Part shown: positions 1-64,000 of the stretch, in pieces
How positions within the stretch are numbered: position 1 is the first letter of the stretch
Layout: each line of letters starts with the position of its first letter
NCBI GenBank assembly: GCA_900539595.1
Contig: UQCQ01000001.1
Location: 172,291-236,290 of the forward strand
Length of the DNA stretch: 64,000 nucleotides
DNA from: an uncultured Mollicutes bacterium
GTDB taxonomy: Bacteria; Bacillota_I; Bacilli_A; RFN20; CAG-826
Reading direction: 5' to 3'
Made by a program: the position numbers and the translations under genes
Notes under the pieces: model-generated
Told to the model about the DNA's origin: nothing
Databases searched by the model: none
The model's input: the letters and a program-made list of their open reading frames with translations, nothing else

Positions 1-396
1 ATCCAGGCATAACGTAAGGCCATATTCCGCCGCATTTCCACCCCAATTCCGTTCATCGTATTGCTCCACGTTAGCCAAACTATCCGCGGTATAGAGGATC
101 ATCCCCCATGTCGCTTTTCTAAAAGCGGCGCAGGCGGCAAGAGCGGAGCATTCCATTTCCACGACGGCACATCTTTCGCTTTTGCGGTACATGACTTTTT
201 CTTTGGTTTCGCGAAAGAAGCCATCGGTCGTCCACGTCATCACTTCTTGGTATTTCAAGTTGTGCTGAAGGATGTCCTTTTCAATCGCCTTTTGAGCCCT
301 TTCATCGATTTCCATAAAACGCGAGGGGGGAGCATAGTGATAGGAAGTTTCTTCATCTCGCAACGGTGATAAGGAAACGGATAACAAGCAAACCAT
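1..396 (-). pseudogene. PNP/UDP-family nucleoside phosphorylase fragment (MTAN/PNP-like). Only the C-terminal half of the fold is present. The ORF runs off the window start.
   Basis: Minus-strand translation from 396 down gives ...TWTTDGFFRET...AVVEMECSALAACAAFRKATWGMILYTADS.... This matches the C-terminal half of MTAN/PNP (VEME..A.A motif, ~res 150-200 of MTAN). About 90 N-terminal residues of the fold are absent, and a stop lies at 412-414. Confidence 0.35.
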
Positions 397-1030
397 TTGT
401 AAACCCTGCTTTCAGCACTCAAACCAAAGATATCGTCTTAGACTATGGGCCCCACTATTTTAGCGAATGGATTCCTGTCCAAGAGCCCACGGAAGAACAA
501 GGGGGCGTCCAAGGCCATAAAGATTGTTTGGTATGTCATAAGCATTTCGACCAAGAAGAAAATGAAATCCAAGATTTATCGATCCCTAAATTGCCTAGGA
601 AAGTAACTATCACCGTCATCAACGGATCTAACAGTGCTTCAAAAGTGGAGGTGGGAACCTCAGTTACCGTTACCGCGGATCAGCCAAAAGAGGGCATGCA
701 ATTCAAAGGATGGGTAGATACTTCTAACCGTATCGTCAGCCAAACAGAGGTCTATACATTTGTAGTAACCGAAGACGTAACGTTAGCAGCCGTATACGAA
801 CGGATTCCTATAGATACCAGTTCTAGCGAAGGTACGAATTCCAGCAGTTCTTCTTCTAGCAAATCCAGCGGGGACAGTGGGTCAAATAAGCCAGATTCTC
901 CAAACGAAAATACGCCTTCTCTTTATCATCCGCGGGCATCATTGCTATCTCCGTTATCTCAGTAGCAGCAGTAGCTTTTTTGGGCGGCGTGATTATTTAC
1001 AATGCAACGAAGAAGCGAAAACTTAAATAG
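366..1030 (+). pseudogene. C-terminal fragment of a cell-surface protein: Listeria-Bacteroides-type repeat, Ser-rich linker and TM anchor. Frameshifted, with no signal peptide.
   Basis: ORF 366..965 contains ...EGMQFKGWVDTSNRIVSQTEVYTFVVTEDVTLAAVYE (Flg_new-like repeat), then SSSEGTNSSSSSSSKSSGDSGSN. The +2 frame continues as SAGIIAISVISVAAVAFLGGVIIYNATKKRKLK* (hydrophobic anchor plus basic tail). No N-terminal signal is present and GC is elevated. Confidence 0.4.
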
Positions 1031-2261
1031 CCGTTACGGGAACGATTAAAACTTGAGGGGATAAAGCGCTCACGCTATCGGCGGTGCAAACCACACAGCT
1101 CTTGCCTCTTTCATATTTCGTCGCATCTAATTCTTTGAATCCAGAAACCTCAGATAACGTATGCTTATCGCCAAATTTGCATTCCACCGCATACAGGGTT
1201 CCTTTTTGGATAAAAACGAGGTCCACTTCGTGTTGAGCGTAATCCCGATAATAATAAAAATTCGTTTTATTCCCTTCGTTTTCATAGGATTTACGAATTT
1301 CGTTCACGACAAATGTTTCGAATAAACGGCCTTTGAGAAAACTTCTGGATAACGTCTCTTTCGAATCGATTCCTAGCAAAAAGCAAGCGATACCTGTATC
1401 AAAGAAATAGATTTTCGGACTTTTGACCATGCGCTTAGTCCACGAATCTTCATAGTAGGGCTGCAGCAAGTGGATGATGCCGGTCTTGGCCATAATACCC
1501 ACCCAGGTGCGGATTGTTGTCGCGGAAACACCCACCTGCTTGGACAAACTATCGTAATTCAATTCCTGTCCCGTCAAAGACGCTACTAATACAAGCAGGT
1601 TATAGAATTTGGATTCGTCCTTTAATTCAATTTGATCCCGAACGTCTTTTTCTAAGTACGTACTGATAAAGGAAGAATAGAAAATCGAGCCCCTCAGTCC
1701 TTCGTCATCATAGAGTTCCGGCATCTGTCCTTTGACGATGAAATCCAGGATTTCTTCCGCGGTTAAACGAGCAACAGCCGAACGTTGGCTAAGGGCCATA
1801 GGATCCGGCAAGAAAGGAATATTATGCTGACCCGAAATTTCGCTAAGCGATAACGGGGACATATCAAGCAACGCCGCACGTCCCGCTAAAGACTCCTTGG
1901 CCTTCTCTAGCAAATCCCTTCTGCTAGACCCGGAGAGAATGAACATTCCGTTAGCGGCTTGATTCCCTTCTAGCCTTCTTTTCTCGTTAACAAGGTATTC
2001 GACTTCTTCAAATAACCCCGTTGCTTTTTGGGCTTCATCAATAATAAGGGGACAGGGGTGGATAGCTAAAAAGGTTTTGGGGTCGTTCTGCGCTAATAAG
2101 CGGTCGGAGGAGTTATCCAGCGTCACATAAGAAAAACCGTGTCCGTCATATTTTTCCGACAATAGTGTCGATTTTCCGACTTGTCTGGGCCCCGTCAAGA
2201 TAACACAGGGAAAGTGCTGTATGGCGTAATCGATAACTTTTTTAATGTGCCGCTCAATCAT
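1023..2261 (-). CDS. AAA+ ATPase of the DUF4143/AAA_14 family (ATP-binding protein)
   Basis: Walker A VILTGPRQVGKSTLL. The size and architecture fit the abundant AAA_14-DUF4143 family. The start is reassigned to MIERHIKK at 2261 (RBS GAGGTGA 6 nt upstream); the first ATG of the ORF at 2312 overlaps the palindromes. Confidence 0.7.
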   Translation of the reverse strand: MIERHIKKVIDYAIQHFPCVILTGPRQVGKSTLLSEKYDGHGFSYVTLDNSSDRLLAQNDPKTFLAIHPCPLIIDEAQKATGLFEEVEYLVNEKRRLEGNQAANGMFILSGSSRRDLLEKAKESLAGRAALLDMSPLSLSEISGQHNIPFLPDPMALSQRSAVARLTAEEILDFIVKGQMPELYDDEGLRGSIFYSSFISTYLEKDVRDQIELKDESKFYNLLVLVASLTGQELNYDSLSKQVGVSATTIRTWVGIMAKTGIIHLLQPYYEDSWTKRMVKSPKIYFFDTGIACFLLGIDSKETLSRSFLKGRLFETFVVNEIRKSYENEGNKTNFYYYRDYAQHEVDLVFIQKGTLYAVECKFGDKHTLSEVSGFKELDATKYERGKSCVVCTADSVSALSPQVLIVPVTAI

Positions 2262-2297
2262 ATAAATCACCTCAACTTTGGATTTTCTGAAGTTCAA

Positions 2298-2335
2298 CTT
2301 TGGATTTTCCAAACTTCTACTTTGGATTTTCCAAA
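2298..2335. promoter_or_regulatory. Two copies of a perfect palindrome, CTTTGGATTTTCCAAAG-like, about 40-75 bp upstream of the ATPase start. Operator-like.
   Basis: Direct reading gives aaCTTTGGATTTTCCAAAct (2298-2313) and taCTTTGGATTTTCCAAAGtt (2320-2335). Each copy is self-complementary. Confidence 0.35.
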
Positions 2336-2500
2336 GTTATATTACACCATTTTTAAAAATTGGGGGATATCAATAAGTTTTAAGCGCGAAGGAAAAATAA
2401 CCGACAGCAAATATTCAGCTTCTAAGCTTAATTTTGGCCGTCATTCATGATTGCACATTTTTGCAATCGTTTGCCTTTTTTCTTAAGGACGCCGAATTTG

Positions 2501-3901
2501 TTATTTCAAATCAAGCCGTTCCTCGTAAAACTCATCTAACGAATAAGTGATGGGTGCCCGTTTTTTTGCTTCGGGTGTAAATCCATTGCGGGAAATGTAT
2601 CCTAAACGATAAAAGGGAAGGGGGGATTGCAAGGTCTGCTTCTCCTTTTCGTGAATCGTGTCCATGCCAATTGGATCCTTCGTGTATTTGCATTCATAAG
2701 AAGCAAAGCCATTCTTATCTTGGGTAACCACGTCAAATTGAAGGTTCTTTTTATTCTTCGCATCATTGAAGCTATAAGTTCCAATCTGAAAGAACGGGGG
2801 TTTGATTTCACCCGCCTTGTTTTTGCGAATCAAGAAATCCTTGCTCACTCTTTCAAAGGCTTTTGGAAGGTAACATTTTTCAAAATCCGGCTCGACCATC
2901 TCTTGATAGAAAAGGTCTTTACCCATGAAGGAAATGGATGATCCGTTGGAAAAAATATAACGGAAATAAAACCGAAGCAAGTTATCGTCAAAGTCGTAAT
3001 AAGTCAGTTTCTTATTTTGTGAATCGTTAATCGGGGAAACCTTCGTCAAGAAATGCAAGCCAACCCCTTTGGACAAAGCATATTCGGGGCGGGAATCCTT
3101 GCCCAACGCCGCAACCAAATCGCTAAATTTATGCTTTCCAACAGCTACAAGGTTAAGAACGCTATTTAAGGAAGCGACCTTCGTTCCTTCGCTTTCAATC
3201 ATTTCTTGGCATAAAAGCGTCATGGTGGAGGTATCTACGCCAAAGCAATCTTTGATATTTTCTTCTACGCTTTTTGATGGATTCACCAAGGATAACGCAT
3301 AAGGGAGTCCGCCAAAAACGGCATAGGCTTTGAATTTCTCTTCTGGTGAATAATGAGGAAAGAATTTTGCGGCGTCATAGTAATCGAATTCATGAATTTC
3401 TTGAATAAGGTCAAAATGGCCATGCAGCGGAGAGGAACGATCCACGATGTTCTGCATCAAATCGCAATAAGACCCGGAAAGAATAAGCTTTAAATGCAAA
3501 TCATCGCCTTTCCTTAAGTCGATTAATCGAGCCAAGCTGGCGTCCACCCCATCATCCCCGCCTAGCGGAAGATAAGAAAACTCATCAATCACGAAAATGA
3601 TTTTTTGATCCTTTGCAGCAAGAAAAATAGCGTCGAACAAATCGTCGTAACTGGAAAAGGTGGTATACGCAGGCAAGCCCAATACCCTTTTGGATTCTTT
3701 TTCTAATAGGGAAAGATTGATAGAGGGCAATACCTTTTTGCATTCGCAATGGAGAATTATCCCTTCTTCTCCTTCCAGGGCTTTTTTGATGATTTCTGTT
3801 TTGCCAACGCGTCGACGGCCAAAAATCATCATCGCCTTGTATGCGTCGCCCGCCATCAACTCTTTCAGCTTTCGAATCTCTTCTTTTCTTCCTACAAACA
3901 T
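2501..3901 (-). CDS. AAA+ ATPase of the so-called archaeal ATPase family (DUF234-type ATP-binding protein)
   Basis: Walker A FGRRRVGKTEII and Walker B-like IFVIDEFSYL. The start is reassigned to MFVGRKEE (RBS GGAG at -7); the ORF's first ATG is at 3994. Confidence 0.6.
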   Translation of the reverse strand: MFVGRKEEIRKLKELMAGDAYKAMMIFGRRRVGKTEIIKKALEGEEGIILHCECKKVLPSINLSLLEKESKRVLGLPAYTTFSSYDDLFDAIFLAAKDQKIIFVIDEFSYLPLGGDDGVDASLARLIDLRKGDDLHLKLILSGSYCDLMQNIVDRSSPLHGHFDLIQEIHEFDYYDAAKFFPHYSPEEKFKAYAVFGGLPYALSLVNPSKSVEENIKDCFGVDTSTMTLLCQEMIESEGTKVASLNSVLNLVAVGKHKFSDLVAALGKDSRPEYALSKGVGLHFLTKVSPINDSQNKKLTYYDFDDNLLRFYFRYIFSNGSSISFMGKDLFYQEMVEPDFEKCYLPKAFERVSKDFLIRKNKAGEIKPPFFQIGTYSFNDAKNKKNLQFDVVTQDKNGFASYECKYTKDPIGMDTIHEKEKQTLQSPLPFYRLGYISRNGFTPEAKKRAPITYSLDEFYEERLDLK

Positions 3902-4071
3902 ATCAATCTCCAGTAGTATTTTAACATAAATTTTTTTGGGACAAATATTTTTGTGTAAAAATTTATAGAGAAAAGCATGCTTATCAATTAACACAAATCA
4001 ATTTATGATAAATGAATTTGTGCTATTTTATAAATCGTTAATCTTAGCATCAAGCCAATGACCTAAAATAG

Positions 4072-5256
4072 CTAATGATAAGAGTCCTTAATGAAGCCGC
4101 AAGGGTCGATAGCGATACCATTTTCAAACAATTTCTTATATGGTTCGAACACTTTGTGCGGTTGAGCCAGAATTAACACGTCCGAACGTCTTATCGCCTC
4201 TTCAATGGGGACATTAATAATGCCTTCTATCATCTCAACATGGGAATTCGGTTCACACCCAATGACGTCAAAGCCATCTTCCGTCAATTTTTTTGCAATA
4301 ACAAGGCCGCTAGAATTACGTAAATCTCCAATATTCGCTTTATAACTCAGTCCAAACACCCCGATTGTTTTACCCTTTCTTGCGATGCATAGTCTTTCCG
4401 CTTCCTCCGCAACGAGAACCGGTTTCTTATCATTTATCGTTCTCGCCATAGAAAGCAAACCGACATCGTCACCATAACGATTAATCAAAAACAATGGGTC
4501 CACAGGAATGCAATGGCCGCCTACGCCGCTGCCCGGGTTTGGAACCTTAATACGTGGATGTTTATTTATTTTGTTAATCAAGGCAAATGGGTCTATCCCC
4601 TCTTTTTCCGCAATAAATCCCACCTGATTTGCAAACGCCAAATCGACATCCCTCGCCGCATTTTGAAGGAGTTTCACCAATTCGGCTTCTTCAAACGAAC
4701 AAACGTCGATATCGGATAGGCTGATTTTAGAATAAAGGGATTTTGATCTCCTTAAAGCCACGGGGTCGTCGGACCCAATCACGCGGGCGTTGTTCTTAAT
4801 TTCCGCCATCACGTTTCCTGGCAAAATCGTTTCGGGGCAATACGCGAAACAACCTTCAAAGCCCAAACTCGAAAGCATCTTTTTTATTCGTTTCCCAGTT
4901 CCAACAGGAACGGTGCTTTCAAGAATAAGCAACGTGTCTTTTTTCAATATTCCAGCAACATCTTTTAATGCGCCTGTAACGCTAGATAAATCAGGTGTTC
5001 CATCGAGTTTCGTCGGCGTTTGAACGGCAATAACAATGCGGTCGCACTCCTTCGGTTTGTCCACATATGAAATCCGACGCGAATTTTCTTTCAGCAAGGC
5101 ATCGACGTCGGGTTCGCCATATAGAAAAGATCCGTCGATTAGTGATTGAAGACGCGAAACATTCTTCTCAACGACAATAACCTCCGCGCATTGAGAAAAG
5201 GCAGCGGCCAGCGGAAGTCCAATATAACCAGCACCAATGATTTCAATTTTTTCCAT
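4072..5256 (-). CDS. UDP-N-acetyl-D-mannosamine / UDP-sugar 6-dehydrogenase family (WecC/Cap5O-like)
   Basis: N-terminal Rossmann IEIIGAGYIGLPLAAAF. The catalytic Cys region GGHCIPVDP and overall length are typical of nucleotide-sugar dehydrogenases. It overlaps the upstream epimerase-containing gene by 14 bp. Confidence 0.7.
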   Translation of the reverse strand: MEKIEIIGAGYIGLPLAAAFSQCAEVIVVEKNVSRLQSLIDGSFLYGEPDVDALLKENSRRISYVDKPKECDRIVIAVQTPTKLDGTPDLSSVTGALKDVAGILKKDTLLILESTVPVGTGKRIKKMLSSLGFEGCFAYCPETILPGNVMAEIKNNARVIGSDDPVALRRSKSLYSKISLSDIDVCSFEEAELVKLLQNAARDVDLAFANQVGFIAEKEGIDPFALINKINKHPRIKVPNPGSGVGGHCIPVDPLFLINRYGDDVGLLSMARTINDKKPVLVAEEAERLCIARKGKTIGVFGLSYKANIGDLRNSSGLVIAKKLTEDGFDVIGCEPNSHVEMIEGIINVPIEEAIRRSDVLILAQPHKVFEPYKKLFENGIAIDPCGFIKDSYH

Positions 5257-8200
5257 ACACATGCTCCAAAATTACCGACGCGATTTTAGCTCCAGCGCCG
5301 CCTTTGCCATAACGATCATCTGGTTGAATAGTCCCCGACTTGATTAATTCATTCAGAAGCTTTGCCATGCCTTTTCCTGAAGGAGGGAACATGCACTTCC
5401 CCGCTCGTTCCGTTTTTTCGCGGACAATTAATGCGGGAATGCCAAGAAATAACGCTTCTTCTTCCACGCCGCCAGAATCCGTTATGACGGCAATAGAAGA
5501 CGATAGTTTCCTTTGAAACTCTTGTGGCTCCAACGGATTGGTAAGCGTTAGATTCGGAATGTTCTTCAGTTTTTGCGCTGCGGCAACAATCACGGGATTG
5601 GGGTGAACGGGGAACAAAAACTGCACGCGTGGATTCAATTGGCAGCATTCCCTTATTTCGGAAAAAATATTTGTCAAAAAAGGGAGGTTTTCCTTCCGAT
5701 GAATGGTAATAAGAACACCCTGCCTCGATTCGGAAACAACATTTTGTCTCAAATAATCAACGAATGTATTACCGGTAACAATCACGCCGCGTGCGCCTTC
5801 TCTTATCAGGTTTTCTTCTTCCTTGCTTGATGGGGCGAAATTCAAAGCGGCTTCTTTGCTGATTCTTTTTCGAATAATTTCTTCAGGAAAAGGATTCGAT
5901 TCATCGAAACTACGCAAACCGGCTTCCACATAATAGAGAGGAACGCCAAGCAGCAGTGACAGCTTGGCACCAGACAATGCGGATGAAGTATCACCCTGAA
6001 CACAGATATAAGAAGGGGCGAACGGCAAGACTCGCATAGTATCTTCGGCCCATTTTTCGGATATCTTGTCAAAATCTCCTTGTCGCAGCTTAACGAAACA
6101 ATGCGTATCAATCCCACCTTTCATTAGTATCTTCGTTGGAAGACCATCATGTTGATGCGTATCAAGAACATAAAAGGGTGCCTCTCTTTGTTGCAATGAT
6201 TCTAGAATCGGAAGCATCTTGATCGCTTCGGGGCGGGTTCCAAGAACAAATAAGCCTGGATGCCGATCCATGGTAAAAAGCAATTTCTCTTGCTCTTTTT
6301 CATAGGAATACAAAGATGCAATCGCATAGGCCCGCTCCGTAAGGGCATTTGTCCTTTGAACATCACGGTTCAACATTTCTATCAAGTTGGCGGCCTCTTC
6401 AACATTGGAATAAAACGCCATAGAGTCTCCAAACGTGTATTGAATGCGATTTAGGCGAGAGCTAACGACGCACGGAAGCCTCGACAAAGCGGCCTCATAA
6501 ACGCACCTCCCAAAAGTTTCCTGCAAAGAAGTGCAAAGATAAAAATCCGACTGATCGAGAGCCGTCTTCAACTGCAGCTGACCAACAGAGCCCTTAAAGA
6601 AAATGAAATCACCAGCGTCCTCTATCATGGATTCGTAAATTGTCTTCTCGTCGATTGTCCCATAGATGCTAAGGGTCGCATCATATCCACGTTTTCGTAG
6701 CAAAGAGACAATTTCTTTGGATTCGGGAAGATTTTTTTGAAGTTTAGTGCTGGAAATCATGACGATTCGCACTCTACGTCCTCCAGTCTCCCTTTCTTTT
6801 GGTTTTGAATCAAAGATTTGAGATATGCCTCTTGATATTACTTTGATGCGATTAGGATTCGCACCATAGTGTTTGGTTATCACTTCTTTGTCTTCTTCGT
6901 TTGGAACAACAATCGCCATGACATTTTGGTAAACCCTTCTTTCGGCGGCAAAATATTCTTTAGGCGGAAACTCGCCAGACCTTAAATAATCGCAACCGTT
7001 AAACATTGGGAATACTATGGCTTTCGCAAGATTTGCGTCATTCAGTCCAAAAGCTTTGGATGTATGAACAACAACAATTTCATCATAATTTTCCAAAAGA
7101 CCATTAATTCTCTCTTCGTAATGAGCGATCGAGTCAATCCTGCGGGAAAATTTCCCTTCTCGACAAGGATTTGGTAGAAATACGTGATGACGAAAAGCAT
7201 TGATATCTCCGTAATCACTTCTTGGCGAACGCAGGCAATAAAAGTCTAAATCATAGTGTCCTTTGGCGGCTTTCACTATTGACGAAACCATGCTGGATCC
7301 CCCGCCATCAGGGACCCCATAGAACTTGGAAGTAATGAGAGCAACTCGTTGACGCTCCCAAAAACGTAAATATTTTTGGAATATCGCCTCGAAGTCATAA
7401 CCATCAACCTCTTCATCTCGAGGAAGTTCTTCAAGAGGTGCCGCCAACACGGCTGCCGCGATTTCAGACGGCGAATCACCACAAATAACCCCCCTCTTGC
7501 CATTTATAATTTCACTTAATGCTCCAGAATCGGTTGAAACAATATAGGTTCTCGAAGCTATAGCCTCCAAAATCGTTCTTCCCATTCCCTCGCAATGAAT
7601 ATAACGGCCTCCAGGAACCTCATATTCAAGGTTCCCAGAGCATTGCAAATAAATATCTGCGCCTACAATATAAGGAAGTACTTTCTCGTGTTCTTTTTTT
7701 CCAAGAAAATAGATGCGCTCATTTTTTTCGTATTTTAGTTTTAGTTCCGAAAAGTCTGGGCCATCGCCGATAATGGTAAGGTCGTATGGTTTTGGAAGCA
7801 GATTAAAAGCAGTTAAAAGAAGCCCCATGCGCTTATAAGGCTCAAATCTAGCGCTGCACACAAGGTGAATTCTTTGCTCTTTAAAAAGCTTCTTCTTTAT
7901 TGCCTTTTTATCCAGCGATTCAATGGAAGAAAGTGGTACGCCTCCCCTACAGAGGCGGAGCATCGACCCTCGAATCCCCAATTCTTCCAATCGTTTTTCC
8001 GTAAAACAACTATTGGTAATGAGAATATCGACATTGCGATTAAGCGTTTCGATCCAATACCTTTGCCTATTTTCAAGTGGTTTGGTTAAATCCAATAACG
8101 GGGCCGAAGGGATTTCGTTACCACCCGTCCGATAGAGAACCCTGGCCTTTGGAAAAAACGATTTGATTTCATCCATTTCCTCAATCCAATGGCCAGAGTT

Positions 8201-9127
8201 AAAGAACACGCGAATATCGCGATGCCCAATTACGGTTTTCAAATCGGCGTACTTAGTCGAGCACCCCATGTTTGACTCGACAATTGTATTTTCGCCGTTC
8301 CTATGTGAAACAACATAAACGTCGCCTTTGTCCCAAAGAAACTTTTTAAGATACTTTGCATGGGTTTCCATGCCACCAATATCGTCAAGACTTGATTCGA
8401 TGTAGAGAAGATAAACGGGTGGCAATAGATTTAATATACTTAACGCGTTACTAACCCCATTTTCGAATGAGGCGGCAGTCACGAACTTCGCGGCGTAGCC
8501 CACTTCCGCCGGGCATCCGGCCATCGCAACGGAATTTGGAAACGATTGAATCATCTCAAAATCATTCGGGCCGTCACCAAAGACCGCAACTTCTTCTTTG
8601 GACCATCCTTCTTTATTGCAAATTAATTCAATCGCGGAAGATTTGGAAACACCTTTTCTAAGGCAAACATCCACCCCGGATTTTTGCCAGCGAACCACAT
8701 GGTATTGCTTTGGAGAAGCGCCTGTTTCATAGACCAGAGCATAAATGTTTCCTTCCGGTCGGGAGCAATCCGTCGTCACAAACCCTTTCTTTAAAAGTGA
8801 CTTTTGAATTTCTTCATTCTTTGCATGAATACCAGAATCGGCATAGGCGGCGAGCCAATTATCATTTAAGACAGCCGAAATTGGCCTTTCCGATATTTTT
8901 GTTTCTCGCTTGTATATAACAGCACCATCAAACAAAACATAGTAGTCGAATTCAAAATCCCCCAGAGCGGCTTTTGCCATACCCATATTTCGAATGCTGC
9001 ACACTCCCAGTTTAATGCCACGTTTTTGCAAGGATCTAAGATCGTTTTGCAAGGATGGCGGCATCCCCAATCCTTTGCTCTTGCAAACCAGCGTATTACC
9101 AATATCAAAGAAACAGGCTTTAATCAT
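5243..9127 (-). CDS. 1294-aa multidomain glycan-synthesis protein. Domain order: HAD-like hydrolase, GT4 glycosyltransferase, a second GT4-like domain, then a non-hydrolysing UDP-GlcNAc 2-epimerase (WecB-like) C-terminal domain.
   Basis: N-terminus MIKACFFDIGNTLV (HAD-like motif I). GGMETH and EGMGRTILEAIA are GT4 signatures. The C-terminal ~370 aa carry GTRPEAIKM, VEAGLRS, TGNT, HRKEN, DSGGVEEEA and TER motifs colinear with WecB. It is a single uninterrupted ORF. Confidence 0.65.
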   Translation of the reverse strand: MIKACFFDIGNTLVCKSKGLGMPPSLQNDLRSLQKRGIKLGVCSIRNMGMAKAALGDFEFDYYVLFDGAVIYKRETKISERPISAVLNDNWLAAYADSGIHAKNEEIQKSLLKKGFVTTDCSRPEGNIYALVYETGASPKQYHVVRWQKSGVDVCLRKGVSKSSAIELICNKEGWSKEEVAVFGDGPNDFEMIQSFPNSVAMAGCPAEVGYAAKFVTAASFENGVSNALSILNLLPPVYLLYIESSLDDIGGMETHAKYLKKFLWDKGDVYVVSHRNGENTIVESNMGCSTKYADLKTVIGHRDIRVFFNSGHWIEEMDEIKSFFPKARVLYRTGGNEIPSAPLLDLTKPLENRQRYWIETLNRNVDILITNSCFTEKRLEELGIRGSMLRLCRGGVPLSSIESLDKKAIKKKLFKEQRIHLVCSARFEPYKRMGLLLTAFNLLPKPYDLTIIGDGPDFSELKLKYEKNERIYFLGKKEHEKVLPYIVGADIYLQCSGNLEYEVPGGRYIHCEGMGRTILEAIASRTYIVSTDSGALSEIINGKRGVICGDSPSEIAAAVLAAPLEELPRDEEVDGYDFEAIFQKYLRFWERQRVALITSKFYGVPDGGGSSMVSSIVKAAKGHYDLDFYCLRSPRSDYGDINAFRHHVFLPNPCREGKFSRRIDSIAHYEERINGLLENYDEIVVVHTSKAFGLNDANLAKAIVFPMFNGCDYLRSGEFPPKEYFAAERRVYQNVMAIVVPNEEDKEVITKHYGANPNRIKVISRGISQIFDSKPKERETGGRRVRIVMISSTKLQKNLPESKEIVSLLRKRGYDATLSIYGTIDEKTIYESMIEDAGDFIFFKGSVGQLQLKTALDQSDFYLCTSLQETFGRCVYEAALSRLPCVVSSRLNRIQYTFGDSMAFYSNVEEAANLIEMLNRDVQRTNALTERAYAIASLYSYEKEQEKLLFTMDRHPGLFVLGTRPEAIKMLPILESLQQREAPFYVLDTHQHDGLPTKILMKGGIDTHCFVKLRQGDFDKISEKWAEDTMRVLPFAPSYICVQGDTSSALSGAKLSLLLGVPLYYVEAGLRSFDESNPFPEEIIRKRISKEAALNFAPSSKEEENLIREGARGVIVTGNTFVDYLRQNVVSESRQGVLITIHRKENLPFLTNIFSEIRECCQLNPRVQFLFPVHPNPVIVAAAQKLKNIPNLTLTNPLEPQEFQRKLSSSIAVITDSGGVEEEALFLGIPALIVREKTERAGKCMFPPSGKGMAKLLNELIKSGTIQPDDRYGKGGAGAKIASVILEHVYGKN

Positions 9128-9842
9128 TGTCGAAAGCCTCTTTCATTAAACAACAACGGTAACCATGCGTCTTTAAAGCCTTAACAAGGTCAATGAACAA
9201 ATTTGCAATCCCATAGCCGCAATATCTTCTTTCATCGATTATGTTTTTATCAATAGAACGGTATTCCTGTCGTGACAATTGGTCCTTTAGTGTTCTAGTC
9301 AGTTGGTAATCGAATGAATTGAAGGCAAGGTGAATCGGATGAAATACAAAAACCAAATTATCCGCATTTTTTGCAGCATTCATAACCACATTAACGTCAA
9401 AGGGCAGACCTGCTTTGATAAATGCGCCGTCTTCAAAGAAAACCGGCATCTCGATACAATTCTCCTCAACGCGAATGGGCAACGGCTTCAGCAAAGACAA
9501 AACATTTGATGTTACCGTTATCCCAGTCATATTCATAAAAGAGCCGAAAGCCGGTTCTGGGGCGTGGTACAAATGGCATCGTACTATTCTTTTTTCCGCC
9601 GGAATATTTTTGAGTGAATTCGCAATCTCTTTCACAGAACCCCCATGGCTAGAACCAAGCATGAAATTCGGGTGCCATTCCAACGAAGACAAATGGTTTT
9701 TACAATACAAAAGAACACGCTCTGACTTATGAGTTTGGAAAAAAGTAATTGGAACATTCGCGTCCGCCACAATTGTTAGCGCTTCGCCAATAACAGCTTC
9801 GCTCGCCCAGTCTAAATCGATGGTTATATAAGCTTTATTCAT
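9120..9842 (-). CDS. Hypothetical protein, possibly a divergent polysaccharide deacetylase-like enzyme
   Basis: 240-aa ORF translationally coupled on both sides (8-bp and 4-bp overlaps). It shows weak NodB-like motifs (ITIDLDW, H..H). The assignment is speculative. Confidence 0.35.
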   Translation of the reverse strand: MNKAYITIDLDWASEAVIGEALTIVADANVPITFFQTHKSERVLLYCKNHLSSLEWHPNFMLGSSHGGSVKEIANSLKNIPAEKRIVRCHLYHAPEPAFGSFMNMTGITVTSNVLSLLKPLPIRVEENCIEMPVFFEDGAFIKAGLPFDVNVVMNAAKNADNLVFVFHPIHLAFNSFDYQLTRTLKDQLSRQEYRSIDKNIIDERRYCGYGIANLFIDLVKALKTHGYRCCLMKEAFDND

Positions 9843-10747
9843 GATAGTTTATGAAAGCGATCAAATTGAGAAGCATCGATTCCAAGTTCCTCTTTTAACT
9901 CATCCATACTCTCGTATTCCCATATACTCCGCGAGATCACCTTTGTTCTAACGCCATTCACGTCTTTAAACGCTTCAATTCTCCCCGCATGTGACAGATT
10001 AACCATCGAGTCTTCCATGGTTTTATTGTCCTTGAACGCCAACTCAATTCCAGACCCTTGACACATCTCGTTGATTTTTTCGCAAATTGAAGCGTACCTT
10101 TCATCCGAAATTGAATAAATTTCATCTTTAGCCGGATCGTTGTATGTCATGTATTGATAGAACTTCCATTTTGTAATCGGATATTCCCTTTGATGAGATA
10201 AGACCATGGCAACAACATCAAGAAGACCATCGTAATTTACAGGCGTAACAACAGAATGTAGTTTGATGTCGAACCCCCGTTCTTTGATGGATTTAATTCT
10301 TTTTTTGAAGCGTTCCAAATATTGAGTGTGTTGTCCATAGTTTCTCCCAAGTCTAGTGAGAATATTGTCGTCAACTGAATCAACGGTGATTGTAATACGG
10401 TCCACGACTCCAACGAGCTTATCAAGCACCCAATCCTCCAAAAGCACTGCGTTAGTTAAAAGTTCGATGCGGAGATTGCTCTCTTTGTTTTTTGGGTATT
10501 TATAGCGTTTGATGAAATCGATTAAAGAAAGAAAGTCAGAAACTTTATTCCCTCCAATGAAGAGCGGTTCTCCCCCGGACAGCGTAAGTTTTCTAACATT
10601 GAGGCGATACAAAGCTTCTACGGCTTTCTTTTTGTTTTCAAGCGACAGTTCAGACGCAACGGATGCCGGTGAACAATCACGAAAGCAGTATCCACAATTC
10701 AATACACACAAAGGCGTTAGCATCCAATAAACGGCATACTGATCCAT
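9839..10747 (-). CDS. Radical SAM enzyme
   Basis: CVLNCGYC (CxxxCxxC) at residues 14-21 and GGEPLF glycine-rich SAM motif. No obvious SPASM cysteine cluster. It is the first gene of the glycan operon. Confidence 0.7.
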   Translation of the reverse strand: MDQYAVYWMLTPLCVLNCGYCFRDCSPASVASELSLENKKKAVEALYRLNVRKLTLSGGEPLFIGGNKVSDFLSLIDFIKRYKYPKNKESNLRIELLTNAVLLEDWVLDKLVGVVDRITITVDSVDDNILTRLGRNYGQHTQYLERFKKRIKSIKERGFDIKLHSVVTPVNYDGLLDVVAMVLSHQREYPITKWKFYQYMTYNDPAKDEIYSISDERYASICEKINEMCQGSGIELAFKDNKTMEDSMVNLSHAGRIEAFKDVNGVRTKVISRSIWEYESMDELKEELGIDASQFDRFHKLS

Positions 10748-10942
10748 TCGTTCTCCTTATCAATTACTTCCGTTTAGGTGGGAAATATTGGCTTTAATTG
10801 TTTTTGATTTTATCAGTGTAACAAAAAGGAGAAAATGTTTTTATTTTCGTTGCGTAAAAATCAAAAACCGCAATCGACTTTTTGAGTTGCTACAAAACGT
10901 AAATTACCGGCATGACGTGAACGGGTAGTTCAATCACCCGTT

Positions 10943-11512
10943 TTATAAATTGATGTAATTTCGTTTTGCTTTGAATTTCGTCTCGGAGTCATGATCAAAT
11001 TCCTCTCCAGGCTTATCGAGACGATTTTTAATATCCGTACCCTTCAGAATATCAAGGAGTGGAATCATATAGTCGCCCTGTATTCCAAGCTCATGGTCCG
11101 GGAATTTGAAGAGAATCGCTACTAGGAACCTGGCGTCATCCTTTTTGCCGTCCCATTCTACTTCAACATCATCTTCCACAAGCGTTATCCCTTCAATTCT
11201 ATCCTTGATATTTACATCGATTTGCTCGACGTTTTGGAGGGCTGACGTCGCCTCGCTTTCTTTAATTTCCTTAACGAAAAACCTAGGATGGTCATCGTCT
11301 TGACTTCCAAACAAGGGATAGGGGCTATAGTCGTAATCAATCATGACCACGGAATCTTCGAGAAACAACTCAACCCTTCCGTAAACGGTTCCATCCCCAA
11401 ATTTGTCCAAGGGGTCGTGTCGTATTTTGCTCAACTTTTTCCCTATCAAGCTTTTAAGCAAAGATTTTTCTTTGTCGCTTAGACACAAATTGATCATATC
11501 AAGTTTAGCCAT
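10943..11512 (-). CDS. Hypothetical acidic protein (189 aa), a candidate partner of the upstream DinJ-like antitoxin
   Basis: ORF with strongly acidic composition. It lies 45 bp downstream of the antitoxin-like gene on the same strand. No recognisable RelE/YafQ motifs. Confidence 0.45.
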   Translation of the reverse strand: MAKLDMINLCLSDKEKSLLKSLIGKKLSKIRHDPLDKFGDGTVYGRVELFLEDSVVMIDYDYSPYPLFGSQDDDHPRFFVKEIKESEATSALQNVEQIDVNIKDRIEGITLVEDDVEVEWDGKKDDARFLVAILFKFPDHELGIQGDYMIPLLDILKGTDIKNRLDKPGEEFDHDSETKFKAKRNYINL

Positions 11513-11557
11513 CTATTCCCGTTGTATTCCTCGATTAAGCGACGTCGCCCTTAAAAC

Positions 11558-11812
11558 TCACTTAGCCAATTCCTCATAAACTTTGCCGTGCTTCTTGTCC
11601 GACTTCTCCGAAAGCTCCATCAAGGTCTTTCTATCAAGATATTGAATATCGGTGCTTTTAGTAACTTTGAAAGGAATGCTCTGCTCTCTGATAGACTGTT
11701 TGATGAACATATTGAAGGCCGCGTTCATTGTGAGTCCAAGCTCCGAGAAGAGCTTCTCCGCCTTCACCTTGTCATCCGCATCCATTCTGATGGTTACGTT
11801 TACGCTTGCCAT
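11558..11812 (-). CDS. DinJ/RelB-family antitoxin (ribbon-helix-helix)
   Basis: MASVNVTIRMDADDKVKAEKLFSELGLTMNAAFNMFIKQSIREQSIPF aligns motif-for-motif with E. coli DinJ (V.aRiDedLK..A..vl..mGLT......i.L..v.re..lPF). Confidence 0.65.
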   Translation of the reverse strand: MASVNVTIRMDADDKVKAEKLFSELGLTMNAAFNMFIKQSIREQSIPFKVTKSTDIQYLDRKTLMELSEKSDKKHGKVYEELAK

Positions 11813-12239
11813 AAATTGTCTCCTTGTTTTGGAATATTATATCAGAAATCTAAAGTAATAGAAGGCAAAAAATGTGCTATATATGTGCAAATAAACATTT
11901 GTAGTTTTTTCTCGCGTGGATAAAAAAGAATAAGAGGCAATCCGCATTACCTCACCTTTTCAATAAAGTCAGTGGGAAAACTCGACACGACGAGAAAAAC
12001 GGGCGATTCATTCTTCGTTTTGTCTTTGTTTAGCTACTTGTTCAGCCGTCTTTAATGTTTCTATGTATCGCTTGAGCCGTCCCGTGAGATATTTTACAAG
12101 AAGTTTGAACATTGCTTTGGGGGAACCGGTGAACCAAGATGAATTTTTCTACCCATTATGGCTCATTTTCTTTTCTGTCCGTATCCTTCATCAGGAACCA
12201 TTAGGAACCTTGCTGAATTGCCGATGCGGACGAATTGCG

Positions 12240-12780
12240 GACCATTTAAGCGTCCACGATGATGGCCCTATAAGTTCCTTCCTCGGTAATGGCTTCCCCG
12301 GCTTTGTAGTCATAGGCCTCGCCGTTTCTAGTGACGACGATGGTCTTTTTTTCGCCTGGGGCGATAGTGACCGGATCGTTGGTGATGTCACCGTCTGCTA
12401 CGTTCATATCGAAGGCGACAGTCTTGTCGATCACGATGGTGAAGGAGGTCTTGTTGCCATAGGCGTCCTGAACGGTGATGGGGTCGTGACCATTGACGGC
12501 CTAACCGAAGAGGGAACCGTCGAGGTCTATAAGGGCGGCCAGAAGATTGCCTACAGCCTCGGCGACGAGATCAAGGACTACGGCCACTACGAAGTCGTCG
12601 TGACCGATGCCTTGGGCAACTCCAGGACCTACGCCTTCACTCTCCAGTTCCAGATGAACGCCTGGGCAATCAATCACCCTCATCGCCGTTGGCCTAGCCG
12701 CCGCCATCGGTGTCACTGCAACCATCGTTCCGAAACGCAAACGCGTCTTCAAGAAGCGTGGCTAAGACCTTATTGGAGGG
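12240..12780. pseudogene. GC-rich remnants of a repeat-domain cell-surface protein gene, present on both strands and with a frameshifted C-terminal TM anchor
   Basis: The minus strand (12246-12434) encodes ...GEAYDYKAGEAITEEGTYRAIIVDA. The plus strand (12483-12660) encodes LTEEGTVEVYKGGQKIAYSLGDEIKDYGHYEVVVTDALGNSRTYAFTLQFQ. A shifted frame gives ITLIAVGLAAAIGVTATIVPKRKRVFKKRG* after a stop. The 323-aa ORF 12063-13034 is a chimera of sense and antisense pieces. Confidence 0.35.
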
Positions 12781-13490
12781 GGAAAGTGCCCCGTCTTGCT
12801 AAACAGGATAAGGAGGTGGCTCAATCTGCGCCACTTCCCCTCCGGACCAGGGTTCGGCAGTGGGAAACCCACATGACGAGAACACAAACAGAAATGGACC
12901 TAATTGAAGAAGATTATTGTCTGATGGCAGAAACGGTTCTGGCAATGGTATATTTCTGCCATCTATCCAGGACGTTAATAATTCGGTCTCTAAAACTATT
13001 TGAGATTGGTAAAACCCTGCAGCTCAACTCCTGAGCTTCCAAACGAAGAAGGTAGAACTGAACAGCTCGCCATGTCCTTAAAGCGTCTGGTTTATTTCCT
13101 TCTTCGAAACATTGAATCTCTTGCCGATGGCCGAGGCCTTCTGGTTGACAGCCACGGGCAAAGTATCAAAAAAACGAAAGTCCACCCTCTATGAAGAGAG
13201 GGTCATCGTTTATACATCAATGTCAACGAAGAGTTGTTTCTTCTTTTTCTTGAATTTGTTGATGATTGATATCTGCTTGTTTCGACGGCAGGTTGGACCA
13301 CATGTTTGGCACTGTATTTATTACGGCCGAGATTCATGTATCGCCTCTTTCTTTTTATTGGCACATTACTCCGACACCAAAAAATCACAAACTGACGGTG
13401 TGATTCAAGGACGATTTCTCAGATTACTTTCAGGGACGAAAAAAGAAGTCCACAAAGGATTTGATTGTAACGTTGGAGCTCTAGTTATGT

Positions 13491-14708
13491 TCAGTTGAAA
13501 TCCAGATTCTCTTGTTCCAGTTTGACATCGTGCTCAAGCATGTAGCGGATGGTTTCGTGGAATTCCTTGGCTTCTTCCTTGTGGAGCATTAGGCCAAGGC
13601 GCTTCTTGTCATTTTCAGAAAGATGCATGCATTCGGTTGCGTATTTCTCCAGTTCAGGGATGCCCATCATAAGAGGATGAACGTCAATACCCGTCTTCCT
13701 TCTTAGGTCAAGGAGGATGTTGAATCCACCCCAATCGATGTCACCGATGTGGTAGAAAGGCAAGGAAGGATTGAAATCATGAATCTTTTTTAAGAGTTCC
13801 CTCTTGATGGAATTGTGGTAGCCGGCGAGATAGATCACGATGGCATCTTTGCCTAGGTAGTAATAGTAGGTTGTGAGGTTCTCGATGGTGATGACTTTCT
13901 TCTTGGATATCGAAAGGATTTTCATCTCGCCGATTTCTTTGTCCGTCATAGAGAAATCATCATTCAGGGCATCAAGGTCAATAATCTGGCTGTTGATGGA
14001 AAATGACATCCCATACCGGAGATAGGCGAACAAAGGGTTCTTGACGATGCCGTGTTCGGCATAGACATCGTCGATTTTTTCATATTCCTCCCCCGAGAAT
14101 TCCTGGAAAATGCGTAGAATCTTGGTTTCGTTGCGCTGAAGGAGTTTGGAGTCGGAGAAATTTCTGGCCGAAAAGTTCCGCAGCAAGATTTCTTCATGCT
14201 GATTTTCGATGGCGCGGACGATGCTGACCTGTGTCTTCAAGTCATCCAAGTCTTTGTAATGGCTGAGGTGGGATTTATGGGCCTCAACCAAGCCAAGAAG
14301 AAACAGCAGATAGGATTTCTCCGTTGGCCCTGCTTCAGTATCGGACAGGCGGGACTGGATGAATTCCTTTTCAGAAGAGACGACATTGCTTTTCCTTTTG
14401 TGTCCGGTTAGCCGATACGCCTCATTCAGTTTCTTTTCGCTTTGGTTAAGCTCGATATGGTGTAGAAGTTTTGTCTTCCGGTCCCAGTCGAGGAGAACCA
14501 GGCCATCCTTTTCCAGAGATTTGGCGGCCTGATCGATGTCATCCCGGTATTTGTAGGAATCCTCTGCCATATATTCCGGCAGAGCCTTGTCTTTCCAGAC
14601 ATCAATTCGGATTTTCGTTTGTTTTGAATCCTCGGCTTCAAAGCCTCTTTCCCCGCCTTGGTGTTTGTCCAAAAGCCGGTTTAGGATGATGTTTTCATAA
14701 TCCTTCAT
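13491..14708 (-). CDS. jetD: Wadjet JetD (Toprim/DUF2220-type nuclease subunit)
   Basis: C-terminal Toprim-like FYHIGDIDWGGFNI. It is ~405 aa and the last gene of a four-gene operon following an SMC-like ATPase; its start overlaps the jetC stop by 4 bp. Confidence 0.7.
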   Translation of the reverse strand: MKDYENIILNRLLDKHQGGERGFEAEDSKQTKIRIDVWKDKALPEYMAEDSYKYRDDIDQAAKSLEKDGLVLLDWDRKTKLLHHIELNQSEKKLNEAYRLTGHKRKSNVVSSEKEFIQSRLSDTEAGPTEKSYLLFLLGLVEAHKSHLSHYKDLDDLKTQVSIVRAIENQHEEILLRNFSARNFSDSKLLQRNETKILRIFQEFSGEEYEKIDDVYAEHGIVKNPLFAYLRYGMSFSINSQIIDLDALNDDFSMTDKEIGEMKILSISKKKVITIENLTTYYYYLGKDAIVIYLAGYHNSIKRELLKKIHDFNPSLPFYHIGDIDWGGFNILLDLRRKTGIDVHPLMMGIPELEKYATECMHLSENDKKRLGLMLHKEEAKEFHETIRYMLEHDVKLEQENLDFN

Positions 14709-17700
14709 GATTCCTTGAACCTCGGACGCGGGAAGATCCGGTCTTTGATTTTGACGAGCCCAATCGTTGTGTCGACGTAAGGGAATATCGGTTTTGCGTT
14801 CCTTGAAGGAACGGCGATGATGGGCTGGATGGATAGCTTGCGGAAGAACTGCATCATGGAATCGACGTGGGCCTCGTCCATCTTCTCAAAGGCCTCGTCG
14901 AACATGACGATGCACCCTTTGGATCGCTCGGAGTAGCCTGACTTTACGATTTGGTCGAATGAGGCGGCAATAATGACGTAAAAAGGCGTCTGGGTCTCGC
15001 CACCGCTCTTGGACTTGTTAATCTTGGAGAAACGATAACTCTTGCCGTATTTGTTCGTGATGATGATGTCGTAACTCATGAACTTCCGGTAATCGGTGAA
15101 ATCTTGTATGACTTTCATGGATTTCTCGTCCTTAGTATCTGCCGTAAGTCTCTTGAAGAGATCGTTCATGAGCTCCATGTTGCTGGTTGAGAGCTGCTCG
15201 GTGAAAAGATCCTTGATGGAATAATCTTCATTGCTTCGGAAGATTTCGTAGAATGGCGCAAACGTCGGATCCTTGGCTTTGGAAATCTCGAACTGATAAA
15301 TCTCCTCAGACGAGCCGAAGGGCTTGTCCTTGAGAATTTTGTTCAGATCTTTTATGTTCCTGATCTCATTGTTGATGTTGTTTCTAATCTCGGCGATGTA
15401 AGAGTTCTGGAAGGTTGTTTTCGCCTCTTCTTTGACTTTATTGAGACGATCTTCGTATTCGGCGAGATGACGCTTGACCACATTGTTGTATTCCTGGTAG
15501 AAGCCATCCAGACTGTCCATGTCGGCTCTGGCGTCGAAGGAAAACTTCGCGATGTATTCATTCATCAGGGCAATAATCGCTCTGAAATCGCTATCAATGG
15601 TTTGCGCATAATTGCCGATACGGGATTGCAATTGACCGTCGTTCAAAGGGTTTTCGGCGATAAAGGAATCCAAGTGTGCGCTTATTTGCGGGTCGCGCAT
15701 CATACCCAAAAATTCCCCATTGGCTTTTTCTAGGCCGGCAGAAGAGCTCTTCAGCTCCTCTTCTGCTTTTGTGGAAGAGGCTATGGATGCCTTTTCGCTT
15801 TTGTCGGCATCGGTCTGCTGTTTTTTCAGCCCGTCAATTTTGTCATTGATTGTATTGACCTGCGCCGTCAGTTTGCCGACGTTTTCCTTAAGACTATCGT
15901 ATTGTGTCTGAAGCCCGCTGACCTCCTTTTCCTTTTCTATCTTCTGCTGCCAGTAGTTCTCGATTTTAGAGAGTCGGCTATAGTCGTTTCCTTCGCCTAA
16001 TTTGATAAGCTGGCGGAGTTCGCCTGCCTTTGCTTCCAAAGGCGGCATCTTTTCCCCGACTTCCTTCAGTTCGTTTTCAACTTGTTCCAGCTGTATCTTG
16101 ATGGAATTGAGGCCGATATAAGGCGTCCTGTAGACTTCGGGCCTCGTCTGCCTTGCGGCCTTGTTTCGATAGACCATGACGGTCTTCGTGATGGAGCAAG
16201 GGTACTTTTTCAATTCATCCTCGGAATCCACGCAGATGACCTGACCAAGGATATAGCTGGCGTATTTCCCGGCATCCTCAGTCAAAGCGGTGACTTTCTC
16301 AGCAAGGGAGCCTTCGAGAGGCTTATCGTCTTTGAGCTTGGCGACGTCGACCAGTCCGACTCCGGAGATGTGTCTCTCAGTTTTGTATCTTTCATAAAGT
16401 CGAAGCGCCTCATCGAAGTATTCTTTCGGCACGAAAAGGTCAAAGCGTCTGGTGTTCAAATAACCTTCAATGGCGTTTCTCCACTCCTCGTTCTCCTGAG
16501 GAATCTCCAGCAGCTCACAGAACGGTTTAGGCTCAACGTCGACTCCGTATTTCCGCTTAAGGCCTGCTTGCATGACTTCTTTAAGCGACGTTATTTTTGG
16601 GTCATAATCCGGGATGCCCTTCTTCAGGCTATCCCTCCTAGCCATCAGCTTGCTCTGCTGATCTTTCAAGTCATTCAGCTCTCCCTTCAGATCTGATTCA
16701 ACTTGCCTGTTTTCGGAAAGGGCCGCGTCCAGTTTGGCCTTATAGGCTTCCAGTTCTCCTTTGAGCTCGGCAAAATCCTCTTCCGCAACGGCGTGGGAAA
16801 ACCTCGTCTGGATACGGAAGGCCGTGGCGATCTCCTTCTCCTTGAGAACGTCCTGGCTCAATTCGGTAGCCTTGTCGGCGAGCCTGCGGAGTTCCTTGCT
16901 GGCCCCATCGAGTTTGTCTTTGATTTCCTTGATTCGGATGTATGCCTCCTGGTGCTCGATGGCATATTTGCTTTCCTTCAACTCGTCGAGCTGGTCGGAA
17001 ATCTGTGCCTTTAGGGTGTTCAGAGCCTCTTGGCGCGCCTTTTCCTCGATGATTTTTCTTTGGCAGGAGGTGATAGAGCCGTTGAAGCGGTCGATCTGCC
17101 TCTTTTTCTGATAGGCGAAGCAAAGTTTCCGGTTCAGCAAGGCCTCTTTGTATTCATCACCGCGATGGATGATGTTCTCGAGGATCGTCTGTTTGGCCTT
17201 GTCGGTCTCAACAATGGCGAGAGTATCGTTATAGGTTCGGATGTTGGCGCGTATTTCCTCGATACTGACGTTCTTTTCCGGCATCAGGAAGCGGTAGACG
17301 AAACTGTCCACATCGTCGATCGGCTTGAAGGAGACGGCCTTGGGGAGGAGTTCGTAATACTTTCCGCCTTCAAGGGAGAGAATCGAATACAAAGCCCTTC
17401 GGATATCTTTTTTGGCGTCCCCGAGGTCATTCAGATCCTTGAATCTTTTCTTCATCGCCGCGAAATTCAGGTAAACCTTCTTTCCTTCAATTTCGGTCGA
17501 GAAAAGATCCTCGGTCATCTTGGTGTCTTTGAAATGGTAGAAGCCTCTTCCGGTCCTTGCCTTTCCCTCTTGGATTTCAAGGACGGCCCCGATGACAAAA
17601 TATTTTTTGGCTTCCTCATCAAAGAACTCCAGGGCGATGTGACTCACCACCGAAGGTTCTGTACGGAGGTCAGGATGGTCCACTTCTCCTGTGTGGCCTC

Positions 17701-17914
17701 GCATATAGGTCTCGATCGTTCTGTCGTTTTTGTCGTTGGCGGCTGCGTTGAAATAATCAGTGTCCCCACCTGTCAATAGGAAATACAAAGCATCGATGAG
17801 GGAGGATTTCCCCGAGCCGTTCTCTCCGGTTACGAGAATCGATCCCCTCACGTCGACGGTCTCGTCATAGAAGCCCTGCCAGTTGATGAGCTTAATCTTC
17901 GTCAGCGTCTTCAT
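14705..17914 (-). CDS. jetC: Wadjet JetC (SMC-like ATPase, MksB-like)
   Basis: N-terminal Walker A GENGSGKSSLIDALYFLLTGG. It has a long coiled-coil middle and a C-terminal Walker B/D-loop (IVMFDEAFEKMDEAH). 1069 aa. Confidence 0.8.
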   Translation of the reverse strand: MKTLTKIKLINWQGFYDETVDVRGSILVTGENGSGKSSLIDALYFLLTGGDTDYFNAAANDKNDRTIETYMRGHTGEVDHPDLRTEPSVVSHIALEFFDEEAKKYFVIGAVLEIQEGKARTGRGFYHFKDTKMTEDLFSTEIEGKKVYLNFAAMKKRFKDLNDLGDAKKDIRRALYSILSLEGGKYYELLPKAVSFKPIDDVDSFVYRFLMPEKNVSIEEIRANIRTYNDTLAIVETDKAKQTILENIIHRGDEYKEALLNRKLCFAYQKKRQIDRFNGSITSCQRKIIEEKARQEALNTLKAQISDQLDELKESKYAIEHQEAYIRIKEIKDKLDGASKELRRLADKATELSQDVLKEKEIATAFRIQTRFSHAVAEEDFAELKGELEAYKAKLDAALSENRQVESDLKGELNDLKDQQSKLMARRDSLKKGIPDYDPKITSLKEVMQAGLKRKYGVDVEPKPFCELLEIPQENEEWRNAIEGYLNTRRFDLFVPKEYFDEALRLYERYKTERHISGVGLVDVAKLKDDKPLEGSLAEKVTALTEDAGKYASYILGQVICVDSEDELKKYPCSITKTVMVYRNKAARQTRPEVYRTPYIGLNSIKIQLEQVENELKEVGEKMPPLEAKAGELRQLIKLGEGNDYSRLSKIENYWQQKIEKEKEVSGLQTQYDSLKENVGKLTAQVNTINDKIDGLKKQQTDADKSEKASIASSTKAEEELKSSSAGLEKANGEFLGMMRDPQISAHLDSFIAENPLNDGQLQSRIGNYAQTIDSDFRAIIALMNEYIAKFSFDARADMDSLDGFYQEYNNVVKRHLAEYEDRLNKVKEEAKTTFQNSYIAEIRNNINNEIRNIKDLNKILKDKPFGSSEEIYQFEISKAKDPTFAPFYEIFRSNEDYSIKDLFTEQLSTSNMELMNDLFKRLTADTKDEKSMKVIQDFTDYRKFMSYDIIITNKYGKSYRFSKINKSKSGGETQTPFYVIIAASFDQIVKSGYSERSKGCIVMFDEAFEKMDEAHVDSMMQFFRKLSIQPIIAVPSRNAKPIFPYVDTTIGLVKIKDRIFPRPRFKES

Positions 17915-18536
17915 CGCTATCCTCCTCTCCTCCGCTCTCGTGCTTCAGGGCGCTGATTCGCCCGATAATGTCCTCCAGCTTCTCTTGCGGAATCACGATC
18001 TGGATGGAAGGAAGAATGTGAATCTGGGTGTTCTCATCGATTCTCGTCGCCGAGAATTCGACGATGCTATGAGCACGGAACTTCCTTAGAGCGTCATTGT
18101 ATTTGGATACCTGTTTCGAATCGGGAACTACCTGAGCGGTGTCCATCTGGGTGATGAGCTCATCCACGGAGACGAAGATCTCGTCGCTCGAGGTGATCTC
18201 CCGCTTCTTCTGGTTGTAGACTTTCCTCAGGATCAGCAGCAAGGCCGTGTCGAACTTGGTGAGCCTCATCCGGTCCCGATTGGCAAGCGTCTTGACGTAG
18301 ATAACACCGATTTCCTTTTGGGCGATGAGGTCGTAGTCAAGCAAGGAAAACAGGGAGGAGAAGCACTCTAGGTTTTCGATGACGACGAAATAGTCCTGGT
18401 AGTCGTCCTTCTTCTCCCGAATCAGGAAGTTGTTCCCGAGGAGCTTGGCTGAGATTCGGGAGAAAGTTTTACTATCCGTCTCCCCCAGAGCCATGTATTT
18501 GGTATAAAACGTCTCGCAGTCCTGCTGCTTACTCAT
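17892..18536 (-). CDS. jetB: Wadjet JetB (MksE-like, DUF4194-type)
   Basis: 214-aa acidic protein between jetA and jetC with overlapping start/stop codons. Assigned by its position and size within the jetABCD operon. Confidence 0.55.
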   Translation of the reverse strand: MSKQQDCETFYTKYMALGETDSKTFSRISAKLLGNNFLIREKKDDYQDYFVVIENLECFSSLFSLLDYDLIAQKEIGVIYVKTLANRDRMRLTKFDTALLLILRKVYNQKKREITSSDEIFVSVDELITQMDTAQVVPDSKQVSKYNDALRKFRAHSIVEFSATRIDENTQIHILPSIQIVIPQEKLEDIIGRISALKHESGGEEDSDEDADED

Positions 18537-19939
18537 CTTTTTTCCTCCTTCCTGCAGATCTCGAATTCCTTCTCTCGGAAGCCGTTCTGCGCGTAATAGT
18601 CATTCCTGAATGTCACCGTATAGCACATGTCGTCGTATTCAGAATAAAGTTCCAGCATCAGCATGAGGAACTGTTTCTCCTTCGTATCCTGATCGATATC
18701 CTTAGAGGAGACTTTGTTTCTATCTCCCAGCACCTCGGAGGCAAACTCGTTGACCTTTTCCTTAGAGAAGGCATCCTCATCGAATAAATGAGCTTCTTCT
18801 TTCTGGATTTCCTCATCAGAGACATTGGGTATCTCACTTGGAGAATAGGTGATTTTCTCTTTATCGAAGCTTCTGGAGTATGTGGACCGGTCATCGATCT
18901 GGATCGTCGAATAAATCCCCACCACATCCTCGAAACTCTCTTTCGGATCTGCTTTGGCAAGAGCCTTCAAGGCAGAATTCAGAAGCCCATTGACATCCCT
19001 TCTAGTATTGATGAGGAACTTCAGTCTTGCCAAGGCTGAATTATGGAATTTCATGTTCCGGCGATCGATGAGCGAGACGAAGTCGTTCACAGACTCGAAT
19101 TTGGCGATGCAGTCGTCCAGCCCGTCGGCGACGGATTTCTCTAGTTCTTTGTACTTCTCGCCGGTCAGGCCACTGGTGTGGGTGGCAAAGCTATCGACGA
19201 TGCGCTCGAAATCCTCTCTGTTGTAACGAAATGCTCTTAGCTTCACCAGGATCTCCGACGTATACTTTGAAGGATTGTCTTTCCCCTTCAGGCTGTTGAA
19301 GGCAGTCAGGACGACCTGGTCTTGGTATTTGTATAGCAAGGTATCCAAGACTTCCTCTGGGGTGATATCCGGCCGGTTGATCATCTCCTCAATGAAACGC
19401 CGGATGGTCGAACTCAGCCCTTGAAGGCTGTTGAACAGATCGACAGTGTTCTTTTCTATTTGCTCAAGGCGGGCTTTCGCCTCATTGAACTCAAACGTCT
19501 GAAGAAGAGAATAGACCGTGTAGAAATAACCGGTGTACTCCAAGGGACGATCCTGCTGCGAAACGATTTCATGGAAAACCTGAAGTAGTTTCAAGGCGTT
19601 GTCGTTCAAGGAGTAGGCGACCGTGAACTGATGAGTCTCGTCCGGGTCCTCTTCGAGCCAGCCGGCCTTCTTGAACTGCTTGATTTTGAGAACAGCTTTG
19701 TCTTTAGCGCTTTTGGTTGCGATGTCTTCCCCTTCCTCGTCTTCTAAGCTGCCGAAATCCCGTGACTGGATATAGGCCGTTAAGTCATCAATCAAGTCAT
19801 CCCTAGAAATGGTCTGCCGTCTCTCGCCTTTGGTGAAAAGGTCGTAAATCACCGAAAGAAGGTCGTAATTGGCATTGCGATCTTCTCGGGAGAATACGGT
19901 GAAGATTCTTGGGTTCAGGATTTCAAACAGCTGATTCAT
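18533..19939 (-). CDS. jetA: Wadjet JetA (MksF-like, DUF3375-type)
   Basis: 468-aa first gene of the operon, with a 4-bp overlap onto jetB. Assigned by operon position and size; no catalytic motif is expected. Confidence 0.55.
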   Translation of the reverse strand: MNQLFEILNPRIFTVFSREDRNANYDLLSVIYDLFTKGERRQTISRDDLIDDLTAYIQSRDFGSLEDEEGEDIATKSAKDKAVLKIKQFKKAGWLEEDPDETHQFTVAYSLNDNALKLLQVFHEIVSQQDRPLEYTGYFYTVYSLLQTFEFNEAKARLEQIEKNTVDLFNSLQGLSSTIRRFIEEMINRPDITPEEVLDTLLYKYQDQVVLTAFNSLKGKDNPSKYTSEILVKLRAFRYNREDFERIVDSFATHTSGLTGEKYKELEKSVADGLDDCIAKFESVNDFVSLIDRRNMKFHNSALARLKFLINTRRDVNGLLNSALKALAKADPKESFEDVVGIYSTIQIDDRSTYSRSFDKEKITYSPSEIPNVSDEEIQKEEAHLFDEDAFSKEKVNEFASEVLGDRNKVSSKDIDQDTKEKQFLMLMLELYSEYDDMCYTVTFRNDYYAQNGFREKEFEICRKEEKR

Positions 19940-19978
19940 AGTGATGTGTACCCATCTAATTAGACTACGTTGAAAACA

Positions 19979-20233
19979 TCATATCACAAGCTCAGACGCT
20001 AGATGTCTCCTGAACAGTTCAGAAGACACCTTTAGTCTGAGTTTGATGCGCTTCGTGTTATACCATTGAACATCCTCGTCTTCTCCTCGCATAAGCCTTT
20101 TTGGCTCATGCTTCGGATGTCCTTCTCTCCGCCGCCATTTGGTCCGCAAGGACTTGGTGGCACTCATGCGGACAGACATGGGAGTTTTTGACCTCGAGAT
20201 GTCCGCAGTTTCTCTTGTCCGCGCCACCATCAA
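19979..20233 (-). mobile_element. IS3-family (IS150-group) transposase C-terminal fragment; a scar with no intact transposase
   Basis: The ORF ends ...VQWYNTKRIKLRLKVSSELFRRHLASEL, resembling the conserved IS3 OrfB tail ..YYNNKRIKAKLKGLSPVQYRTQAL. The surrounding 19.94-20.55 kb is GC-richer and contains only broken ORFs. Confidence 0.45.
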
Positions 20234-20615
20234 TTTCCCCTGGTTCTATCAGGGGTTTTCGGTTACCCGAATTCCTCACGCGTTAGATCCTAAGTCCTAC
20301 ATAGTCCTTTCTTTCCTTTGGAAGAGCAAAGCGTATCCGATAGGAATAGGACGGAAAATAGCGTATTTGTTTCCAGCCCAAGGTACGAAAAAGAATGCCA
20401 ATCAATAGCGTATATTGGCTTTTGTGGACGAGCTGCAGACGGAAGCGGACGGCCATGGCAAGCGTATTTTTGAGACCTGCCAGATGATGGCGTTTCATCA
20501 GTCGGAACCGCCTTCGTTCCTGTAAGCATTATAACAAAACAAAATGCGAATACAATAGGGAAAACAAAGATTTCATCGAACTTTTTTCGATGCCAGGATA
20601 GGATTCTATCGTGTT

Positions 20616-20933
20616 CTATTTAAGGCGTGCGGACGCATCGGAATTATTGTTTTCACTTGCGGAACTTTGTTCGTTCGCGTTGTTTATGGCTGTGCAAATT
20701 TTCTCTATTAGTCCCTTGAATCTATCAAAAATGATTTTGTCATTTTCCGTTAAATGTTCTTTGCCGATTACATTGATTTCAACTTGCTCATTGATTGGTA
20801 CTGATTTAAAGATAAAATCATATAAATCTTTACCAGTAACCGAGTGATCCTTTGAAATGGAAAACAATTTGCTTTCTTCTTCCATGACTACTAATTCTTC
20901 ATCAATACGTTTAATCTGTAATTGTTTTTTCAT
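20616..20933 (-). CDS. Hypothetical 105-aa protein translationally coupled to the upstream PHP-ATPase gene
   Basis: Its start overlaps the stop of the 815-aa gene by 23 bp. It has the same very low GC content and no recognisable motifs. Confidence 0.5.
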   Translation of the reverse strand: MKKQLQIKRIDEELVVMEEESKLFSISKDHSVTGKDLYDFIFKSVPINEQVEINVIGKEHLTENDKIIFDRFKGLIEKICTAINNANEQSSASENNNSDASARLK

Positions 20934-23358
20934 ATCTTTTCCATCTCTTTCTTAATGAATCTACACCGCCATCTAGATTTTCACTTACTATTTTTAAAAT
21001 ATCTAGATTTTTATCCTGATATTCTAGCGCACCACTTTCTATTTGAAGAACGCCATCTTTTGTATCGTGAAAATAAATCACATTATCAGCATCGAGGTTA
21101 ACAACAAATTGGGGATTATGAGTGACTAAAATGATTTGTTTGTTTTTTGACATTTCTTTGAGGTCTTTTACAACGCTTGCTTTGATACTTGGCTGGGAAA
21201 TGTCATCCTCCGGTTGATCAATAATGTAAATGGTATTTTCTTTGCTATGTGCCAAGATATCTATATATTTAGCCGAATTAAAGCCGGCCGAATAAGTTGC
21301 TGTTACATCCTCTCCTTTTTTGATTATGACTTGTTTTGACTTGAGGGCATTTTCTATTTCGGTATCAATTTTAGCCTTCAATATATCAACTGGATCTTCG
21401 GAGGTGGTTTCATCTTTATCTTTTATGGATGATAAAAATTGATCTTTTGTTAAGCTTTTAAGGTCAAAAATTTTATTTAAGTCTGCTCCTTGTTTCATTA
21501 CATTAGCTAATAACTCTTCGCAAAACGAACTATCATAGAAAGCTTTATTGGAAGCAAAGCGACTTACAAGTTTGACATCGCTTAATTCTGTGTATTTATA
21601 GTCTGGTGTGTATTTTTCAAAAGAAAATCTGAAGACTGTAATTTTTGATTTTTTTCTTAGAATGGTCGAGATTTTGTCGGCAAAATGTTCAGAGGTTGTT
21701 TCGAAGGTTGTCCATTTCGCATCTTTGCTATTTTGAATAGCGCTTTGCTCGGAAATTAAAGAATCAATCGAATCATTAATACAATTTCTAATTTTGTTAT
21801 TCCATTCGATAAGATTCGTTTTACTTGAATATTTCTTTATAAGAGACTCGATATTATTACGCGTTTCAGTCAAAAGTTTTTTATCGACAGGGTCTGTGAT
21901 GAATTTAAGTGCTTCATCGATAGGGGTTAATGTTTTTTTGAGATTGGAGACAATTGATTCAAATGTGGAGCTTTCCTCAAAAGAAAAATCGGGTATTTTC
22001 TTTGGCTGTAAAGAAACTCCAGGAGAAGGTTCTATATTCAAATCGATTGTTTCATTGAAAAAATTAAGAATTTCTTGGTCTAAAGAAAATTTATCTGATA
22101 AAGCCCCATAAAATTTTTGAAAACTATTTTCGAGCTTCTCCTTCAAAACGGAAGAATCTGTTTCGGCTGGTTGGAATTTTTTGATGAGGGGATTGGAAAA
22201 GAATGTACCAGTTTCAAATGAATTTCGAATTTCACCTTGGAAGTCGAATTGAAAATTTAGGTTATTTTTAATTCTATCTATTTTTATGTCTTTGCTTTTT
22301 AGGTAATTGGCATATTCTTTCTTTTTCTTAGGTGTTGCTTTTCCGTCATTTGTCTTTCTATAGTTGGTTAACTCATGAAGAAACATCGATTTTCCTTTTG
22401 AGTTGTCACCTATTATCGCATTTATGCCTCGAGACAAAGGTATGCTGAATTTGTTTCCTTTAATACTATAGTCGAGCGATTCGAGAAAATTGTTCGAATT
22501 ATAAAAGAAAGTATTATTGCGAAGTATCCGAGTGTCATCCGTCAAAGCCATGGCCAGCCCTCTAAATGTTGGCAAGCATTTGAGGAAGGTCGGAGACATT
22601 TCTCCTTCCCTAGCGTTGCATTTGTCATGATGTGGGTAGGCCTCCCATTGATGACAATCAGAGCCGGTGATAAAACGAACCTTTTCGTAGGTTTCATTTG
22701 CTCGTTTCTTAAAGAGGTAGTGAAAGACATGGGTGTTTTCGGTCTTGAATTCATAAGCTTCGAAGTACCCAAAATTTAAAAGCTCATTAAATTTATCCGT
22801 TCCTAAAGCTTTTGCATCAGGTGAGGATTGCTTCTCACTCCCTGGCGAGTTTTTTTGGTGCGCAATTAAGCAAACGTTCATTCCGCTTTTTTGAAGTATG
22901 TCTCGGAAGGTTTTTTCAGCAAACATTTGCAAATTATGGGAATTCTTGGATCCAACAGCATCATAATTTTGGGATTTCAACAACCTTTCCAAGTCTTTTA
23001 CTTTTTCATCGTTTGAATCGTCAAATATTGCTATTACATGAACTTGTTTTGTTGTCACAATGCCTTCATCTTTTGTCTCTATTCCGACAGAGAACTCAAC
23101 GCCGGGAAGGATTTTCTTGAATTCTTTTCCTTCGTGTTCTTTCAAAGCATGGTAAAGGGAATAATCAAAGCAATCATGGTCAGTTATAGCAAACATATCT
23201 ATCGAATTATCTTTGAGCTTTGACAATAAGACTGGGATATTTTTAATCGTTCCGTCCTTTACAAGACTTCCGTCTTTTTTTGATGAAGCTGCTGAATGAA
23301 TATGAAAATCGACTTTTTGGCCTTGCAGAACTATCTTATCCATGATGGCGTCCCCCAT
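20911..23358 (-). CDS. PHP phosphoesterase domain fused to an ABC/SMC-type ATPase; Ppl-like defence protein candidate
   Basis: N-terminal PHP motifs (VDFHIHSAASS..., ITDHDC, further His/Asp ligands). Walker A NAIIGDNSKGKSMFL. C-terminal Walker B IYIIDQPEDDIS and H-loop LVTHNPQFV. 815 aa. Confidence 0.6.
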   Translation of the reverse strand: MGDAIMDKIVLQGQKVDFHIHSAASSKKDGSLVKDGTIKNIPVLLSKLKDNSIDMFAITDHDCFDYSLYHALKEHEGKEFKKILPGVEFSVGIETKDEGIVTTKQVHVIAIFDDSNDEKVKDLERLLKSQNYDAVGSKNSHNLQMFAEKTFRDILQKSGMNVCLIAHQKNSPGSEKQSSPDAKALGTDKFNELLNFGYFEAYEFKTENTHVFHYLFKKRANETYEKVRFITGSDCHQWEAYPHHDKCNAREGEMSPTFLKCLPTFRGLAMALTDDTRILRNNTFFYNSNNFLESLDYSIKGNKFSIPLSRGINAIIGDNSKGKSMFLHELTNYRKTNDGKATPKKKKEYANYLKSKDIKIDRIKNNLNFQFDFQGEIRNSFETGTFFSNPLIKKFQPAETDSSVLKEKLENSFQKFYGALSDKFSLDQEILNFFNETIDLNIEPSPGVSLQPKKIPDFSFEESSTFESIVSNLKKTLTPIDEALKFITDPVDKKLLTETRNNIESLIKKYSSKTNLIEWNNKIRNCINDSIDSLISEQSAIQNSKDAKWTTFETTSEHFADKISTILRKKSKITVFRFSFEKYTPDYKYTELSDVKLVSRFASNKAFYDSSFCEELLANVMKQGADLNKIFDLKSLTKDQFLSSIKDKDETTSEDPVDILKAKIDTEIENALKSKQVIIKKGEDVTATYSAGFNSAKYIDILAHSKENTIYIIDQPEDDISQPSIKASVVKDLKEMSKNKQIILVTHNPQFVVNLDADNVIYFHDTKDGVLQIESGALEYQDKNLDILKIVSENLDGGVDSLRKRWKRYEKTITD

Positions 23359-23519
23359 TGAATGATTTAAAAAAGTCTTTTGGTTATGTTTACTATAAGT
23401 AGATTATATTATGAATCGCATTTTATATGAAAAATCAAACGTCAGGAAGGGCGTCAGGTACTTGCTTGCCATTTGGAACAAATCGATTGTTTACGAAGTT
23501 TGAAATGGATAAAGCAAGA

Positions 23520-25286
23520 TTAACCTTTAAGTTTAAACTTTTCTTTGAGGTATTTGTTTAAGTTTTTATCGCAGCAGTAAATATACGTTCCCTTCATTCC
23601 TCTAGTCAGAAGAACGAGATAGGAATTGATGATGTCCTCAATCGTTTTGTTGACATCCGTCCCTACTTTTCCATGCTTATCATAATAGGAACTTGGAACG
23701 AATTCGATGATGCCTTTTTCTTTGTTGAAACGGATATCGTTTGAAAAGATGACGCCTGCATAATTCAGATCATATCCCTGGCAGGTGAAAACCGAGCCGA
23801 TAAGCGATACGGATTTCTTATCGGTTGCGAAGTTTTCGTTGATTCCATTCCAACTGTATTTCTTTCCGTCAATCATAAAATCATAGTCCTGGGTGGAATG
23901 GATTCCTTTCTTATCTCGCATGGATTTTGTGAATGGGAAACCATAGCCAGAGACGACTCGGCATAATCCGTCGTATTCCTTGTCTTTTTCCTTTATCGCA
24001 TCCATCATTTCGGCACAGTCGTCGAATATCTTGAAATCGTATCCTGTAGAACGAAAGTCGGGTGCGTTTTCCTTTGTTTCGTTTCGCAGCAACTTCGACC
24101 AATAGGAGATGTAGTCTTCTCCGGCAATGAGCCGGATCTGATGGTTAATCGGATACCAGTTGTTCTTTTTCTCATCCTTCATGGCAAGGAAATCCTTCTC
24201 TGGAACATCGGCACCGGAGGTGGACTGCTTTCGGTCATAGAAAAAGATTGCGACATGTTTCGCCTGCTTCTTGATCCAGTCGAGCTGAGTGGTGTTTACA
24301 TAGTCAGTGAAACCAAGACGATTATCGGCTTGCTTGAACGAGAGATGGCTTGTGGATTTTCCGTATGTGGCGAGGTGGTGAGCTTCGTCTACTAAGACGA
24401 TGTCGTAGCCTTCTTTTCTCTTCGTCAGGTCGACAGGGCTGACGACATCCACGTTTTTCAAGGATGGTATATTCTTGAACACGGACTTCACCGTGTTTCT
24501 GAACTCCGTCATCGGAGCAACGAAGGCGATGCTCGGCTTTGGAAGATTTGCTAGCTCCCGGTTCATCTGCATGTAGCTGATTGTGCTCTCAAGATCCTCG
24601 TAGCTATCGATGTCGGTATAGTCGATTTTCTGGGTGCAGACGTCTGCGATGTATTTGATGAGGGAGACGGCGAGAATCGATTTCCCGGTCCCCGCTCCTC
24701 CTTCTACGACGATGTTTCTCTTCTGCCCAGTTTTCAATGCGTCGGTTATATCAGCAAGGAGTTTTGCTTCAAGGTCATATTGCTCATCTGTAAGCTGTTT
24801 GAATGGTGAGTATTTGAAAATCTTGGAGTTCTCTACTTGTAGGATGGTTTTGTCTGCTAAGCCCTTGTCTCTCAATTGTTTCCAGATTCTCTTGAACAGC
24901 TCTTTGTATAAGGCACGCTGATAGTAGTTGTGGAACTTGGACTGCCCATTGTTCAGGTTTTGGAGCTCATACTTTCCATCTGCGTGCATGTGCTCGATGA
25001 GCATGTTCTCGATATCCAGAATGGCGGATTTGTTGAACATGTCGTTGAAGAGGACGTATTCGTTTATCATTGGCTTTCTTACGGAATTTTCCAGATGCTG
25101 AAGCATACGATTATATGCGCTTGAGGTTTCACCAACGTAGGCAACAGGCTTCTGCCCGTCTTTTCCATCTAAAATATAGACGACAGGCCAGTCGACTCCT
25201 TTGTTTGTGCTCAAAAGAGCCTTTGCGCCGTCTTCGTTGAAGCTGTATGTTCCGATGGTTGTCGTAGGAAGTGCTGTGTGTTCCAT
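23520..25286 (-). CDS. GIY-YIG nuclease domain fused to a DUF2075-type P-loop NTPase (Schlafen-like helicase-related ATPase)
   Basis: N-terminus VVYILDG....AYVGETSSAYNRMLQHLEN (GIY-YIG). Walker A VVEGGAGTGKSILAVSL and Walker B/DEAH IVLVDEAHHL. Confidence 0.65.
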   Translation of the reverse strand: MEHTALPTTTIGTYSFNEDGAKALLSTNKGVDWPVVYILDGKDGQKPVAYVGETSSAYNRMLQHLENSVRKPMINEYVLFNDMFNKSAILDIENMLIEHMHADGKYELQNLNNGQSKFHNYYQRALYKELFKRIWKQLRDKGLADKTILQVENSKIFKYSPFKQLTDEQYDLEAKLLADITDALKTGQKRNIVVEGGAGTGKSILAVSLIKYIADVCTQKIDYTDIDSYEDLESTISYMQMNRELANLPKPSIAFVAPMTEFRNTVKSVFKNIPSLKNVDVVSPVDLTKRKEGYDIVLVDEAHHLATYGKSTSHLSFKQADNRLGFTDYVNTTQLDWIKKQAKHVAIFFYDRKQSTSGADVPEKDFLAMKDEKKNNWYPINHQIRLIAGEDYISYWSKLLRNETKENAPDFRSTGYDFKIFDDCAEMMDAIKEKDKEYDGLCRVVSGYGFPFTKSMRDKKGIHSTQDYDFMIDGKKYSWNGINENFATDKKSVSLIGSVFTCQGYDLNYAGVIFSNDIRFNKEKGIIEFVPSSYYDKHGKVGTDVNKTIEDIINSYLVLLTRGMKGTYIYCCDKNLNKYLKEKFKLKG

Positions 25287-25590
25287 GTTTTGCGTTTTTT
25301 CTTTGGAAAAGCTTTAGATCCCCAAAGGTCAATTGCGGTATTCGAATGTGATTTCAAAGACGCTTATATGATATCACAAATGTTTTCAGAACTTTTTGGA
25401 AAGGATAAACTCGTAGGAGAATTGTGAAAAACGATGAAAATGGATGAAAATAGCCTGTCAAGTCCTGAAATTCACTATTTTCGAAGCTATAATATAAGTA
25501 GATTAAAGGGCTTTGCCCCATTTGCTTACGATCATGGAGTACGTAAGGAAACAAGACTCCTTAACAAAAGAAAGAAGGAGGTTTTTCTTT

Positions 25591-25743
25591 ATGAACTATG
25601 AGTACACAGTCCTATCCGAGAACAATTATGGAGTGATGCAACAGGAACTCAACAGCTGCGGAAGATATGGGTGGAAACTTGTCAATGTCGTCTGGGACAA
25701 CGACAATGCCTGTTCGGTTGCTGTGATGATGTGGGGGAAATAA
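25591..25743 (+). CDS. DUF4177-like small protein (50 aa), divergent from the DUF2075 gene
   Basis: Consensus RBS AAGGAGGT 8 nt before the ATG at 25591. MNYEYTVLSE....GRYGWKLVNVV resembles DUF4177 (YEYKV....GWELV). Confidence 0.45.
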   Translation: MNYEYTVLSENNYGVMQQELNSCGRYGWKLVNVVWDNDNACSVAVMMWGK

Positions 25744-26014
25744 TCTTTTCCAGCTCTTTTATGTTTCATCTTGTGCACTAGGACTGTCTAGAAACCTAGC
25801 CTTTTTTCGTTTGGTTATAATGTTGCATATTCCTGCCGACAATGTTATATTGTTTATATGGAATTTTAGGATGATATTGGTTTGGCGAAGTTGCTTTTCC
25901 GTGCCATATGCACTCCTGGTTCCTGGGTCGAGCCGTTCAATCAGGGACTTATTGATGACGCTCCTTTAGCAAAGACATGCCTTCCATCGTTTGATGGGAG
26001 AATAGGGGGAGGAA

Positions 26015-29000
26015 ATGGCAGAGTACATAGACAACAAGACCAAGCTTCTTGGTGACGATTTGAAGAAGGAACTTAGCGAATCATCCCAAGTGGAAATCAT
26101 CGCCTCGGTCTTTACTATTTACGCTTTTGAATCCCTGAAAGAAGAACTCGAAAAAGTCTCGGAACTCCGTTTTATCTTTTCTTCGCCTGCCTTTGCCCAG
26201 AAGATGCTAAATGGTGTAGACAAGAAACCCAAGGAATTCATGATATCCGAGGCGTTCTCCAAGACGTCCCTTTATGGGACTTCTTTTGAGTTGAAGCTTA
26301 AGAATCAGCTTACCCAGAAGGCGGTTGCCAGAGAATGCGCAGACTGGATTCGAAAGAAAGTGCGCTTCAAGGCAAACGTGTCCGGTCAGGACGCCAACAG
26401 CTTCATCGCTGTGAACAAACCTTATGATCCTAGCTCTACCATTGCGTATAGCCCTATCGCCTCTGGCTTTTCTAGTGACTCCCTTGGCTATTCGAAGACA
26501 AAGCAGCTTTTCAGCATCACCGTGAAGATAGGGGCCAACGAAGGCGCGTTGTCCTTTTCTAAGAATTTCGAGGATTTCTGGAATGATTCTGAGAAAACAC
26601 AGGATGTCACCGATGCCGTTATCGATTATATCGGAACAGCCTATAAGGACAATTCGCCGGAATTCCTCTATTACGTCACTTTATACAATATCTTCAAGGA
26701 TTTCCTTGATGATATCCTTTCAGAAGACAATATGCCCAATGACGCCACAGGTTATAAGGATTCCCTTATTTGGAAGAAGCTTTACTCCTTCCAAAAAGAC
26801 GGGGCCATTGGCGTCATCAACAAGCTTGAAAAATACAACGGATGCATCCTTGCCGATTCTGTCGGTTTAGGTAAGACATTCACCGCGTTGGCGGTCATGA
26901 AATACTACTCTTCCCGGAACAAGAACATCCTCGTCCTTGCCCCAAAGAGACTCTCCAACAATTGGAACCAATACAAAGACAATCTGAAGACGAACCTTTT
27001 CTGGAATGATCATATCCGCTATGACGTTCTCTACCATACAGATTTGGGAAGATCCAAGGGTTATTCCAATGGCCATGATTTATCTATATTCAACTGGGAG
27101 AACTATGATCTTCTTATTATCGATGAATCCCACAACTTCAGGAATGCCCAACATTTCCGCGGAAGAGAGACGAGATATGAATTCCTGATGAATCATGTCA
27201 TCAAGCCAGGCGTGAAGACCAAGGTTCTCATGCTTTCGGCAACTCCGGTAAACAACCGCTTTACAGATCTTAGAAACCAGTTGGCCCTTGCCTACGGAGA
27301 CAATCAGGAAGAGTTCAACGAAAAACTGGATACCAAGAAAAACGTGGACGTCATCCTCAGAAACGCCCAGCAGACTTATAACGAATGGTGCAAGCTTCCG
27401 AAAGCGGAACGCCATACCAAAGATCTTATGAACAGTTTGGATATGGATTTCTCGGTGCTTCTGGACAACGTCACTATCGCAAGATCGAGAAAGCACATCA
27501 CGAAATACTATGATATGAGTGAAATCGGCCATTTTCCAAAGAGAAAGAAACCTATCTCACTTTATACGGATATTGCCAAGGACGAAGACAGAATCGCCTA
27601 TGATGATTTGTTCAAGACGCTGAAACAATTAAGACAGGCAGTCTACGCCCCGATGAATTACATCCAGCCGAGCAAACTGGTAAAATACGAGAACATGTAC
27701 GACACTACCGGAGTTGCCGGCAATCGCCCTGATCTCAAGCAGATCAACCGTGAGCTCGCCCTTCAGAACCTGATGACCGTGTCCCTCCTCAAACGACTTG
27801 AATCCTCCGTGGATGCGTTCCGAATCACCTTAAGCCATGTGAAGAATGTCAACAAGAACACTCTTTCGGCTATCGAAAATTTTGAGAGACTCCATATTTC
27901 AAGTCTCAAAGGCGAATTCGCCAACATCAATCCTGACGATTTCGACGAAGAGGATATGGATAACGACGAGAAGTGGGGGACCACAGGCAAGATCACCATC
28001 GACTTCGCCGATATGGACCTGCTTTCCTTCAAGAACGACATCACACGCGATATCGAAATCCTTTCCGGTTTATTGGAACTCATGGAATGGATCACTCCTT
28101 CCAAGGATTTGAAACTGAACAAGCTTGTCTCCATCATCGAGGACAAGATTTCGAATCCAATCAATCCTGGTAACCGGAAAGTGCTTATCTTTTCCGCATT
28201 CGCCGATACGGCAAACTACCTTTATGAAAACCTGTCAGTCCATTTCAAGGAAAAGTATGGAATGAATAGTGCGGTCGTTACCGGAAGCAAAACGAACAAG
28301 TCTACTATTGCTTCTCTTCATGACACCGAGGAAATCCTCACCTTGTTCTCTCCGCTTTCCAAGGAAAAAAGGGTCAAGATGCCGAATGATAATCGTAACA
28401 TCGATATTCTTATTGCTACGGACTGTCTTTCCGAAGGACAGAACCTGCAGGATTGTGATGAGTGCATCAATTACGATATCCATTGGAATCCAGTGAGAAT
28501 CGTCCAGAGATTCGGCCGTATCGACCGAATCGGCTCCAAGAACGACTATATCCAGCTCGTCAATTTCTGGCCGAATATGTCTTTGGATGAATACATCAAC
28601 CTGACCAACCGTGTCGAAAATCGTATGTCCATCGTCGATGCCACGGCAACCGGGGATGACAACATCATCTCCGAAGAGAATGTAGAGCTTGATTACCGCA
28701 AGGAGCAGCTCAAGAAACTCCAGAACGGCGAACTCCAGGATCTGGAGGATATCGACGGCTCCATTACGATTACGGATCTTGGATTGAATGACTTTAGAAT
28801 GGACCTCGCTAACTATATCCGTGAGAAAGGTTATCCTGATGGTGTTCCCTATGGCTTATATGCCGTCACAAAGGAAGACAAGGAAAAAGGAATCGTTCCT
28901 GGTGTGATCTTTGCCTTGAAGAATACCAATGACAAGGTATCCATCCACACGAAGAACAGACTCCATCCTTATTATCTTGTTTATCTCGATATGGATGGAA

Positions 29001-29296
29001 ACGTTGTCTATGACTATACCCAGGTGAAGAAAATACTCGATGTGATGCGGACAATATCCAAGCATCATCCGGAACCGGACCGCTCCCTCTGTTCTTCTTT
29101 TAACAAGGAAACGAAGGATGGAACCAAAATGGAGAAGTATTCGGATCTCCTCGAGGCGTCTGTCGCCTCGATCATCGACGTGAAGAAACAGGATGATTTC
29201 GCTTCCCTGCTATCCGATGGAAGCGATGTTCTTTATGACGGAGGCATAAAGGGGTTAGATGACTTCCAGCTCGTCAGCTTCTTTGTGATCAGATAA
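26015..29296 (+). CDS. SNF2-family helicase with a ~250-aa N-terminal extension of unknown function
   Basis: Motif I LADSVGLGKTFTALAV, motif II LLIIDESHNFRN, motif III LMLSATPVNN, motif VI QRFGRIDRIGS. It is the first gene of a four-gene operon ending in a type III R-M pair. Confidence 0.8.
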   Translation: MAEYIDNKTKLLGDDLKKELSESSQVEIIASVFTIYAFESLKEELEKVSELRFIFSSPAFAQKMLNGVDKKPKEFMISEAFSKTSLYGTSFELKLKNQLTQKAVARECADWIRKKVRFKANVSGQDANSFIAVNKPYDPSSTIAYSPIASGFSSDSLGYSKTKQLFSITVKIGANEGALSFSKNFEDFWNDSEKTQDVTDAVIDYIGTAYKDNSPEFLYYVTLYNIFKDFLDDILSEDNMPNDATGYKDSLIWKKLYSFQKDGAIGVINKLEKYNGCILADSVGLGKTFTALAVMKYYSSRNKNILVLAPKRLSNNWNQYKDNLKTNLFWNDHIRYDVLYHTDLGRSKGYSNGHDLSIFNWENYDLLIIDESHNFRNAQHFRGRETRYEFLMNHVIKPGVKTKVLMLSATPVNNRFTDLRNQLALAYGDNQEEFNEKLDTKKNVDVILRNAQQTYNEWCKLPKAERHTKDLMNSLDMDFSVLLDNVTIARSRKHITKYYDMSEIGHFPKRKKPISLYTDIAKDEDRIAYDDLFKTLKQLRQAVYAPMNYIQPSKLVKYENMYDTTGVAGNRPDLKQINRELALQNLMTVSLLKRLESSVDAFRITLSHVKNVNKNTLSAIENFERLHISSLKGEFANINPDDFDEEDMDNDEKWGTTGKITIDFADMDLLSFKNDITRDIEILSGLLELMEWITPSKDLKLNKLVSIIEDKISNPINPGNRKVLIFSAFADTANYLYENLSVHFKEKYGMNSAVVTGSKTNKSTIASLHDTEEILTLFSPLSKEKRVKMPNDNRNIDILIATDCLSEGQNLQDCDECINYDIHWNPVRIVQRFGRIDRIGSKNDYIQLVNFWPNMSLDEYINLTNRVENRMSIVDATATGDDNIISEENVELDYRKEQLKKLQNGELQDLEDIDGSITITDLGLNDFRMDLANYIREKGYPDGVPYGLYAVTKEDKEKGIVPGVIFALKNTNDKVSIHTKNRLHPYYLVYLDMDGNVVYDYTQVKKILDVMRTISKHHPEPDRSLCSSFNKETKDGTKMEKYSDLLEASVASIIDVKKQDDFASLLSDGSDVLYDGGIKGLDDFQLVSFFVIR

Positions 29297-29298
29297 CC

Positions 29299-30006
29299 AT
29301 GTTCATATTACCGAGTAAAGCGTATGTTCATCGCGAATACCCGCTTAAGGATGTCTATAAGGCGATTGGGGCAGACAAGAAGCTGATAGAGGCTTCCAAG
29401 AACATCAAGAAGATCTACATCGAATACGTCTTCAACCAGAAGAACACTAACCTTCAGGTGAAGTCGGTCAAGGAAATCCATTTCTATAAGATAGAGCTGA
29501 CAGACTTCCACGTGCCGGAGGACTTCATCCTGGCACTGGACAAGAAGGATAAGTTCCAGGTGGTGTTCATTATCACGTGTGAGGACTTGGAGAAGGATAT
29601 GACCGCTCCCAAGAGAATCAATGGGGAGGAGGTTACAAAAGCCAAATACATCCAGTCCGAATGGATGAAGATAGGGGATGATGTCAAGATACCTCCTGCC
29701 GATACTTTGGATGAACTATACTGCTTCCTCTATGGAGCCTTCAACGAATATAAGCCCTTCAAAGGTGAACTGCTTGAGAATTATATTAAAAGATGTAATG
29801 AACTGAGGAAACTCGATTATCAGATCAGTAAGACCACGATGGCAATCCAGAATGAAAGACAGTCGAAGAAGAGAATCGAATACAATCACAATCTGAACGA
29901 ATACAAAGAAAGAAAATCCTATCTATTAAACCAAAGGAGAATGGAAAATGCAGAAATTATCAGCGCAATCGAAGGATTTGTCTCAGGAGAACATAAAGAA
30001 GGTTGA
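29299..30006 (+). CDS. Hypothetical 235-aa protein between the SNF2 helicase and the methyltransferase (possibly DUF4391-type)
   Basis: Its start lies 3 bp after the SNF2 stop, and its end overlaps the mod start by 59 bp. The family assignment is inferred from the recurring helicase / DUF4391 / MTase / Res synteny, not from motifs. Confidence 0.45.
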   Translation: MFILPSKAYVHREYPLKDVYKAIGADKKLIEASKNIKKIYIEYVFNQKNTNLQVKSVKEIHFYKIELTDFHVPEDFILALDKKDKFQVVFIITCEDLEKDMTAPKRINGEEVTKAKYIQSEWMKIGDDVKIPPADTLDELYCFLYGAFNEYKPFKGELLENYIKRCNELRKLDYQISKTTMAIQNERQSKKRIEYNHNLNEYKERKSYLLNQRRMENAEIISAIEGFVSGEHKEG

Positions 30007-31849
30007 GGAATTATTCCCCAACTGCGTGACCGAAACCTATGACCAGGACGGCAACCTCGTCAGAAGCATCGACTTCGACATCCTCCGCCAGGACCTCTCC
30101 GACCATGTCGTGGAAGGCCCGAAGGAGAGATACCAGTTCAACTGGCCTGGAAAGAGAGATGCCATCCTTTTAGCAAACGCACCGACCACGAACACATTGA
30201 GACCTTTGCCAGAGAAGTCCGTCAATTTCGAGAATACGAAGAACGTCTATATCGAAGGAGATAACCTCGAGGCTCTGAAAATCCTCAGAGAGACCTACAT
30301 GGGCAAGATCAAGATGATCTACATCGACCCACCGTACAATACAGGTAATGATTTCGTCTATAAAGATGACTTCAAACAGTCTACTGAAGAATATTTGAAA
30401 TCATCCGGCGACATCGACGAGGAAGGCAACCGCATGGAAGTCAACGGAGAATCCAACGGAAGATTCCATTCAGACTGGCTCAATATGATGTATCCAAGAC
30501 TCGTTCTCGCAAGAGACTTGCTCACGGATGATGGATTGATCTTCATGAGCATCGATGACAATGAGCAGGACAATTTAGTTCGTCTAGGAAAAGAAATATT
30601 TGGCGAATCGAATTTTGTGGCGACTTTTCCTTGGAGAAAACGCACTGCGAAATCTGATGTGCCTTTTGGTGTTTCGCAGGATTTTGAATGGGTTCTCTGC
30701 TTTGCTAAATCGAGTCAAACAAGAGTTAGTATTGAAGGAAAAGAAAGAAAATACTTTGAAACGGATGATTTTCCAGGGCGTCCCTGGCGAATTCATGATT
30801 TGACTAAGCAAACCACAGCGTCTGAACGACCTAACAGTTACTTCACTATTGTGGATAAAAAAAGAAATATATCTTACCCTGCAAACCCAAATAGAACATG
30901 GTGTGTCTCTAAAGACACTTTTTCCCAATATGATGCTGAAAATCGAATCGTCTATCCTGGAGACTATCCTTTTTTGAAAATATCGCAGCCTGTTCTAAGA
31001 TATTGGAAAGAAGACGATCAGAAAAAAGATGGCGAATTATTCGGACGTGTTGCATTAAGCACATTATTTCCACAAAGTGTAGGAATGTCCCAAGATGGAA
31101 GTAAAGATGTTTTTAAATTATTCAATTCCAAAATATTCAGCTTTCCAAAGCCGGTCTCATTGATAAAGTATTTAATATCTGCTGCTACGCAAGAAGACGA
31201 TTTAATCGCAGATTTCTTTTCCGGATCCGCCACCACCGCAGAAGCCGTTTTCAAGCAAAACCTTGAAGATAATGGAAACAGAAAATTTCTTTTGATACAG
31301 ATGCCGGAACACACCGGTGATACTGAAGCCTTTAAAAATGGTTTTTCAGATATTTGCAGCCTTGCTGAGGAAAGAATACGTCGTGCAGGAAAAGTTATCA
31401 AAGAGGAAAATCTTCTTACTATAGAGGGATTTGATTTTGGATTTCGTGTATTTAAGACCGATTCTTCCAATATGAAGGATGTTTTGAGTACTCCAAAAGA
31501 AACTCAGCTGAGTCTTCTTGAAAATGCTGAGTCTGCTATTAAACCTGACCGAAGTCCTCTTGATCTTGTCACTCAAGTTATGCTTCAGCTGGGCATGACT
31601 CTCGATGCTGATATAAAAATTGGAAAGTTTGCGGGCGGAGGGCAATTCTATGCCGTTAACGGCAATGATCTCGTCTGCTGCTTTGATAAGAACATTTCCG
31701 AATCTAACATTGAGGAACTGGCTCGGATACAGCCTTTAAACGTTGCATTCAAAGATGATTCCTTTGCTTCTGATCAGGATGAAGTCAACTGTGAGCAGAT
31801 ATTTAAGACTCTTTCTCCGATTACCGGTAAAAATATCTTTGTTCTTTGA
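29948..31849 (+). CDS. mod: Type III restriction-modification Mod subunit (beta-class N6-adenine DNA methyltransferase)
   Basis: Motif IV MIYIDPPYNTGNDF precedes motif I DFFSGSATT (beta order). 633 aa, with a 4-bp overlap onto res. Confidence 0.8.
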   Translation: MQKLSAQSKDLSQENIKKVEELFPNCVTETYDQDGNLVRSIDFDILRQDLSDHVVEGPKERYQFNWPGKRDAILLANAPTTNTLRPLPEKSVNFENTKNVYIEGDNLEALKILRETYMGKIKMIYIDPPYNTGNDFVYKDDFKQSTEEYLKSSGDIDEEGNRMEVNGESNGRFHSDWLNMMYPRLVLARDLLTDDGLIFMSIDDNEQDNLVRLGKEIFGESNFVATFPWRKRTAKSDVPFGVSQDFEWVLCFAKSSQTRVSIEGKERKYFETDDFPGRPWRIHDLTKQTTASERPNSYFTIVDKKRNISYPANPNRTWCVSKDTFSQYDAENRIVYPGDYPFLKISQPVLRYWKEDDQKKDGELFGRVALSTLFPQSVGMSQDGSKDVFKLFNSKIFSFPKPVSLIKYLISAATQEDDLIADFFSGSATTAEAVFKQNLEDNGNRKFLLIQMPEHTGDTEAFKNGFSDICSLAEERIRRAGKVIKEENLLTIEGFDFGFRVFKTDSSNMKDVLSTPKETQLSLLENAESAIKPDRSPLDLVTQVMLQLGMTLDADIKIGKFAGGGQFYAVNGNDLVCCFDKNISESNIEELARIQPLNVAFKDDSFASDQDEVNCEQIFKTLSPITGKNIFVL

Positions 31850-34800
31850 GGAATTTAATTATGAAATTCATATTTAAAGAACAGGATTACCAGATATCGG
31901 CTGTGAAAGCTGTCACGGATGTTTTTGCTGGACAACGTTATCAGTCGCTTTCTCAATACACACGTGACTTGGGAAAACTTTCACCGAAAGAAGCTGGCAA
32001 GAATCAGCAATTAAGACTTGACTTAGGGCTTAATAACAAAAGCGACCTTTTGGTGGCCAAAGGCAACGATAATGATGATTTAGCCATAGGTTTTGCTAAT
32101 GCGCCAATTCAGATTGATGATCAACAGGCCTTGAAAAATATTCAAACCATTCAGATGAAATCCAATTTATCGGTGGATGAGCATCTTTCCAAAGTTCTTA
32201 GCCCTTTGGACTTAGATGTGGAGATGGAGACCGGAACGGGTAAAACCTATGTCTATATCCGCACAATGTTTGAGTTGAATAAACTTTACGGCTTTTCTAA
32301 ATTCATCGTCATGGTTCCATCCATTGCTATTCGTGAAGGTGTCAAGAAGTCATTCGAACAGACTCAGGAACACTTCATGTCCATCTACGGGAAGAAAGCC
32401 CGTTTCTTTATTTATAGCAGTGCAAACCTGGCTGAAATCGATAACTTCGCCAAAGATAGTTCCATCGAAGTGATGATCATCAACATCCAGGCTTTCAATA
32501 CGCACGGCAAGGACGGACGAAAGATTTATGAGGAACTCGATGAATTCCAGTCCAGAAGACCGATCGACGTCATCAAGAAGACTAGACCGATTCTGATTCT
32601 TGATGAGCCACAGAAGATGAGTGGAGACGCTACCAAATCTTCCATAGGTGAATTCAATCCACTTTTCACCATTAACTACTCGGCTACGCACAAAGAAAAA
32701 CACAATCTTGTATATGTTCTTGATGCCTTGGACGCCTATAACGCGAAGCTTGTTAAGAAAATCCAGGTAAAAGCAGTCAAGGTCGATAATGTCAAAGGAA
32801 CCCAGGCTTTCTTATATTTGGAGGATATCATCCTTCGAGGTGATAAAGATCCTCAGGCGAAAATCAGCTTCTTCCGCAACACCAAGCAAGGAATCAAATC
32901 CTATACACAGCTGCTTAGTCGCCAAGACAACATCTATGAACTATCCGGTTTTGATGCCACAAGCCAATTATCGGTCTATAAGAACAACTATATCGTCGAT
33001 GAAATCGATTATGTATCAAATACCGTCAGATTGCTGAACGGCATTGTTTTGCATGCCGGAGAAGTGATTGGGGATAACTCGGAAGATTTGATAAGAAGAA
33101 TACAAATCCGTGAGACTATCGCTTCCCATTTGGAAAAGGAGCAGGATAATTTCCATAAAGGAATAAAGACCCTTTCTCTTTTCTTCATCGACGAAGTCAA
33201 AAAATATAGAGACTATTCTCAGCCCGATGAAAAAGGCGAATATGCCAAGATTTTCGAGGAAGAATACAACTGGGCGGTTACTGAATTTTGCAATAACCTC
33301 ATCAACACAGATGAGGAATATAAGAAGTATCTTCAGCTATTTACTCCTGATCAGGTCCATAACGGCTATTTTTCCATCGATAAGAAAGGACATGCAATCG
33401 ATTCCAAAGCGGATCGCAAGACAGGTTTATCCGATGATCAATCCGCCTATGATTTGATTTTGAAGAACAAGGAACGTCTTCTTTCCTTCGATGAGCCCAC
33501 TCGTTTCATATTCTCCCATTCTGCCTTACGGGAGGGATGGGACAACCCGAATGTCTTCCAAATCTGCTTCTTAAGACATACCAAGAGCGAAACTCAGAAA
33601 CGGCAGGAAGTGGGTCGTGGTCTTCGTATCGCCGTAGATAAGAACGGAAACCGTCAAGACGCCACTGTTTTAAGTGATTTCTTCGGCGTGAATAAGCTTA
33701 CTGTCATTGCTAATGAGGATTACGAGTCATTCGTAAAAGGATTGCAGTCTGAAATCAAGGAAGTCCTCTATAAGCATCCGACCAAGGCGGACAAGGACTT
33801 CTTCTTTGGCAAGCCGATCACGAACGCAGAAACCAATGCTGAAACCAACATTACGGATGCTCAGGCTAGAAGCATTTACCAGTATTTGGTGAAAAACGAT
33901 TATGTGGATGCTTCTGACAATCTTACAGAGAAATTCCGTGACGATGTGGATAAGTCCATATTAGTTGACATGCCGGAAGATTTGAAACCTTATCAGGCAT
34001 CCATCATCGAACTTGCAAACAGCATCCGCAAAGGCGGAAATATTGAAATCGAAAACGGCAAGAAACCTAAGGTTCTCGAAAACAAAGTCAATCAGAATTT
34101 CGATAGAAAGGAATTCAAAGAGCTTTGGAACGCCATCAACCATAAGTACTCCTATCGCGTTTCCTTCAGCTCTGACGAATTAGTTAAGAATTGCATCGAA
34201 AGAATCAAGAAAGAATTGGAAGTTTCTAAAATAACCTATTCGGTCGATGTCGGTGAGCAGAAAGAAACTATTGATCAGAAAGATATTGATAATTCCTTCC
34301 AAAGAGGTGCCGATAGTGGAAAGAAAGAAAAACTCCATGTTGCTGCTCCTTCTTCTGCAAAATACGATCTTGTTCACGAAATAGCTCAGCGCACGCATCT
34401 TACTCGAAGAACGATTGTCCGTATTCTCGTCGGGACAAAAGAAAAGCTTCAGATGTTCCGTAATAACCCGGAAGAATACATCACAAAGATTAGTAATCTG
34501 ATTGATGATGAAAAGGCCTCTGTGATTGTTCGTGGCATCCGCTATGACAAATTGACTGACAAATTTGACGATACCATTTTCAACGAAAAGCACGCCGATT
34601 TTGATAGTCAGAAGGCTTTCAAATCCAAAAAGGCAATCCAGGATTATGTCTTTGTCGACGGTACCGCCAAAAACGGCGAATCCAATGAGATGAAGTTTGT
34701 CAAAAATCTTGAACAGCAAGAAAACGTCAAGGTATACGCAAAAATGCCTAAAGGTTTTTATATTCCTACTCCGATGGGAAGATATTCTCCTGACTGGGCC

Positions 34801-35028
34801 ATCGTCTATGAATCCAATGGCGAAAAAGGCATTTATTTCATTGCTGAAACGAAAGGAAACTTGAGTTCCTTATCTTTGCGAAAGGTTGAGGAATCCAAGA
34901 TTGAATGCGCGAAGAGCCTTTATAACCAGCCCAAATCCAAGGTCAATTATGGCTTAGTACATACCTATGATGATCTTGTCACGAAGGTGATGGACATTTT
35001 GGAAAAACACAACGGAGAGCAATCATGA
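31846..35028 (+). CDS. res: Type III restriction enzyme Res subunit (SF2 helicase plus C-terminal PD-(D/E)xK nuclease)
   Basis: Walker A VEMETGTGKTYV and DEPQ box ILILDEPQKM. C-terminal YSPDWAIVYE...IAETKG nuclease motif. 1060 aa. Confidence 0.8.
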   Translation: MRNLIMKFIFKEQDYQISAVKAVTDVFAGQRYQSLSQYTRDLGKLSPKEAGKNQQLRLDLGLNNKSDLLVAKGNDNDDLAIGFANAPIQIDDQQALKNIQTIQMKSNLSVDEHLSKVLSPLDLDVEMETGTGKTYVYIRTMFELNKLYGFSKFIVMVPSIAIREGVKKSFEQTQEHFMSIYGKKARFFIYSSANLAEIDNFAKDSSIEVMIINIQAFNTHGKDGRKIYEELDEFQSRRPIDVIKKTRPILILDEPQKMSGDATKSSIGEFNPLFTINYSATHKEKHNLVYVLDALDAYNAKLVKKIQVKAVKVDNVKGTQAFLYLEDIILRGDKDPQAKISFFRNTKQGIKSYTQLLSRQDNIYELSGFDATSQLSVYKNNYIVDEIDYVSNTVRLLNGIVLHAGEVIGDNSEDLIRRIQIRETIASHLEKEQDNFHKGIKTLSLFFIDEVKKYRDYSQPDEKGEYAKIFEEEYNWAVTEFCNNLINTDEEYKKYLQLFTPDQVHNGYFSIDKKGHAIDSKADRKTGLSDDQSAYDLILKNKERLLSFDEPTRFIFSHSALREGWDNPNVFQICFLRHTKSETQKRQEVGRGLRIAVDKNGNRQDATVLSDFFGVNKLTVIANEDYESFVKGLQSEIKEVLYKHPTKADKDFFFGKPITNAETNAETNITDAQARSIYQYLVKNDYVDASDNLTEKFRDDVDKSILVDMPEDLKPYQASIIELANSIRKGGNIEIENGKKPKVLENKVNQNFDRKEFKELWNAINHKYSYRVSFSSDELVKNCIERIKKELEVSKITYSVDVGEQKETIDQKDIDNSFQRGADSGKKEKLHVAAPSSAKYDLVHEIAQRTHLTRRTIVRILVGTKEKLQMFRNNPEEYITKISNLIDDEKASVIVRGIRYDKLTDKFDDTIFNEKHADFDSQKAFKSKKAIQDYVFVDGTAKNGESNEMKFVKNLEQQENVKVYAKMPKGFYIPTPMGRYSPDWAIVYESNGEKGIYFIAETKGNLSSLSLRKVEESKIECAKSLYNQPKSKVNYGLVHTYDDLVTKVMDILEKHNGEQS

Positions 35029-35219
35029 ACTATGCCGAGAAACTAAAAAAAATCCGTGAAACTTTACTATTATCTCAGGATGAATTGGCCAAAGAACTTA
35101 GTGTTACTTTTGCAACCGTGAATCGTTGGGAAAACGGACATCATGAGCCATCGCTAAAAGGAAAGAAGGCCATCAGAGATTACTGCAAGAAAATGCACAT
35201 TAAATTGGAAAAGGATTAA
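35025..35219 (+). CDS. XRE-family helix-turn-helix protein (64 aa)
   Basis: LSQDELAKELSVTFATVNRWENGHHEPS is a canonical Cro/CI-type HTH. Its start overlaps the res stop by 4 bp. Confidence 0.6.
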   Translation: MNYAEKLKKIRETLLLSQDELAKELSVTFATVNRWENGHHEPSLKGKKAIRDYCKKMHIKLEKD

Positions 35220-36159
35220 GATTGCTGATTTTATCGTTCTTCAAAAAATCTAAAACAAAATCTCTCCAATTTTGGTACCAATACCATTGTTTACCGACAA
35301 AGACACCATAGTGCTTTTCTGGATTTCTTGCATCATATTTTTTCCATAGCTTTGTGTGTTGATCTAGATTGAAAGTCGGAAAACCATTCTCTTTAACGAA
35401 ATTGACTATGGCACTAGGCAAAAACTTTGGCCTTTCTGTTTCTTTTATCAATAAATTTATTGCGTTGCTTTCCTCACTTCCTGACTTGACAAACCTTATT
35501 GCCTGGTCGGCTTGGTTTGGCTTGTTAACGTTTACAGGTACGAAACATACTCTATAAGAATATTTAGAATTTTCTAATATTTCGCTTGAGAGTGATTTTT
35601 CATAGGAAGAGATAATACTTGTGATGTTGTCAGCTGTCTTTTTGTTGATTAAGCCATTTTTTTGTTCTGGATTCAATGATGAAAATTGTATTGCCATACA
35701 CATAGTTTTATCTAATCCGAATTTGACGCCGAACAATTGCTTGATATAGTAATTGAAGTTGATGCTGCAAGCTTGGATTTTGGCACTTATTAATGAATCG
35801 TTTGTTTCGTAATAGCTATGCTCGATTTTGTTTCTAATTTGGATAAGAAGTTCTAAATTTTTCGCAGTAGGTTCATCTATTGGCGATTTGGTTTCTTTGA
35901 TGCTTCGCGATAAATCCCACTCTCTTTTCCGACCATCTATATATTCGTATTTGTATTTCCCATTGTCTTGAGACTTTCTATAGTAATAGCAAATATGATT
36001 TTTGTAGTAATACGCATGGAATAAATAAGTCCAGGCAATTTCTGAATTTACAATAAATAGTTCGCTTTTAAATGTGATTGTTGGATTGTTGTAGATTGCA
36101 ACTGCTGACATCATTGCTTGTCTAGCTTTTTCGACCAATGTTTTCCATTTGGCTTTCAT
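35200..36159 (-). CDS. HEPN-like protein (RNxxxH motif; Abi/DUF4145-like), 319 aa
   Basis: LELLIQIRNKIEHSYY carries an Rx4H HEPN-type motif. It is convergent with, and overlaps by 20 bp, the HTH gene at the 3' end of the R-M operon. AT-rich. Confidence 0.45.
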   Translation of the reverse strand: MKAKWKTLVEKARQAMMSAVAIYNNPTITFKSELFIVNSEIAWTYLFHAYYYKNHICYYYRKSQDNGKYKYEYIDGRKREWDLSRSIKETKSPIDEPTAKNLELLIQIRNKIEHSYYETNDSLISAKIQACSINFNYYIKQLFGVKFGLDKTMCMAIQFSSLNPEQKNGLINKKTADNITSIISSYEKSLSSEILENSKYSYRVCFVPVNVNKPNQADQAIRFVKSGSEESNAINLLIKETERPKFLPSAIVNFVKENGFPTFNLDQHTKLWKKYDARNPEKHYGVFVGKQWYWYQNWRDFVLDFLKNDKISNLNPFPI

Positions 36160-36319
36160 TTCTATACTCCTTTATTTAATGATTCGTAAAAAGATTTTTA
36201 AAAGAATATTTTGCGAATATTCACGCCTATCTTTTAACACGATAAATGCGCAAATAATTTGTAAACGTCACGTATATATTAAAACAGACCTCGATGAGAA
36301 AGGCAGTTCTGAAAAAGTC

Positions 36320-36490
36320 GGCTCGATGTTCTCCACATCGTCGAAGGGAGCGGATGCAACATGCCTCATCCTGATGATCGCTCAGACCGTACGTCTGAAC
36401 GAGCTGTGCCTGGACGGGTACGTCCGGCATCTTCTCGAGAACCAGAATGAGCTGAGCGACGGAAGGACGATGCAGAAGTATATCCCATGA
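36320..36490 (+). mobile_element. IS66-family transposase C-terminal fragment (scar)
   Basis: ...GSMFSTSSKGADATCLILMIAQTVRLNELCLDGYVRHLLEN matches the conserved IS66 tail ..NWLFS.S..GA.ASA..YSLIETAK.NGL.P..YL..LLE. Only ~57 aa are retained. GC-rich. Confidence 0.5.
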
Positions 36491-36701
36491 TCCAAGTCCA
36501 TTTCGGGCAGTGTGAAGTTCACAAAAGCGGAAATGGAGCAGGCGAAGGAAGCTGTGGTGAAGAACACGAAGAAGGGACAAAAAATAGTGGCCGGTTCCCA
36601 CGATTGCGGAAGCCGGCCTTTCTTACGGCTTTTTACAAGGGGAATTGACGCTTATCAAAAAATCTTCGGACCCATTGAATCCGAAGACTGTTTTTACTGT
36701 G

Positions 36702-36786
36702 TGGTGCGGGCAACAGGACTTGAACCTGCACGGAGTTACCCATTAGATCCTAAGTCTAACGCGTCTGCCAATTTCGCCATGCCCGC
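36702..36786 (-). tRNA. tRNA-Leu (anticodon TAG)
   Basis: The reverse complement folds as a class II tRNA: acceptor GCGGGCA/TGCCCGC, anticodon stem TTAGA/TCTAA with loop CTTAGGA, a long variable arm, T-arm GCAGG-TTCAAGT-CCTGT, and CCA encoded. Confidence 0.8.
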
Positions 36787-36892
36787 ATAACCCGATAACG
36801 ATGGGTAGCCGTCTTTGCGATATCCGAAGAATATCCGTTTCACAAAGCAAGACGATTATACTCGGTTCACAGGGATTTCGTAGTATTTTTTC

Positions 36893-36930
36893 GTAAAAGA
36901 AAACCCTCCGTTTCCTAGAAGCGAAGGGTG
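36893..36930 (-). terminator. Rho-independent terminator downstream of the 51-aa ORF
   Basis: Minus-strand reading ACCCTTCG-CTTCTAGGAAA-CGGAGGGT followed by TTTTCTTTT. Confidence 0.4.
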
Positions 36931-36948
36931 TCTTTCAAGTCGAATGGG

Positions 36949-37104
36949 TTAGAAATTTCCGTTGTTGATGCCATCCGCGAGGTTGATGCCATAGCCTTCA
37001 GCTACAGAATCAAGGAATTTGCGAACGGGGCGACGGGAAGACGACTTACGCGAGTGCTGGACATGAGTGCTACCAGCAAGGTGCTTTTTGATGAATTCAA
37101 CCAT
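36949..37104 (-). CDS. Unannotated 51-aa ORF with a consensus RBS; function unknown
   Basis: AAGGAGGT-ATAACA-ATG on the minus strand. Protein MVEFIKKHLAGSTHVQHSRKSSSRRPVRKFLDSVAEGYGINLADGINNGNF. A terminator hairpin follows. It is below the 60-aa cutoff of the ORF track. Confidence 0.45.
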   Translation of the reverse strand: MVEFIKKHLAGSTHVQHSRKSSSRRPVRKFLDSVAEGYGINLADGINNGNF

Positions 37105-37231
37105 TGTTATACCTCCTTCTCATTTTGTGATGTATGACCTTTTGGGCCATTCCCTCGTTTTTGAGGGACACGTACTTTACTTCAATGAAAAGGAAAAACA
37201 AGAGAAAAGTTTTCAGAAAGCGGTTACAAGA

Positions 37232-38515
37232 TTATTCCTTGGCAGGCTTTTGGGCCTTTAATTTGGCTAGATTGTTCGACCGCCCCGCTTTCTTTAATTC
37301 CTGATAACGGGCATTTAACGCGCGAATATAGGAAGAAGGCGAATTTGGTTCTTCGATAAAGAATTCCACATCCTTAAAGGGATCGGGCAAATATTGCAAC
37401 TTCGGCCACACGTCCGGACGATCATAGGGATATTGATCCTCTTCCTTCACATTGACGGGGGTGAGTTTTAGATAATCTTGAACCACGAAGGGTTGGGTAG
37501 ATGCGAAATCCATGGCCTTTTTCATGGAATCGTCTCCTACGCGAGAATGGGGGGACAAGCATAGATCTACGACCGCATCGCCAAGAGGAATCGTAGCTTC
37601 AGGGAAACCCACTTGTTCTGCTGCTTGAATGGCTAGTTGGGTTCGCATCACCGCTTGAGGATTGGCTAAGCCGATATCTTCATAAGCTGCTACAAGCAAA
37701 CGTCTTTTAATCGAATCCAAATCCTTGGCCACGCAAAGTCGAGCCAGATAATAAAGGGCAGCATTCACATCACATCCGCGAATCGATTTTTGGAGGGCGG
37801 AAACAGAATCGTAATGTTCCTCATCATCTTTATCCATTGCGTAATTCGGAACGTTTTCAATGACGGCTACATCGTCTTTTGTAATGACATCTTTTCCCGC
37901 GAATTGAACCGATGCTTCTTCCAGCAGGTTTAGGGAGTAACGCATGTCGCCCCCGCAGAGCTTAGCAATGTAGCGTAAGGCATCTTCATCAAAAGAGCAT
38001 TTGCCGTTTAGCCCTTCCGGGATTTGAATGGCTCGTTTTAATCCTTGCACCACTTCATCTTCGCTTAAGGGTTTAACTTCCAATAAGCGGCACCGGCTTC
38101 GAATCGCGCGGTTTAAAGAGATGTAGGGGTTCGCGGTAGTTGCACCAATCAAATAGAAAGTTCCGTTTTCCACAAAGGGCAAAAGGTAATCTTGTTTGGA
38201 CTTATCCAAGCGATGAACTTCGTCCATGATAAGAATGGTCGGTTTCCAAATTTTGGCATCTTCTACCGCCTGCTCCATATCCTTCTTAGAGCAGGTAACG
38301 GCATTCAGGGAAACATAGTGAATTTTCATCGAGCGAGCATAAGCTTCGGCGATGGTTGTTTTTCCAGTTCCAGGAGGCCCAAAGAAGATAAAAGAAAACA
38401 ATGCTTTTTGATCGAGGGACTTCCGTAAAAACGATTCCGGCCCAACAAGGGCGGATTGCCCAACAACATCATCTAACGTTTTCGGGCGAATTCTGAATGC
38501 TAAAGGTTCAAACAT
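37232..38515 (-). CDS. rarA: Replication-associated recombination protein A (RarA/MgsA AAA+ ATPase)
   Basis: FGPPGTGKTTIAEAYA Walker A, ILIMDEVHRL Walker B, a C-terminal MgsA-type domain, and N-terminal RPKTLDDVVGQ. Confidence 0.85.
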   Translation of the reverse strand: MFEPLAFRIRPKTLDDVVGQSALVGPESFLRKSLDQKALFSFIFFGPPGTGKTTIAEAYARSMKIHYVSLNAVTCSKKDMEQAVEDAKIWKPTILIMDEVHRLDKSKQDYLLPFVENGTFYLIGATTANPYISLNRAIRSRCRLLEVKPLSEDEVVQGLKRAIQIPEGLNGKCSFDEDALRYIAKLCGGDMRYSLNLLEEASVQFAGKDVITKDDVAVIENVPNYAMDKDDEEHYDSVSALQKSIRGCDVNAALYYLARLCVAKDLDSIKRRLLVAAYEDIGLANPQAVMRTQLAIQAAEQVGFPEATIPLGDAVVDLCLSPHSRVGDDSMKKAMDFASTQPFVVQDYLKLTPVNVKEEDQYPYDRPDVWPKLQYLPDPFKDVEFFIEEPNSPSSYIRALNARYQELKKAGRSNNLAKLKAQKPAKE

Positions 38516-39280
38516 AAGACAACAAAATTATACCAAATAGGTGCGCTAAAACGAGAAATAGGAGGTAAGGAAAAGAAAACTTGTGCATAAAAGGAATGAT
38601 TTTTTGCGCATGAAAACTAGCGGAAACCCAATGCCTATAGAAAACCAACAATTTACTGTGAATTAGCAAATGTAGGAGCATCAAATTGTGTGTCAAACAA
38701 AAGACGAACATTCACGGCAACCTTGCATAATTGTCGAAATGGATCCGACAAAATATTTTTAAAAACTTACGAGAGGTGTGATACAGAACAATCAGGTGTT
38801 ACTATACTTTTTATAGTGTATTTTTGGAAAGTGGATATTAATAATTTACCTGTTTTTAAAAATTAAAAATTATTTTTTTATTAGGTTTTGTCGAATGTTT
38901 ATATTTAAAAGAAAGCAGATAGTAAATTGATTGAACTATATTTTTTATAGTTTATAATTATTATAAATGGTGGGCTATGTTTTACATGGATGGCCTCTAT
39001 GTGTGGAGGGAAACCGACTAAAATTCTAGAAATGAATTCCCATTTTCTAAAATTGTTTAAAAAGAAAAATCTTTCAGTCAATTTACTTTAAAATTTTTAA
39101 AATTTATGGGGCTGTGTTTTGGAAACTGAAATCGATTTATTTTTAAATAATTACGGGATGGTAAATTGGAAACTGAACAAAAAATCTATCATCGAAAAGG
39201 AAACTATTTTTTAAAAATTTCATCCTGGTGGATTTGTTAAAAAATTCGATAACATCTTAACTATTTAACTCTCATTAGGA

Positions 39281-39302
39281 TATATATCAAAGTATATATC
39301 AA
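39281..39302. promoter_or_regulatory. Direct repeat TATATATCAA x2 immediately upstream of the HxlR-family gene RBS
   Basis: The sequence reads ggaTATATATCAAagTATATATCAAtcaaaaaggctcgaatgaaaggaaactcaacATG. Confidence 0.3.
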
Positions 39303-39333
39303 TCAAAAAGGCTCGAATGAAAGGAAACTCAAC

Positions 39334-39720
39334 ATGGAAAAAAGAATGACGTATGAGGAATTTACCTATCGTATTGGTGAACCCATCACTGACGAGTACG
39401 GAAAAAGCCCAATTATGCCCGTTTTTGAACTCCTACAAGGGAAATGGAAGATGCAAACCCTTTACGCCATGATGTGTTTGACCGAAGCTCGATTTGGTCA
39501 AATCCAATCTTTCTGCGATGGGATTACCCCTGCGGCTTTGTCTTCAACGTTAAAAGATTTGGAGAATTTAGGATTCGTTAAAAAAGACGTTTCCGGACCT
39601 CGGGAAACATCTTATCGTTTAACGGATCAAGGTGAAGATTTAATGCCCGCCTTTTATGAATTAATGAACTGGGGTTTCTACTACAAGCCTAAAGATAAAA
39701 GAAAGAAAAAATCCAAATAG
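39334..39720 (+). CDS. HxlR-family (DUF24) winged-helix transcriptional regulator
   Basis: PVFELLQGKWKMQTLYAM is the hallmark HxlR N-terminal helix. 128 aa. Confidence 0.7.
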   Translation: MEKRMTYEEFTYRIGEPITDEYGKSPIMPVFELLQGKWKMQTLYAMMCLTEARFGQIQSFCDGITPAALSSTLKDLENLGFVKKDVSGPRETSYRLTDQGEDLMPAFYELMNWGFYYKPKDKRKKKSK

Positions 39721-39723
39721 AAA

Positions 39724-40503
39724 TCATTCAGTTTCCATTTTCTTGCGTTCACTTGGGAAGGTATATTGTCCGTGAGAGTTAGTCGCTTTTCCATTCCCAT
39801 AATAGATTGCATGTTTAGGACAACGATGAAGGCAGCCTAAACACATGACGCAAAACTCCGCTATCCAAACCGGCTTTTTATCTTTAATTTCAATGGCCTG
39901 AACCGGACAATTCTTTGCACATATACCACAGCCAATGCAACTATTGCTTACCGAAAGATTGCGTGTTTTTCTAACCTTGTTGTCATAAGTATTTTGATAA
40001 TGATCTGAGACAAATCTTGGGGTGGTTAAACCCATGTGATTCCCTATAATTTGTTTTTTTAATTGACACTGTAATTTTTGAATTTCTTTATCCGATTTTA
40101 AAAGTTTCTTATCGACTTTTTTCTTGTTGGATACATCAAATATCACAGTCCAAGTGTCCGGCATTTTAATATCAAAACAAGCATCTAAAGAAAGACCCTT
40201 ATTCTTTAATAAATCCTTGGCAATGGAGCCAGAACTTCCAGGAGTCGTCCCGCACGTAGCAACGTAAAAACAATAGGGTTTTCCCTTATATTTAAAATGC
40301 GCTTTTTCTAGAAAGTCTTTTACAATGCTGGGCAATCCCCAAAAGTACGTAGGGGAAAGAATACCAACCCTATTATCCATTACGTCAAAATCAAACGTTC
40401 CCTTTTTGATTGCATCAGGAATAAAAACGACGGATTCCCCATTTGTTTTAATTTCCTCAACAACGTGCTCGGTATTGCCGGTGGCAGAAAAATAGAAAAG
40501 CAT
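39724..40503 (-). CDS. Flavodoxin-like domain fused to a 2x[4Fe-4S] ferredoxin domain
   Basis: N-terminus MLFYFSATGNTEHV (flavodoxin). CIGCGICAKNCP and CVMCLGCLHRCP are 4Fe-4S motifs. Confidence 0.65.
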   Translation of the reverse strand: MLFYFSATGNTEHVVEEIKTNGESVVFIPDAIKKGTFDFDVMDNRVGILSPTYFWGLPSIVKDFLEKAHFKYKGKPYCFYVATCGTTPGSSGSIAKDLLKNKGLSLDACFDIKMPDTWTVIFDVSNKKKVDKKLLKSDKEIQKLQCQLKKQIIGNHMGLTTPRFVSDHYQNTYDNKVRKTRNLSVSNSCIGCGICAKNCPVQAIEIKDKKPVWIAEFCVMCLGCLHRCPKHAIYYGNGKATNSHGQYTFPSERKKMETE

Positions 40504-40515
40504 TTTATTTGCCCA

Positions 40516-41871
40516 TCAATGTTCTTGAATCAAAAAAGACAAATAATAAGGCAACGACAATTTATCGTCCTGCGTTCCAACATTACCCGAATAAAGTTTA
40601 ATCATTTGATTTACATGATATTTGGGATTACTCAAAACTTCATTGGCGGCCTTTGTTTTTCCGTTTCTAGCCTTTACTTCAATTAACGTAGCTTGACCTT
40701 GGTAACGGGTAACAAAATCAATCTCTAATCCCGTTGTCTTCCGGAAATAATAGAGTTTGCGCCCGTTTTTAGTAAAAGCGTCTGCCACCATCTCTTCGTA
40801 CAATGCACCTTTGTAGATCCCTAAATTGTCGTTAATAATATCGCTTGCCGTCCCTTCTTCGAGTTGAGATACAAAGAGCCCAACATCCGAAAAATAGATT
40901 TTAAATTCGTTCGGTATTGCGGATCCATTTAACGGTAGGTCAAAGCTCGCCAAATTAAAACAAGGGACGAGAAGTCCGTAATCAACAAGCCATTGCAAAG
41001 CTTCGGAGTATCGATCCGATTTTGCATTTTTGTCCACGTTACTAAACTGGAATTTTTTATAATCTTTCGCCAATTGAATGGGTAACGAATCCATGATTTG
41101 ATTCAGTTTAATGAGCAGGGGTTTATCCGTTCGTTCCTGCCCTGTTTCGGAGATAAATTTTCCAAAATCACTTCGATAGCTCTCCATAAGATTTCTTTGC
41201 TTTTCGCGTGTAACCGCATAATCCCCGCTTTTTAGGAAAAGATCTACGACTTCTGGCATTCCTCCCACAACCAAATATTCACGGTAATAACCTAATAATG
41301 CCGTGTGAATAGCCAAAGGAATTGATGTCCGGTTCTCATAGGACTTCTGGAGCAAATTTAAAATGGTCTCATTCACTCCTTTTGCCCAAAGGAATTCCTC
41401 AAAATCCATGGATGTCATCGTAAGAATGCTTTCTTGCCCCACAGATGGTCCTTGCCCAGGTGTACGGTTATATCCTTTGATCCCCAATAAAGAACCAGTG
41501 GCCAAAACATCGTATCTTTGATCCAAAACAAAACTTCGTAAGCTAGAACGGGCATTCGGGCATTCTTGAATCTCATCCATGATAAGAAGGGTTTTCCCAG
41601 GAACCAAATGGAAGGGAGGCAAATATAAAGACAAAGCCGTCATAATAGAATCGACGCGTAAATCCTCAAGAAAAGCGTTCTTGATTTCAGGTTGCATCTT
41701 AAAATTCATATAAACGACGTTTTCGTAGTTTTCTTCGCCGAATTGTTTGGCAATATAAGTTTTGCCCACTTGCCTTAAGCCTTTGATAATCAAAGCCTCG
41801 TGATTTTTTCCAGCGATTTTAGAATTCTTCCAACGAAGAAGTTCCGACATAATCTTTCTTTTGAATCCCAT
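40516..41871 (-). CDS. AAA+ ATPase of the DUF4143/AAA_14 family (paralog of 1023-2261)
   Basis: Walker A ALIIKGLRQVGKTYIAKQF and Walker B LLIMDEIQ. Same architecture as the ATPase at the window start. Confidence 0.7.
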   Translation of the reverse strand: MGFKRKIMSELLRWKNSKIAGKNHEALIIKGLRQVGKTYIAKQFGEENYENVVYMNFKMQPEIKNAFLEDLRVDSIMTALSLYLPPFHLVPGKTLLIMDEIQECPNARSSLRSFVLDQRYDVLATGSLLGIKGYNRTPGQGPSVGQESILTMTSMDFEEFLWAKGVNETILNLLQKSYENRTSIPLAIHTALLGYYREYLVVGGMPEVVDLFLKSGDYAVTREKQRNLMESYRSDFGKFISETGQERTDKPLLIKLNQIMDSLPIQLAKDYKKFQFSNVDKNAKSDRYSEALQWLVDYGLLVPCFNLASFDLPLNGSAIPNEFKIYFSDVGLFVSQLEEGTASDIINDNLGIYKGALYEEMVADAFTKNGRKLYYFRKTTGLEIDFVTRYQGQATLIEVKARNGKTKAANEVLSNPKYHVNQMIKLYSGNVGTQDDKLSLPYYLSFLIQEH

Positions 41872-41905
41872 AACACCAGTCCCTCCAGAATAAGAATAAT
41901 TCTTT

Positions 41906-41968
41906 TTGCCAATTTATTCACCGTATTTTTTGGCATTTTGCCAATTTATTCACCGTATTTTTTGGCAT
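41906..41968. repeat. Tandem duplication of a 31-bp unit (period 32 bp)
   Basis: ttgccaatttattcaccgtattttttggcat occurs at 41906-41936 and again at 41938-41968, between the ATPase start and tRNA-Thr. Confidence 0.7.
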
Positions 41969-42034
41969 ACTTGCAAAAATCGAAAACAGAAAAACAAAAA
42001 ACCACCGAATTTCTTCGGTGGATAGATACATGAT

Positions 42035-42110
42035 TGGTGCCGCGAACCGGAATCGAACCAGCAACCTACTGATTACAAATCAGTTGCTCTGCCAATTGAG
42101 CTATCGCGGC
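42035..42110 (-). tRNA. tRNA-Thr (anticodon TGT)
   Basis: Reverse complement GCCGCGA-TA-GCTC-AATTGGCA-GAGC-A-ACTGA-TTTGTAA-TCAGT-AGGTT-GCTGG-TTCGATT-CCGGT-TCGCGGC-A-CCA. Confidence 0.8.
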
Positions 42111-42119
42111 AAGCGAAGC

Positions 42120-42194
42120 TGGTGGGTGTTGGGGGGATCGAACCCTCGACCTCTTCCGTGTGAAGGAAGCGCTCTCCCTCTGAGCTAAACACCC
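42120..42194 (-). tRNA. tRNA-Val (anticodon CAC)
   Basis: The reverse complement has acceptor GGGTGTT/AACACCC, anticodon arm CTTCC-TTCACAC-GGAAG and T-loop TTCGATC, with CCA encoded. There is one A:C mismatch in the T-stem. Confidence 0.7.
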
Positions 42195-42245
42195 AAGAAA
42201 CAAAATAACCCCGGACCGTGAAGCGATCCGGGGCTTTCTTCTAAA

Positions 42246-42322
42246 TGGTGGGCCTTAATGGGCTCGAACCATCGACCTTGCGCTTATCAAGCGCACGCTC
42301 TAACCAACTGAGCTAAAGGCCC
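42246..42322 (-). tRNA. tRNA-Ile (anticodon GAT)
   Basis: The reverse complement has acceptor GGGCCTT/AAGGCCC, D-arm GCTC-AGTTGGTTA-GAGC, anticodon arm TGCGC-TTGATAA-GCGCA and T-arm GATGG-TTCGAGC-CCATT, with CCA encoded. Confidence 0.8.
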
Positions 42323-42524
42323 ACACCACGCCCGAAAGCGCTTCAATATAATAGGACAACGCTAGGCACTAGGCAAGCATAATTTTTCAACTTTCACAGA
42401 TTTTGCAAAAACCATTTCTCACGACCGTGTAATCGATAAAATTAAGCCAATTTTCGGATGTTATCGGCCTCTTGGCTTTCTTATTCAAAACGAATTACAT
42501 TGGCATATTGATGACATCTTACGC

Positions 42525-42998
42525 CTAGCGTTTCGTGTACATCTCTTTGATTTCTTTCAGTATTTGTTCCTTTGTTTTGCCGACTAGCCCCAATTGTTTC
42601 ATATCAACGCTTTCGTTTTGCATCCTTTGCACAAATTCCTGAATGTCAGCGTAAACGCTCGAAGGAACCGTTATTTTATTCGTTGGATCAACCAATTCGG
42701 TTAAACGGAAAACATCGTTTTTGTGTTTCTTGATATTTTTGTCATCTATGTGTTGTCCCAAGACTTTGTGTTTTGTTAAATCCAACCACGCTTTTGCCTT
42801 AAATGGAATCAAATAGTCCGCGGCAAGAACCGTTATTCCATCCAACGTCACTTTTCCTTCTTTCAAAAACTCATAATAATCGTCATCCAACAAAATGGCG
42901 GATAAACTCGAAATATCCTCATCCATGGGCAAGGGCGTTAATATTGCATCCTTCGGAAGCTGAATGGCATCCAATTTGCGAGTGAACAATTCGATCAT
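42525..42998 (-). CDS. Hypothetical 157-aa protein translationally coupled (ATGA overlap) to the upstream minimal nucleotidyltransferase; a candidate TA partner
   Basis: Start/stop overlap CCATGATCG at 42995-42998. No Rx4-6H motif was found. Confidence 0.45.
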   Translation of the reverse strand: MIELFTRKLDAIQLPKDAILTPLPMDEDISSLSAILLDDDYYEFLKEGKVTLDGITVLAADYLIPFKAKAWLDLTKHKVLGQHIDDKNIKKHKNDVFRLTELVDPTNKITVPSSVYADIQEFVQRMQNESVDMKQLGLVGKTKEQILKEIKEMYTKR

Positions 42999-43294
42999 GG
43001 CTGGATATCGATTCGAAATGGGACGACTAAATCGATAAAACTGCGGGGCCCCGTACTTTTATTGCAATGTTCGTATCCTGCTTGTTTGATGTAATCCCAA
43101 AACTTCCTTCCGAAATTCACATCCACCGCTTCTATAATCAAAACAAGATCAATATCCTTGGTCGCGCGAAAGTCCAGCCCTTCCTTTGCCATCAAGATAT
43201 CGCATGCCGTTCCGCCGATGATGACATATTGTCCTTCGCAACCCCGAAACCATTTTTTAAAAGTCAATTCCTGCAACCATCTATTTCCTTCCAC
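42995..43294 (-). CDS. Minimal nucleotidyltransferase (MNT / Pol-beta superfamily), 99 aa
   Basis: VIIGGTACDILMAKEGLDFRATKDIDLVLI has the G[GS]x...DxD nucleotidyltransferase signature. Confidence 0.55.
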   Translation of the reverse strand: MEGNRWLQELTFKKWFRGCEGQYVIIGGTACDILMAKEGLDFRATKDIDLVLIIEAVDVNFGRKFWDYIKQAGYEHCNKSTGPRSFIDLVVPFRIDIQP

Positions 43295-44223
43295 AGCTCG
43301 CTTAGCATTTCTTCTACCGCATCTTCTACGCGTTCATCGGTGTTTTCCCTCAATGCCAGCGCCAGTGAAAGCCTATCCACACGATTCTGCTTAGCTAACT
43401 TCCAAGGGCTGTATCGCCACATTTCCACAGCAACCTGTGTCCGAGAATCCAGCAACCTTTCCGTCATTACGCCTTGCCACTGAGAGATTTTTTCCGTTGC
43501 ATAACATTTAACACCCGGAGCATTTAACATGGAATACCCCGCCAAGGCCGAACATCCACTTTCCAATAAATTAGTAGATACGCATTCCTTTGGAACATAG
43601 ACCGTACGCTTGATGGGGTTCAACAAAGTATCTTTTGCTTTTTGGAATAATTCTTCGGGGGAATTTTCTGCTGTCAGAATCCTTTGAACCCCCATTTTCC
43701 TTATCTGCAGCAATCCAAATTCCTCAAGTTGTTTGGAAGCTCTTGATATGGAAGTTGGGGTCCATTCCAAATCTTTCGTGGCTTGGCTGGTAGTTAGTTC
43801 TTTTGCCCCGTTATAAATGAAATGTAATAGCAGAACTTGGGCCGACGGAAGAATTGCGTCTCTTTTTTGTATCTCTGCGGTGCCTCGTTCTTGCAAGTAC
43901 ATCGCCATAAAAGGCAAATAAACCTGTTTTTCTTCTACAATAAAAGGAATTCTATCGCGAATTAAATATTCCTTGTGACGGAAACTAAGTCCCCGTAGTA
44001 CCAACACAATAGGCAAATTCACGTTTTCTTGAATTCGAGCAATATGTTTTTTCAAAGCGTCCACTTGCTCTAGTTCAGTCTTAGGGTAAAGAAAAATTGC
44101 CTTTTGTTTATCGATAAATACAGGTTGCACGCGATACCTTGAGACAATAAAGTTGGGTAAATGTTCGATCTTTACGTTGCTATAAGTGACCTTGATTCCG
44201 AGAACTTTGTTGAGATAATCCAT
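43264..44223 (-). CDS. Hypothetical 319-aa protein with a central winged-HTH-like segment; first gene of the NTase module
   Basis: Overlaps the NTase gene by 31 bp. ...LTTSQATKDLEWTPTSISRASKQLEEFGLLQ is wHTH-like. The family is unassigned. Confidence 0.4.
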   Translation of the reverse strand: MDYLNKVLGIKVTYSNVKIEHLPNFIVSRYRVQPVFIDKQKAIFLYPKTELEQVDALKKHIARIQENVNLPIVLVLRGLSFRHKEYLIRDRIPFIVEEKQVYLPFMAMYLQERGTAEIQKRDAILPSAQVLLLHFIYNGAKELTTSQATKDLEWTPTSISRASKQLEEFGLLQIRKMGVQRILTAENSPEELFQKAKDTLLNPIKRTVYVPKECVSTNLLESGCSALAGYSMLNAPGVKCYATEKISQWQGVMTERLLDSRTQVAVEMWRYSPWKLAKQNRVDRLSLALALRENTDERVEDAVEEMLSELWKEIDGCRN

Positions 44224-44346
44224 GCGAGCACCTTTATTCTTAACTCTTTTTATGTATTTTAACTTTTTTAGGTTAAGATACAGTATTTATGTAAAGATAA
44301 GTAAGAAACCGCTAATCAAAACTGTTCTTCAAGGAAATAACGAAAT

Positions 44347-44378
44347 AAAAAACTCCGGAACCTGAATTCCGGAGTTTT
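44347..44378 (-). terminator. Rho-independent terminator downstream of rpsI (bidirectional hairpin)
   Basis: AAAACTCCGGAA-CCTGAA-TTCCGGAGTTTT forms a perfect 12-bp stem flanked by A and T runs. Confidence 0.6.
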
Positions 44379-44406
44379 GAAGCAATTGAATTGGAATTTC
44401 GAGCGA

Positions 44407-44796
44407 TTAACGCTTGGAGAATTGCGGAGCGCGACGAGCGGCTTTGAGACCGTATTTCTTACGTTCCTTAACGCGAGCGTTACGGGTCAACATTCCAGCC
44501 TTCTTGAGGGTGGAACGATCTTCGTGGGCTTCGAGCAACGCACGGGCGATGCCAAGACGGATCGCTTCGGCTTGTCCAGTGAAGCCGCCGCCTTCAACGA
44601 AGGAGACGACATCGTACTTGTCTTCAGCACCAAGAAGGGCAAGGGGCTGCTTCAAGTTCTGGATGAGGGTGGCATAGGGGAAGTATTCCTTCACTTCGCG
44701 GCCATTGACCGTGATTTTGCCGCTGCCAGCAACAACGTAGACGCGGGCGACCGAGGATTTACGGCGGCCAGTTCCATAATATTTTTCGTTAGCCAT
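44407..44796 (-). CDS. rpsI: 30S ribosomal protein S9
   Basis: [12 protein letters not shown] and the C-terminal RRAPQFSKR are universally conserved S9 motifs. Confidence 0.9.
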
Positions 44797-44807
44797 GGGT
44801 TATCTCC

Positions 44808-45251
44808 TTATTTGCTAAGGTCGAGAACGACCGGTTTTTGAGCGGATTGCTCGTGCTTGTCGTCAGCATAGACGTGAAGCTTCTTGATTATCTGACGGCC
44901 AAGAGGTCCTTTCGGAAGCATGCCCCAAACGGCACGTTCCATCATTTCGACCGGGTATTCCTTGAGCATGACGCCGGAGGAACGGGTGCGGAGACCACCG
45001 TTGTATCCAGAAACGTTGTAGTAGTTTTTCTTGGATTGCGGATGGTTGCCGGTGAGTTTCACTTTCGAGGCATTGATGATGATGACGTTGTCACCGCAAT
45101 CAAGGGTCGGAGTGTAGGTGGGCTTGTTCTTGCCCATGAGGATGACCGCGACTTTGGAAGCCAAGCGGCCGAGAGGGATGTTGGTAGCATCAACGACGTA
45201 CCAATCGTGTTGGACAGTCGAAGCTTTCGCCAACGTGGTTTGACGCTGCAT
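44808..45251 (-). CDS. rplM: 50S ribosomal protein L13
   Basis: MQRQTTLAKASTVQHDWYVVDATN...VAVILMGKNKPTYTP is typical L13. It lies immediately upstream of rpsI. Confidence 0.9.
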   Translation of the reverse strand: MQRQTTLAKASTVQHDWYVVDATNIPLGRLASKVAVILMGKNKPTYTPTLDCGDNVIIINASKVKLTGNHPQSKKNYYNVSGYNGGLRTRSSGVMLKEYPVEMMERAVWGMLPKGPLGRQIIKKLHVYADDKHEQSAQKPVVLDLSK

Positions 45252-45369
45252 AGTAATTTCCTTTCTGATAATTGATAGACAGAGTTTCTTTTGAAACGCC
45301 GTGTTGTATTATCCTTAGCATACCCCCCAATGTCAAAGAAATTTCAAGACTTTCATTTTCTTTTAGACA

Positions 45370-45981
45370 ATGTTTTCTTATAATTGTTGCGTGAAAGAAA
45401 AGAAAATTCAAAAATTACTCGATTTTGCCGAACTAAATGATGGATACGTTTCTGTGGCAGAAGCCAGGGAAAAAGGCATTGCTCAGACCTATTTATGCAT
45501 GGCAGAGGAAGAAGGGATCTTCAAAAAAGTCTGCAAAGGGCTCTATGTGAAAAAAGGGTATGAGGTAGATCCCTTCACCATTCTTCATTTCCGATACCGC
45601 AAAGCCGTATTCGCTTCTCGAAGCGCTTTATTTCTCCATGGCATCCTGAAGGAACAGCCCAAGGAATTAGAAGTCTATCTCCCAAGAAACTACATGACTT
45701 CCGGTATCGAAGGATCACGTTCCTATCACGTATCAGGAGACGATTTCCTTTTAGGCCTTGGCCTTGCCGTTTCTCCTCACGGTCCTCTTGTTCCTACTTA
45801 TGACAAGGAACGAGCCTTTCTAGATGTATTACGTCATTACAATCGATACGAGGACGAAGAATACCGTTCCATCCTATCTCAAGCAAAAAGCTACGACTTA
45901 GACCACGAAAAACTATTAAGGTACGCGGACGCGTTTCACGTGCGCGAGGCCGTAGAAATGGCTTTAAAAGGAATTTGGTAA
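45370..45981 (+). CDS. AbiEi-like (type IV TA antitoxin / transcriptional regulator N-terminal domain) protein; no cognate AbiEii adjacent
   Basis: LLDFAELNDGYVSVAEAREKGIAQTYLCMAEEEGIFKKVCKGLYV matches the AbiEi_4 N-terminal domain pattern. It sits on the opposite strand between rplM and yebC. Confidence 0.5.
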   Translation: MFSYNCCVKEKKIQKLLDFAELNDGYVSVAEAREKGIAQTYLCMAEEEGIFKKVCKGLYVKKGYEVDPFTILHFRYRKAVFASRSALFLHGILKEQPKELEVYLPRNYMTSGIEGSRSYHVSGDDFLLGLGLAVSPHGPLVPTYDKERAFLDVLRHYNRYEDEEYRSILSQAKSYDLDHEKLLRYADAFHVREAVEMALKGIW

Positions 45982-46026
45982 GAAAAAAGGGCCCACGAAG
46001 GAGCCCTGAATCGTCTTGTTTTAGGA

Positions 46027-46743
46027 TTAGAGGTTTTCGACGTTGGTATAGACGGCTTGGACGTCTTCGCATTCGTCGAGCTGAGCCTGCATGTCTTGGA
46101 GCTTGCCAAGGGCATCGCCATCAACGGTGATCCATTCGTTCGGATACATCGTGGTTTCAGCGCGGTCGAAGTCAGTCACACCGAGATCCTTAAGGGCGTC
46201 TTTGGCTTTGTCCATGTCGCTAGGAGCAACGCGGACTTCGATTTCTTCGCTGTCATCAATCGAGACTTCGCGAACATCGATGTCACCTAAAATCAAGGCT
46301 TCTTCAACAGCGTCGCGGGTCGCTTGTTCGGTGGCCTTGAAATTCAAGATGCCGAGCAATTCAAAGTTATAGGCAACGCTGGCCATTTTGCCGCCTTTGC
46401 GGGTGACGATGGTGCGAACGTTAACCAAAGCACGGTTCACGTTATCGGTGAGGGTATCAACGATGATGTTGCTGCCTTCCGGTCCCATGAATTCATAACG
46501 GCCCTGGATATAAGCAACGGCGTCTCCGCCTTTGGCTTTTTCAATGGCGCGTTCAATGACGTCTTTTGGGCATTGTTTGCGATATTTTTCAATCGCGCTG
46601 CGAAGCGCGAGGTTGCTCTCGGGATCCGGATCGCCGGATTTTGCCGCTGCATAGATTTCTTTCGAAGCACGCATGTAGATCGCGGACTTCGCTTTGGCGG
46701 TGGCCGCCATGGCCGCTGCACGAACTTCAAAGTGTCTTCCCAT
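46027..46743 (-). CDS. yebC: YebC/PmpR-family transcriptional regulator
   Basis: MGRHFEVRAAAMAATAKAKSAIYMRASKEIYAAAKSGDPDPESN is the canonical YebC N-terminus. 238 aa. Confidence 0.85.
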   Translation of the reverse strand: MGRHFEVRAAAMAATAKAKSAIYMRASKEIYAAAKSGDPDPESNLALRSAIEKYRKQCPKDVIERAIEKAKGGDAVAYIQGRYEFMGPEGSNIIVDTLTDNVNRALVNVRTIVTRKGGKMASVAYNFELLGILNFKATEQATRDAVEEALILGDIDVREVSIDDSEEIEVRVAPSDMDKAKDALKDLGVTDFDRAETTMYPNEWITVDGDALGKLQDMQAQLDECEDVQAVYTNVENL

Positions 46744-46840
46744 AAAAACTCCTGGTTTTTGCGCGTCTACTATACCACTAGGAAAAACCGAGAAAAAGGT
46801 AAATGTAATAAACTACACACGCATACGCACACGAAATAGG

Positions 46841-47653
46841 CTATTTTTCGCTTTTTTTCGTTAATGAGAGCGTTTCGAGGCGGTGTAAATGATGCTTCTT
46901 AATAAATTCGTGGAAGGGAGCGTCGCTTACTTCGTCGTAAATGGAAGGAAGATGAGCGTCGACTCCAATCACGCAGTCTGACCCTTCTTGGGCAACGATA
47001 TCCCAAAAGAGAGGATAAGGATAATGGGCAATGCGTTCGTCGTTTAAGTCCAGTTCCGGAGAACGGGACTTCGGGCCCATATTCACTTCCAAAGGAATTC
47101 CAAGTTCTTTGGCTTTTCTAGCAATGCGTCTAGAAACCTCACGGGTATGCGAATTCCAGCTTGGATACCAAAGCATGAAGAAATCGGGATGGCAGACATA
47201 AAGAAAAAGCCCCGATTCCATCCCCTCGATCACGGCATCGCAATAATCATCCAACGCTTGATCGGCATCTACTTGGTTGCCATACCAGCAAAACTGGTCG
47301 TCACGCAAAAAGCAATGCTGTCCTAAAATCAGGTATTCCACCTTCCCGCTTTCTAACAAATCGCGGTAATAGGATTCGTAACGTCTCCCATACCATTCGC
47401 ATTCAAACCCAGTATGGATTTCGATTTGGTCTTTGTATTTTTCTTTGAGGCGAGCCACGGAATCAAGGTAATCCGGAAGCAGATAGGGGGCTCCCCGCAT
47501 TCTTGGCTGAGTTTTGTCCGGCAAAATGACGTGATCGGAGAATCCAAAAATCGAAATTCCCGCGCGGATACCCGCCTGGACGTATTCTTCATCCTCCCCA
47601 GTCGCGTGCCCACAACGGACCGTATGGCTATGGTAATTCGCTTTTAATTGCAT
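46841..47653 (-). CDS. PHP-family histidinol-phosphatase-like protein (HisJ/HisK family)
   Basis: ANYHSHTVRCGHATG and GFSDHV metal-ligand motifs. The start is reassigned to MQLKANYH at 47653, just after the truA stop; the ORF's first ATG is at 47677. Confidence 0.7.
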   Translation of the reverse strand: MQLKANYHSHTVRCGHATGEDEEYVQAGIRAGISIFGFSDHVILPDKTQPRMRGAPYLLPDYLDSVARLKEKYKDQIEIHTGFECEWYGRRYESYYRDLLESGKVEYLILGQHCFLRDDQFCWYGNQVDADQALDDYCDAVIEGMESGLFLYVCHPDFFMLWYPSWNSHTREVSRRIARKAKELGIPLEVNMGPKSRSPELDLNDERIAHYPYPLFWDIVAQEGSDCVIGVDAHLPSIYDEVSDAPFHEFIKKHHLHRLETLSLTKKSEK

Positions 47654-48396
47654 GGATAAAGCACCTCCAAAAGGCAAAGCCCTTCCGCGGGAGCTTTGAA
47701 GGACATGATTTTCCTTTGTTCTTTTTCTAAACGTTCTTTAATATCTCGGACCTGGATTTTTCCTAATGCACATTGGAAGGCCGCGCCCATTAAAAATCGA
47801 ACCATGTAGGTCATAAAGCCATTCGATTTAAAAACCACGGATCCCGTTCGTTTTTCCATATCCACCTGGATGTCTTGAATATGAACGTCACGGATAAAGC
47901 CGTCCTTATCCTCGGCTTTGGAGGTGAAATTCTTAAAGCAATGTTTTCCTTCAAAGGCTTCTAATGCCTCTTGGAATTTTTCCAAATCAAAATTCCTTCG
48001 GTCGCCTAAATAAGCCACCACATCGGCTTGAAGGGGCAATTTCGGCCCAAAGGAAAAATCGTATCGATAGATTTTCCCGTAACAGGAATGGCGGGCATCG
48101 AAAGACAAAGGGACTTCTTTTAATTCCAACACTTCCATCGTGCGGGGTAACAAACGATTTAACGCGTACATAAAATGGGTTAAATCACAGATTTCTTTCG
48201 CCTCAAAGGTAAAGGTCTGTCCTAACGCATTCACTCCAGCATCTGTTCTTCCCGCGGCTTTAATCACCGTTTTTCTTCCCGTTAAAGAGGTGAGTTGCTC
48301 TTCCAAAATTCCCTGAATCGTCTTCCCTTCTTTTTGCCGTTCAAAACCAAGGTAGGGGGCTCCTAAATAGGAAAGCTTTCCAAAATATTTTTTCAT
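47644..48396 (-). CDS. truA: tRNA pseudouridine(38-40) synthase TruA
   Basis: AGRTDAGVNALGQ catalytic-Asp motif. The start is reassigned to MKKYFGKLSYLG at 48396, abutting the ecfT stop; the longer ORF overlaps ecfT by 169 bp and is unlikely. Confidence 0.85.
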   Translation of the reverse strand: MKKYFGKLSYLGAPYLGFERQKEGKTIQGILEEQLTSLTGRKTVIKAAGRTDAGVNALGQTFTFEAKEICDLTHFMYALNRLLPRTMEVLELKEVPLSFDARHSCYGKIYRYDFSFGPKLPLQADVVAYLGDRRNFDLEKFQEALEAFEGKHCFKNFTSKAEDKDGFIRDVHIQDIQVDMEKRTGSVVFKSNGFMTYMVRFLMGAAFQCALGKIQVRDIKERLEKEQRKIMSFKAPAEGLCLLEVLYPCN

Positions 48397-49295
48397 GGGA
48401 CCATCACTCCAAACAAAGCGAAGATATCCACATGGAGACAAGATAACGTGATAAATCCGGACATAACAATGGCCGCAAAAAGGAAAGCGAATAAGTCGCT
48501 CCAATGGAATTTTAGAATCCGATATTTGGTTCTTTTGGCAGCAGGATCGTATCCGCGACATTCCATAGCGTTTGCCAGTTCCTCACTGCGCATAAAGGAA
48601 GAAACAAATAAGGGGATGATTAAAGAAGTCACCCCCGCAATGCGACGGAACAAAGAACCATGCTCAAAATCCACGCCACGAGAGGACTGGGCCTTCATGA
48701 CACGAGTCGCGTCCTCTAATAACGTGGGAATAAAACGCAAGGCAATCGAAATCGTCATGGCGACTTCCGCGGCGGGGAAATGCAAAATTTTTAAGGGGGA
48801 CAGGTACCATTCAAACGCATAGGTAAGGTCCAAAGGCTTCGTCGATGCCGTAAGAATCATCGTGAGTTCAATCATGAGGACGAGACGTAATAGAATCCGC
48901 CCTGCTTCTGCAAAGGAATCCCAATAGACGGTCCAGTTATTGAAAGCGGGGACGGTCCAAGCCACGCCAAGAGTCGGATTTTGATAAGGAACCAAGCAAT
49001 AGATGACAAGAAGAAAAATCACCATGAACCACAGGGACCTTAAATTCGAGATGACGCTACGAATGGACATGTGGGTGCTCCATAAAATAATAGAAATCAC
49101 TAGGACCATGACCGCCTGCATCAAATAAGACATCGCCCAGGCATTCACCAAAGACCCATCATCCAAAACATGTTGAAAAGGGAAGAAGACCGCGACCATT
49201 AAAAGGATGGTCGTGGCAATTTTCACGCGGGGATCCAACCGATGAACCCAAGAAGAATAGGGTACGTATTTCCCTAAGGCGAACCCCTTCATCAT
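48393..49295 (-). CDS. ecfT: ECF transporter transmembrane component EcfT
   Basis: Multi-pass hydrophobic protein in the conserved position after the two EcfA genes. 4-bp overlap with ecfA. Confidence 0.8.
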   Translation of the reverse strand: MMKGFALGKYVPYSSWVHRLDPRVKIATTILLMVAVFFPFQHVLDDGSLVNAWAMSYLMQAVMVLVISIILWSTHMSIRSVISNLRSLWFMVIFLLVIYCLVPYQNPTLGVAWTVPAFNNWTVYWDSFAEAGRILLRLVLMIELTMILTASTKPLDLTYAFEWYLSPLKILHFPAAEVAMTISIALRFIPTLLEDATRVMKAQSSRGVDFEHGSLFRRIAGVTSLIIPLFVSSFMRSEELANAMECRGYDPAAKRTKYRILKFHWSDLFAFLFAAIVMSGFITLSCLHVDIFALFGVMVP

Positions 49296-50152
49296 AAGGT
49301 TTTCTCCTTGTTGGATGCGATTTGTTTGGCCAAGGTTTGGCAGTCTACGATTTTCCCTTCATCCAGTTTCATTCCCTTTTGCTTTAGGCGGGTAATGAAG
49401 GAATATAGCAACGGGGTTTCTAGGCTAAACCGTTCCATGTCCTCGCTGAATAGTTCTACCGGGGTGGAAATTCGCGCGATTTTCCCCTGATCCATCACAA
49501 TGACTTTGTCGCAATAACGAAGTACCAAATTCATATCGTGGGTCACTAAAATAATCGTGGTTCCCTCTTGGTGGATTTTCTCAAATAAATCCATCAAAGC
49601 CAAAGCTCCCGCTGGGTCTAATCCCGCGGTCGGCTCGTCGATAATCAAATAGGAAGGACGATAAGCCAAAATGCCGGCAATGGCCACGCGCCGTTTTTCT
49701 CCCCCAGAAAGTTCTAACGGGGAACGCTTGTCAAAGGATTCGTCCAAGCCTACCATTCGTAAAGCTTTATGGGCTTCTTCCAATGCCTCCGGCCCCTTCA
49801 TCCCAAAATTCTTAGGTCCATAGGCAACGTCTTTTTCCACCGTATCTTCAAATAACTGATATTCGGGGAATTGGAAAACCAAACCAACGTGACGACGTAA
49901 TTCTTTTGTTTTCTTGGTCCGTTTCTTTTTGTCGCTGGAATTGCAAAAATCATCGACCTTCACTTCGCCCGAAGTCGGGTTAAGCAAGGCGTTAATATGT
50001 TGAATCAACGTGGATTTTCCGCACCCCGTTCGACCAACAAGGGCAACGAAGGACCCGTTTTTGATATCTAAAGAAACGTCTTTTAACGCCTCGTATTCTA
50101 AAGGCGATTTCCGGTTATAGATAAAGGAAACATCATGGAAGTTTATCGGCAT
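49292..50152 (-). CDS. ecfA: ECF transporter ATPase EcfA (second copy, EcfA2)
   Basis: Walker A GRTGCGKSTL, ABC signature LSGGEKRRV and Walker B LIIDEPTAGLD. Confidence 0.85.
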   Translation of the reverse strand: MPINFHDVSFIYNRKSPLEYEALKDVSLDIKNGSFVALVGRTGCGKSTLIQHINALLNPTSGEVKVDDFCNSSDKKKRTKKTKELRRHVGLVFQFPEYQLFEDTVEKDVAYGPKNFGMKGPEALEEAHKALRMVGLDESFDKRSPLELSGGEKRRVAIAGILAYRPSYLIIDEPTAGLDPAGALALMDLFEKIHQEGTTIILVTHDMNLVLRYCDKVIVMDQGKIARISTPVELFSEDMERFSLETPLLYSFITRLKQKGMKLDEGKIVDCQTLAKQIASNKEKTL

Positions 50153-50967
50153 AGATATTCCTCCAGTTCCTGCGTGGTCTTGATGCTATCAGGGATAGCA
50201 AGCCCTTCTTTTTCTAACGCATCCTTCATTTCAAAGAAAAAAGGCACGCCTAATTTCATGGAACGTAGTTCATCGATATGGGAAAAGACTTCGTTTGGCT
50301 TTCCTTGAAGACGGATTTCTCCTTCGTCTAAAACAATGACCTCATCGCTATGAAAAGCCTCTTCAATATCGTGGGTAATAGAAAGTAAGGTCAAGGAAGG
50401 ATTCTCTTCCCTCATCTTGCTAATCAATTCATGGATTTCCCTTTTGCCTTTAGGATCTAGCATCGCCGTTGCTTCATCAAAAATCACTAAATCGGGGTGC
50501 ATGGCCAAAACCCCAGCAATCGCGACGCGTTGCTTCTGCCCTCCGCTAAGCATCTGGGGTTCATGATCGAGGAAGTCTTGCATCCCCACTTCTTGAGCCA
50601 CCTTTTCAATCAGGGGCTGCATTTGTTCGTGGGGAACCTGTCGGTTTTCTAATCCGAAAGCAATGTCGTCTTCCACCGTCGAACCTACGAACTGGTTATC
50701 TGGGTTTTGGAAAACAATGCCGATTCGAGAGCGGATAGAAGCAAGATTTTTACGGTTTAAGGGGATGCCAAAAGCTTCGATGTCCCCATCAAATCCCCCT
50801 AGTAGTCCCATGATGCATTTGGCTAAGGTCGATTTCCCGGAGCCATTATGCCCGATGATGGAAACATATTGGCCAGGATAAACGGAAAAGGAGACGTCCT
50901 TGAGCACTTTAACGTCTTCATCATAGCCATAACGAAGATGGCAAACATCCAAAAGGGGCTTATTCAT
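50143..50967 (-). CDS. ecfA: ECF transporter ATPase EcfA (first copy, EcfA1)
   Basis: Walker A GHNGSGKSTL, signature LSGGQKQRV and Walker B VIFDEATAMLD. The start is reassigned to MNKPLLDV at 50967; the ORF's first ATG is at 51048. Confidence 0.85.
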   Translation of the reverse strand: MNKPLLDVCHLRYGYDEDVKVLKDVSFSVYPGQYVSIIGHNGSGKSTLAKCIMGLLGGFDGDIEAFGIPLNRKNLASIRSRIGIVFQNPDNQFVGSTVEDDIAFGLENRQVPHEQMQPLIEKVAQEVGMQDFLDHEPQMLSGGQKQRVAIAGVLAMHPDLVIFDEATAMLDPKGKREIHELISKMREENPSLTLLSITHDIEEAFHSDEVIVLDEGEIRLQGKPNEVFSHIDELRSMKLGVPFFFEMKDALEKEGLAIPDSIKTTQELEEYLCR

Positions 50968-51184
50968 GTTCTTCCTCCTTTTGGCTTTCTTTCCGTTTTT
51001 TATGCCAAACGATTTCAACGATGATGACCGTTGCAATAAACCCAGCAATCAAGACGCCTAATAACGTCCAAAGAACCCAGTCCGTGCGGTTCTTATCATT
51101 AAGAAGCGGCACAAAAATCGCGATGCCGGCCAATCCGTAGCATAACGCGATGATGAAGATGCGGTAAAAAACGGAATGATTCAC
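50960..51184 (-). CDS. Small membrane protein (74 aa, two predicted TM helices)
   Basis: IFIIALCYGLAGIAIFV and LWTLLGVLIAGFIATVIIV hydrophobic helices. Coupled between comEB and ecfA. Confidence 0.4.
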   Translation of the reverse strand: MNHSVFYRIFIIALCYGLAGIAIFVPLLNDKNRTDWVLWTLLGVLIAGFIATVIIVEIVWHKKRKESQKEEEHE

Positions 51185-51672
51185 TTCGCACTGATCTCCA
51201 CATTCCGCCCTTCGTAGCGGCGGTATTTGACTCCAGCCATATCCAGGATTCTTCTCGAAGCCTGTTCTTCCAAATGGTCATGGTATTTATCATCGGCAAA
51301 GATGATTTCCTTGATGCCGACTTGAACGATGGCTTTCGCGCATTCGTTGCACGGGAAGAGGGTGACATAAATCGTGCATCCATTTAAAGCAGAGCCGTCA
51401 CGGGTATTCAAAATCGCATTGAATTCGGCGTGGCAAACATAAAGGTATTTGGAATCGAGCCCTTCTCCATGCCCCCAGGGGATTTCATCGTCACAAACGC
51501 CGCGAGGCATGCCGTTATAGCCAATGGAGACAACTTTATGGTTATCGTCGACAATGCAGGCGCCCACCTGAGTGGACGGGTCTTTGGAACGCATCGCAGA
51601 GAGCTTAGCAAGCCCCATGAAATATTCGTCCCATTTGAGGTTATTCGTTAAGGGTTTCGTATTTTCAGCCAT
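51181..51672 (-). CDS. comEB: dCMP deaminase (ComEB/CMP-dCMP deaminase zinc-binding family)
   Basis: VCHAEFNAI and PCNECAKAI zinc-ligand motifs. 163 aa. Confidence 0.8.
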   Translation of the reverse strand: MAENTKPLTNNLKWDEYFMGLAKLSAMRSKDPSTQVGACIVDDNHKVVSIGYNGMPRGVCDDEIPWGHGEGLDSKYLYVCHAEFNAILNTRDGSALNGCTIYVTLFPCNECAKAIVQVGIKEIIFADDKYHDHLEEQASRRILDMAGVKYRRYEGRNVEISAK

Positions 51673-51796
51673 AATGATGCGTCTCCTTTGTTAACCAAAA
51701 TATCATACACGAATGCGCGTGCGTGCCTAGAGGGGCAAAGGGAAACAGTTTTCGGAACGCCTATTTTCCTCGGCACGATTAATTCTATCGGAAAGT

Positions 51797-51862
51797 TTTT
51801 CGGTTTGAACCTGAAAAACTTCTCTCTCAGACATACTTTTTTGGTTTCAACCTTAAAAACTT
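51797..51862. promoter_or_regulatory. Two ~20-bp near-palindromic direct repeats upstream of the comEB-ecf operon
   Basis: cGGTTTGAACCTGAAAAACTT and tGGTTTCAACCTTAAAAACTT (18/20 identical), 26 bp apart. Each contains GGTTTSAACC, which is self-complementary. Confidence 0.3.
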
Positions 51863-51939
51863 TTCATAATAGGCAACAAAACAAGATATGTTGTCTATTT
51901 TTATGGAAATACAGGTTTCCAATTAGAGAGAAAGAAATA

Positions 51940-52125
51940 TCAACTTCCGACGGGTCCACCGAGGGCATAAATCACGATAATGCAGGCGGCAATAAGCACG
52001 GCCATCACCGAAAAGAAGATCACGTACCCCGCTATTTTGGGTTTACGGTGCAGTTCTTCTTTTTGTTCTGGGGTCAAAAGCGATTCGTCGATTTCTGGAA
52101 TCGGATCTTGGTCTTTCTTTTTCAT
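51940..52125 (-). CDS. Small membrane protein (about 61 aa)
   Basis: MKKKDQDP...KIAGYVIFFSVMAVLIAACIIVIYALGG has a single TM helix. It begins 3 bp after the folC stop if started at MKKKDQ. Confidence 0.35.
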   Translation of the reverse strand: MKKKDQDPIPEIDESLLTPEQKEELHRKPKIAGYVIFFSVMAVLIAACIIVIYALGGPVGS

Positions 52126-53342
52126 AAACGTTGTTTTAAGTAGGCAACGAATTCCGGGCACCCCGTAGCCACGATTGTTTCGTCTGGATGCTCCGCTTCT
52201 AATTGCATTAAGGCCATCAAGGGATTTCCAATATAGGCGTGGTCTTCCACATATAGGGCATAACCCATCTCGTCTCTGGCGTCTGCATGATCAAAGGTCG
52301 TTAAAGTCACCGAGCCTGCGGCATCATCTAGCAATGGAAGCATCGCAGAAAGATTTTGACGGCGGAGGCAGGCAAATAGAACATGGACGTCTTTCTTTTG
52401 TCCTAAGGTTGCAAAGCAACGACGGAGGACATCCACCGCTTGGGAATTATTCGCCCCATCAAAATAAACGACTCCATGATGGTCGAGGTGGCCTTCTAAT
52501 ATCCCGCCTTCTTGGAAAGAGGCGTTGATTTGTTCTTCGTTTAGCCCTTGTAGGTTTGGAATCGTTTTGGCCGCTTCTAGAGCCAAACAGGCATTGGTCA
52601 CGTGATAAGAGGCTAGCCCCGGAACGATAATGTCCTTATAAGGGGGATAATCAAAATGGAAGGCCTCGCGATGAACAAGATGGGGAAGGTATACCCGTTC
52701 GACTCCGCGAATCCACGTTTTCTTTTTGGCGGCGACGAGGCGAAGCGTTTCTTCCGCGCTTTCGTCCATGCCCCCCACAATCACAGGAACGCCTTTAGCA
52801 ATAATTCCCGAAATCGAAAGAGCGATTTCGCTTAGGGTCGTCCCTAAATATTCAGTATGTTCCAAGGCGACGTTGGTGATGACCACGCCGACTTGATTCA
52901 ATTCTTCGATGTGAGTCGGATCTTCTTCTCCGCCCATCCCACATTCCAAAATGGCAAGGGACATATGGGCTTCTTGGAAAGCCAGCAACGCCACGGCAAG
53001 GCATAATTCAAAACGGGTGATGCCATATTGATTCGCTAATGGCAAAAGGCGTTCTAGGTACTGACAGGCCTTCTCTTCGGAAAGAGGTTTGCCATCTAGC
53101 CAAATAGATTCGGTGAAATTTTGATAATAAAAATTATAAAAAGAGCCGACCCCTGTATGCTTCTTTGCCAAAGCGAGGCGAGTTAAATAGAAAACAGTCT
53201 CACCTTTCCCATTGCTTCCCGCCACATGGATGACGTCGCCATCAAAATGGATTTTGGCTTTGCGTAGGAATTTGGGAAAAGAAAGGCTCGATATTTCTTG
53301 ATTCCGATTTAAAAGGAGGGCATTCGCTTCGGATAAAGTCAT
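52122..53342 (-). CDS. folC: Folylpolyglutamate synthase / dihydrofolate synthase (Mur ligase family)
   Basis: VIHVAGSNGKGET P-loop of FolC/Mur ligases. 406 aa. Confidence 0.8.
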   Translation of the reverse strand: MTLSEANALLLNRNQEISSLSFPKFLRKAKIHFDGDVIHVAGSNGKGETVFYLTRLALAKKHTGVGSFYNFYYQNFTESIWLDGKPLSEEKACQYLERLLPLANQYGITRFELCLAVALLAFQEAHMSLAILECGMGGEEDPTHIEELNQVGVVITNVALEHTEYLGTTLSEIALSISGIIAKGVPVIVGGMDESAEETLRLVAAKKKTWIRGVERVYLPHLVHREAFHFDYPPYKDIIVPGLASYHVTNACLALEAAKTIPNLQGLNEEQINASFQEGGILEGHLDHHGVVYFDGANNSQAVDVLRRCFATLGQKKDVHVLFACLRRQNLSAMLPLLDDAAGSVTLTTFDHADARDEMGYALYVEDHAYIGNPLMALMQLEAEHPDETIVATGCPEFVAYLKQRL

Positions 53343-53344
53343 TG

Positions 53345-53821
53345 TTAATCCTCCGCTCCTCGCCCGTCTTTTAACGCGCGATCGATTCGCTTCTTCGCAT
53401 CTCTTTCCTTGATGGCGTCGCGTTTATCGTGGGCAGCCTTGCCCTTGGCCAAAGCAATTTCGACTTTGGCGTACCCGCGAGAGAGGAAAACCTTCGTAGG
53501 GACGCAGGTCATGCCCGTTCCTTTAAGGTTATTGCTTAACCGGCGTATTTCTTGCTTGGTAAGAAGGAGCTTGCGATCCCGAAGGTGATCCACGTTATAA
53601 ATCGTTCCTTCTTTATAAGGGGCAATATGCATGTTCGCGATGAACACCTCGTTATTTTTGACGTAGATATAGCTATCCGCCAAAGAAGCGTTTCTTCCCC
53701 TTAGCGATTTGATTTCCGTGCCGGTTAAAACAATTCCCGCAGTCATGAAATCGCTCAAGAAATAAAGGAACCGGGCTTTGCGGTTTTCTAGTAGTACGCT
53801 GGAATCACTCTTCTTCGACAT
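53345..53821 (-). CDS. smpB: SsrA-binding protein SmpB
   Basis: NRKARFLYFL...GTEIKSLR...LLLTKQEIRRL are typical SmpB motifs. 158 aa. Confidence 0.9.
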   Translation of the reverse strand: MSKKSDSSVLLENRKARFLYFLSDFMTAGIVLTGTEIKSLRGRNASLADSYIYVKNNEVFIANMHIAPYKEGTIYNVDHLRDRKLLLTKQEIRRLSNNLKGTGMTCVPTKVFLSRGYAKVEIALAKGKAAHDKRDAIKERDAKKRIDRALKDGRGAED

Positions 53822-53876
53822 GGTTGAACCTTAATGGGGCAAATTATAAATTCTACAAAACGAATCCGCCACTTCT

Positions 53877-55469
53877 TTAGGCAAGGCTGATGGTGACGGT
53901 CGCATGATCGGCAGCCACTTCATCAAAGGTGATGCGATAGGGGAAATCCGACCCTTTATTGAAACAAGCATCCCCGTTTGAATTACGGAATGGGAAAGAA
54001 GAACGATACGTCTTCATGGAGAAACTATCCCCCGTGTGGAACAAATCGTTGTTGGTCCCATATTTCCCCGCGGCAAACGCCCCGTCGTTATCCGCTTCCA
54101 TCATGTGGATTAAGGAACAACGACTATCCACGCCGTCGTTTTTATTGCAGTTACTCGCACCTACCATATAGCCATAAACATAACGTCCATCGTAGGCTTT
54201 CATGCCGTCTTTGGGGTTTTCCATATAGGAATAGGTGGTATCGTGCGTCGACGTATTTTGTTTCAATTCCAATAAACGGGAATCGATGTGATAGAGCTTC
54301 GCCCCATAGGTGCTATAGCCAAGTAAACGTCCTGGATAACGTTCATGGGAATCCAAATAGTTGAGGTCGGTCGGAGTATAAAGCTCCAAAAGCATATATT
54401 CATCGTAGGCCGTACCGTTCCAAGAACTAGAAGGGATCAGCAAGCAGTCCCCGCTTGTCGCGGAAGGATTGATGGAATAAGTTCCCGGCCCTTGGACCAC
54501 ATGGGGAGAAGTCCAACCTAACACCATTTTGCTATAGGCGTCATGGTCCAAGATGTTTTCATCCATCATATCCCAGCCACCGGCAAGGTTGGCCTTGCTA
54601 TCGGTCTGATTGGGATAATAGTCATCGAGGCCATACATATGTCCCGTCTCATGAATCAAGGTATGCGCATCCACTTTCGGGGAGCTGACGGCTTGATACA
54701 AAAAGTCATAGGAAAGCCAAAAATAAAGGTTCGGGGTGGGATTCTTGGGGTTAGGATCACACCATCCTCCGGCTGCACTCGTCATCGACATCCAATAGGT
54801 ATAGGCCCAGTAATAATTGGTTTCGGAATCATATAAATTCGTGGGCGCATTCGTGCAGTTGGGCCCTGAATAAACAGCGACAATGCCATCGATATAGCCG
54901 TTTCCGTCCGAATCGAAAGCTTTGGTCGCCCCCTTCCCTTTAGCACTTACGTAATTATCGTAAGCATAATGAATCAAATTTCCGCCATTATCGGATTCCC
55001 CCGTCCGAGAGGAGACGTAACGAGAATAAGCGTTTCTCTGGGTTAATCCCGTTTTGTAGACGGGAGCCACCTCAAAGGAAAGATTGCTCTTGCCGTAACT
55101 GCTTTTGGAATAGAAAGAAGAAACGGATTCCCAATATCCCGTATCCTCTGCCTTGCCATTCAAGGCCACGTCCAAATCTTTTAAGGATCGGCTTGAGAAA
55201 GGCGAATCCGTGAATTCGATGGGCAAGACCAGCAATTTGACGTCGCCAGTAGGAGGAAGGGTGTCCGCCCCATAGGTTTCGTGGGCAGATTTCAAACTAA
55301 AAGGAAGGACGTCTGTGGTCCAATCTCCCTCGTGGTTCACCCCATTGCTGGCATTGGGGTTTCCACCGGGAAAACCACCAAATAGAATGTCATAAATGGA
55401 GCAGCTCGTTAGAGCCAGCGGCAAGGCTCCAACGAAAGTGAATAAAAATAATTTCTTAAGGTTTTTCAT
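53877..55469 (-). CDS. Secreted lipoprotein zinc metallopeptidase (HExxH)
   Basis: Signal peptide with lipobox MKNLKKLFLFTFVGALPLALTSC. Zinc motif HTLIHETGHMYGLDDYY. The start is reassigned to 55469; the ORF's first ATG is at 55550. Confidence 0.6.
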   Translation of the reverse strand: MKNLKKLFLFTFVGALPLALTSCSIYDILFGGFPGGNPNASNGVNHEGDWTTDVLPFSLKSAHETYGADTLPPTGDVKLLVLPIEFTDSPFSSRSLKDLDVALNGKAEDTGYWESVSSFYSKSSYGKSNLSFEVAPVYKTGLTQRNAYSRYVSSRTGESDNGGNLIHYAYDNYVSAKGKGATKAFDSDGNGYIDGIVAVYSGPNCTNAPTNLYDSETNYYWAYTYWMSMTSAAGGWCDPNPKNPTPNLYFWLSYDFLYQAVSSPKVDAHTLIHETGHMYGLDDYYPNQTDSKANLAGGWDMMDENILDHDAYSKMVLGWTSPHVVQGPGTYSINPSATSGDCLLIPSSSWNGTAYDEYMLLELYTPTDLNYLDSHERYPGRLLGYSTYGAKLYHIDSRLLELKQNTSTHDTTYSYMENPKDGMKAYDGRYVYGYMVGASNCNKNDGVDSRCSLIHMMEADNDGAFAAGKYGTNNDLFHTGDSFSMKTYRSSFPFRNSNGDACFNKGSDFPYRITFDEVAADHATVTISLA

Positions 55470-55587
55470 CGTTCTTACTATAGAGGAAATTAAAGGGAGG
55501 TCAATGCTTCTGCAAACGCTTGTCCTTTTCGGTTCTTTGGATTTTAACATTGACTAACCATTGTCAAACAAGGGATAACATTGGGAC

Positions 55588-56763
55588 ATGAAATTCTTGC
55601 GTCGATTATTCATTAAAAATTACCAGAACGTTCAGGACGAAACCGTCCGTTCCGCCCATGGCATCCTCGCCGCTTGGCTTGGCCTCCTCATCAACGTGAT
55701 TTTGGTTGGAATGAAACTAAGTCTCGCCATCTTATTGGCCTCGCAGTCCTCCTGGATTTTTCCAATGGCCTTGCTTGCCGACTGCATTGATAGCGCAGGC
55801 GACATGGCTTCTAACATCGTGACCCTCGTTGGCTTCCGCGCCGCTTCTAAACCCGCGGACGCCGATCATCCCTATGGCCACGAAAGAATGGAATATATCG
55901 CCGGCATTTTAGTCGCCACCTTGGTCTTGGTGGCAGGGGGCGAGCTTATCGTAAATTCTATCAAGGGAATCGTCGCAGGAGACGCCGCCTTCTATACCTG
56001 GCCAACCGTTATCGTCCTAGTTGTCGCAATTGGGTTAAAAGTACTACAAGGCCTTATGAATTTAAGCTTAGCCAAAACGATTTCCTCCCCGGCTTTAAAA
56101 GCCACGGCAATCGATAGTTTCACCGATACGGCCGCCACCTTCGCCGTTGTCTTATCCGCAATTTTGTCCATCACGTTGAATTGGACATTCTTAGATGGGT
56201 ATTTTGGAATTGGGGTTGCTTGCTTCATCATCTACTCGGGAATCCGCATGATTCAAGAGACTGCGAACCCATTAATTGGACTAGCCTTCTCCGCTAAAGA
56301 CGTGGAAGACATCACCTCTTTAGCTATGCAACGTCCAGGAATTCTCGGCGTTCATGACGTTTTGTTCCATCGTTATGGACCGACCAAAGTCTTCATCACC
56401 CTCCACGTAGAAGTATCCGCAGATCAAAAGCTTCCCATTATCCATGAAACGATTGATTCCTTGGAACGGGAGATTAACGCCAAATACCACGCGGAAACCA
56501 CCATCCACATGGATCCGGTAGAATCGGATCAAGAATCCAAGGAAGTGAGAGAAAAAATCATGATGGTTTTGAAAAGGTTCTACGAAAATCCCTCCATGCA
56601 CGATCTGCATATCTATCACGACGACAAGGGGACCCGCATCGAATTTGACGTCCTTCTTCCTTATTCATTAGGAACGAAGAAAGAGGAAATCCTAAAGGCA
56701 TTATCCCAAGCCTTCCCCCATAAACAATTAGATGTGATCTTCGACCATTCTTACGTCGAATAG
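55588..56763 (+). CDS. Cation diffusion facilitator (CDF) family metal efflux transporter
   Basis: Multi-TM N-terminus with ADHPYGHERMEYIAG-type motifs and a C-terminal cytoplasmic domain. 391 aa. Confidence 0.8.
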   Translation: MKFLRRLFIKNYQNVQDETVRSAHGILAAWLGLLINVILVGMKLSLAILLASQSSWIFPMALLADCIDSAGDMASNIVTLVGFRAASKPADADHPYGHERMEYIAGILVATLVLVAGGELIVNSIKGIVAGDAAFYTWPTVIVLVVAIGLKVLQGLMNLSLAKTISSPALKATAIDSFTDTAATFAVVLSAILSITLNWTFLDGYFGIGVACFIIYSGIRMIQETANPLIGLAFSAKDVEDITSLAMQRPGILGVHDVLFHRYGPTKVFITLHVEVSADQKLPIIHETIDSLEREINAKYHAETTIHMDPVESDQESKEVREKIMMVLKRFYENPSMHDLHIYHDDKGTRIEFDVLLPYSLGTKKEEILKALSQAFPHKQLDVIFDHSYVE

Positions 56764-56768
56764 GACAT

Positions 56769-56802
56769 AAAAAATCGCCCCGTTATTCAGCGAGGCGATT
56801 TT
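56769..56802. terminator. Bidirectional rho-independent terminator between the CDF gene and gpmA
   Basis: AAATCGCC-ccgttattcagcga-GGCGATTT hairpin with flanking A and T runs. Confidence 0.5.
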
Positions 56803-56816
56803 CGTTAACCTAAGAA

Positions 56817-57524
56817 TTAGAGATAGTATTTGTTAAGGACCTTGAGGTCTTTCTCATCCAATTCGTAGACCAAGGGTTTTCCCGTCGGAATTTCGACGGA
56901 GATGATTTGATCCGGGGTGAGATGTTCCAACATCATGACAATGGCGCGGAGCGAATTACCGTGGGCCGCGATGAGAACTTTCTTACCAGCTTTGATTTCC
57001 GGGGCGATCTTCTCGTCGAAATACGGCTTCACGCGATCAGCGGTGTCGATGAGGCATTCCGTAAGGGGGCAATCCTCAATCGTCATTTCTCCTTTGGCAA
57101 TCAATTCTTTGTATTTTTCTTGGTTGCCGGGCCAACGCTCATCCTCTTTGGTGAGAGCTAGAGGCGGGACATCCGCGCTGCGGCGCCAGATGTGAACTTG
57201 CTCATCGCCCCATTTTTTGGCGGAATCGGCTTTGTTGAGGCCTTGGAGGGCACCATAGTGACGTTCGTTAAGTCTCCAGGAATAGAACTTCGGAATCGAG
57301 TTTTCTCCCATTTCGGACAAAGCGAAGTCCATCGTGTGGTTGGCGCGCTTCAAAACGGAAGAGAAAGCCATATCGAAGGTATACCCCTTCTCTTTGAGCA
57401 ATTTGCCGGCGGCTTTGGCTTCGGCAACGCCATTTTCCGAAAGCTCGACATCCGTCCAACCCGTGAAGAGGTTTTTGAGATTCCATTCGCTTTGGCCATG
57501 GCGAATCAAGACTAATTTAACCAT
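56817..57524 (-). CDS. gpmA: 2,3-bisphosphoglycerate-dependent phosphoglycerate mutase
   Basis: LVLIRHGQSEWNLKNLFTGW catalytic His motif. 235 aa. Confidence 0.9.
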   Translation of the reverse strand: MVKLVLIRHGQSEWNLKNLFTGWTDVELSENGVAEAKAAGKLLKEKGYTFDMAFSSVLKRANHTMDFALSEMGENSIPKFYSWRLNERHYGALQGLNKADSAKKWGDEQVHIWRRSADVPPLALTKEDERWPGNQEKYKELIAKGEMTIEDCPLTECLIDTADRVKPYFDEKIAPEIKAGKKVLIAAHGNSLRAIVMMLEHLTPDQIISVEIPTGKPLVYELDEKDLKVLNKYYL

Positions 57525-57635
57525 TGAAACAATATCCTTTCGGTCTTATGAACCAAAGGGAATTATAAAGCAAATCAAAGAATGGGGCGAGGTCTTCGCG
57601 TCCAAAAATGAAAGCAAAAATAGCAAAATCAAACT

Positions 57636-58322
57636 TTAAGCCAGGCGAAGAGCCATCGCCATGGCAATTTGAGAAGCGATTGCCGAGCACTTCTTCACGT
57701 TAAGGGGATATTCCACCTCCGGATGTTCGGCGTCGCTGATCACACGAATCGCGCAGAAAGGAACATGGAAGACGGAAGCAATTTGAGCAAACGGGGCACT
57801 TTCCATATCTAAACAAAGGGAACCGAATTCCTCGGTGATGCTCTTCTTCTTTTCGCCTTCGGATAAGAAGGTATCACCGCTAGAGATGGTTCCTTCCACA
57901 TAAGGGATGGATAAGCCTTTGCAAACTTGTCCCGCCACTTCCATTAGGGATTTGCAGCCCGGGAGATAAACCATGTTGATGCCCGAGATAAGTCCTTTAG
58001 GATCCCCAATCGCCGAGGTATCCATATCGTGTTCCACGTATTGATTACCAATCACTGCGGAGAAGATGTCCGCCTTCGCCTTGTTTTGGCTTCCGGCAAC
58101 GCCGACATTGATGAAAGAATCGACTTTATACAAATTGGCGATCGAGGCAATGGCACTCGCGGCAAAGCCTTTTCCAATCCCAGAAATCGCGACCAAAAAT
58201 TTCTTTTCGTCCTTTTTGACTTCGAAAATCTCTGTGTAACCGACGCAGCGGTTTTCAAGGATTTCGACATTTTTTAGAAGCTCCGAAGCTTCTTTTTCCA
58301 TTGCAAACAGTAAACAAACCAT
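57636..58322 (-). CDS. mtnN: 5'-methylthioadenosine/S-adenosylhomocysteine nucleosidase
   Basis: CLLFAMEKEA (cf. IGIIGAMEEE), VAISGIGKG and AIRVISDAE motifs of MTAN. 228 aa. Confidence 0.7.
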   Translation of the reverse strand: MVCLLFAMEKEASELLKNVEILENRCVGYTEIFEVKKDEKKFLVAISGIGKGFAASAIASIANLYKVDSFINVGVAGSQNKAKADIFSAVIGNQYVEHDMDTSAIGDPKGLISGINMVYLPGCKSLMEVAGQVCKGLSIPYVEGTISSGDTFLSEGEKKKSITEEFGSLCLDMESAPFAQIASVFHVPFCAIRVISDAEHPEVEYPLNVKKCSAIASQIAMAMALRLA

Positions 58323-58354
58323 GGCGGTTATTCTATCGTTATCCGCTAAATTGT

Positions 58355-58900
58355 CTACCTTTTCTCGCCTTTTTTACGATGGAAATGCAGTTCTTGGAGG
58401 TCCGTGGAATCAAAAGAAGGAAAATAAGCCGCCCGCACTTTCGAAGAATCGTCCACGACGACAATGGAGAAATCTCGGTAAGCAGACAAATCCAAAAGAG
58501 GGGATATCGTATAGGTTAAGGAAGCGGATCTTCTGGCGTTGCGAGGAATGGCGATGCTATAGGTGGAGCCTCGACGTGAAATAAACCTCGAATCGGGGTC
58601 GTTAGATAAAGGAAGCCCGTCTAAATGGGCAACAAGACTTTCGACGCCATCCTTCTTTCCATAAAGGTCAAATCCCGAATAAACGCGGTCTTTGGCATCG
58701 ACGTTTTCAAAGGTCAAATCCAAACGGACATCCCGACGATCGATATAGGCGTGACGACGGCATTGGACGTTGAAGTCGCCGCTGCGAAAAAGGTTCTGGG
58801 CGATGAAAATTAAAATCGCGACGAGGGCGGATAGTCCCATCGTAATTACCGTGACCCAGAATCCGGCTTTTGCTGCGACATCGAATTGGAAAACAAACAT
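58355..58900 (-). CDS. Hypothetical membrane-anchored protein (181 aa)
   Basis: N-terminal TM helix GFWVTVITMGLSALVAILIFIA. No recognisable catalytic motifs. Confidence 0.4.
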   Translation of the reverse strand: MFVFQFDVAAKAGFWVTVITMGLSALVAILIFIAQNLFRSGDFNVQCRRHAYIDRRDVRLDLTFENVDAKDRVYSGFDLYGKKDGVESLVAHLDGLPLSNDPDSRFISRRGSTYSIAIPRNARRSASLTYTISPLLDLSAYRDFSIVVVDDSSKVRAAYFPSFDSTDLQELHFHRKKGEKR

Positions 58901-58986
58901 ACGTACCTAATGCTTTTCTATCATACGCGGAAATAAAAGCAGGGAAAGGTGCAAGCGCTTTCCCCGCGTCTTTTCCAAAGAAAACC

Positions 58987-59889
58987 TTATTTTCCCAGCA
59001 CGAAATCCCGAATATCCACGAAGACGGTTCCACGTTCCGTTTCATTGGTGATTTCATGACGCATATGGGGATAGAGTTTGACGGTGACGTTCCTCACGCC
59101 CAATTTCTGATAGGCAGCGCAAAGCCAGGTGGGTCCTTTGCCAAATTGACCCACGGGATCCTCTTCTCCAGCAATGATGAAAATCTGTTCGTCTTTCGCT
59201 ACGCGCTTCAGCTCTTTTTTCGTCCAAATCAAGCGCACGCCCCGAAGCAATTCCTTCCAGAAGCCTCCCGTTGGCGGGAAGCCGCAATAAGGATGCGCGG
59301 CATAGGCTTTGCGGTTTTCTTCATCATAAGAAAGCCAATCGAGTTCGGTTTCGGCGTCCTTCACGCTTTTGGCATATCCCCCAAGGCTTAGTTTCGTTAA
59401 CGAGGGGTTTGGCTTATCCCAATTGGATTTATGAACCTTCAAGCAAGCGAGCAAATACCCCATCTTCATAAGGCAAGCCTGGCCGCCGTTGCTGCCAATA
59501 ATCAAGGTACGATCCGAATCATGGGGGTAAACCTGCAAGCGGCGTTGGGTCATGAACGATCCCATGGAATGCCCCGCTTGGGTCGTGGGCAATCCGTTTT
59601 TACGCGCGAGCAGACACATCATATGGATGCCTTCAACGTTTTTAGCAAATCCGTTTTCTGGCCACTTCATCTGGTCTTCGGGGTTGGGGGCGTTGAGTCC
59701 TTGCCCAATCGCATCCAAAACCCAAACTTCGATATGAAAATCATTCAAATATCGGGCGAGTTCATCATAGCGGGCGCTATATTCCTGCATGCCCGTGATC
59801 ATGCAGTAGTTAGCTTCGGGATTCGGGGTCGGCCAATGATGACCCTTCATGATCGTCCCATCGCGGAGTTGTACCTGAAATTCTTCCAT
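58987..59889 (-). CDS. Alpha/beta hydrolase (lysophospholipase / monoacylglycerol lipase-like)
   Basis: GHSMGSF nucleophile elbow (GxSxG). 300 aa. Confidence 0.65.
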   Translation of the reverse strand: MEEFQVQLRDGTIMKGHHWPTPNPEANYCMITGMQEYSARYDELARYLNDFHIEVWVLDAIGQGLNAPNPEDQMKWPENGFAKNVEGIHMMCLLARKNGLPTTQAGHSMGSFMTQRRLQVYPHDSDRTLIIGSNGGQACLMKMGYLLACLKVHKSNWDKPNPSLTKLSLGGYAKSVKDAETELDWLSYDEENRKAYAAHPYCGFPPTGGFWKELLRGVRLIWTKKELKRVAKDEQIFIIAGEEDPVGQFGKGPTWLCAAYQKLGVRNVTVKLYPHMRHEITNETERGTVFVDIRDFVLGK

Positions 59890-60049
59890 TCTCGTTCTCC
59901 TTATTTCGGGTTGGAGTTTCCTTTTCCAAACCCTCTTCTATTTCATTATAAGAAAGGGACGAAAAAATAGAAAAGAGAAAAATTCGACAAAATTGCGAAT
60001 AGGACAAAAGGGGGCTTATGCCCCCCTGCGTTTAAAATTTTACTAGCAA

Positions 60050-61072
60050 TTATTGAATGCCGTTCGGATTCATCTTTTGGAAGCGATAGGCATCCTTGCA
60101 GGCATCTAAAACGTTGCGACGGGCCTTCCAGCCAAGCTCTTCGAAAGCTTTGTCGCAGTTGGCGTAATTCTCCGCGACGTCTCCCGCTCGACGAGCTTCG
60201 ATTTGATAGGGAATCTTGACGCCATTAGCCTCTTCGAAGGCATGGACGATTTCCAAAACGGAAGTTCCCTTTCCCGTTCCAAGGTTATAAACAACAACCC
60301 CCGGGTTATCCGCTAATTTACGGATGGCAGCAACGTGGCCTTCCGCCAAATCGCAGACATGGATATAGTCGCGGATTCCCGTTCCGTCAGGAGTTGGGTA
60401 GTCATCCCCATAAACGCGAAGGAATTTCAATTTGCCAATAGCCACCTGAGAAACATAGGGCAGCAAATTATTGGGGATGCCATTAGGATCCTCCCCAAGC
60501 AGTCCAGAGGGATGGGCACCGATCGGGTTGAAATAACGAAGCAAGACGACATTGAGGTCTTTCCAAGCCTTATGGGTATCTTCCAAAATACGCTCAATCA
60601 TGACTTTGGTCTCGCCATAGGGGTTCGTCGCGCTTTGGACGGGATCGGTTTCTTTTAACGGCACGCGTTCCGGCACGCCGTAAACGGTCGCCGAGGAGGA
60701 GAAGATGATGTTGCGGACATCGAATTCGCGCATCAAATCCAAAAGGTTCAACGTGGAGACCAAGTTGTTGGAATAATATTCAATCGGCTTAGAAACGGAT
60801 TCGCCGACCGCTTTAAGTCCCGCGAAATGAATCACGCCATAGAGGTCTTTCTCTTCTTCAAAAACTTTACGGAATGCGGCTTTGTCGCAGCAATCCACAG
60901 GATGAAAAATCGGGCGGACGCCGGTGATGGTTTCGATACGACCCACGACGGCTTCCTTGGAATTGCAAAGATTGTCGACGATGACGGGTTCATACCCGTT
61001 TTCGATGAGGGCGATGACGGTCTCAGAACCAATGAATCCGGTTCCGCCGGTAACGAGAATACGTTTTTTCAT
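60050..61072 (-). CDS. galE: UDP-glucose 4-epimerase
   Basis: MKKRILVTGGTGFIGS NAD-binding motif and YxxxK region. 340 aa. Confidence 0.85.
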   Translation of the reverse strand: MKKRILVTGGTGFIGSETVIALIENGYEPVIVDNLCNSKEAVVGRIETITGVRPIFHPVDCCDKAAFRKVFEEEKDLYGVIHFAGLKAVGESVSKPIEYYSNNLVSTLNLLDLMREFDVRNIIFSSSATVYGVPERVPLKETDPVQSATNPYGETKVMIERILEDTHKAWKDLNVVLLRYFNPIGAHPSGLLGEDPNGIPNNLLPYVSQVAIGKLKFLRVYGDDYPTPDGTGIRDYIHVCDLAEGHVAAIRKLADNPGVVVYNLGTGKGTSVLEIVHAFEEANGVKIPYQIEARRAGDVAENYANCDKAFEELGWKARRNVLDACKDAYRFQKMNPNGIQ

Positions 61073-61869
61073 TTTTCAGTTTTCCTTTCCCTTTTCGCAT
61101 GCCGTTTTTGGCTTGCTTCTTTCTTTTTGGCTTCCTCGTCTTCTTTTATTTTCTTGGCGATTTGGCTTTCCCTTTCTTTAATCGCGGCTACCCGTTCGGC
61201 TTCATGCATGCCTTGACGGATTTCGTGCTTGGTTTCTTTGGGGGAGAGATTTGCCGCGGCTTTCGCGATGTCTTCGCCGTGCATATCCTTCCGCAACAAG
61301 CCAATGATGTAATCGCTTAAGAGTTTATCCGCCTGCGCTTGAATCGCAAGGCGCAAGGCGATGAGGCCCAAGGAGTCGCGGGCATTGGTTTCCGCCGCCT
61401 GCTTATCCTTCTTTTTCTTTTCGTTTTCGTAACGGAGGGCAACGTCATTGACACGTCCTGCTGTAATGGTCGCCGCGTTAGACAAAATGGATTGTTCCAT
61501 GTTGCTCCAAAAGGCGTAAACCCTTTCTTTGGAGGAAGAAATTCCTTCATCTAATTCGATTAACAAGGACATGTCCCCCATCGATAAGGTGCTTTTGCAA
61601 AGACAGATGGCCATCAAATAGCCAATTTGCTCGCGGGAATATTTCTTTCTATTGGGCTCCCCAATCATTTTGGCCTTCACGTAGTTATTGACCATGAAGG
61701 AGGTGAGCATTTTTTCTCCATCAGGAGACAAATCCTTCAAAGCATCGTTGATAAAGCAAAGGACTTGCTCCATGTAGAGATCGACGCTCGGAAGCTCGCG
61801 AAATCGCGGCAACGAAAATTCCGCGATCCTTTGTAAATACTGTTGCAGTTCTTTAATTTCGTCTTCCAT
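61069..61869 (-). CDS. Conserved hypothetical protein with a lysine/glutamate-rich C-terminal tail (possibly DUF1836-like)
   Basis: 266-aa ORF coupled by a 4-bp overlap to galE. The C-terminal ~60 residues are highly charged (KKIKEDEEAKKKEASQKRHAKRERKTEK). Confidence 0.45.
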   Translation of the reverse strand: MEDEIKELQQYLQRIAEFSLPRFRELPSVDLYMEQVLCFINDALKDLSPDGEKMLTSFMVNNYVKAKMIGEPNRKKYSREQIGYLMAICLCKSTLSMGDMSLLIELDEGISSSKERVYAFWSNMEQSILSNAATITAGRVNDVALRYENEKKKKDKQAAETNARDSLGLIALRLAIQAQADKLLSDYIIGLLRKDMHGEDIAKAAANLSPKETKHEIRQGMHEAERVAAIKERESQIAKKIKEDEEAKKKEASQKRHAKRERKTEK

Positions 61870-61880
61870 GGTCCCCCTTT

Positions 61881-63311
61881 CTAGCGTTTGGCTAATTCTT
61901 CCGCCATGACTTTGGCTACTGCGGCAGGATTGACCTTGCCTTTTGCCGCTTTCATAACTTGACCAATTAAGAATCCCTTGGCGCGATCTTTGCCGGCCTT
62001 GAAGTCGGCCACGCTTTGGGGGTTGGCGTCCAAAACGGCGCTAACAAAGCCCAAAACGGCCCCATCATCGCTCACTTGCTTTTCGATGTGCTTGGCTAAA
62101 CGGGCTTCTTCTGCTCCCACGTTATTTTCAAGGCAATAGAAGAAGATATCCGCGCATTGTTTATGGGTGTACCCGTCATTCTGCATGGAGGCGATTTCAC
62201 CCAAAGTCTCAGGAGGCAATGGGAATTCCTTCATCGAGATTCCGTTCTTGTTCAAATAGGAATTGGCTTCCACGATCAAGAAATTCGCGATGACTTTGGC
62301 TAATTTTTCATTCTTGGCGATCGCTTTCTCAAAATACAGAGCCATATCCATGTTCGCCAAGAGGATGTCCGCGTCGGTTTCGCTTAATCCCGCGCTTACA
62401 TAACGAGCCTTCTTGGCATCATAGAGTTCTGGGCAGGTATCAATCGCCTTTTGGACGAATTCTTCGGAAAGGCGGATCGGGACGATATTGGGTTCTGGGA
62501 AATATTTATAGTCCACCGCGTCGGTTTTCACACGCATCAAGACGGTTTTGCCGCTGGCTTCGTCGAAGCGTCTAGTTTCTTGCTGGACGGGGACGCCGCT
62601 TAATAAGCAGGCGCTTTGCCTTGCAATTTCATAGTCCAAAGCCGTTTCGATGTTTTTGGTGGAATTCAAGTTTTTAAGCTCGACCTTGGTGCCGAATTCC
62701 TCGGAACCATAAGGGCGGATAGAGACGTTGACGTCGCAGCGGAGCGACCCTTCTTCCATCTTCCCATCGCTAGTTCCCGAATAAAGGACGATGTTGCGGA
62801 TGGCTTCCACGTAATGCATGGCTTCCGTGCCGTTACGCATATCGGGAAGGGAGACGATTTCGACAAGAGGCACCCCCGCGCGGTTATAGTCCAAGAGGGA
62901 ATAATCCGCGAAATGGAGCTGCTTGCAAGTGTCTTCTTCCATATGAATGCGTTCGATGCGGATCCGCTTGGTTTCTCCGTTTTTGCCTTTGACATCCAAA
63001 TACCCATCCCGTCCAATCGGATGGAATTGTTGGGTGATTTGAAATCCCTTAGGAAGATCGCTGTAGAAATAATTCTTACGATCGAAACGAACCAAGGGAT
63101 CAATGGTCATATGCAAGGCATTCGCCACGCGAATCGCATTGACGACGGCTTGCTTATTCACTAATGGCATCGTGCCGGGATAAGCCATGTCGAAAGGGGT
63201 AATCTCCGTATTGGGATTACGGGAGAAGGAATTGGGGGAGGCAGAAAACATTTTGGATTTGGTTTTCATCTCCACGTGGATTTCAAGTCCGATGACGGCT
63301 TCAAAATTCAT
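61881..63311 (-). CDS. gatB: Asp-tRNA(Asn)/Glu-tRNA(Gln) amidotransferase subunit B
   Basis: MNFEAVIGLEIHVEMKTKSKMFS is the canonical GatB N-terminus. 476 aa. Confidence 0.9.
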   Translation of the reverse strand: MNFEAVIGLEIHVEMKTKSKMFSASPNSFSRNPNTEITPFDMAYPGTMPLVNKQAVVNAIRVANALHMTIDPLVRFDRKNYFYSDLPKGFQITQQFHPIGRDGYLDVKGKNGETKRIRIERIHMEEDTCKQLHFADYSLLDYNRAGVPLVEIVSLPDMRNGTEAMHYVEAIRNIVLYSGTSDGKMEEGSLRCDVNVSIRPYGSEEFGTKVELKNLNSTKNIETALDYEIARQSACLLSGVPVQQETRRFDEASGKTVLMRVKTDAVDYKYFPEPNIVPIRLSEEFVQKAIDTCPELYDAKKARYVSAGLSETDADILLANMDMALYFEKAIAKNEKLAKVIANFLIVEANSYLNKNGISMKEFPLPPETLGEIASMQNDGYTHKQCADIFFYCLENNVGAEEARLAKHIEKQVSDDGAVLGFVSAVLDANPQSVADFKAGKDRAKGFLIGQVMKAAKGKVNPAAVAKVMAEELAKR

Positions 63312-64000
63312 AAACGAGCCTCCTTTTTGTTGAGGATAGATAATCCGCCAAGGCCGCTGATGGATTCAAAGGCCTCGGAGATTTGGAGCAATTCTTTTTC
63401 TTCGAAGGCGCGGCCCGTGAAATTGATTCCAACGGGTAAATCGCGAACGAAGGTTAGCGGCAAGGTGATGGAGGGAAGGCCCGCGAAATTGCCAATGGCC
63501 AAATGATTGTCCGCGATAAGATATTCGTCAGAGAGCTTATCGCTCATTCCATTGATAAGGGGTGCTTCCTTGGGAGCGGCCAAAGCTAGAATCGCATCGT
63601 AGTCTTTTAAAATTTCGTTGGTTCTACGAACGATTTTGGCACGGGCTTTTTGGGCGCGGAGGAACAAAACATCTTGGTTTTCTCTCATCAAGGCAAACGA
63701 GCCGATGACGAAACGTCTCTTAATGAGCTCGCTGAACCCTTGGGTTCTGGCGTTGGACATGACTTCTTGGTAGGTTTTACCGCCACGGAACGGACCGAAT
63801 TTGATGCCATCCAAATTCGCATCATTCGAAGTGGCTTCCGCGCAGGAAATTACCATATAGGAGGCGTAGATCGCTTCGAGCTCGGCACGGCCAAAATCTA
63901 CGAAATCCACTACAGCTCCCGCTTCTTTTAATGCTCGTAACGATTTTTCGAAGCTACGGCGAACCGTTTCGTCCTTCACGGAATCAAAGATTTCGGAAAT
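63308..64000 (-). CDS. gatA: Asp-tRNA(Asn)/Glu-tRNA(Gln) amidotransferase subunit A. C-terminal part only; the gene continues beyond the window end.
   Basis: Amidase-family C-terminal sequence directly upstream of gatB with a 4-bp overlap. The reading frame stays open to the window edge. Confidence 0.8.
   Translation of the reverse strand: MSEIFDSVKDETVRRSFEKSLRALKEAGAVVDFVDFGRAELEAIYASYMVISCAEATSNDANLDGIKFGPFRGGKTYQEVMSNARTQGFSELIKRRFVIGSFALMRENQDVLFLRAQKARAKIVRRTNEILKDYDAILALAAPKEAPLINGMSDKLSDEYLIADNHLAIGNFAGLPSITLPLTFVRDLPVGINFTGRAFEEKELLQISEAFESISGLGGLSILNKKEARL

Follow-up and report, generated by a model that had tools for sequence, protein, structure and literature searches.

The window, by which we mean the whole 64-kb stretch of DNA that was analyzed, carries on its minus strand a compact pair of genes whose features are collected in Table 1. 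The 815-aa and 105-aa ORFs overlap by 23 nt (positions 20911-20933), as the initial annotation had reported. Its claim that the pair is low in GC also held: the pair has a GC content of 34.5% (34.6% for the large gene and 33.0% for the small gene) versus 44.0% for the window, and only 0.7% of the same-size sliding windows within the 64 kb lie below the value for the pair. Two 1-kb bins elsewhere approach it, at 35-36 kb (34.6%) and 39-40 kb (35.2%). The true start of the large gene is probably its second ATG, at position 23343, because a GGGGGA run is located 8 nt upstream and the homologs begin with MDKIV; this start would yield a protein of 810 aa. Promoter-like and terminator-like matches flank the operon, yet the site counts in the region were not above those of shuffled controls in the consensus scan.

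Table 1. Features of the two-gene locus (positions are those of the window; residue numbers are those of the 815-aa protein).
Feature	Position	Strand	Basis or remark
Promoter-like site TTCATA-17-TATAAT	23403..23431	-	10/12 consensus matches; ends 45 nt before the first ATG of the large gene
Large gene, PHP phosphoesterase + SMC/Rad50-like ABC ATPase	20911..23358	-	815 aa as the ORF reads
PHP domain, residues ∼14-290	22489..23319	-	Alignment invariants, TrlF model over 15-365 (5e-50), Foldseek
ABC ATPase N-lobe, residues 294-400	22159..22479	-	Walker A G317-DNSKGKS-324, Q-loop Q374
Helical (coiled-coil-like) insertion, residues 403-571, splitting the ABC head halves	21646..22152	-	AF2 model, Foldseek
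Middle alpha/beta region + ABC C-lobe, residues 588-795	20974..21597	-	S690-x-G-x-N signature-like, Walker B 709-718, H-loop H747
C-terminal basic motif DGGVDSLRKRWKRYEK	20911..20973	-	Alignment
Partner Shine-Dalgarno-like sequence gagatgga	20941..20948	-	Inside the codons of the large gene's C-terminal motif
Partner start codon	20931..20933	-	Inside the codons of the large gene's C-terminal motif
Partner gene, 105 aa	20616..20933	-	Unnamed family
Terminator-like hairpin, then T-rich tail	20574..20592	-	Begins 24 nt past the partner stop codon; consensus match only

The motifs from which PHP and ABC ATPase domains had been proposed were all found in the 815-aa protein, namely DFHIHSAASS (residues 17-26), ITDHDC (58-63), GDNSKGKS (317-324), IYIIDQPEDD (709-718), and LVTHNP (744-749). 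In an alignment of 17 sequences with 36-69% identity, the PHP-site residues H19, H21, D60-H61-D62, E88, H107, H167, D234, and H236 were invariant, as were the ATPase residues G317..K323-S324, Q374, S690/G692/N694, D714-Q-P-E-D718, and H747. The alignment thus shows a PHP phosphoesterase that is predicted to be catalytically intact. A Pfam search with the 815-aa protein gave no match at E < 0.1, so the identity of the domains was drawn from NCBIfam, PADLOC, the alignment invariants, and the fold. In the AF2 model, the insertion comprises helices at residues 403-434, 464-486, 490-539, and 544-571 with pLDDT values of ∼90. Residues 195-251 were modeled poorly. The initial annotation had allowed that structure prediction might show no PHP fold, but Foldseek matched the PHP domain to those of RNase AM (7ug9 and 9etk) and to Pol III alpha (4gx9 and 4iqj); the ATPase matched the heads of SMC/Rad50/RecN, retron-ATPase, AriA, and JetC proteins, with SMC heads bearing a coiled coil as the top matches. 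Sequence searches of the PDB with the large protein, as a single sequence and as a profile, gave weak AriA, Rad50, SMC, and PHP matches and found no Ppl structure. The invariants, AlphaFold, and Foldseek agree: the PHP metal site of the large protein is intact, its ABC head is SMC/Rad50-like, and it carries a helical insertion.

The window protein was compared with the named families that share this architecture. Like Ppl, it has a complete N-terminal PHP metal site fused to an ABC/NTPase domain, with the PHP domain first, a split ABC ATPase with an insertion, and a C-terminal (E/D)GG..(A/S)(F/L)..R...Y helix; in the form EGG..AF..R...Y, the C-terminal motif is common to Ppl, TrlF, and Spaf_1101. 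A BLASTP alignment to annotated Ppl was collinear over residues 15-346 (23% identity) and 712-808 (30% identity), with the middle third unaligned. The Ppl model NF042955 of NCBIfam, with a curated equivalog cut-off of 1000 bits, scored only 69 bits (E = 2.2e-19, best stretch residues 688-808), and PADLOC Ppl (PDLC02208) matched just the C-terminal part of the protein with 66 bits (4e-19). Ppl also differs in being an 891-aa, single-gene system, whereas the window clade carries a conserved overlapping partner; at the annotated Ppl locus, no overlapping ORF follows the gene, and none of the ORFs there matches the partner profile.

The best-scoring named model was that of TrlF (NF045780; 5.3e-50 and 171 bits over residues 15-365), still below its cut-off of 350 bits. 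TrlF proteins share the PHP and ABC architecture and the C-terminal motif but are 846-943 aa long, and the partner was absent from the three TrlF loci examined (L086, L087, and L090). TrlF is common on enterobacterial, Pseudomonas, and Lactococcus plasmids, and the literature search found no published function for it. Spaf_1101 (NF045781) was the only named model that aligned end to end, with residues 44-812 matching model positions 97-835 of 836, yet it scored 71 bits against a cut-off of 475 bits; members of this uncharacterized family also occur on Bacillota mobile elements, but the Bacillus example has 856 aa and no overlapping partner. The PADLOC candidate PDC-M49, a term absent from the searchable literature, fits no better: PDC-M49A covers only residues 14-132/173 (E = 4e-12 and 5e-10), and the 105-aa protein, which would have to supply the partner gene, had no PADLOC match at E < 0.1. 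Searches of the literature on TrlF, Spaf_1101, PDC-M49, and S24-linked defense found nothing on a PHP-ABC protein with such a partner. We conclude from these comparisons that the window protein has the architecture of Ppl but is not Ppl, and the scores below the Ppl, TrlF, and Spaf_1101 cut-offs place it in a separate clade of ∼800-aa proteins. The original description as Ppl-like therefore stands for the architecture and fails for the family, and its remark that the small ORF is not described for Ppl agrees with the absence of the partner from the annotated Ppl locus.

A wider likeness is to PARIS AriA-AriB, Septu PtuA-PtuB, Gabija GajA-GajB, OLD nucleases, and SbcCD/Mre11-Rad50, in which an SMC/Rad50-like ABC head bearing a helical insertion is likewise joined by a nuclease and a partner in the complex. 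AriA, PtuA-like retron ATPases, JetC, and Rad50 were among the sequence and fold matches of the large protein. The nuclease in these two-component systems is Toprim, HNH, or Mre11, whereas that of the window is a PHP domain fused in cis, and the partner of the window clade is a ∼100-aa non-enzymatic protein rather than an effector.

A same-strand ORF was present at the 3' end of the large gene in 77 of the 78 analyzable genome loci and in 6 of 6 viral-contig loci, a recurrence well above what coincidence would give. The overlap was 11-35 nt in 70 of the 77 junctions, most commonly 17 nt (33 loci) or 23 nt (21 loci), and the relative frame of the two genes was identical at all junctions in that range. 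The partner ATG is embedded in the R-Y-E-K codons of the invariant C-terminal KRWKRYEK of the large protein and is preceded by aGGaGatGG. As read from this conserved junction, translation of the small gene is coupled to that of the large gene and begins at an ATG inside the C-terminal codons of the latter. A programmed frameshift joining the two ORFs was considered and rejected: the partner has its own Shine-Dalgarno sequence and ATG, and no fusion to the large protein was seen among 1.84 billion representative proteins.

A profile that was built from the partners of other loci, with the window sequence left out, matched the window ORF over its full length (E = 5.4e-14), and an exhaustive profile search gathered 177 partner-family clusters. 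The small ORF is under purifying selection, with pN of 0.23-0.43 versus pS of 0.70-0.83 (used in place of dN/dS because synonymous sites were saturated), and the partner has diverged more quickly than the nuclease (mean pairwise distance 0.76 versus 0.60; pN 0.27 versus 0.18). It was still present where the large protein was only 27% identical (L096). The two proteins co-diverge, with a mirror-tree r of 0.898 that was reached in 0 of 2000 permutations, a correlation that is equally expected from plain co-inheritance of both genes. In a few Collinsella loci, the partner ATG or the whole ORF was apparently lost, which suggests that the large protein may tolerate its absence. The suspicion that the 105-aa ORF is an unexpressed chance frame in AT-rich DNA draws on the single-sequence database search, whose sole match was a 99%-identical copy, and on the lack of a Pfam, PADLOC, NCBIfam, or PHROG family for the protein. 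That yield is a word-index effect rather than a lack of relatives, since the positional survey and the profile searches found them, and the kept position, the profile match and its clusters, the purifying selection, the conserved Shine-Dalgarno sequence and ATG, the co-divergence, and the conserved domain fusion described below refute a chance frame, which is almost certainly the wrong explanation. On these comparative grounds, the 105-aa ORF is a real gene. The initial annotation had weighed a spurious ORF, neither conserved nor under selection, against an unreported accessory gene of a two-component variant; conservation of position, sequence, and overlap across the ∼800-aa clade strongly supports the latter. 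The window pair has all the marks of this clade: a large protein of ∼780-815 aa with T(Y/F)(L/A)KCLP(T/S)F, GDNSxGKS, (I/V)DQPED(D/N), and a KRWKRYEK end, and a partner of ∼90-120 aa (∼215-240 aa with S24) that starts in the R-Y-E/D-K codons with an overlap of 11-35 nt.

The window partner has a pI of 5.2, a beta-beta-beta-alpha-beta-long-alpha order, and a disordered tail, and with a net charge of -4 it is only mildly acidic. The pI values of the family are mostly 4.3-5.2, and near-invariance is limited to I26 and Y38. Searches with the partner gave no signature of ligand or DNA binding. The family alignment shows a conserved, mostly acidic protein of ∼95 aa, predicted to be of alpha/beta type and to have no catalytic signature. 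Its only recurrent fusion is to Peptidase_S24 (E = 1e-18 to 4e-24), in one old subclade. These long forms retain an intact Ala-Gly cleavage site, a Ser nucleophile (GxSMEP), and a Lys base (CKR), and they conserve AACAG|DG, GxSMEP, and MCKR across a clade whose large proteins differ by up to 52%. By Pfam, the 105-aa partner of the window has no S24 domain, which is confined to the long-form subclade. The long forms, and not the window partner, thus resemble LexA, CI, and UmuD in their full S24 domain, Ala-Gly cleavage motif, and Ser and Lys residues; they differ from them in that the N-terminal part is the acidic partner domain with no HTH and in that the gene lies downstream of, and is coupled to, a nuclease gene. 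The S24 protein IrvR is reported to self-cleave independently of RecA (PMC7101444), so the trigger for the S24 partners need not be RecA.

The pair is located between Wadjet, a GIY-YIG/SLFN helicase gene, and a SNF2-DUF4391-MTase-Res cluster. The adjoining Wadjet system, also recognized in the initial annotation, was confirmed by JetA (PF18982, 6e-67) and by JetB, JetC, and JetD from precomputed Pfam matches for the identical contig. An IS3 scar had been proposed to separate it from the pair; an 84-aa ORF at 19979-20233 does match the C terminus of rve_2 (E = 0.004), but its 17.6 bits fall below the cut-off of 22, and the scar is thus weakly supported. The flanks of 70 other loci were rich in R-M, BrxL, AbiD, GmrSD, transposase, and integrase genes, and no neighbor family was conserved around them (at most 6 of 129 flanking proteins). 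TnpV genes also occur in these flanks, together with the transposases and integrases. We rejected the idea that the 588-aa GIY-YIG/SLFN-helicase gene upstream is a third component: a related family accounted for only 2 of the 129 flanking proteins elsewhere, and the GC content of the gene is 44.5%. It does recur next to a 68%-identical relative. The PHP-ABC family is rare: a scan that took one genome from each of 185,579 species gave 145 tblastn-confirmed matches. The pair was also found on prophage-like contigs, and relatives are abundant on conjugative plasmids (632 conjugative among 840 plasmid records). No linkage to repair genes was conserved across contexts that vary between defense islands and prophages.

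We favor, with a probability of roughly 0.6, the reading that the two genes form one self-contained operon, horizontally mobile, for a Ppl-like defense nuclease and a small regulatory subunit. PMC12904381 and the work of Xu et al. (Mol Cell 2026, as cited in PMC13434339) describe E. coli Ppl as an NTP-inhibited ssDNA 3'-5' exonuclease that protects against phage. By analogy, the mechanism of the window protein is probably the same in kind, that of an NTP-gated PHP exonuclease acting at DNA ends, and the large protein would attack phage DNA ends or ssDNA as an exonuclease gated by ATP/NTP. The partner would be produced in fixed proportion to the nuclease, bind it, and work as its sensor or safety catch. 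For partners of the S24 clade, RecA-ssDNA filaments or some other stress signal would stimulate self-cleavage, which would split the partner domain from the dimerizing S24 domain and release or activate the nuclease. In the short forms, including that of the window, the disordered and often acidic tail may fill the same role by way of proteolytic turnover, or the partner may be displaced by a phage product or DNA. Read in this way, the two proteins are a candidate anti-phage system that carries its own safety switch. The more specific proposal is that the partner is a new kind of proteolytically controlled safety catch, which holds the nuclease inactive via the basic C-terminal helix or the ATPase head. 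Its removal would license immunity, in the S24 clade by LexA-like self-cleavage on RecA-ssDNA filaments and in short forms such as that of the window by degradation directed by the tail or by displacement. This proposal is possible but less likely than not.

The partner might instead act positively, as a sensor, adaptor, or specificity subunit that is needed for activation or target recruitment rather than for inhibition, for example by recognizing a phage protein or DNA structure and loading the PHP-ABC nuclease there. We regard this as rather improbable, although translationally coupled downstream genes are often obligate subunits, the partner is kept in essentially all clade members, prophage-borne ones included, and its faster evolution would fit a phage-contacting surface. 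The AriA-AriB, PtuA-PtuB, and retron complexes, all among the fold matches, also have separate partners. The simplest reading of the S24 fusion with its intact cleavage site, however, is a switch of the LexA or CI type, in which destruction brings activation; Ppl, TrlF, and Spaf_1101 function or are found as lone genes without a partner; and the partner's lack of a ligand-binding or DNA-binding signature also weighs against a recruiting role.

Two further explanations would take the pair out of dedicated anti-phage defense. It could chiefly be a toxin-antitoxin-like addiction or stabilization module of mobile elements, or a factor in competition between elements, in which the PHP-ABC nuclease would be the toxin and the small acidic protein its labile antitoxin. 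Such a module would account for the sporadic, mobile distribution, the low GC content, the transposases, integrases, and TnpV in the flanks, the abundance of relatives on conjugative plasmids, and a partner that is small and acidic with a disordered tail. It is nonetheless unlikely, because a large gene placed first with a coupled partner would provide no excess of antitoxin, the flanking genes belong mostly to defense systems, and Ppl, the closest characterized relative, is a validated anti-phage protein. Many toxin-antitoxin modules also defend, and the two readings are not exclusive. The pair could also form a housekeeping or accessory DNA-repair nuclease akin to SbcCD or Mre11-Rad50, with PHP replacing the Mre11 phosphoesterase and the partner of the S24 clade as a link to the SOS response. 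The resemblance of the fold to Rad50, RecN, and SMC heads fits this role, as does the LexA-type domain that ties one clade to DNA-damage signaling, but a family so rare and patchy, with atypical GC content and with variable defense-island and prophage surroundings in place of conserved repair genes, makes it very unlikely.

In this clade, the PHP-ABC chassis, which was only lately understood in Ppl to be a one-protein exonuclease under the control of nucleotide levels and DNA ends, occurs also as an obligate two-gene unit. Its second component is nameless in Pfam, NCBIfam, PADLOC, and PHROGs, and one branch has gained a LexA-type self-cleaving module, which offers a concrete, testable hypothesis on how such nucleases are kept safe and switched on. 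If the safety-catch proposal is true, the Ppl superfamily would have here its first defense nuclease that senses DNA damage or ssDNA via a dedicated cleavable subunit and not via NTP levels alone. For gut Bacillota, Mollicutes, and Coriobacteriia, which are under-represented in defense-system catalogs, the pair is an additional candidate system, and the partner ATG within the KRWKRYEK codons provides a signature for its annotation.

Both members of the proposed pair, the 815-aa PHP-ABC ATPase gene (the large gene) and the 105-aa ORF downstream (the partner), were found in the window sharing 23 nt, and every motif quoted for the large protein in the initial annotation was present. Of the 78 genome loci that could be analyzed, 77 have a same-strand ORF at the 3′ end of the large gene; it starts just ahead of the stop codon, except in three loci where it starts 13-20 nt past it. 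After partner ORFs were trimmed to their conserved start, the overlap was 17 nt in 33 loci, 23 nt in 21 (window included), 26 nt in 8, and 11 nt in 3, and the relative frame was always the same. The large protein carries an invariant KRWKRYEK motif at its C-terminus, and the partner ATG is embedded in the R-Y-E/D-K codons of this motif (aga tAT Gaa aaa); the R-R-W-K-R codons of the large gene spell a Shine-Dalgarno-like aGGaGatGG. An HMM built only from the ORFs of other loci, with the window ORF excluded, matched the latter end to end (E = 5.4e-14; search space 1e6). Searching 5.8 billion proteins with a profile recovered 114 partner relatives, and 177 partner clusters emerged when 1.84 billion representatives were searched exhaustively; all relatives were unnamed, the partner domain was always N-terminal, and the exhaustive search never found it fused to the large protein. 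Against the close relatives L001, L082, and L085, the small ORF gave pN values of 0.23-0.43 and saturated pS values of 0.70-0.83, a sequence comparison that indicates purifying selection. The rate of evolution is higher for the small ORF than for the large gene (pN 0.27 versus 0.18), and the pairwise distances of the two proteins correlate (r = 0.898, a value that none of 2000 permutations reached). The partner persists even at L096, where identity of the large protein has dropped to 27%, and in 6 of 6 viral-contig members. The concern that the small ORF might be spurious, unconserved, and free of selection is therefore removed by its position, homology, and selection signature. We conclude that the pair is a real, conserved two-gene module (probability about 95%), and the analysis shows the partner to be obligatory, translationally coupled, and non-enzymatic.

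Coordinates of the gene pair and other features in the window
Feature	Position	Strand	Description
Large ORF	20911..23358	-	815 aa
Small ORF	20616..20933	-	105 aa
Promoter-like site	23431-23403	-	sequence match, bracketing pair
Terminator-like hairpin	20592-20574	-	sequence match, bracketing pair
Wadjet operon, complete	13491-19939	-	JetA 468 aa, JetB 214 aa, JetC 1069 aa, JetD 405 aa
GIY-YIG/SLFN helicase protein	23520-25286	-	588 aa; immediately upstream of pair
Four-gene cluster	26015-35028	+	SNF2-type helicase to ResIII
DUF3644 gene	35200-36159		after four-gene cluster
Protein with named cluster mate	53877-55550	-	

The true start of the large gene is probably the second ATG (23343), because a GGGGGA run lies 8 nt upstream of it and the homologs begin at MDKIV, which matches this codon (first-ATG region, window 23330-23358, minus strand); one member of the 90%-identity cluster of the protein is 810 aa long. 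The promoter- and terminator-like matches around the pair showed no excess over shuffled controls. As initially annotated, the pair is AT-rich, with 34.5% GC versus 44.0% for the window, and a mere 0.7% of sliding windows of its size are lower.

The large protein had no Pfam match at E < 0.1. The NCBIfam profiles TrlF (residues 15-365), Spaf_1101 (end to end), and Ppl (best stretch C-terminal, 688-808) gave 171, 71, and 69 bits against cut-offs of 350, 475, and 1000, respectively, and two PADLOC profiles with no curated cut-off, Ppl (best stretch C-terminal, 683-808) and PDC-M49A (N-terminus only), gave E values of 4e-19 and 4e-12. On the basis of these profiles the protein is assigned to the PHP-ABC ATPase superfamily, below every family cut-off (NCBIfam, PADLOC). 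In an alignment of 17 homologs (36-69% identity), the PHP ligands (H19, H21, D60-H61-D62, E88, H107, H167, D234, and H236) and the ABC motifs (Walker A G317..K323-S324, Q374, S690/G692/N694, Walker B D714-QPE-D718, and H747) were invariant. The AlphaFold2 model (mean pLDDT 77.5) displays an alpha/beta barrel-like N-terminal domain, a split ABC head, a helical insertion of ∼170 residues (403-571), and a basic C-terminal helix. Foldseek searches of the PDB matched the protein to SMC, cohesin, Rad50, RecN, JetC, AriA, and retron-ATPase heads, and its N-terminus to the PHP domains of RNase AM (7ug9, 9etk) and Pol III alpha; the proposed PHP fold is thus upheld. The analysis shows an intact trinuclear-metal PHP site joined to a competent ABC ATPase. 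The family is conserved at full length in >1,650 database proteins (∼780-815 aa). Genomes standing for 185,579 species yielded 145 matches, of which 80 loci were kept, with hosts mostly among Clostridia, Bacilli, Mollicutes, and Coriobacteriia, and relatives also occur on several predicted viral or prophage contigs.

Loci annotated as Ppl (L088, 891 aa), Spaf_1101 (L089, 856 aa), and TrlF (L086, L087, and L090, 846-943 aa) share a C-terminal EGG..(A/S)F...Y motif with the window protein; their alignment with it is confined to the PHP/Walker A end and to the C-terminal lobe of the ABC domain (23-38% identity). At none of the five does a downstream ORF overlap the gene, and no ORF there matches the partner profile (best E = 2.1); the partner is likewise absent beside viral-contig PHP-ATPases of ∼860-990 aa. 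The partner thus defines the ∼800-aa clade and not the superfamily. The large protein represents a new clade of Ppl/TrlF/Spaf_1101 PHP-ABC ATPases. A third architecture in the ATPase superfamily (L131:1456-4520, L154:1381-4415, and ∼25 other IMG/VR loci among L100-L169) comprises an ABC ATPase of ∼620-680 aa with the C-terminal LLEGGxEAFxxRxxxY motif, a C-terminal match to PADLOC Ppl (8e-20), and an N-terminus in which no PHP motif was detected, directly followed by a HEAT-repeat plus HATPase_c (GHKL) protein of ∼375 aa with no PADLOC match. In a Collinsella/Coriobacteriaceae subclade, the partner ATG is mutated to ATA at four loci (L074, L076, L078, and L079; junction near 8340-8410), where the sole remaining start is a TTG 62 nt upstream, and the ORF is wholly absent from two others (L077 and L080); the partner may be decaying there, or a different start may be used.

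The single informative feature of the partner is its recurrent fusion to Peptidase_S24 (LexA-like; E = 1e-18 to 4e-24), which follows the partner domain in 12 of 77 genome loci and in roughly a dozen representative partner clusters. In the clade analysis, which took in 11 of these 12 loci, all such long forms fell within one clade of large proteins that differ from one another by up to 52%, and all keep the AAC-A|G-DG cleavage-site motif, the GxSMEP serine, and the (M/I)CKR lysine. In Escherichia coli, Ppl is a ssDNA 3′-5′ exonuclease that bound NTPs hold inactive and that responds to 3′-OH overhangs and to depletion of NTPs (PMC12904381; Xu et al., Mol Cell 2026, cited in PMC13434339). The large protein would, by analogy, be an NTP-gated exonuclease acting on phage DNA. 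The partner would be a stoichiometric regulatory subunit. The S24 fusion would most simply be a destroy-to-activate switch like LexA or CI, which favors a safety-catch (inhibitor) role; that the partner is a negative regulator is our tentative reading, at somewhat under even odds, and a role as a positive sensor or adaptor seems unlikely. For a negative regulator, the trigger in the S24 clade could be RecA-ssDNA or another stress signal, and the short forms, including that of the window, might rely on tail-mediated turnover or displacement instead of self-cleavage. The family libraries and literature searched contain no description of the partner family, the embedded-start overlap, or the S24-fused subclade, although a newer catalogue may name the system. 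The two-gene module is clean and strongly supported and provides a specific hypothesis for control of a Ppl-type nuclease; given the modularity of defense systems, the pair is not startling. On the Lactococcus lactis plasmid pCV56A (L090), a recA gene (7860-8372) lies ∼3.5 kb downstream of the TrlF-family gene, which may be coincidental, yet is notable given the proposed S24/RecA link.

The pair probably serves anti-phage or anti-MGE defense. Wadjet does lie beside it, with a JetA match downstream (6e-67) and JetB, JetC, and JetD on an identical public contig. The distinctly higher GC of the Wadjet operon (46-51%) suggests that the two were acquired in separate events within one island. The IS3 scar annotated between them is plausible but weak, because the 84-aa ORF in the 676-nt spacer matches rve_2 below threshold (E = 0.004). 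The window order is Wadjet, the pair, the GIY-YIG/SLFN-type helicase, and then the SNF2-DUF4391-methylase-Res cluster. A 68%-identical relative (L082) keeps the helicase side and has no Wadjet downstream of the pair, the nearest called gene there carrying AAA_14/DUF4143 domains, and a 53%-identical relative is neighbored by a reverse transcriptase, an HTH protein, a methylase, and a HEPN protein. No neighbor family is conserved (the commonest accounts for 6 of 129 flanking proteins), and the flanks are dominated by type I, II, and IIG R-M, BrxL, AbiD/Abi_2, GmrSD, SNF2 helicases, and AAA_15/21 ATPases, as well as transposases, integrases, and TnpV. These surroundings mark the pair as a mobile, self-contained module within defense islands.

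The 588-aa protein matches GIY-YIG weakly at its N-terminus, carries a strong SLFN-group-3/DUF2075 helicase domain (PF09848, 7.7e-61), and has an N-terminal match to PADLOC PDC-S14 (8e-12); its gene also lies upstream of the pair in L082, is not conserved beside other family members, and is probably an independent single-gene defense candidate. The four-gene cluster encodes the SNF2-type helicase (1093 aa), DUF4391 (235 aa), an N6/N4 DNA methylase (633 aa), and a ResIII helicase with a RE_endonuc domain (1060 aa), and looks like a type III-like restriction or defense system. The protein at 53877-55550 clusters at ≥90% identity with one assigned to Candidatus Enteromonas sp. (Bacillota), and the locus nearest to the pair in the genome collection (L001, 76% identity) is a contig of 6.6 kb binned as Bacteroides uniformis; the host assignment is therefore ambiguous, which could reflect mis-binning or transfer between phyla.

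What the first reader, a model, noticed from the sequence alone, without database searches (positions are those of the whole stretch)
23520..25743. GIY-YIG nuclease fused to a DUF2075 ATPase, paired divergently with a DUF4177-like mini-protein
The 588-aa protein starts with a recognisable GIY-YIG module (VYILDG...YVGETS...R..QH..E). It continues into a P-loop NTPase with Walker A GAGTGKS and a DEAH-like Walker B (VLVDEAHHL), as in DUF2075 / Schlafen-related helicase-like ATPases. A nuclease-plus-NTPase single-gene unit inside a defence island, with its own promoter region and a divergent 50-aa DUF4177-like gene carrying a perfect AAGGAGGT RBS, is a plausible standalone defence or abortive-infection gene. 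It does not correspond to any named system that I can place from sequence.
Basis: partly seen in the sequence, partly recalled or inferred. Interest (0 to 1): 0.6.

Follow-up and report, generated by a model that had tools for sequence, protein, structure and literature searches.

The report
GIY-YIG nuclease–helicase defence gene, solo
The 588-aa gene is a real fusion of a GIY-YIG DNA-cutting domain to a Schlafen/DUF2075-type helicase and is probably a stand-alone anti-phage gene of the Nhi type, but the 50-aa gene next to it is not its partner: it is a repeated "linker" gene found between many different defence genes.

Summary

Close and distant homologues lie in non-syntenic, defence-rich contexts, and the gene is essentially absent from viral contigs. 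The best reading is an Nhi-type nuclease-helicase effector in which GIY-YIG replaces the PD-(D/E)XK or NERD nuclease. It is unvalidated and is not called by PADLOC.

The proposed pairing with the 50-aa DUF4177-like gene is not supported. That gene is real (dN/dS about 0.02-0.15). However, with its 150-bp leader it forms a roughly 300-bp module that recurs between at least 10 unrelated defence cargos. It is absent from 82-83 % identical homologues and from 78 of 80 genome loci; the other two hits are a 15-residue fragment and a chance-level match.

The family's real conserved partner is a DCTPP1-like MazG gene, adjacent in 60 of 80 genomes but absent here. The gene sits in a 16.5-kb island bounded by a repeat of tRNA-Leu.

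The parts
23520..25286 (-). 588-aa GIY-YIG nuclease / SF1 (DUF2075, Schlafen group-3 type) helicase fusion gene: the finding itself.
   Evidence: The ORF is. PF09848 matches at E 7.7e-61. There are 696 homologues, mostly 560-610 aa. The full-length AlphaFold model has pLDDT 85 and pTM 0.81.
24912..25199 (-). GIY-YIG nuclease domain (about residues 30-125), with invariant catalytic residues Y37, Y50, R60, H64, E93 and N110.
23562..24719 (-). SF1 helicase/ATPase core (residues 190-575). Walker A GGAGTGKS is at nt 24678-24701 and Walker B DEAH is at nt 24372-24398. Motif III is FYDxxQ, motif V is QGxD and motif VI is LLTRG.
   Evidence: The invariant residues are G196, A198-K202, D300, E301, H303, F349-D351, Q354, Q383, R385, Q503, G504, D506 and T561-G563. 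The top Foldseek PDB hits are Upf1, Dna2, nsp13, SLFN14 and RecD.
25444..25744 (+). Module R, a repeated roughly 300-bp unit. It comprises a sigma-70-like promoter (25465-25493), a conserved roughly 95-nt leader, the RBS AAGGAGGT (25575-25582) and the 50-aa DUF4177-like ORF (25591-25743). It is a generic island linker, not a dedicated partner of the target.
   Evidence: blastn shows sharp boundaries in more than 50 loci. The copies are aligned. dN/dS is 0.02-0.15. There are 86 homologue clusters.
23385..23480 (+). Probable decayed 5' part of a module R, lying between the 815-aa gene and the target. It keeps the promoter -10/TSS block and part of the leader but has no ORF.
   Evidence: Repeat D6 is a 15/16 match, and the alignment is. 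L143 has [A] PHP-ABC [R]. This is weak evidence and a tentative assignment.
20911..23358 (-). 815-aa PHP / ABC-type ATPase (Ppl/TrlF-like). It is an independent co-cargo in the same slot, with its own promoter-like site at 23431-23403.
   Evidence: NCBIfam TrlF_fam_ATP matches at E 5e-50 and PADLOC Ppl at 4e-19. Elsewhere it occurs without the target (cluster c19 in L110, L140 and L143).
20286..20638 (+). Module A, the conserved 353-bp left end of the island/slot. It contains four AGCGTAT repeats (20330-20467) and a terminator-like hairpin (20574-20592, minus strand).
   Evidence: blastn is, the motif count, the hairpin and the locus maps.
20278..20296 (+). Left copy of the island-bounding direct repeat (ACGCGTTAGATCCTAAGTC).
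   Evidence: This is repeat D4 of the repeat finder: 17 of 19 positions match, 14 of them in one exact run, to 36738-36756.
36702..36786 (-). tRNA-Leu(tag). Its anticodon stem-loop (36738-36756) is the right copy of the direct repeat, and it marks the right boundary of the 16.5-kb island.
   Evidence: ARAGORN is and the repeat. In L088, L096, L102 and L116 the 3' half of this tRNA directly abuts module A, and no intact tRNA is present.
26015..35028 (+). Neighbouring R-M-like operon: HKD-SNF2 (1093 aa), DUF4391, an N6/N4 methyltransferase and a Res-type helicase-endonuclease. It lies in the same sequence block as module R when the window is compared with L007.
   Evidence: PADLOC C3a139 matches at E 9e-120. 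Identities to L007 are 97.7, 93.6, 64.8 and 96.8 %.

Best explanation
The gene encodes one polypeptide that couples an ATP-driven SF1 helicase/translocase (DUF2075, Schlafen group-3 type) to an N-terminal GIY-YIG endonuclease.

I propose it is a stand-alone anti-phage or anti-mobile-element effector that works like Nhi. The motor would load on foreign DNA, most likely replication or recombination intermediates with single-stranded regions. It would unwind or translocate using ATP and feed the DNA to the GIY-YIG site, which nicks or cleaves it and so blocks accumulation of phage DNA.

What is shown here:
- both domains and their folds;
- intact catalytic and helicase motifs;
- a patchy, non-syntenic, defence-rich distribution.

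What is inferred:
- the defence role;
- the substrate;
- the order of events.

In this genome the gene is a solo cargo in a variable slot of a tRNA-Leu-associated defence island. The adjacent 50-aa gene belongs to a repeated linker module and not to this gene. In most other lineages the same protein is encoded in an operon with a DCTPP1-like MazG NTP pyrophosphohydrolase, so the ancestral or commoner form is probably a two-gene system.
For: Domain evidence:
- Full-length PF09848 match, with every SF1 motif invariant.
- The fold is closest to Upf1, Dna2, nsp13, RecD and SLFN14.
- The GIY-YIG fold and catalytic residues are confirmed.

Context of close homologues: they sit in different defence contexts.
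- A tandem DUF2075 paralogue plus a NERD protein.
- Downstream of a type I HsdR.
- Beside an SNF2 R-M operon.
- Beside a T5orf172/ResIII cluster.

Context of distant homologues:
- Across 48 genome loci, flanks share a median of 1 and at most 4 of about 15 ORFs.
- Their nearest neighbours include type IV and type I restriction enzymes, PLD nucleases, GmrSD, PD-Lambda-1, GajB-like proteins and DRT.

Domain accretions on the same scaffold:
- HSDR_N, the Nhi-type nuclease.
- A C-terminal LexA-type Peptidase_S24 domain in 6 of the 10 long forms tested.
- A MazG fusion.

Precedent: the validated proteins Nhi and Nhi-like share the nuclease-plus-DUF2075 plan.

Setting in the window:
- The island also holds Wadjet, a Ppl-like ATPase and an SNF2 R-M operon.
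- It is bounded by a tRNA-Leu repeat.
- GC content is mosaic, 37-51 %.
Against: - There is no experimental evidence for any member of this GIY-YIG subfamily.
- PADLOC's Nhi and AbiO models match only the Walker A region (E 4e-10 and 1e-8), so homology to Nhi beyond the shared DUF2075/SF1 fold is not shown.
- The MazG-like partner (a house-cleaning enzyme type) and the S24 (SOS-type) fusions could equally point to a DNA-damage or repair role.
- The near-versus-far PADLOC comparison was not a clean control, because the distal ORFs also contain R-M genes.
- No sigma-70-like promoter at the scan's threshold was found in the target's own upstream region.
Confidence: 0.6

Rival explanations
1. It is a modification-dependent (type IV-like) restriction motor. 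The protein would recognise and cut DNA that carries modified cytosines. In the two-gene form, the DCTPP1-like MazG partner would destroy the matching modified dNTP pool. This is still defence, but the trigger is self/non-self discrimination by base modification and not replication intermediates.
For: - The partner's closest solved relatives are dCTP pyrophosphatase 1 / RS21-C6 (E 1e-19). From my own knowledge, that enzyme prefers 5-modified dCTP.
- 5 of 34 loci have a DUF3427 type IV restriction enzyme within two ORFs, an association Lutz et al. 2019 also noted.
Against: - No modification-reading domain (SRA, PUA, DUF3427 or similar) is detectable in the protein.
- The window's copy lacks MazG altogether.
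- The specificity of the MazG partner is untested.
Confidence: 0.2
2. It is a DNA-repair or SOS-linked housekeeping nuclease-helicase. On this reading it would resemble a Dna2/UvrC-type processing enzyme that merely happens to lie in islands.
For: - 60 of 80 genomes pair the gene with a MazG-like nucleotide 'house-cleaning' enzyme.
- A sub-branch carries a LexA/UmuD-type S24 domain.
- The gene is common in Microbacteriaceae.
Against: - Flanks are non-syntenic even among about 15 Microbacterium species.
- The taxonomic distribution is patchy and includes clear horizontal transfer (77 % identity in Alistipes; an archaeal MAG).
- Neighbours are repeatedly restriction or defence genes.
- In this lineage the gene is an exchangeable cargo of a variable slot.
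Confidence: 0.12
3. This is the first reader's model: a two-gene unit in which the divergent 50-aa DUF4177-like protein is a functional partner (regulator, antitoxin or sensor) of the nuclease-helicase.
For: - In 12 loci of this gut lineage the mini-gene lies divergently upstream of the target family, with at least three different right-hand neighbours.
- The mini-gene is a real protein under purifying selection.
Against: - 47 of 59 module-bearing loci have other genes beside the module.
- The mini-gene is absent from 82-83 % identical homologues. In the 80 genome loci it gives no real hit, only a 15-residue fragment in L011 and a chance-level match in L052.
- GmrSD_N genes occupy the same position and orientation relative to it.
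- The module is sometimes present twice within 3-6 kb (L097, L116, L126).
- The block boundary with L007 separates it from the target.
Confidence: 0.04
4. It is a selfish homing-type GIY-YIG endonuclease gene, and its variable context reflects its own mobility and not a defence function.
For: - The genomic contexts are highly variable.
Against: - There is no intron, intein or free-standing homing context.
- The nuclease is always fused to a 400-aa helicase with intact motifs.
- The gene is essentially absent from 2.9 million viral contigs.
- Its mobility here is explained by a slot bounded by conserved modules.
Confidence: 0.04

Closest known systems
Nhi (SERP2475, Staphylococcus epidermidis; Bari et al. 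2022)
   Same: A single polypeptide with an N-terminal nuclease followed by a DUF2075/SF1 helicase. It is a stand-alone defence gene, and its structural relatives are Upf1, Dna2 and Dda.
   Different: Nhi's nuclease is PD-(D/E)XK/HsdR-N-like, whereas here it is GIY-YIG. PADLOC's Nhi model matches only around Walker A (E 4e-10). No activity data exist for this protein.
Nhi-like (Millman et al. 2022)
   Same: A predicted N-terminal nuclease plus DUF2075, validated as a single-gene defence. The authors themselves named it by domain organisation alone, without sequence identity to Nhi.
   Different: Its nuclease is a NERD domain, which is a different fold from GIY-YIG.
PADLOC candidate PDC-S14
   Same: It shares a related N-terminal domain: E 8e-12 to residues 27-132 of the target.
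   Different: The PDC-S14 models are about 280-320 positions long and the match covers only the nuclease part. They have no DUF2075 helicase. PDC-S14 is a computational candidate, not a validated system.
Eukaryotic Schlafen group III proteins (SLFN5/11/13/14)
   Same: The C-terminal helicase belongs to the same Pfam family (PF09848). The plan is a nuclease in front of the helicase with a role in virus restriction. SLFN14 structures are among the fold hits.
   Different: The N-terminal Schlafen nuclease is an RNase of an unrelated fold that targets tRNA/rRNA. Sequence identity in the helicase is only about 10 %.
GIY-YIG single-gene defence proteins (PD-T4-3, PD-Lambda-1, Uzume)
   Different: They have no helicase or NTPase module. 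PD-T4-3 is a modification-dependent restriction enzyme of 248 aa.
tRNA-integrated genomic islands and integron-type cassette arrays (for the A/R modules)
   Same: The island is bounded by a direct repeat of a tRNA gene, with a displaced tRNA half at the far end. Variable cargo lies between short conserved repeated modules.
   Different: No integrase or other site-specific recombinase was found in the island. The repeated unit is a protein-coding mini-gene with its own promoter, not an attC-like hairpin. A and R share no boundary repeat of 10 nt or more.

Membership tests
GIY-YIG nuclease superfamily | Sequence motifs and catalytic residues: GIY...YIG, then Arg, then Glu and Asn, at canonical spacing. 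| tested here: met
   Y37 (VVY), Y50-V-G52, R60, H64, E93 and N110 are invariant in 34 sequences. The Y50-to-R60 spacing is 10 and the R60-to-E93 spacing is 33.
GIY-YIG nuclease superfamily | The alpha/beta GIY-YIG fold. | tested here: met
GIY-YIG nuclease superfamily | A Pfam PF01541 score above the gathering cutoff. | tested here: inconclusive
   The window protein scores 17.7 bits, and 21.1 bits as an isolated domain, against a cutoff of 22.6. 14 of 16 family members hit at E <= 0.01, with a best E of 5.7e-07.
PF09848 (DUF2075 / Schlafen group-3 helicase) and SF1 helicases | A full-length profile match and intact motifs I, II, III, V and VI. | tested here: met
   E 7.7e-61, covering profile positions 2-354 of 354. 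The motif residues are invariant. The fold hits are SF1B helicases.
Nhi (PADLOC model / Bari et al.) | Full-length similarity to the Nhi family model. | tested here: not met
   PDLC02372 Nhi gives E 4e-10, with the best stretch covering only residues 165-213. AbiO behaves the same way.
Nhi (PADLOC model / Bari et al.) | An N-terminal PD-(D/E)XK (HsdR-N-like) nuclease. | tested here: not met
   The N-terminal domain is GIY-YIG. One relative, P0342, has HSDR_N in addition.
Nhi (PADLOC model / Bari et al.) | Anti-phage activity that depends on both the nuclease and the helicase. | not testable with these tools
   This needs phage challenge assays with active-site mutants.
PADLOC PDC-S14 | A match over the whole candidate model. 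| tested here: not met
   Only profile positions 56-163 of 301 match residues 27-132.
DUF4177 (the mini-protein) | A Pfam PF13783 score above the cutoff. | tested here: inconclusive
   16.8 bits against a cutoff of 25. 23 of 42 homologues hit at E <= 0.01, with a best E of 3e-05. The NCBIfam Sp36_fam hit is also sub-threshold, 22.9 against 50 bits.
Two-gene unit 'GIY-YIG-DUF2075 + DUF4177' (as proposed) | Co-occurrence of the two genes across genomes. | tested here: not met
   The 80 genome loci give no real hit, only a 15-residue fragment in L011 and a chance-level match in L052. None of the 6 loci with 82-83 % identical homologues has it. Only 12 of 59 module-bearing loci have the target family adjacent.
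Two-gene module 'MazG-like + GIY-YIG-DUF2075' (found here) | An adjacent, co-oriented PF12643 gene. | tested here: not met
   The gene is present in 60 of 80 genome loci. tblastn finds none anywhere in the 64-kb window or in the window's own clade.

The most novel reading that the evidence does not exclude
The roughly 300-bp mini-gene module R (promoter, conserved leader and a 50-aa DUF4177-like protein) may form the boundary elements of a cassette-exchange system, together with the tRNA-Leu-side module A. On this reading the system assembles and reshuffles defence islands in a gut Bacillota lineage. The small protein, or its leader RNA, would play an active part, for example as a shared regulator of adjacent cassettes or as a recombination-directing factor, and would not be a mere passive patch of homology. 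On that reading the GIY-YIG-helicase gene is one of at least eight interchangeable cargos.

A second reading is also not excluded. The MazG(DCTPP1-like) + GIY-YIG-DUF2075 operon, found in 60 of 80 genomes, could be an undescribed two-gene defence system aimed at phages with modified cytosines.
Probability: 0.25. Interest if true: 0.75.

Novelty: new variant of a known kind. Interest (0 to 1): 0.5.

Why it matters
If it is validated, the gene would extend the Nhi/Schlafen-type nuclease-helicase defence class to a third, unrelated nuclease fold (GIY-YIG). That would show that the DUF2075 motor is a modular chassis onto which different nucleases are swapped. The same logic links bacterial defence to the vertebrate Schlafen restriction factors.

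The family-level findings give concrete handles on how such motors are triggered:
- an operon with a DCTPP1-like MazG enzyme across phyla;
- LexA-type S24 fusions;
- an HSDR_N + GIY-YIG double-nuclease form.

Separately, the repeated mini-gene module and the tRNA-Leu-bounded slot offer a tractable example of how defence islands are assembled from exchangeable cassettes in uncultured gut bacteria.

Tried and rejected
- A phmmer search of the whole protein against PDB sequences found nothing at E <= 1. The fold had to be tested by modelling.
- Rfam (E-value mode) over 19800-26200 found nothing, so neither module A nor the mini-gene leader is a known RNA.
- RNAalifold on the leader predicts a fold that sequesters the Shine-Dalgarno sequence. 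The covariation term is about 0 and only one pair is compensatory, so I make no RNA-structure claim.
- The NCBIfam 'Sp36' lead for the mini-protein is a Methanosarcina inhibitor of ammonium transport. The hit is sub-threshold and gives no functional lead.
- The viral-contig scan for the family found one distant helicase-only hit, so the gene is not phage-borne.
- The near-versus-far PADLOC comparison was meant as an enrichment test. The distal ORFs also contain R-M genes, so I replaced it with a synteny test.
- I searched for shared direct or inverted repeats at the cargo-facing ends of modules A and R. Nothing of 10 nt or more was found, so there is no evidence for an attC-like common site.
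- The ORF 'c5' that overlaps module A was first considered as a split gene. It is not called as a gene in other contigs, and its 'C-terminal half' turned out to be the tRNA-Leu sequence.
- Literature searches for MazG + DUF2075 and for Schlafen + prokaryotic + GIY-YIG found no papers.
Full report
**1. Observation**

The 50-aa ORF lies at 25591-25743 (+), behind AAGGAGGT at 25575-25582.

Pfam gives a full-length PF09848 match (SLFN-g3_helicase, the former DUF2075) at E 7.7e-61. The GIY-YIG hit on this protein alone is sub-threshold (17.7 against 22.6 bits), and so is the DUF4177 hit on the mini-protein (16.8 against 25 bits).

The neighbours are defence genes:
- Wadjet JetABCD at 13491-19939.
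- An 815-aa PHP/ABC ATPase that resembles TrlF and Ppl.
- An HKD-SNF2 / DUF4391 / methyltransferase / Res operon (PADLOC C3a139, E 9e-120).

Polysaccharide-synthesis genes lie to the left, and MgsA and other housekeeping genes lie to the right.

**2. The protein**

A search of 5.8 billion proteins returned 696 homologues. Nearly all are 560-610 aa, and many carry precomputed PF01541 + PF09848 hits.

In a 34-sequence alignment (down to 44 % identity), the N-terminal 125 residues are the most conserved part. Y37, Y50, G52, E53, R60, H64, E93 and N110 are invariant at GIY-YIG spacing. The SF1 motifs are also invariant:
- Walker A, G196-K202.
- Walker B, D300/E301/H303.
- FYDxxQ at 349-354.
- Q383/R385.
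- QGxD at 503-506.
- TRG at 561-563.

The full-length model (pLDDT 85, pTM 0.81) matches SF1B helicases best: Upf1, Dna2, coronavirus nsp13, RecD and SLFN14.

Evidence for the isolated N-domain:
- 14 of 16 family N-termini hit PF01541.
- The best PDB profile hit is T4 EndoII, though it is weak (E 0.077).

So the fusion of a GIY-YIG nuclease with a DUF2075 helicase is real, and both active sites look intact.

An exhaustive search with the N-domain alone finds 337 clusters (50 % identity level) at E <= 1e-10. The domain is N-terminal in nearly all listed hits, and the full-length hits are mostly proteins of about 580 aa. This nuclease subtype is therefore tightly tied to this helicase.

**3. Context of the gene**

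Close homologues sit in unrelated places:
- At 83 % identity, in tandem with a second DUF2075 protein near a NERD protein, between housekeeping genes (L001-L004).
- At 82 %, downstream of a type I HsdR (L005).
- At 93 %, beside the same SNF2 operon as in the window (L007).
- Other copies lie beside a T5orf172/ResIII cluster (L088-L092).

In species-representative genomes, at least 567 stretches encode a relative. They span Bacillota, many Actinomycetota, Alistipes (77 % identity, which implies horizontal transfer), Alcaligenes and an archaeal MAG.

Among 48 loci with full 10-kb flanks, no pair shares more than 4 of about 15 flanking ORFs, and the median is 1. Nearest neighbours include type IV (DUF3427) and type I restriction enzymes, PLD nucleases, GmrSD, PD-Lambda-1, GajB-like helicases and DRT. 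The distal control was not clean.

The family is essentially absent from 2.9 million viral contigs.

**4. The supposed partner**

The mini-ORF is a real gene:
- There are 86 homologue clusters, most about 50 aa long.
- dN/dS is about 0.02-0.15.
- One decayed copy exists, L097a.

It is not a partner of the target:
- It is missing next to the 82-83 % identical homologues.
- In the 80 genome loci it gives no real hit, only a 15-residue fragment in L011 and a chance-level match in L052.
- Between the window and L007, the high-identity block starts about 150 bp upstream of the mini-ORF and runs into the SNF2 operon, whereas the target's own 5' region cannot be aligned.

Looking up contigs that encode mini-protein homologues, and probing metagenomes with the invariant leader sequence, gave 59 module-bearing loci. 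In these loci a roughly 300-bp unit (module R: promoter, about 95-nt leader, RBS and ORF) has sharp boundaries. It is flanked by many different genes:
- two types of GmrSD_N protein;
- full-length GmrSD;
- a KAP NTPase;
- a different DUF2075 gene with type I R-M;
- PHP-ABC/T5orf172/methyltransferase clusters;
- the SNF2 operon;
- IS elements.

Only 12 of the 59 loci have the target family next to the module. Three contigs carry two copies of the module (L097, L116, L126).

**5. The slot and the island**

A second conserved element, module A (20286-20638), lies in fixed orientation to the left of R. Between A and R lie 1-6 variable genes, making at least eight different cargo sets. In the window, the slot holds the PHP-ABC ATPase and the target.

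The spacer between those two genes retains a decayed 5' part of a module R, and elsewhere the PHP-ABC gene occupies an A-R slot alone (L143). This fits two cassettes that were once separate.

Module A holds 4 of the window's 7 AGCGTAT sites within 138 bp and ends with a terminator-like hairpin.

Its left edge coincides with a 19-nt direct repeat (17 of 19 positions, 14 in one exact run). The other copy of that repeat is the anticodon stem-loop of tRNA-Leu(tag) at 36702-36786. In four other contigs, module A directly abuts 55-80 nt of the 3' half of that tRNA, and no intact tRNA is present.

The target therefore lies in a 16.5-kb tRNA-Leu-associated island (about 20297-36756). Its GC content is mosaic, 37-51 %. 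No integrase is present among the ORFs scanned.

**6. The family's real partner and accretions**

- In 60 of 80 genome loci, a roughly 106-aa MazG-like gene lies immediately adjacent and co-oriented. It matches PF12643 at E 4e-19, and its closest solved relatives are DCTPP1/RS21-C6 at E 1e-19.
- 57 of these copies are upstream and 3 are downstream, with gaps of -22 to +90 nt. They occur across Actinomycetota, Bacillota and an archaeon.
- The window and its own clade lack this gene.
- Among ten proteins examined (nine longer than about 660 aa and one 331-aa fragment), six carry a C-terminal Peptidase_S24 (LexA/UmuD-type) domain and one has HSDR_N in front of the GIY-YIG domain. The 331-aa fragment has MazG fused to the N-domain.
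- Neither the MazG pairing nor this subfamily is described in the searchable literature. Lutz et al. 2019 mention GIY-YIG/DUF2075 fusions in one sentence.

**7. Interpretation**

The best-supported mechanism is an Nhi-type single-polypeptide nuclease-helicase. An SF1 motor would act on foreign DNA and be coupled to GIY-YIG cleavage.
- Shown: the domains, folds, intact motifs and island behaviour.
- Inferred: the defence role, the substrate and the trigger.

It works like Nhi and Nhi-like. It is not a member by sequence model or by nuclease fold, so I rate it a new variant of a known kind.

The rivals are set out separately:
- modification-dependent restriction with dNTP-pool sanitation by MazG;
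- a repair or SOS role;
- the mini-protein pair;
- a selfish homing endonuclease.

**8. Verdict**

- Interest is moderate for the gene itself.
- It rises somewhat because of the conserved MazG operon, the S24 fusions and the repeated mini-gene linker inside a tRNA-bounded cassette island. None of these was part of the original finding.

Noticed in passing
window 25444-25744; L088-L116, L118-L145: Module R is a roughly 300-bp unit made of a promoter, a conserved leader and a 50-aa DUF4177-like gene. It recurs at 78-95 % identity between at least 10 unrelated defence gene sets in gut metagenome contigs, and sometimes occurs twice per contig. It behaves like a linker or boundary between defence cassettes.
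   Followed up: partly
window 20278-20638 and 36702-36786: Module A (353 bp, with four AGCGTAT repeats) starts at a 19-nt direct repeat of the anticodon stem-loop of tRNA-Leu(tag), which lies 16.5 kb away. In other contigs, A abuts a displaced 3' half of that tRNA. This implies a tRNA-Leu-integrated island, yet no integrase was found.
   Followed up: partly
L020, L022, L024-L087 (60 of 80 genome loci), about 300 nt upstream or downstream of the match: A roughly 106-aa MazG-like (PF12643, DCTPP1-like) gene lies directly adjacent to and co-oriented with the GIY-YIG-DUF2075 gene in Actinomycetota, Bacillota and an archaeon. This looks like an undescribed conserved two-gene module. It is absent from the window.
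   Followed up: partly
proteins P0217, P0221, P0231, P0244, P0250, P0254; P0342; P0288: The same scaffold occurs in several variant forms. Six proteins carry a C-terminal LexA/UmuD-type Peptidase_S24 domain. P0342 has an extra N-terminal HSDR_N nuclease. The fragment P0288 has MazG fused to the GIY-YIG domain.
   Followed up: no
window 25605-25715 compared with L007 7562-7702: Inside a block that is otherwise about 97 % identical, the centre of the mini-ORF is scrambled between the window and L007 (53 % aa identity). The leader and the downstream spacer are nearly identical. This points to localised replacement or diversification.
   Followed up: partly
window 25500-25595: The mini-gene leader has an invariant GGAGT...ACTCC hairpin. 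Its CTCCT arm can instead pair with the Shine-Dalgarno AGGAG, which would make a translational switch possible. There is no covariation support and no Rfam match.
   Followed up: partly
window 29948-31849: The methyltransferase of the SNF2/DUF4391/MTase/Res operon is only 65 % identical to its L007 counterpart. The flanking SNF2, DUF4391 and Res genes are 94-98 % identical. This is probably an exchange of the target-recognition domain.
   Followed up: no
window 20616-20933 (-) and 20911-23358 (-): A 105-aa ORF overlaps the 3' end of the 815-aa PHP/ABC ATPase gene (Ppl/TrlF-like) by 23 nt. It may be a small second component of that system. A similar 90-aa gene follows the 783-aa PHP protein in L110.
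   Followed up: no
window 13491-19939 (-): A complete Wadjet (JetA, JetB/MksE-like, JetC, JetD) operon lies immediately left of the tRNA-Leu repeat. At 47-51 % its GC content is higher than that of the adjacent cargo (37 %).
   Followed up: no
L001-L004 5960-9791: In the 83 %-identical homologue's locus, a second and divergent DUF2075 protein (625 aa, 26 % identical over the helicase) lies in tandem directly upstream. A NERD-domain protein lies nearby.
   Followed up: no
window 35200-36159 (-) and 36227-36601 (-): A DUF3644 protein and an unannotated 124-aa ORF occupy the tRNA-proximal end of the island, where an integrase would be expected.
   Followed up: no

Follow-up and report, generated by a model that had tools for sequence, protein, structure and literature searches.

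In the 64,000-nucleotide stretch of DNA analysed here (the window), the Mod and Res subunits of a type III R-M system are encoded downstream of an SNF2-family ATPase and a DUF4391 protein. The locus is best explained, with moderate confidence, as one integrated defence module in which the type III R-M system is joined by an accessory SNF2-DUF4391 translocase module. A sequence-only reading of this DNA had proposed an augmented type III R-M system, a fair description given that the unit is conserved and co-inherited.

The five open reading frames claimed in that reading are all present on the plus strand at the coordinates given, and their domain matches far exceed chance. The SNF2 gene (26015..29296; 1093 aa), whose ATG is preceded by a good Shine-Dalgarno sequence (GGGGGAGG), is separated from the DUF4391 gene (29299..30006; 235 aa) by a gap that measures 2 nt, not the 3 nt first given. 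The DUF4391 gene overlaps mod (29948..31849; 633 aa) by 59 nt, as described, and AGGAG precedes the mod ATG. The longest res open reading frame begins at TTG 31846, hence the 4-nt mod/res overlap described earlier; however, translation most likely starts at ATG 31861, since this ATG has a GAGGAA Shine-Dalgarno sequence 7 nt before it and alignments with homologues start from residue 5-6. With this start, res (31861..35028; 1055 aa) follows mod after 11 nt. The last gene, encoding a 64-aa XRE-type HTH protein (35025..35219), does overlap the res stop, by 4 nt (ATGA), and has GGAG 8 nt upstream of its start. A terminator scan gave no convincing plus-strand terminator within the operon. The window as a whole is a dense defence island that includes Wadjet, a TrlF/Ppl-like ATPase, an SLFN-type helicase, and PDC-S19.

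Upstream of the SNF2 gene, the hexamers of the proposed -35/-10 pair are present on the plus strand as a candidate σ70 promoter (25823..25851): TTGCAT (25823-25828) and TATATT (25846-25851) are 17 nt apart, and TGT immediately 5' of TATATT gives an extended -10. The pair nevertheless scores under the scan threshold, and promoter-like sites are not enriched in the region (29 versus 22.5 expected from shuffles). In the relative L003 the upstream intergenic DNA has otherwise diverged, yet both the -10 block AATGTTATATTnnTTATATGGAA and GTTG of the -35 are conserved. The predicted promoter could also hold an operator. The HTH protein (HTH_3, E=4e-11) is a putative clade-specific transcriptional controller: its gene was found only in the window's own clade (L001 and L003-L007), where it lies either after res or before the SNF2 gene, and other clades carry a WYL gene or unrelated genes in its place. 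It thus does not belong to the core of the unit.

Mod and Res are homologous to the subunits of classical type III systems (EcoP15I, EcoP1I, StyLTI) and share with them the β-class motif order, SF2 motifs, a C-terminal PD-(D/E)xK, and the placement of mod before res. Mod, a β-class N6-adenine MTase, matches PADLOC MTase_III (E=4e-208) and Pfam N6_N4_Mtase, and is similar to the Mod of PDB entry 6K0W (4e-70) and to EcoP15I Mod (E=4e-56). The DPPY-first order read earlier is confirmed, with DPPY at residue 127 and motif I, DFFSGSATT, at about residue 421; the literal FAGGG found at residue 561 does not represent motif I. Between these motifs lies a hypervariable target-recognition domain (TRD; about residues 225-400, 30620..31147 on the plus strand, boundaries approximate), with a column conservation of 0.26-0.38 against 0.6-0.8 in the flanks and a median pairwise identity of 0.20 against 0.49 for the Mod core. 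No phase-variable repeat was found in mod. Res matches PADLOC REase_III (E=6e-292), EcoP15I Res (E=3.5e-68), and the Pfam domains ResIII, DEAD, and RE_endonuc. Its reading as a helicase with a PD-ExK nuclease holds: counted from the TTG start, GTGKT is at residue 130, DEPQ at 253, and a C-terminal PD...ETK at about 982-1003. At 374 bits, Res does not reach the NCBIfam equivalog cut-off of 564 for the enterobacterial type. Classical type III systems consist of two genes, whereas nearly every member of this Res/Mod subfamily has the SNF2 gene, with its dead PLD domain, and the DUF4391 gene upstream.

The SNF2-DUF4391-Mod-Res unit was found in at least 585 species genomes from many phyla, and the exact SNF2 protein of the window recurs in Erysipelotrichaceae MAGs. 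The 235-aa open reading frame is conserved in synteny at 123 of 125 loci: an intact SNF2 gene is followed by DUF4391 at 63 of 64 genome loci and 60 of 61 viral-contig loci, at distances that cluster from -3 to +13 nt. DUF4391 and Mod follow at all 53 genome loci and at 45 of 46 viral-contig loci (98/99 together), and Res is also present at 50 of 53 and 40 of 46, respectively; where such shortfalls were examined, the absence of res is explained by passenger genes or by gene decay. The cassette is mobile, being found on plasmids (including those of E. coli and Listeria), on islands, and at prophage edges. In E. coli the 9-kb cassette is carried, for example, by plasmid pLAO18 and by strain GPEC996. 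Plasmid loci keep the unit amid otherwise unrelated surroundings, and the four-gene order persists on plasmids whose Res is just 33-35% identical. The four large genes are therefore inherited together as a conserved unit rather than being neighbours by chance.

Two independent systems that merely adjoin in a defence island would be suggested by the island setting, by the passenger genes that, at about one third of loci, interrupt the DUF4391/mod or the mod/res junction and show the two halves to be separable, and by the ability of Mod-Res to occur alone. Set against the order and strand fixed at 98 of 99 loci across phyla and kept on plasmids with unrelated surroundings, this reading is very unlikely. 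The pair also has no effector domain of its own, and its divergence follows that of the R-M genes as closely as the obligate Mod-Res partners follow one another (SNF2-Res r=0.66; Mod-Res r=0.69). Within the pair the correlation is stronger (SNF2-DUF4391 r=0.84; partial r=0.72 controlling for Res), although correlated divergence among the four proteins can stem from shared transfer history alone. Divergence of the TRD is uncorrelated with that of SNF2, DUF4391, or Res (r about 0), which argues that target recognition is not a function of the accessory pair.

Dependence between the two halves is one-sided. The pair is almost never seen without Mod-Res, but Mod-Res survives without the pair: a complete Staphylococcus hominis plasmid carries Mod-Res only, with a Res that shares 78% identity with the Res of the four-gene clade and nests inside it, and in L. 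cremoris the SNF2 gene is split by IS712 while the downstream genes are intact. The Mod-Res core is thus able to stand alone in at least one lineage, and the accessory pair is dispensable for maintenance of Mod-Res, and perhaps for restriction.

The SNF2 protein consists of a dead PLD domain, an SNF2 motor, and a conserved C-terminal region. SNF2-rel_dom, Helicase_C, and ResIII all exceed their Pfam cut-offs, and the PADLOC model "HKD+Snf2" aligns end to end (E=9e-120). The N-terminal region (residues 1-263; 26015..26803, plus strand), previously left unassigned, is a PLD-fold domain that has lost catalysis: the HKD motif is missing throughout the family (the lost catalytic histidine was placed at column 117 from its secondary-structure position, not by residue-level structural alignment). 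The domain is probably retained for dimerisation or DNA contact. In the motor core (about residues 256-860; 26780..28594, plus strand), motifs I, II, III, and VI (GLGKT 284, DESH 370, SATP 408, QRFGRIDRIG 831) are intact and form the most conserved columns among 38 sequences (0.9-0.95). SauUSI, an ATP-dependent type IV PLD-helicase, differs in that its PLD domain is an active nuclease and in that it works alone on modified DNA, whereas the SNF2-type motor here is tied to an R-M pair that is blocked by modification.

The core of the motor resembles RapA and chromatin remodellers, and a live motor with a dead nuclease domain would suit a protein that removes others from DNA, as the SNF2 remodellers RapA and Mot1 do. 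SNF2-DUF4391 might accordingly be a safety device that restrains the enzyme by stripping Mod-Res off host DNA, and so alleviates restriction when DNA has been damaged or while the cassette is settling in a new host. Control over establishment is a requirement of mobile R-M systems, and this cassette is mobile; that Mod-Res is maintained without the pair also fits. Restraint of this kind is nonetheless unlikely, since classical type III systems cope without any such module, separate regulators (XRE, WYL) are already present in some clades, and a 1093-aa motor more conserved than Res (median identity 0.56 versus 0.50) would be a costly substitute for small C-proteins.

The suggestion that the 235-aa protein belongs to DUF4391 was correct (PF14335; 79.3 bits, cut-off 29.9). 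It comprises an α/β domain (residues 1 to about 130) and a long helical hairpin (159-229); the fold has no detectable structural relative and gives no clue to function. A literature search found no functional study of DUF4391 and no experimental study of the four-gene unit. DUF4391 is the fastest-evolving member (median identity 0.26), as is often the case for sensors that face phage proteins, which would be in keeping with SNF2-DUF4391 as a second defence or guard resembling lactococcal AbiR. The pair would then itself be the anti-phage effector, blocking replication as it translocates along unmodified DNA or firing when a phage inhibits Mod or Res, and would never occur without Mod because Mod methylation prevents its toxicity to the host. 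AbiR likewise joins, by description, a SauUSI-like N-terminal domain to an Snf2 ATPase: the N-terminus of AbiRiii superimposes on SauUSI (7CLG), its C-terminus is Snf2-like, and the system is genetically linked to the LlaKR2I R-M system, requires the LlaKR2I methylase for function, and is toxic without it (PMC13064643). Pairs lacking Mod are indeed rare, but the partners in AbiR (AbiRi/ii/iii) are σ70-like and ParB-like, not DUF4391, and close AbiR homology is not among the top PADLOC matches. SNF2, DUF4391, and Res do not co-vary with the Mod TRD, leaving the pair alone no evident way to read methylation, and Res is kept as tightly as Mod, contrary to what dependence on the methylase only would predict. 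An AbiR-like role appears improbable.

The sequence-only reading had also raised a DISARM- or BREX-like coupling of the motor to methylation. DrmD of DISARM and BrxHII of BREX are likewise SNF2-family motors encoded beside an adenine methyltransferase, but the partial HMM matches over the helicase C-lobe score far under the family cut-offs (149.5 bits for SNF2 against 610 for DrmD), and homologues of DrmA/B/C, PglZ, BrxC, and PglX were absent among the neighbours scanned. DISARM, BREX, and MANTIS were all rejected as identities for the locus.

MANTIS (Gao_RL), which we take to be the "BREX-related (BR) type 2" system of PMC12839542 although neither source equates the two, follows the same four-part logic, with an ATPase, a small family-specific protein, a specificity-setting N6-adenine MTase, and a helicase-nuclease. 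The effector of BR type 2 has an HKD+Swi2/Snf2 architecture that resembles the SNF2 protein, and DUF3780 is also a small α+β protein without definitive homologues (PMC12839542). The ATPase and small protein might therefore load or activate the MTase, as MtsA and MtsB do for the hemimethylating MtsC, and modification and restriction would each need all four proteins; the 59-nt DUF4391/mod overlap in the window's clade, which suggests translational coupling, would agree with this. Such a loader is highly improbable. The ATPase is SNF2 and not an ORC/Cdc6-type AAA+ protein, DUF499 (the AAA+ ATPase) and DUF3780 are absent, the HKD domain is the primary nuclease there and dead here, and the MTase and nuclease here are a canonical type III pair. 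A derivative with Mod-Res only persists on the S. hominis plasmid, which would be lethal if methylation required the pair and Res were active. Mod itself is of the standard type III kind, has its own TRD, and is a homologue of EcoP15I Mod, an autonomous methyltransferase.

In an integrated defence module, Mod would read its target through its hypervariable TRD and methylate host DNA, and Res would serve as a helicase-like switch and the sole nuclease. SNF2-DUF4391, predicted to be an active dsDNA translocase with a SauUSI-like dead PLD domain and a fast-evolving partner, would associate physically with Mod-Res, on which it would depend because it lacks an effector. It would act sequence-independently on DNA already flagged as unmodified by Mod/Res, supplementing the passive sliding of classical type III enzymes with ATP-driven translocation or with the clearance of protein roadblocks, with stronger or broader restriction as the outcome; that the effect is to boost restriction rather than restrain it is a guess. 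SNF2 or PLD-SF2 motors have precedents in methylation-based defence, namely MtsD of MANTIS and the HKD+Snf2 effector of BR type 2 (PMC12839542 for the latter). AbiR, with its methylase-dependent SauUSI-like and Snf2 component, is a further precedent. Type III R-M with a conserved extra SNF2 motor and DUF4391 is widespread across hundreds of bacterial species.

The five plus-strand open reading frames of the cassette were found again at the coordinates of the sequence-only reading: an SNF2 ATPase gene (26015-29296), a gene for a 235-aa protein (29299-30006), mod (29948-31849), res (31861-35028, from the start codon favored below), and a short terminal gene (35025-35219). The 1093-aa product of the first gene scores above the Pfam cut-offs for SNF2-rel_dom, ResIII, and Helicase_C and is an SNF2 family ATPase, with an N-lobe, a Helicase_C domain, and intact motor motifs I, II, III, and VI (GLGKT, DESH, SATP, and QRFGRIDRIG). 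The 235-aa protein, for which DUF4391 had been guessed, does belong to that family (PF14335; 79.3 bits against a cut-off of 29.9, residues 4-204). The third protein (633 aa) is a type III Mod, matched by the N6_N4_Mtase HMM, PADLOC MTase_III (4e-208), and EcoP15I Mod (E=4e-56); as read earlier, DPPY (residue 127) stands ahead of motif I (DFFSGSATT, about residue 421), the order of a beta-class N6-adenine methyltransferase, and the target-recognition domain (TRD) lies between them, where a stretch of about residues 225-400 is hypervariable. The protein of about 1060 aa is a type III Res, matched by ResIII, PADLOC REase_III (6e-292), and EcoP15I Res (3.5e-68), with a C-terminal RE_endonuc domain; its GTGKT, DEPQ, and C-terminal PD...ETK motifs agree with the earlier description of a helicase plus PD-ExK protein and are those of an SF2 helicase-like ATPase joined to a PD-(D/E)xK endonuclease. 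The terminal gene encodes a 64-aa XRE-type HTH protein.

Type III restriction-modification (R-M) is a textbook two-gene system, whose enzymes hemimethylate a short asymmetric site and, with ATP, cut where two unmodified sites lie in inverse orientation. The core of the cassette has the type III order, with mod directly upstream of res in one operon and no terminator between them. The Res belongs to a distinct subfamily, since it scores 374.1 bits against the cut-off of 564 for the enterobacterial type III Res equivalog (NCBIfam PRK15483); its best PADLOC model is PDLC03647.

Reading of the junctions left the 59-nt overlap of the DUF4391 gene with mod and the ATGA overlap of res with the HTH gene as first described, and shortened the gap between the SNF2 and DUF4391 genes from 3 to 2 nt. 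The 4-nt overlap claimed for mod and res exists only with a TTG start at 31846; Res probably starts instead at ATG 31861, a codon preceded by the Shine-Dalgarno sequence GAGGAA, and this start leaves an 11-nt gap. No convincing plus-strand terminator was found in a scan of the operon. At the candidate promoter (25823-25851) the proposed hexamers are present, with an extended -10, but the site falls below threshold in a promoter scan and its region is not enriched in promoter-like sites. A conserved 23-bp block without a clear palindrome covers the -10, and this block is kept in one relative despite otherwise diverged intergenic DNA. A small plus-strand reading frame (25513-25743) with no Pfam match, and with an internal ATG near 25592 that follows a strong AAGGAGG, lies between the cassette and the upstream SLFN helicase gene; in two related metagenome loci (L004 and L005), a 52-aa reading frame with a weak DUF4177 match lies upstream of the cassette, and a minus-strand gene separates it from the SNF2 gene.

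The XRE gene occurs only in the clade of the window, where its position shifts, and no convincing palindromic operator for its product, such as the C-box of R-M systems under C-protein control, was seen at the promoter. The loci share no conserved fifth gene upstream; their neighbors are heterogeneous, and WYL genes occur in only 4 of 67. In divergent proteobacterial cassettes, an unannotated gene of 78-85 aa abuts the SNF2 start (L090, 2540-2776, and L091, 2687-2944), and in others a WYL (BrxR-like) or RelB/DinJ gene stands there; the cassettes compared are these two loci and plasmid matches H66, H70, H88, H89, and H61. Each clade seems to have recruited a different small regulator to the operon's 5' end.

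The first 263 residues of the SNF2 protein are matched by no Pfam model, share 44-60% identity in hundreds of proteins, and have the PLD fold. Catalysis in the PLD superfamily needs a histidine nucleophile; residues 1-332 of the window protein contain no histidine, and the HxK(x)4D motif occurs in none of 73 homologs from genome copies. Across these 73 proteins the column inferred to be equivalent to the histidine holds R, K, T, or Q, and a neighboring F-K-S-N-x-T is conserved. Loss of the motif beside a conserved flank indicates that the PLD domain has been inactivated throughout the family and is under selection; by analogy with SauUSI, it has plausibly been retained for dimerization, or else for DNA contact. 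The end-to-end match of the protein to the PADLOC "HKD+Snf2" model reflects this architecture and not an active HKD. The protein would work like the PLD-helicases of the SauUSI and MtsD types but is not one of them, because their defining catalytic motif is absent.

DUF4391 is a moderately large family (364 representatives at 50% identity), for which the literature searched contained only two papers with the term, one a table entry and the other a probable typo for DUF7941. In the confident predicted model of the window protein (pLDDT 88.6), an alpha/beta domain takes up about residues 1-130 and a long helical hairpin residues 159-229. Patterns from the close-clade DUF4391 alignment gave 45 matches in a genome scan, none of them a true relative, and wider alignments were too divergent for search patterns; after these scans the probe was changed to the conserved, family-specific SNF2 N-terminal domain. 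A word-indexed protein search with a profile of 73 DUF4391 sequences added little (17 proteins). A tblastn search of plasmids with the window protein found no match, as the family diverges too fast; HMMs did detect DUF4391 in those plasmids. One Clostridia MAG (locus L010, 5249-6779) carries tandem DUF4391 reading frames after the SNF2 gene, of 298 aa (E=1e-22) and 214 aa (E=8e-65). A 795-aa protein (P0079) that joins a PglZ domain (463-616) to DUF4391 (606-783) is not counted as evidence: its PglZ is shortened relative to that of BREX-1, its DUF4391 domain lacks the first 30 or so residues, and the proteins related to it are common PglZ of the BREX-1 type. It is probably a deletion or an assembly join of neighboring island genes.

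The SNF2 N-terminal probe matched at least 585 species-representative genomes, from Bacillota, Bacteroidota, Pseudomonadota, Actinomycetota, Verrucomicrobiota, Acidobacteriota, Spirochaetota, and other phyla, and 127 IMG/VR contigs. Gene order was scored at 80 genome and 80 viral-contig loci, counting DUF4391 where an intact SNF2 gene had at least 0.9 kb of downstream DNA and Mod and Res where it had at least 7 kb. On genome contigs a DUF4391 gene adjoins the SNF2 gene at 63 of 64 loci, DUF4391 and Mod are both present at all 53 eligible loci, and Res is also seen at 50 of these; the corresponding figures for viral contigs are 60 of 61, 45 of 46, and 40 of 46. Where the shortfalls in Res were examined, res was displaced past the retrieved DNA or the locus had decayed. 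The four-gene order, whose recurrence had been put forward as a check, is kept in genomes, on viral contigs, and on plasmids, including plasmids of Providencia and Paraburkholderia with a Res of no more than 33-35% identity. The cassette subfamily is also carried on plasmids of E. coli, Listeria, Enterococcus, Acinetobacter, and Lactococcus; the version on an E. coli IncFIB plasmid is found in 10 of 5,426 complete E. coli genomes. The E. coli cassette, of roughly 9 kb, spans 3154-12215 of pLAO18 (NZ_OP242248.1) and also exists in strain GPEC996. In the plasmid copy of E. coli (pLAO18, L087), a LAGLIDADG homing-endonuclease gene (12517-14856) lies directly downstream of res on the opposite strand.

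The genes are already annotated in public genomes, in generic terms only; the E. coli IncFIB plasmid entry, for example, reads "SNF2-related," "DUF4391 domain-containing," "site-specific DNA-methyltransferase," and "DEAD/DEAH box helicase" and does not name a system. The literature searched contained no description of the four-gene arrangement; several older key papers lay outside the search and may hold an earlier mention. The cassette is widespread, conserved, and unexplained.

The divergences of the four proteins, measured pair by pair, all correlate with one another. The SNF2-Res correlation (r=0.66) is close to that of the obligate Mod-Res pair (0.69), and the SNF2-DUF4391 correlation (0.84) is the tightest; it survives control for Res (partial r of 0.72, against 0.20 for DUF4391-Res with SNF2 controlled), which makes DUF4391 the partner of the SNF2 protein. 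Given alongside the recurrent gene order, this co-divergence leaves mere co-location of an accessory pair and an R-M system very unlikely as an explanation. By median identity the SNF2 protein is the most conserved of the four (0.56) and DUF4391 the least (0.26). The TRD of Mod is hypervariable (0.20, against 0.49 for the Mod core), and its divergence is uncorrelated with that of SNF2, DUF4391, or Res; such independent variation indicates that specificity resides in Mod alone and that the accessory pair acts regardless of target sequence.

Dependence between the two halves is one-sided: the SNF2-DUF4391 pair almost never occurs without Mod and Res, and a complete 14.3-kb S. hominis plasmid (L089, NZ_CP046300.1) carries Mod and Res only. 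The Res of this plasmid is 78% identical to that of a lactococcal four-gene cassette and nests within the four-gene clade, which points to secondary loss of the pair. The lactococcal plasmid concerned, L. cremoris pUC047A (L088), itself has an SNF2 gene split by IS712 (5291-10654). Other natural variants are an SNF2 gene in two reading frames (L005, 5567-8844) and a mod gene in frames of 428 and 186 aa (L001, 10641-12484). It is conceivable, if unlikely, that the pair is a restraining or safety remodeller of the enzyme.

The coupling to DISARM or BREX suggested at first did not hold. Against the DrmD model the SNF2 protein reaches 149.5 bits of a required 610, and no separate DrmA, DrmB (DUF1998), or DrmC gene lies among the scanned neighbors, the sole DrmA signal being a weak partial match to the SNF2 helicase C-lobe; no PglZ, BrxC, or PglX occurs among the genes scanned at 5.2-38.5 kb, and BrxH models match the helicase C-lobe only. 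Membership in MANTIS (Gao_RL), which we equate with BREX-related type 2, was likewise rejected, as the cassette has no DUF499 AAA+ ATPase and no DUF3780 and its HKD is dead (family described in PMC12839542). MANTIS is one of the two closest functional analogies, in that two ATPases and a small co-factor are coupled to hemimethylation and cleavage. By that analogy the pair might load the methyltransferase, a reading we consider very unlikely: a plasmid with Mod and Res only exists, and classical Mod is autonomous. The other analogy is the lactococcal AbiR system, in which a SauUSI-like plus Snf2 protein needs the R-M methylase (PMC13064643). We give little probability to a reading in which the pair is a second line of defense or a guard of the AbiR kind, with Mod preventing harm to the host.

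In about one-third of the loci, passenger genes on the same strand are inserted either after the DUF4391 gene, ahead of mod, or between mod and res. Their products include Schlafen AlbA_2+HATPase_c_4 proteins, DUF1016/YhcG nucleases, RhuM, Fic, KAP NTPase, AAA_13, and UvrD-like proteins (for example L012, 15920-17575; L052, 13313-14407; L067, 19449-20495; L019, 15921-17042; L018, 7357-8724; and L059, 13992-16214). Genes of these types are common cargo inside R-M operons, and other candidate defense genes use the cassette as a docking site.

The window probably comes from a genome of the Erysipelotrichaceae, MAGs of which contain the identical SNF2 protein. In the window the cassette sits in a dense defense island (13.5-36.2 kb). 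A complete minus-strand Wadjet system (13491-19939) comprises JetA (18533-19939), JetB/DUF4194 (17892-18536), the SMC-like ATPase JetC (14705-17914), and JetD (13491-14708). It is followed by a gene for an 815-aa ATPase (20911-23358, minus strand), in the stretch where the GC content of the window is lowest (about 0.35); the ATPase has no Pfam match, sub-threshold NCBIfam matches to TrlF-family, Spaf_1101 AAA-like, and anti-phage Ppl models, and PADLOC matches to Ppl and PDC-M49A. A Schlafen group 3/DUF2075-type helicase gene (23520-25286, minus strand; weak GIY-YIG-like N-terminus, PADLOC PDC-S14) comes next; a 72%-identical copy adjoins the same cassette on its opposite side in a related MAG (L001, 16679-18454), and the helicase seems to travel with the island. 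Downstream, a candidate defense gene (DUF3644/PADLOC PDC-S19; 35200-36159, minus strand) is convergent with the XRE gene, the 3' ends overlapping by 20 nt; this arrangement is found in the close relatives L003-L005 at 95% identity and is absent from L006 and L007. The island ends at a minus-strand tRNA-Leu gene (36702-36786), followed by a strong terminator (36661-36689; 13-bp stem). The tRNA-Leu site is likely a hotspot of integration, and the genes scanned included no recognized integrase.

The reading favored here, to which we give an even chance, is that the cassette is a type III R-M enzyme to which an SNF2 translocase module, acting without regard to sequence, has been added as an accessory. 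Res would be the sole nuclease and Mod the sole reader of the target, and the SNF2 protein, probably dimeric through its dead PLD domain, would act with DUF4391 in ATP-driven translocation or in clearing roadblocks, making restriction stronger or broader. The sequences show the gene identities, the dead PLD domain, the live motor motifs, the gene order, the co-divergence, and the one-sided dependence; that the components associate physically, and how and in which direction the accessory pair acts, we infer from comparative genomics. The native E. coli copies make the question directly testable.

A whole type III subfamily carries two extra conserved genes, which annotation pipelines label generically and defense-finding tools score just as "type III R-M." Possibly, though this is doubtful, the SNF2(dead PLD)-DUF4391 pair marks an unrecognized and widespread class of ATP-dependent restriction, in which a type III enzyme has gained a true dsDNA translocase, joined to it by a small adaptor of new fold. 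The rules of type III restriction would then be altered, for instance by relaxing the need for two inverted sites or by allowing attack on protein-coated or linear phage DNA, and in evolution the class would stand midway from classical R-M to systems with several ATPases, such as BREX, DISARM, and MANTIS. If the motor does change what the enzyme restricts or how, forecasts of what blocks phage therapy or plasmid transfer would shift in these hosts, DUF4391 would gain a function, and the cassette would connect simple R-M, in a form open to experiment, with methylation-based systems of several ATPases, which are poorly understood.
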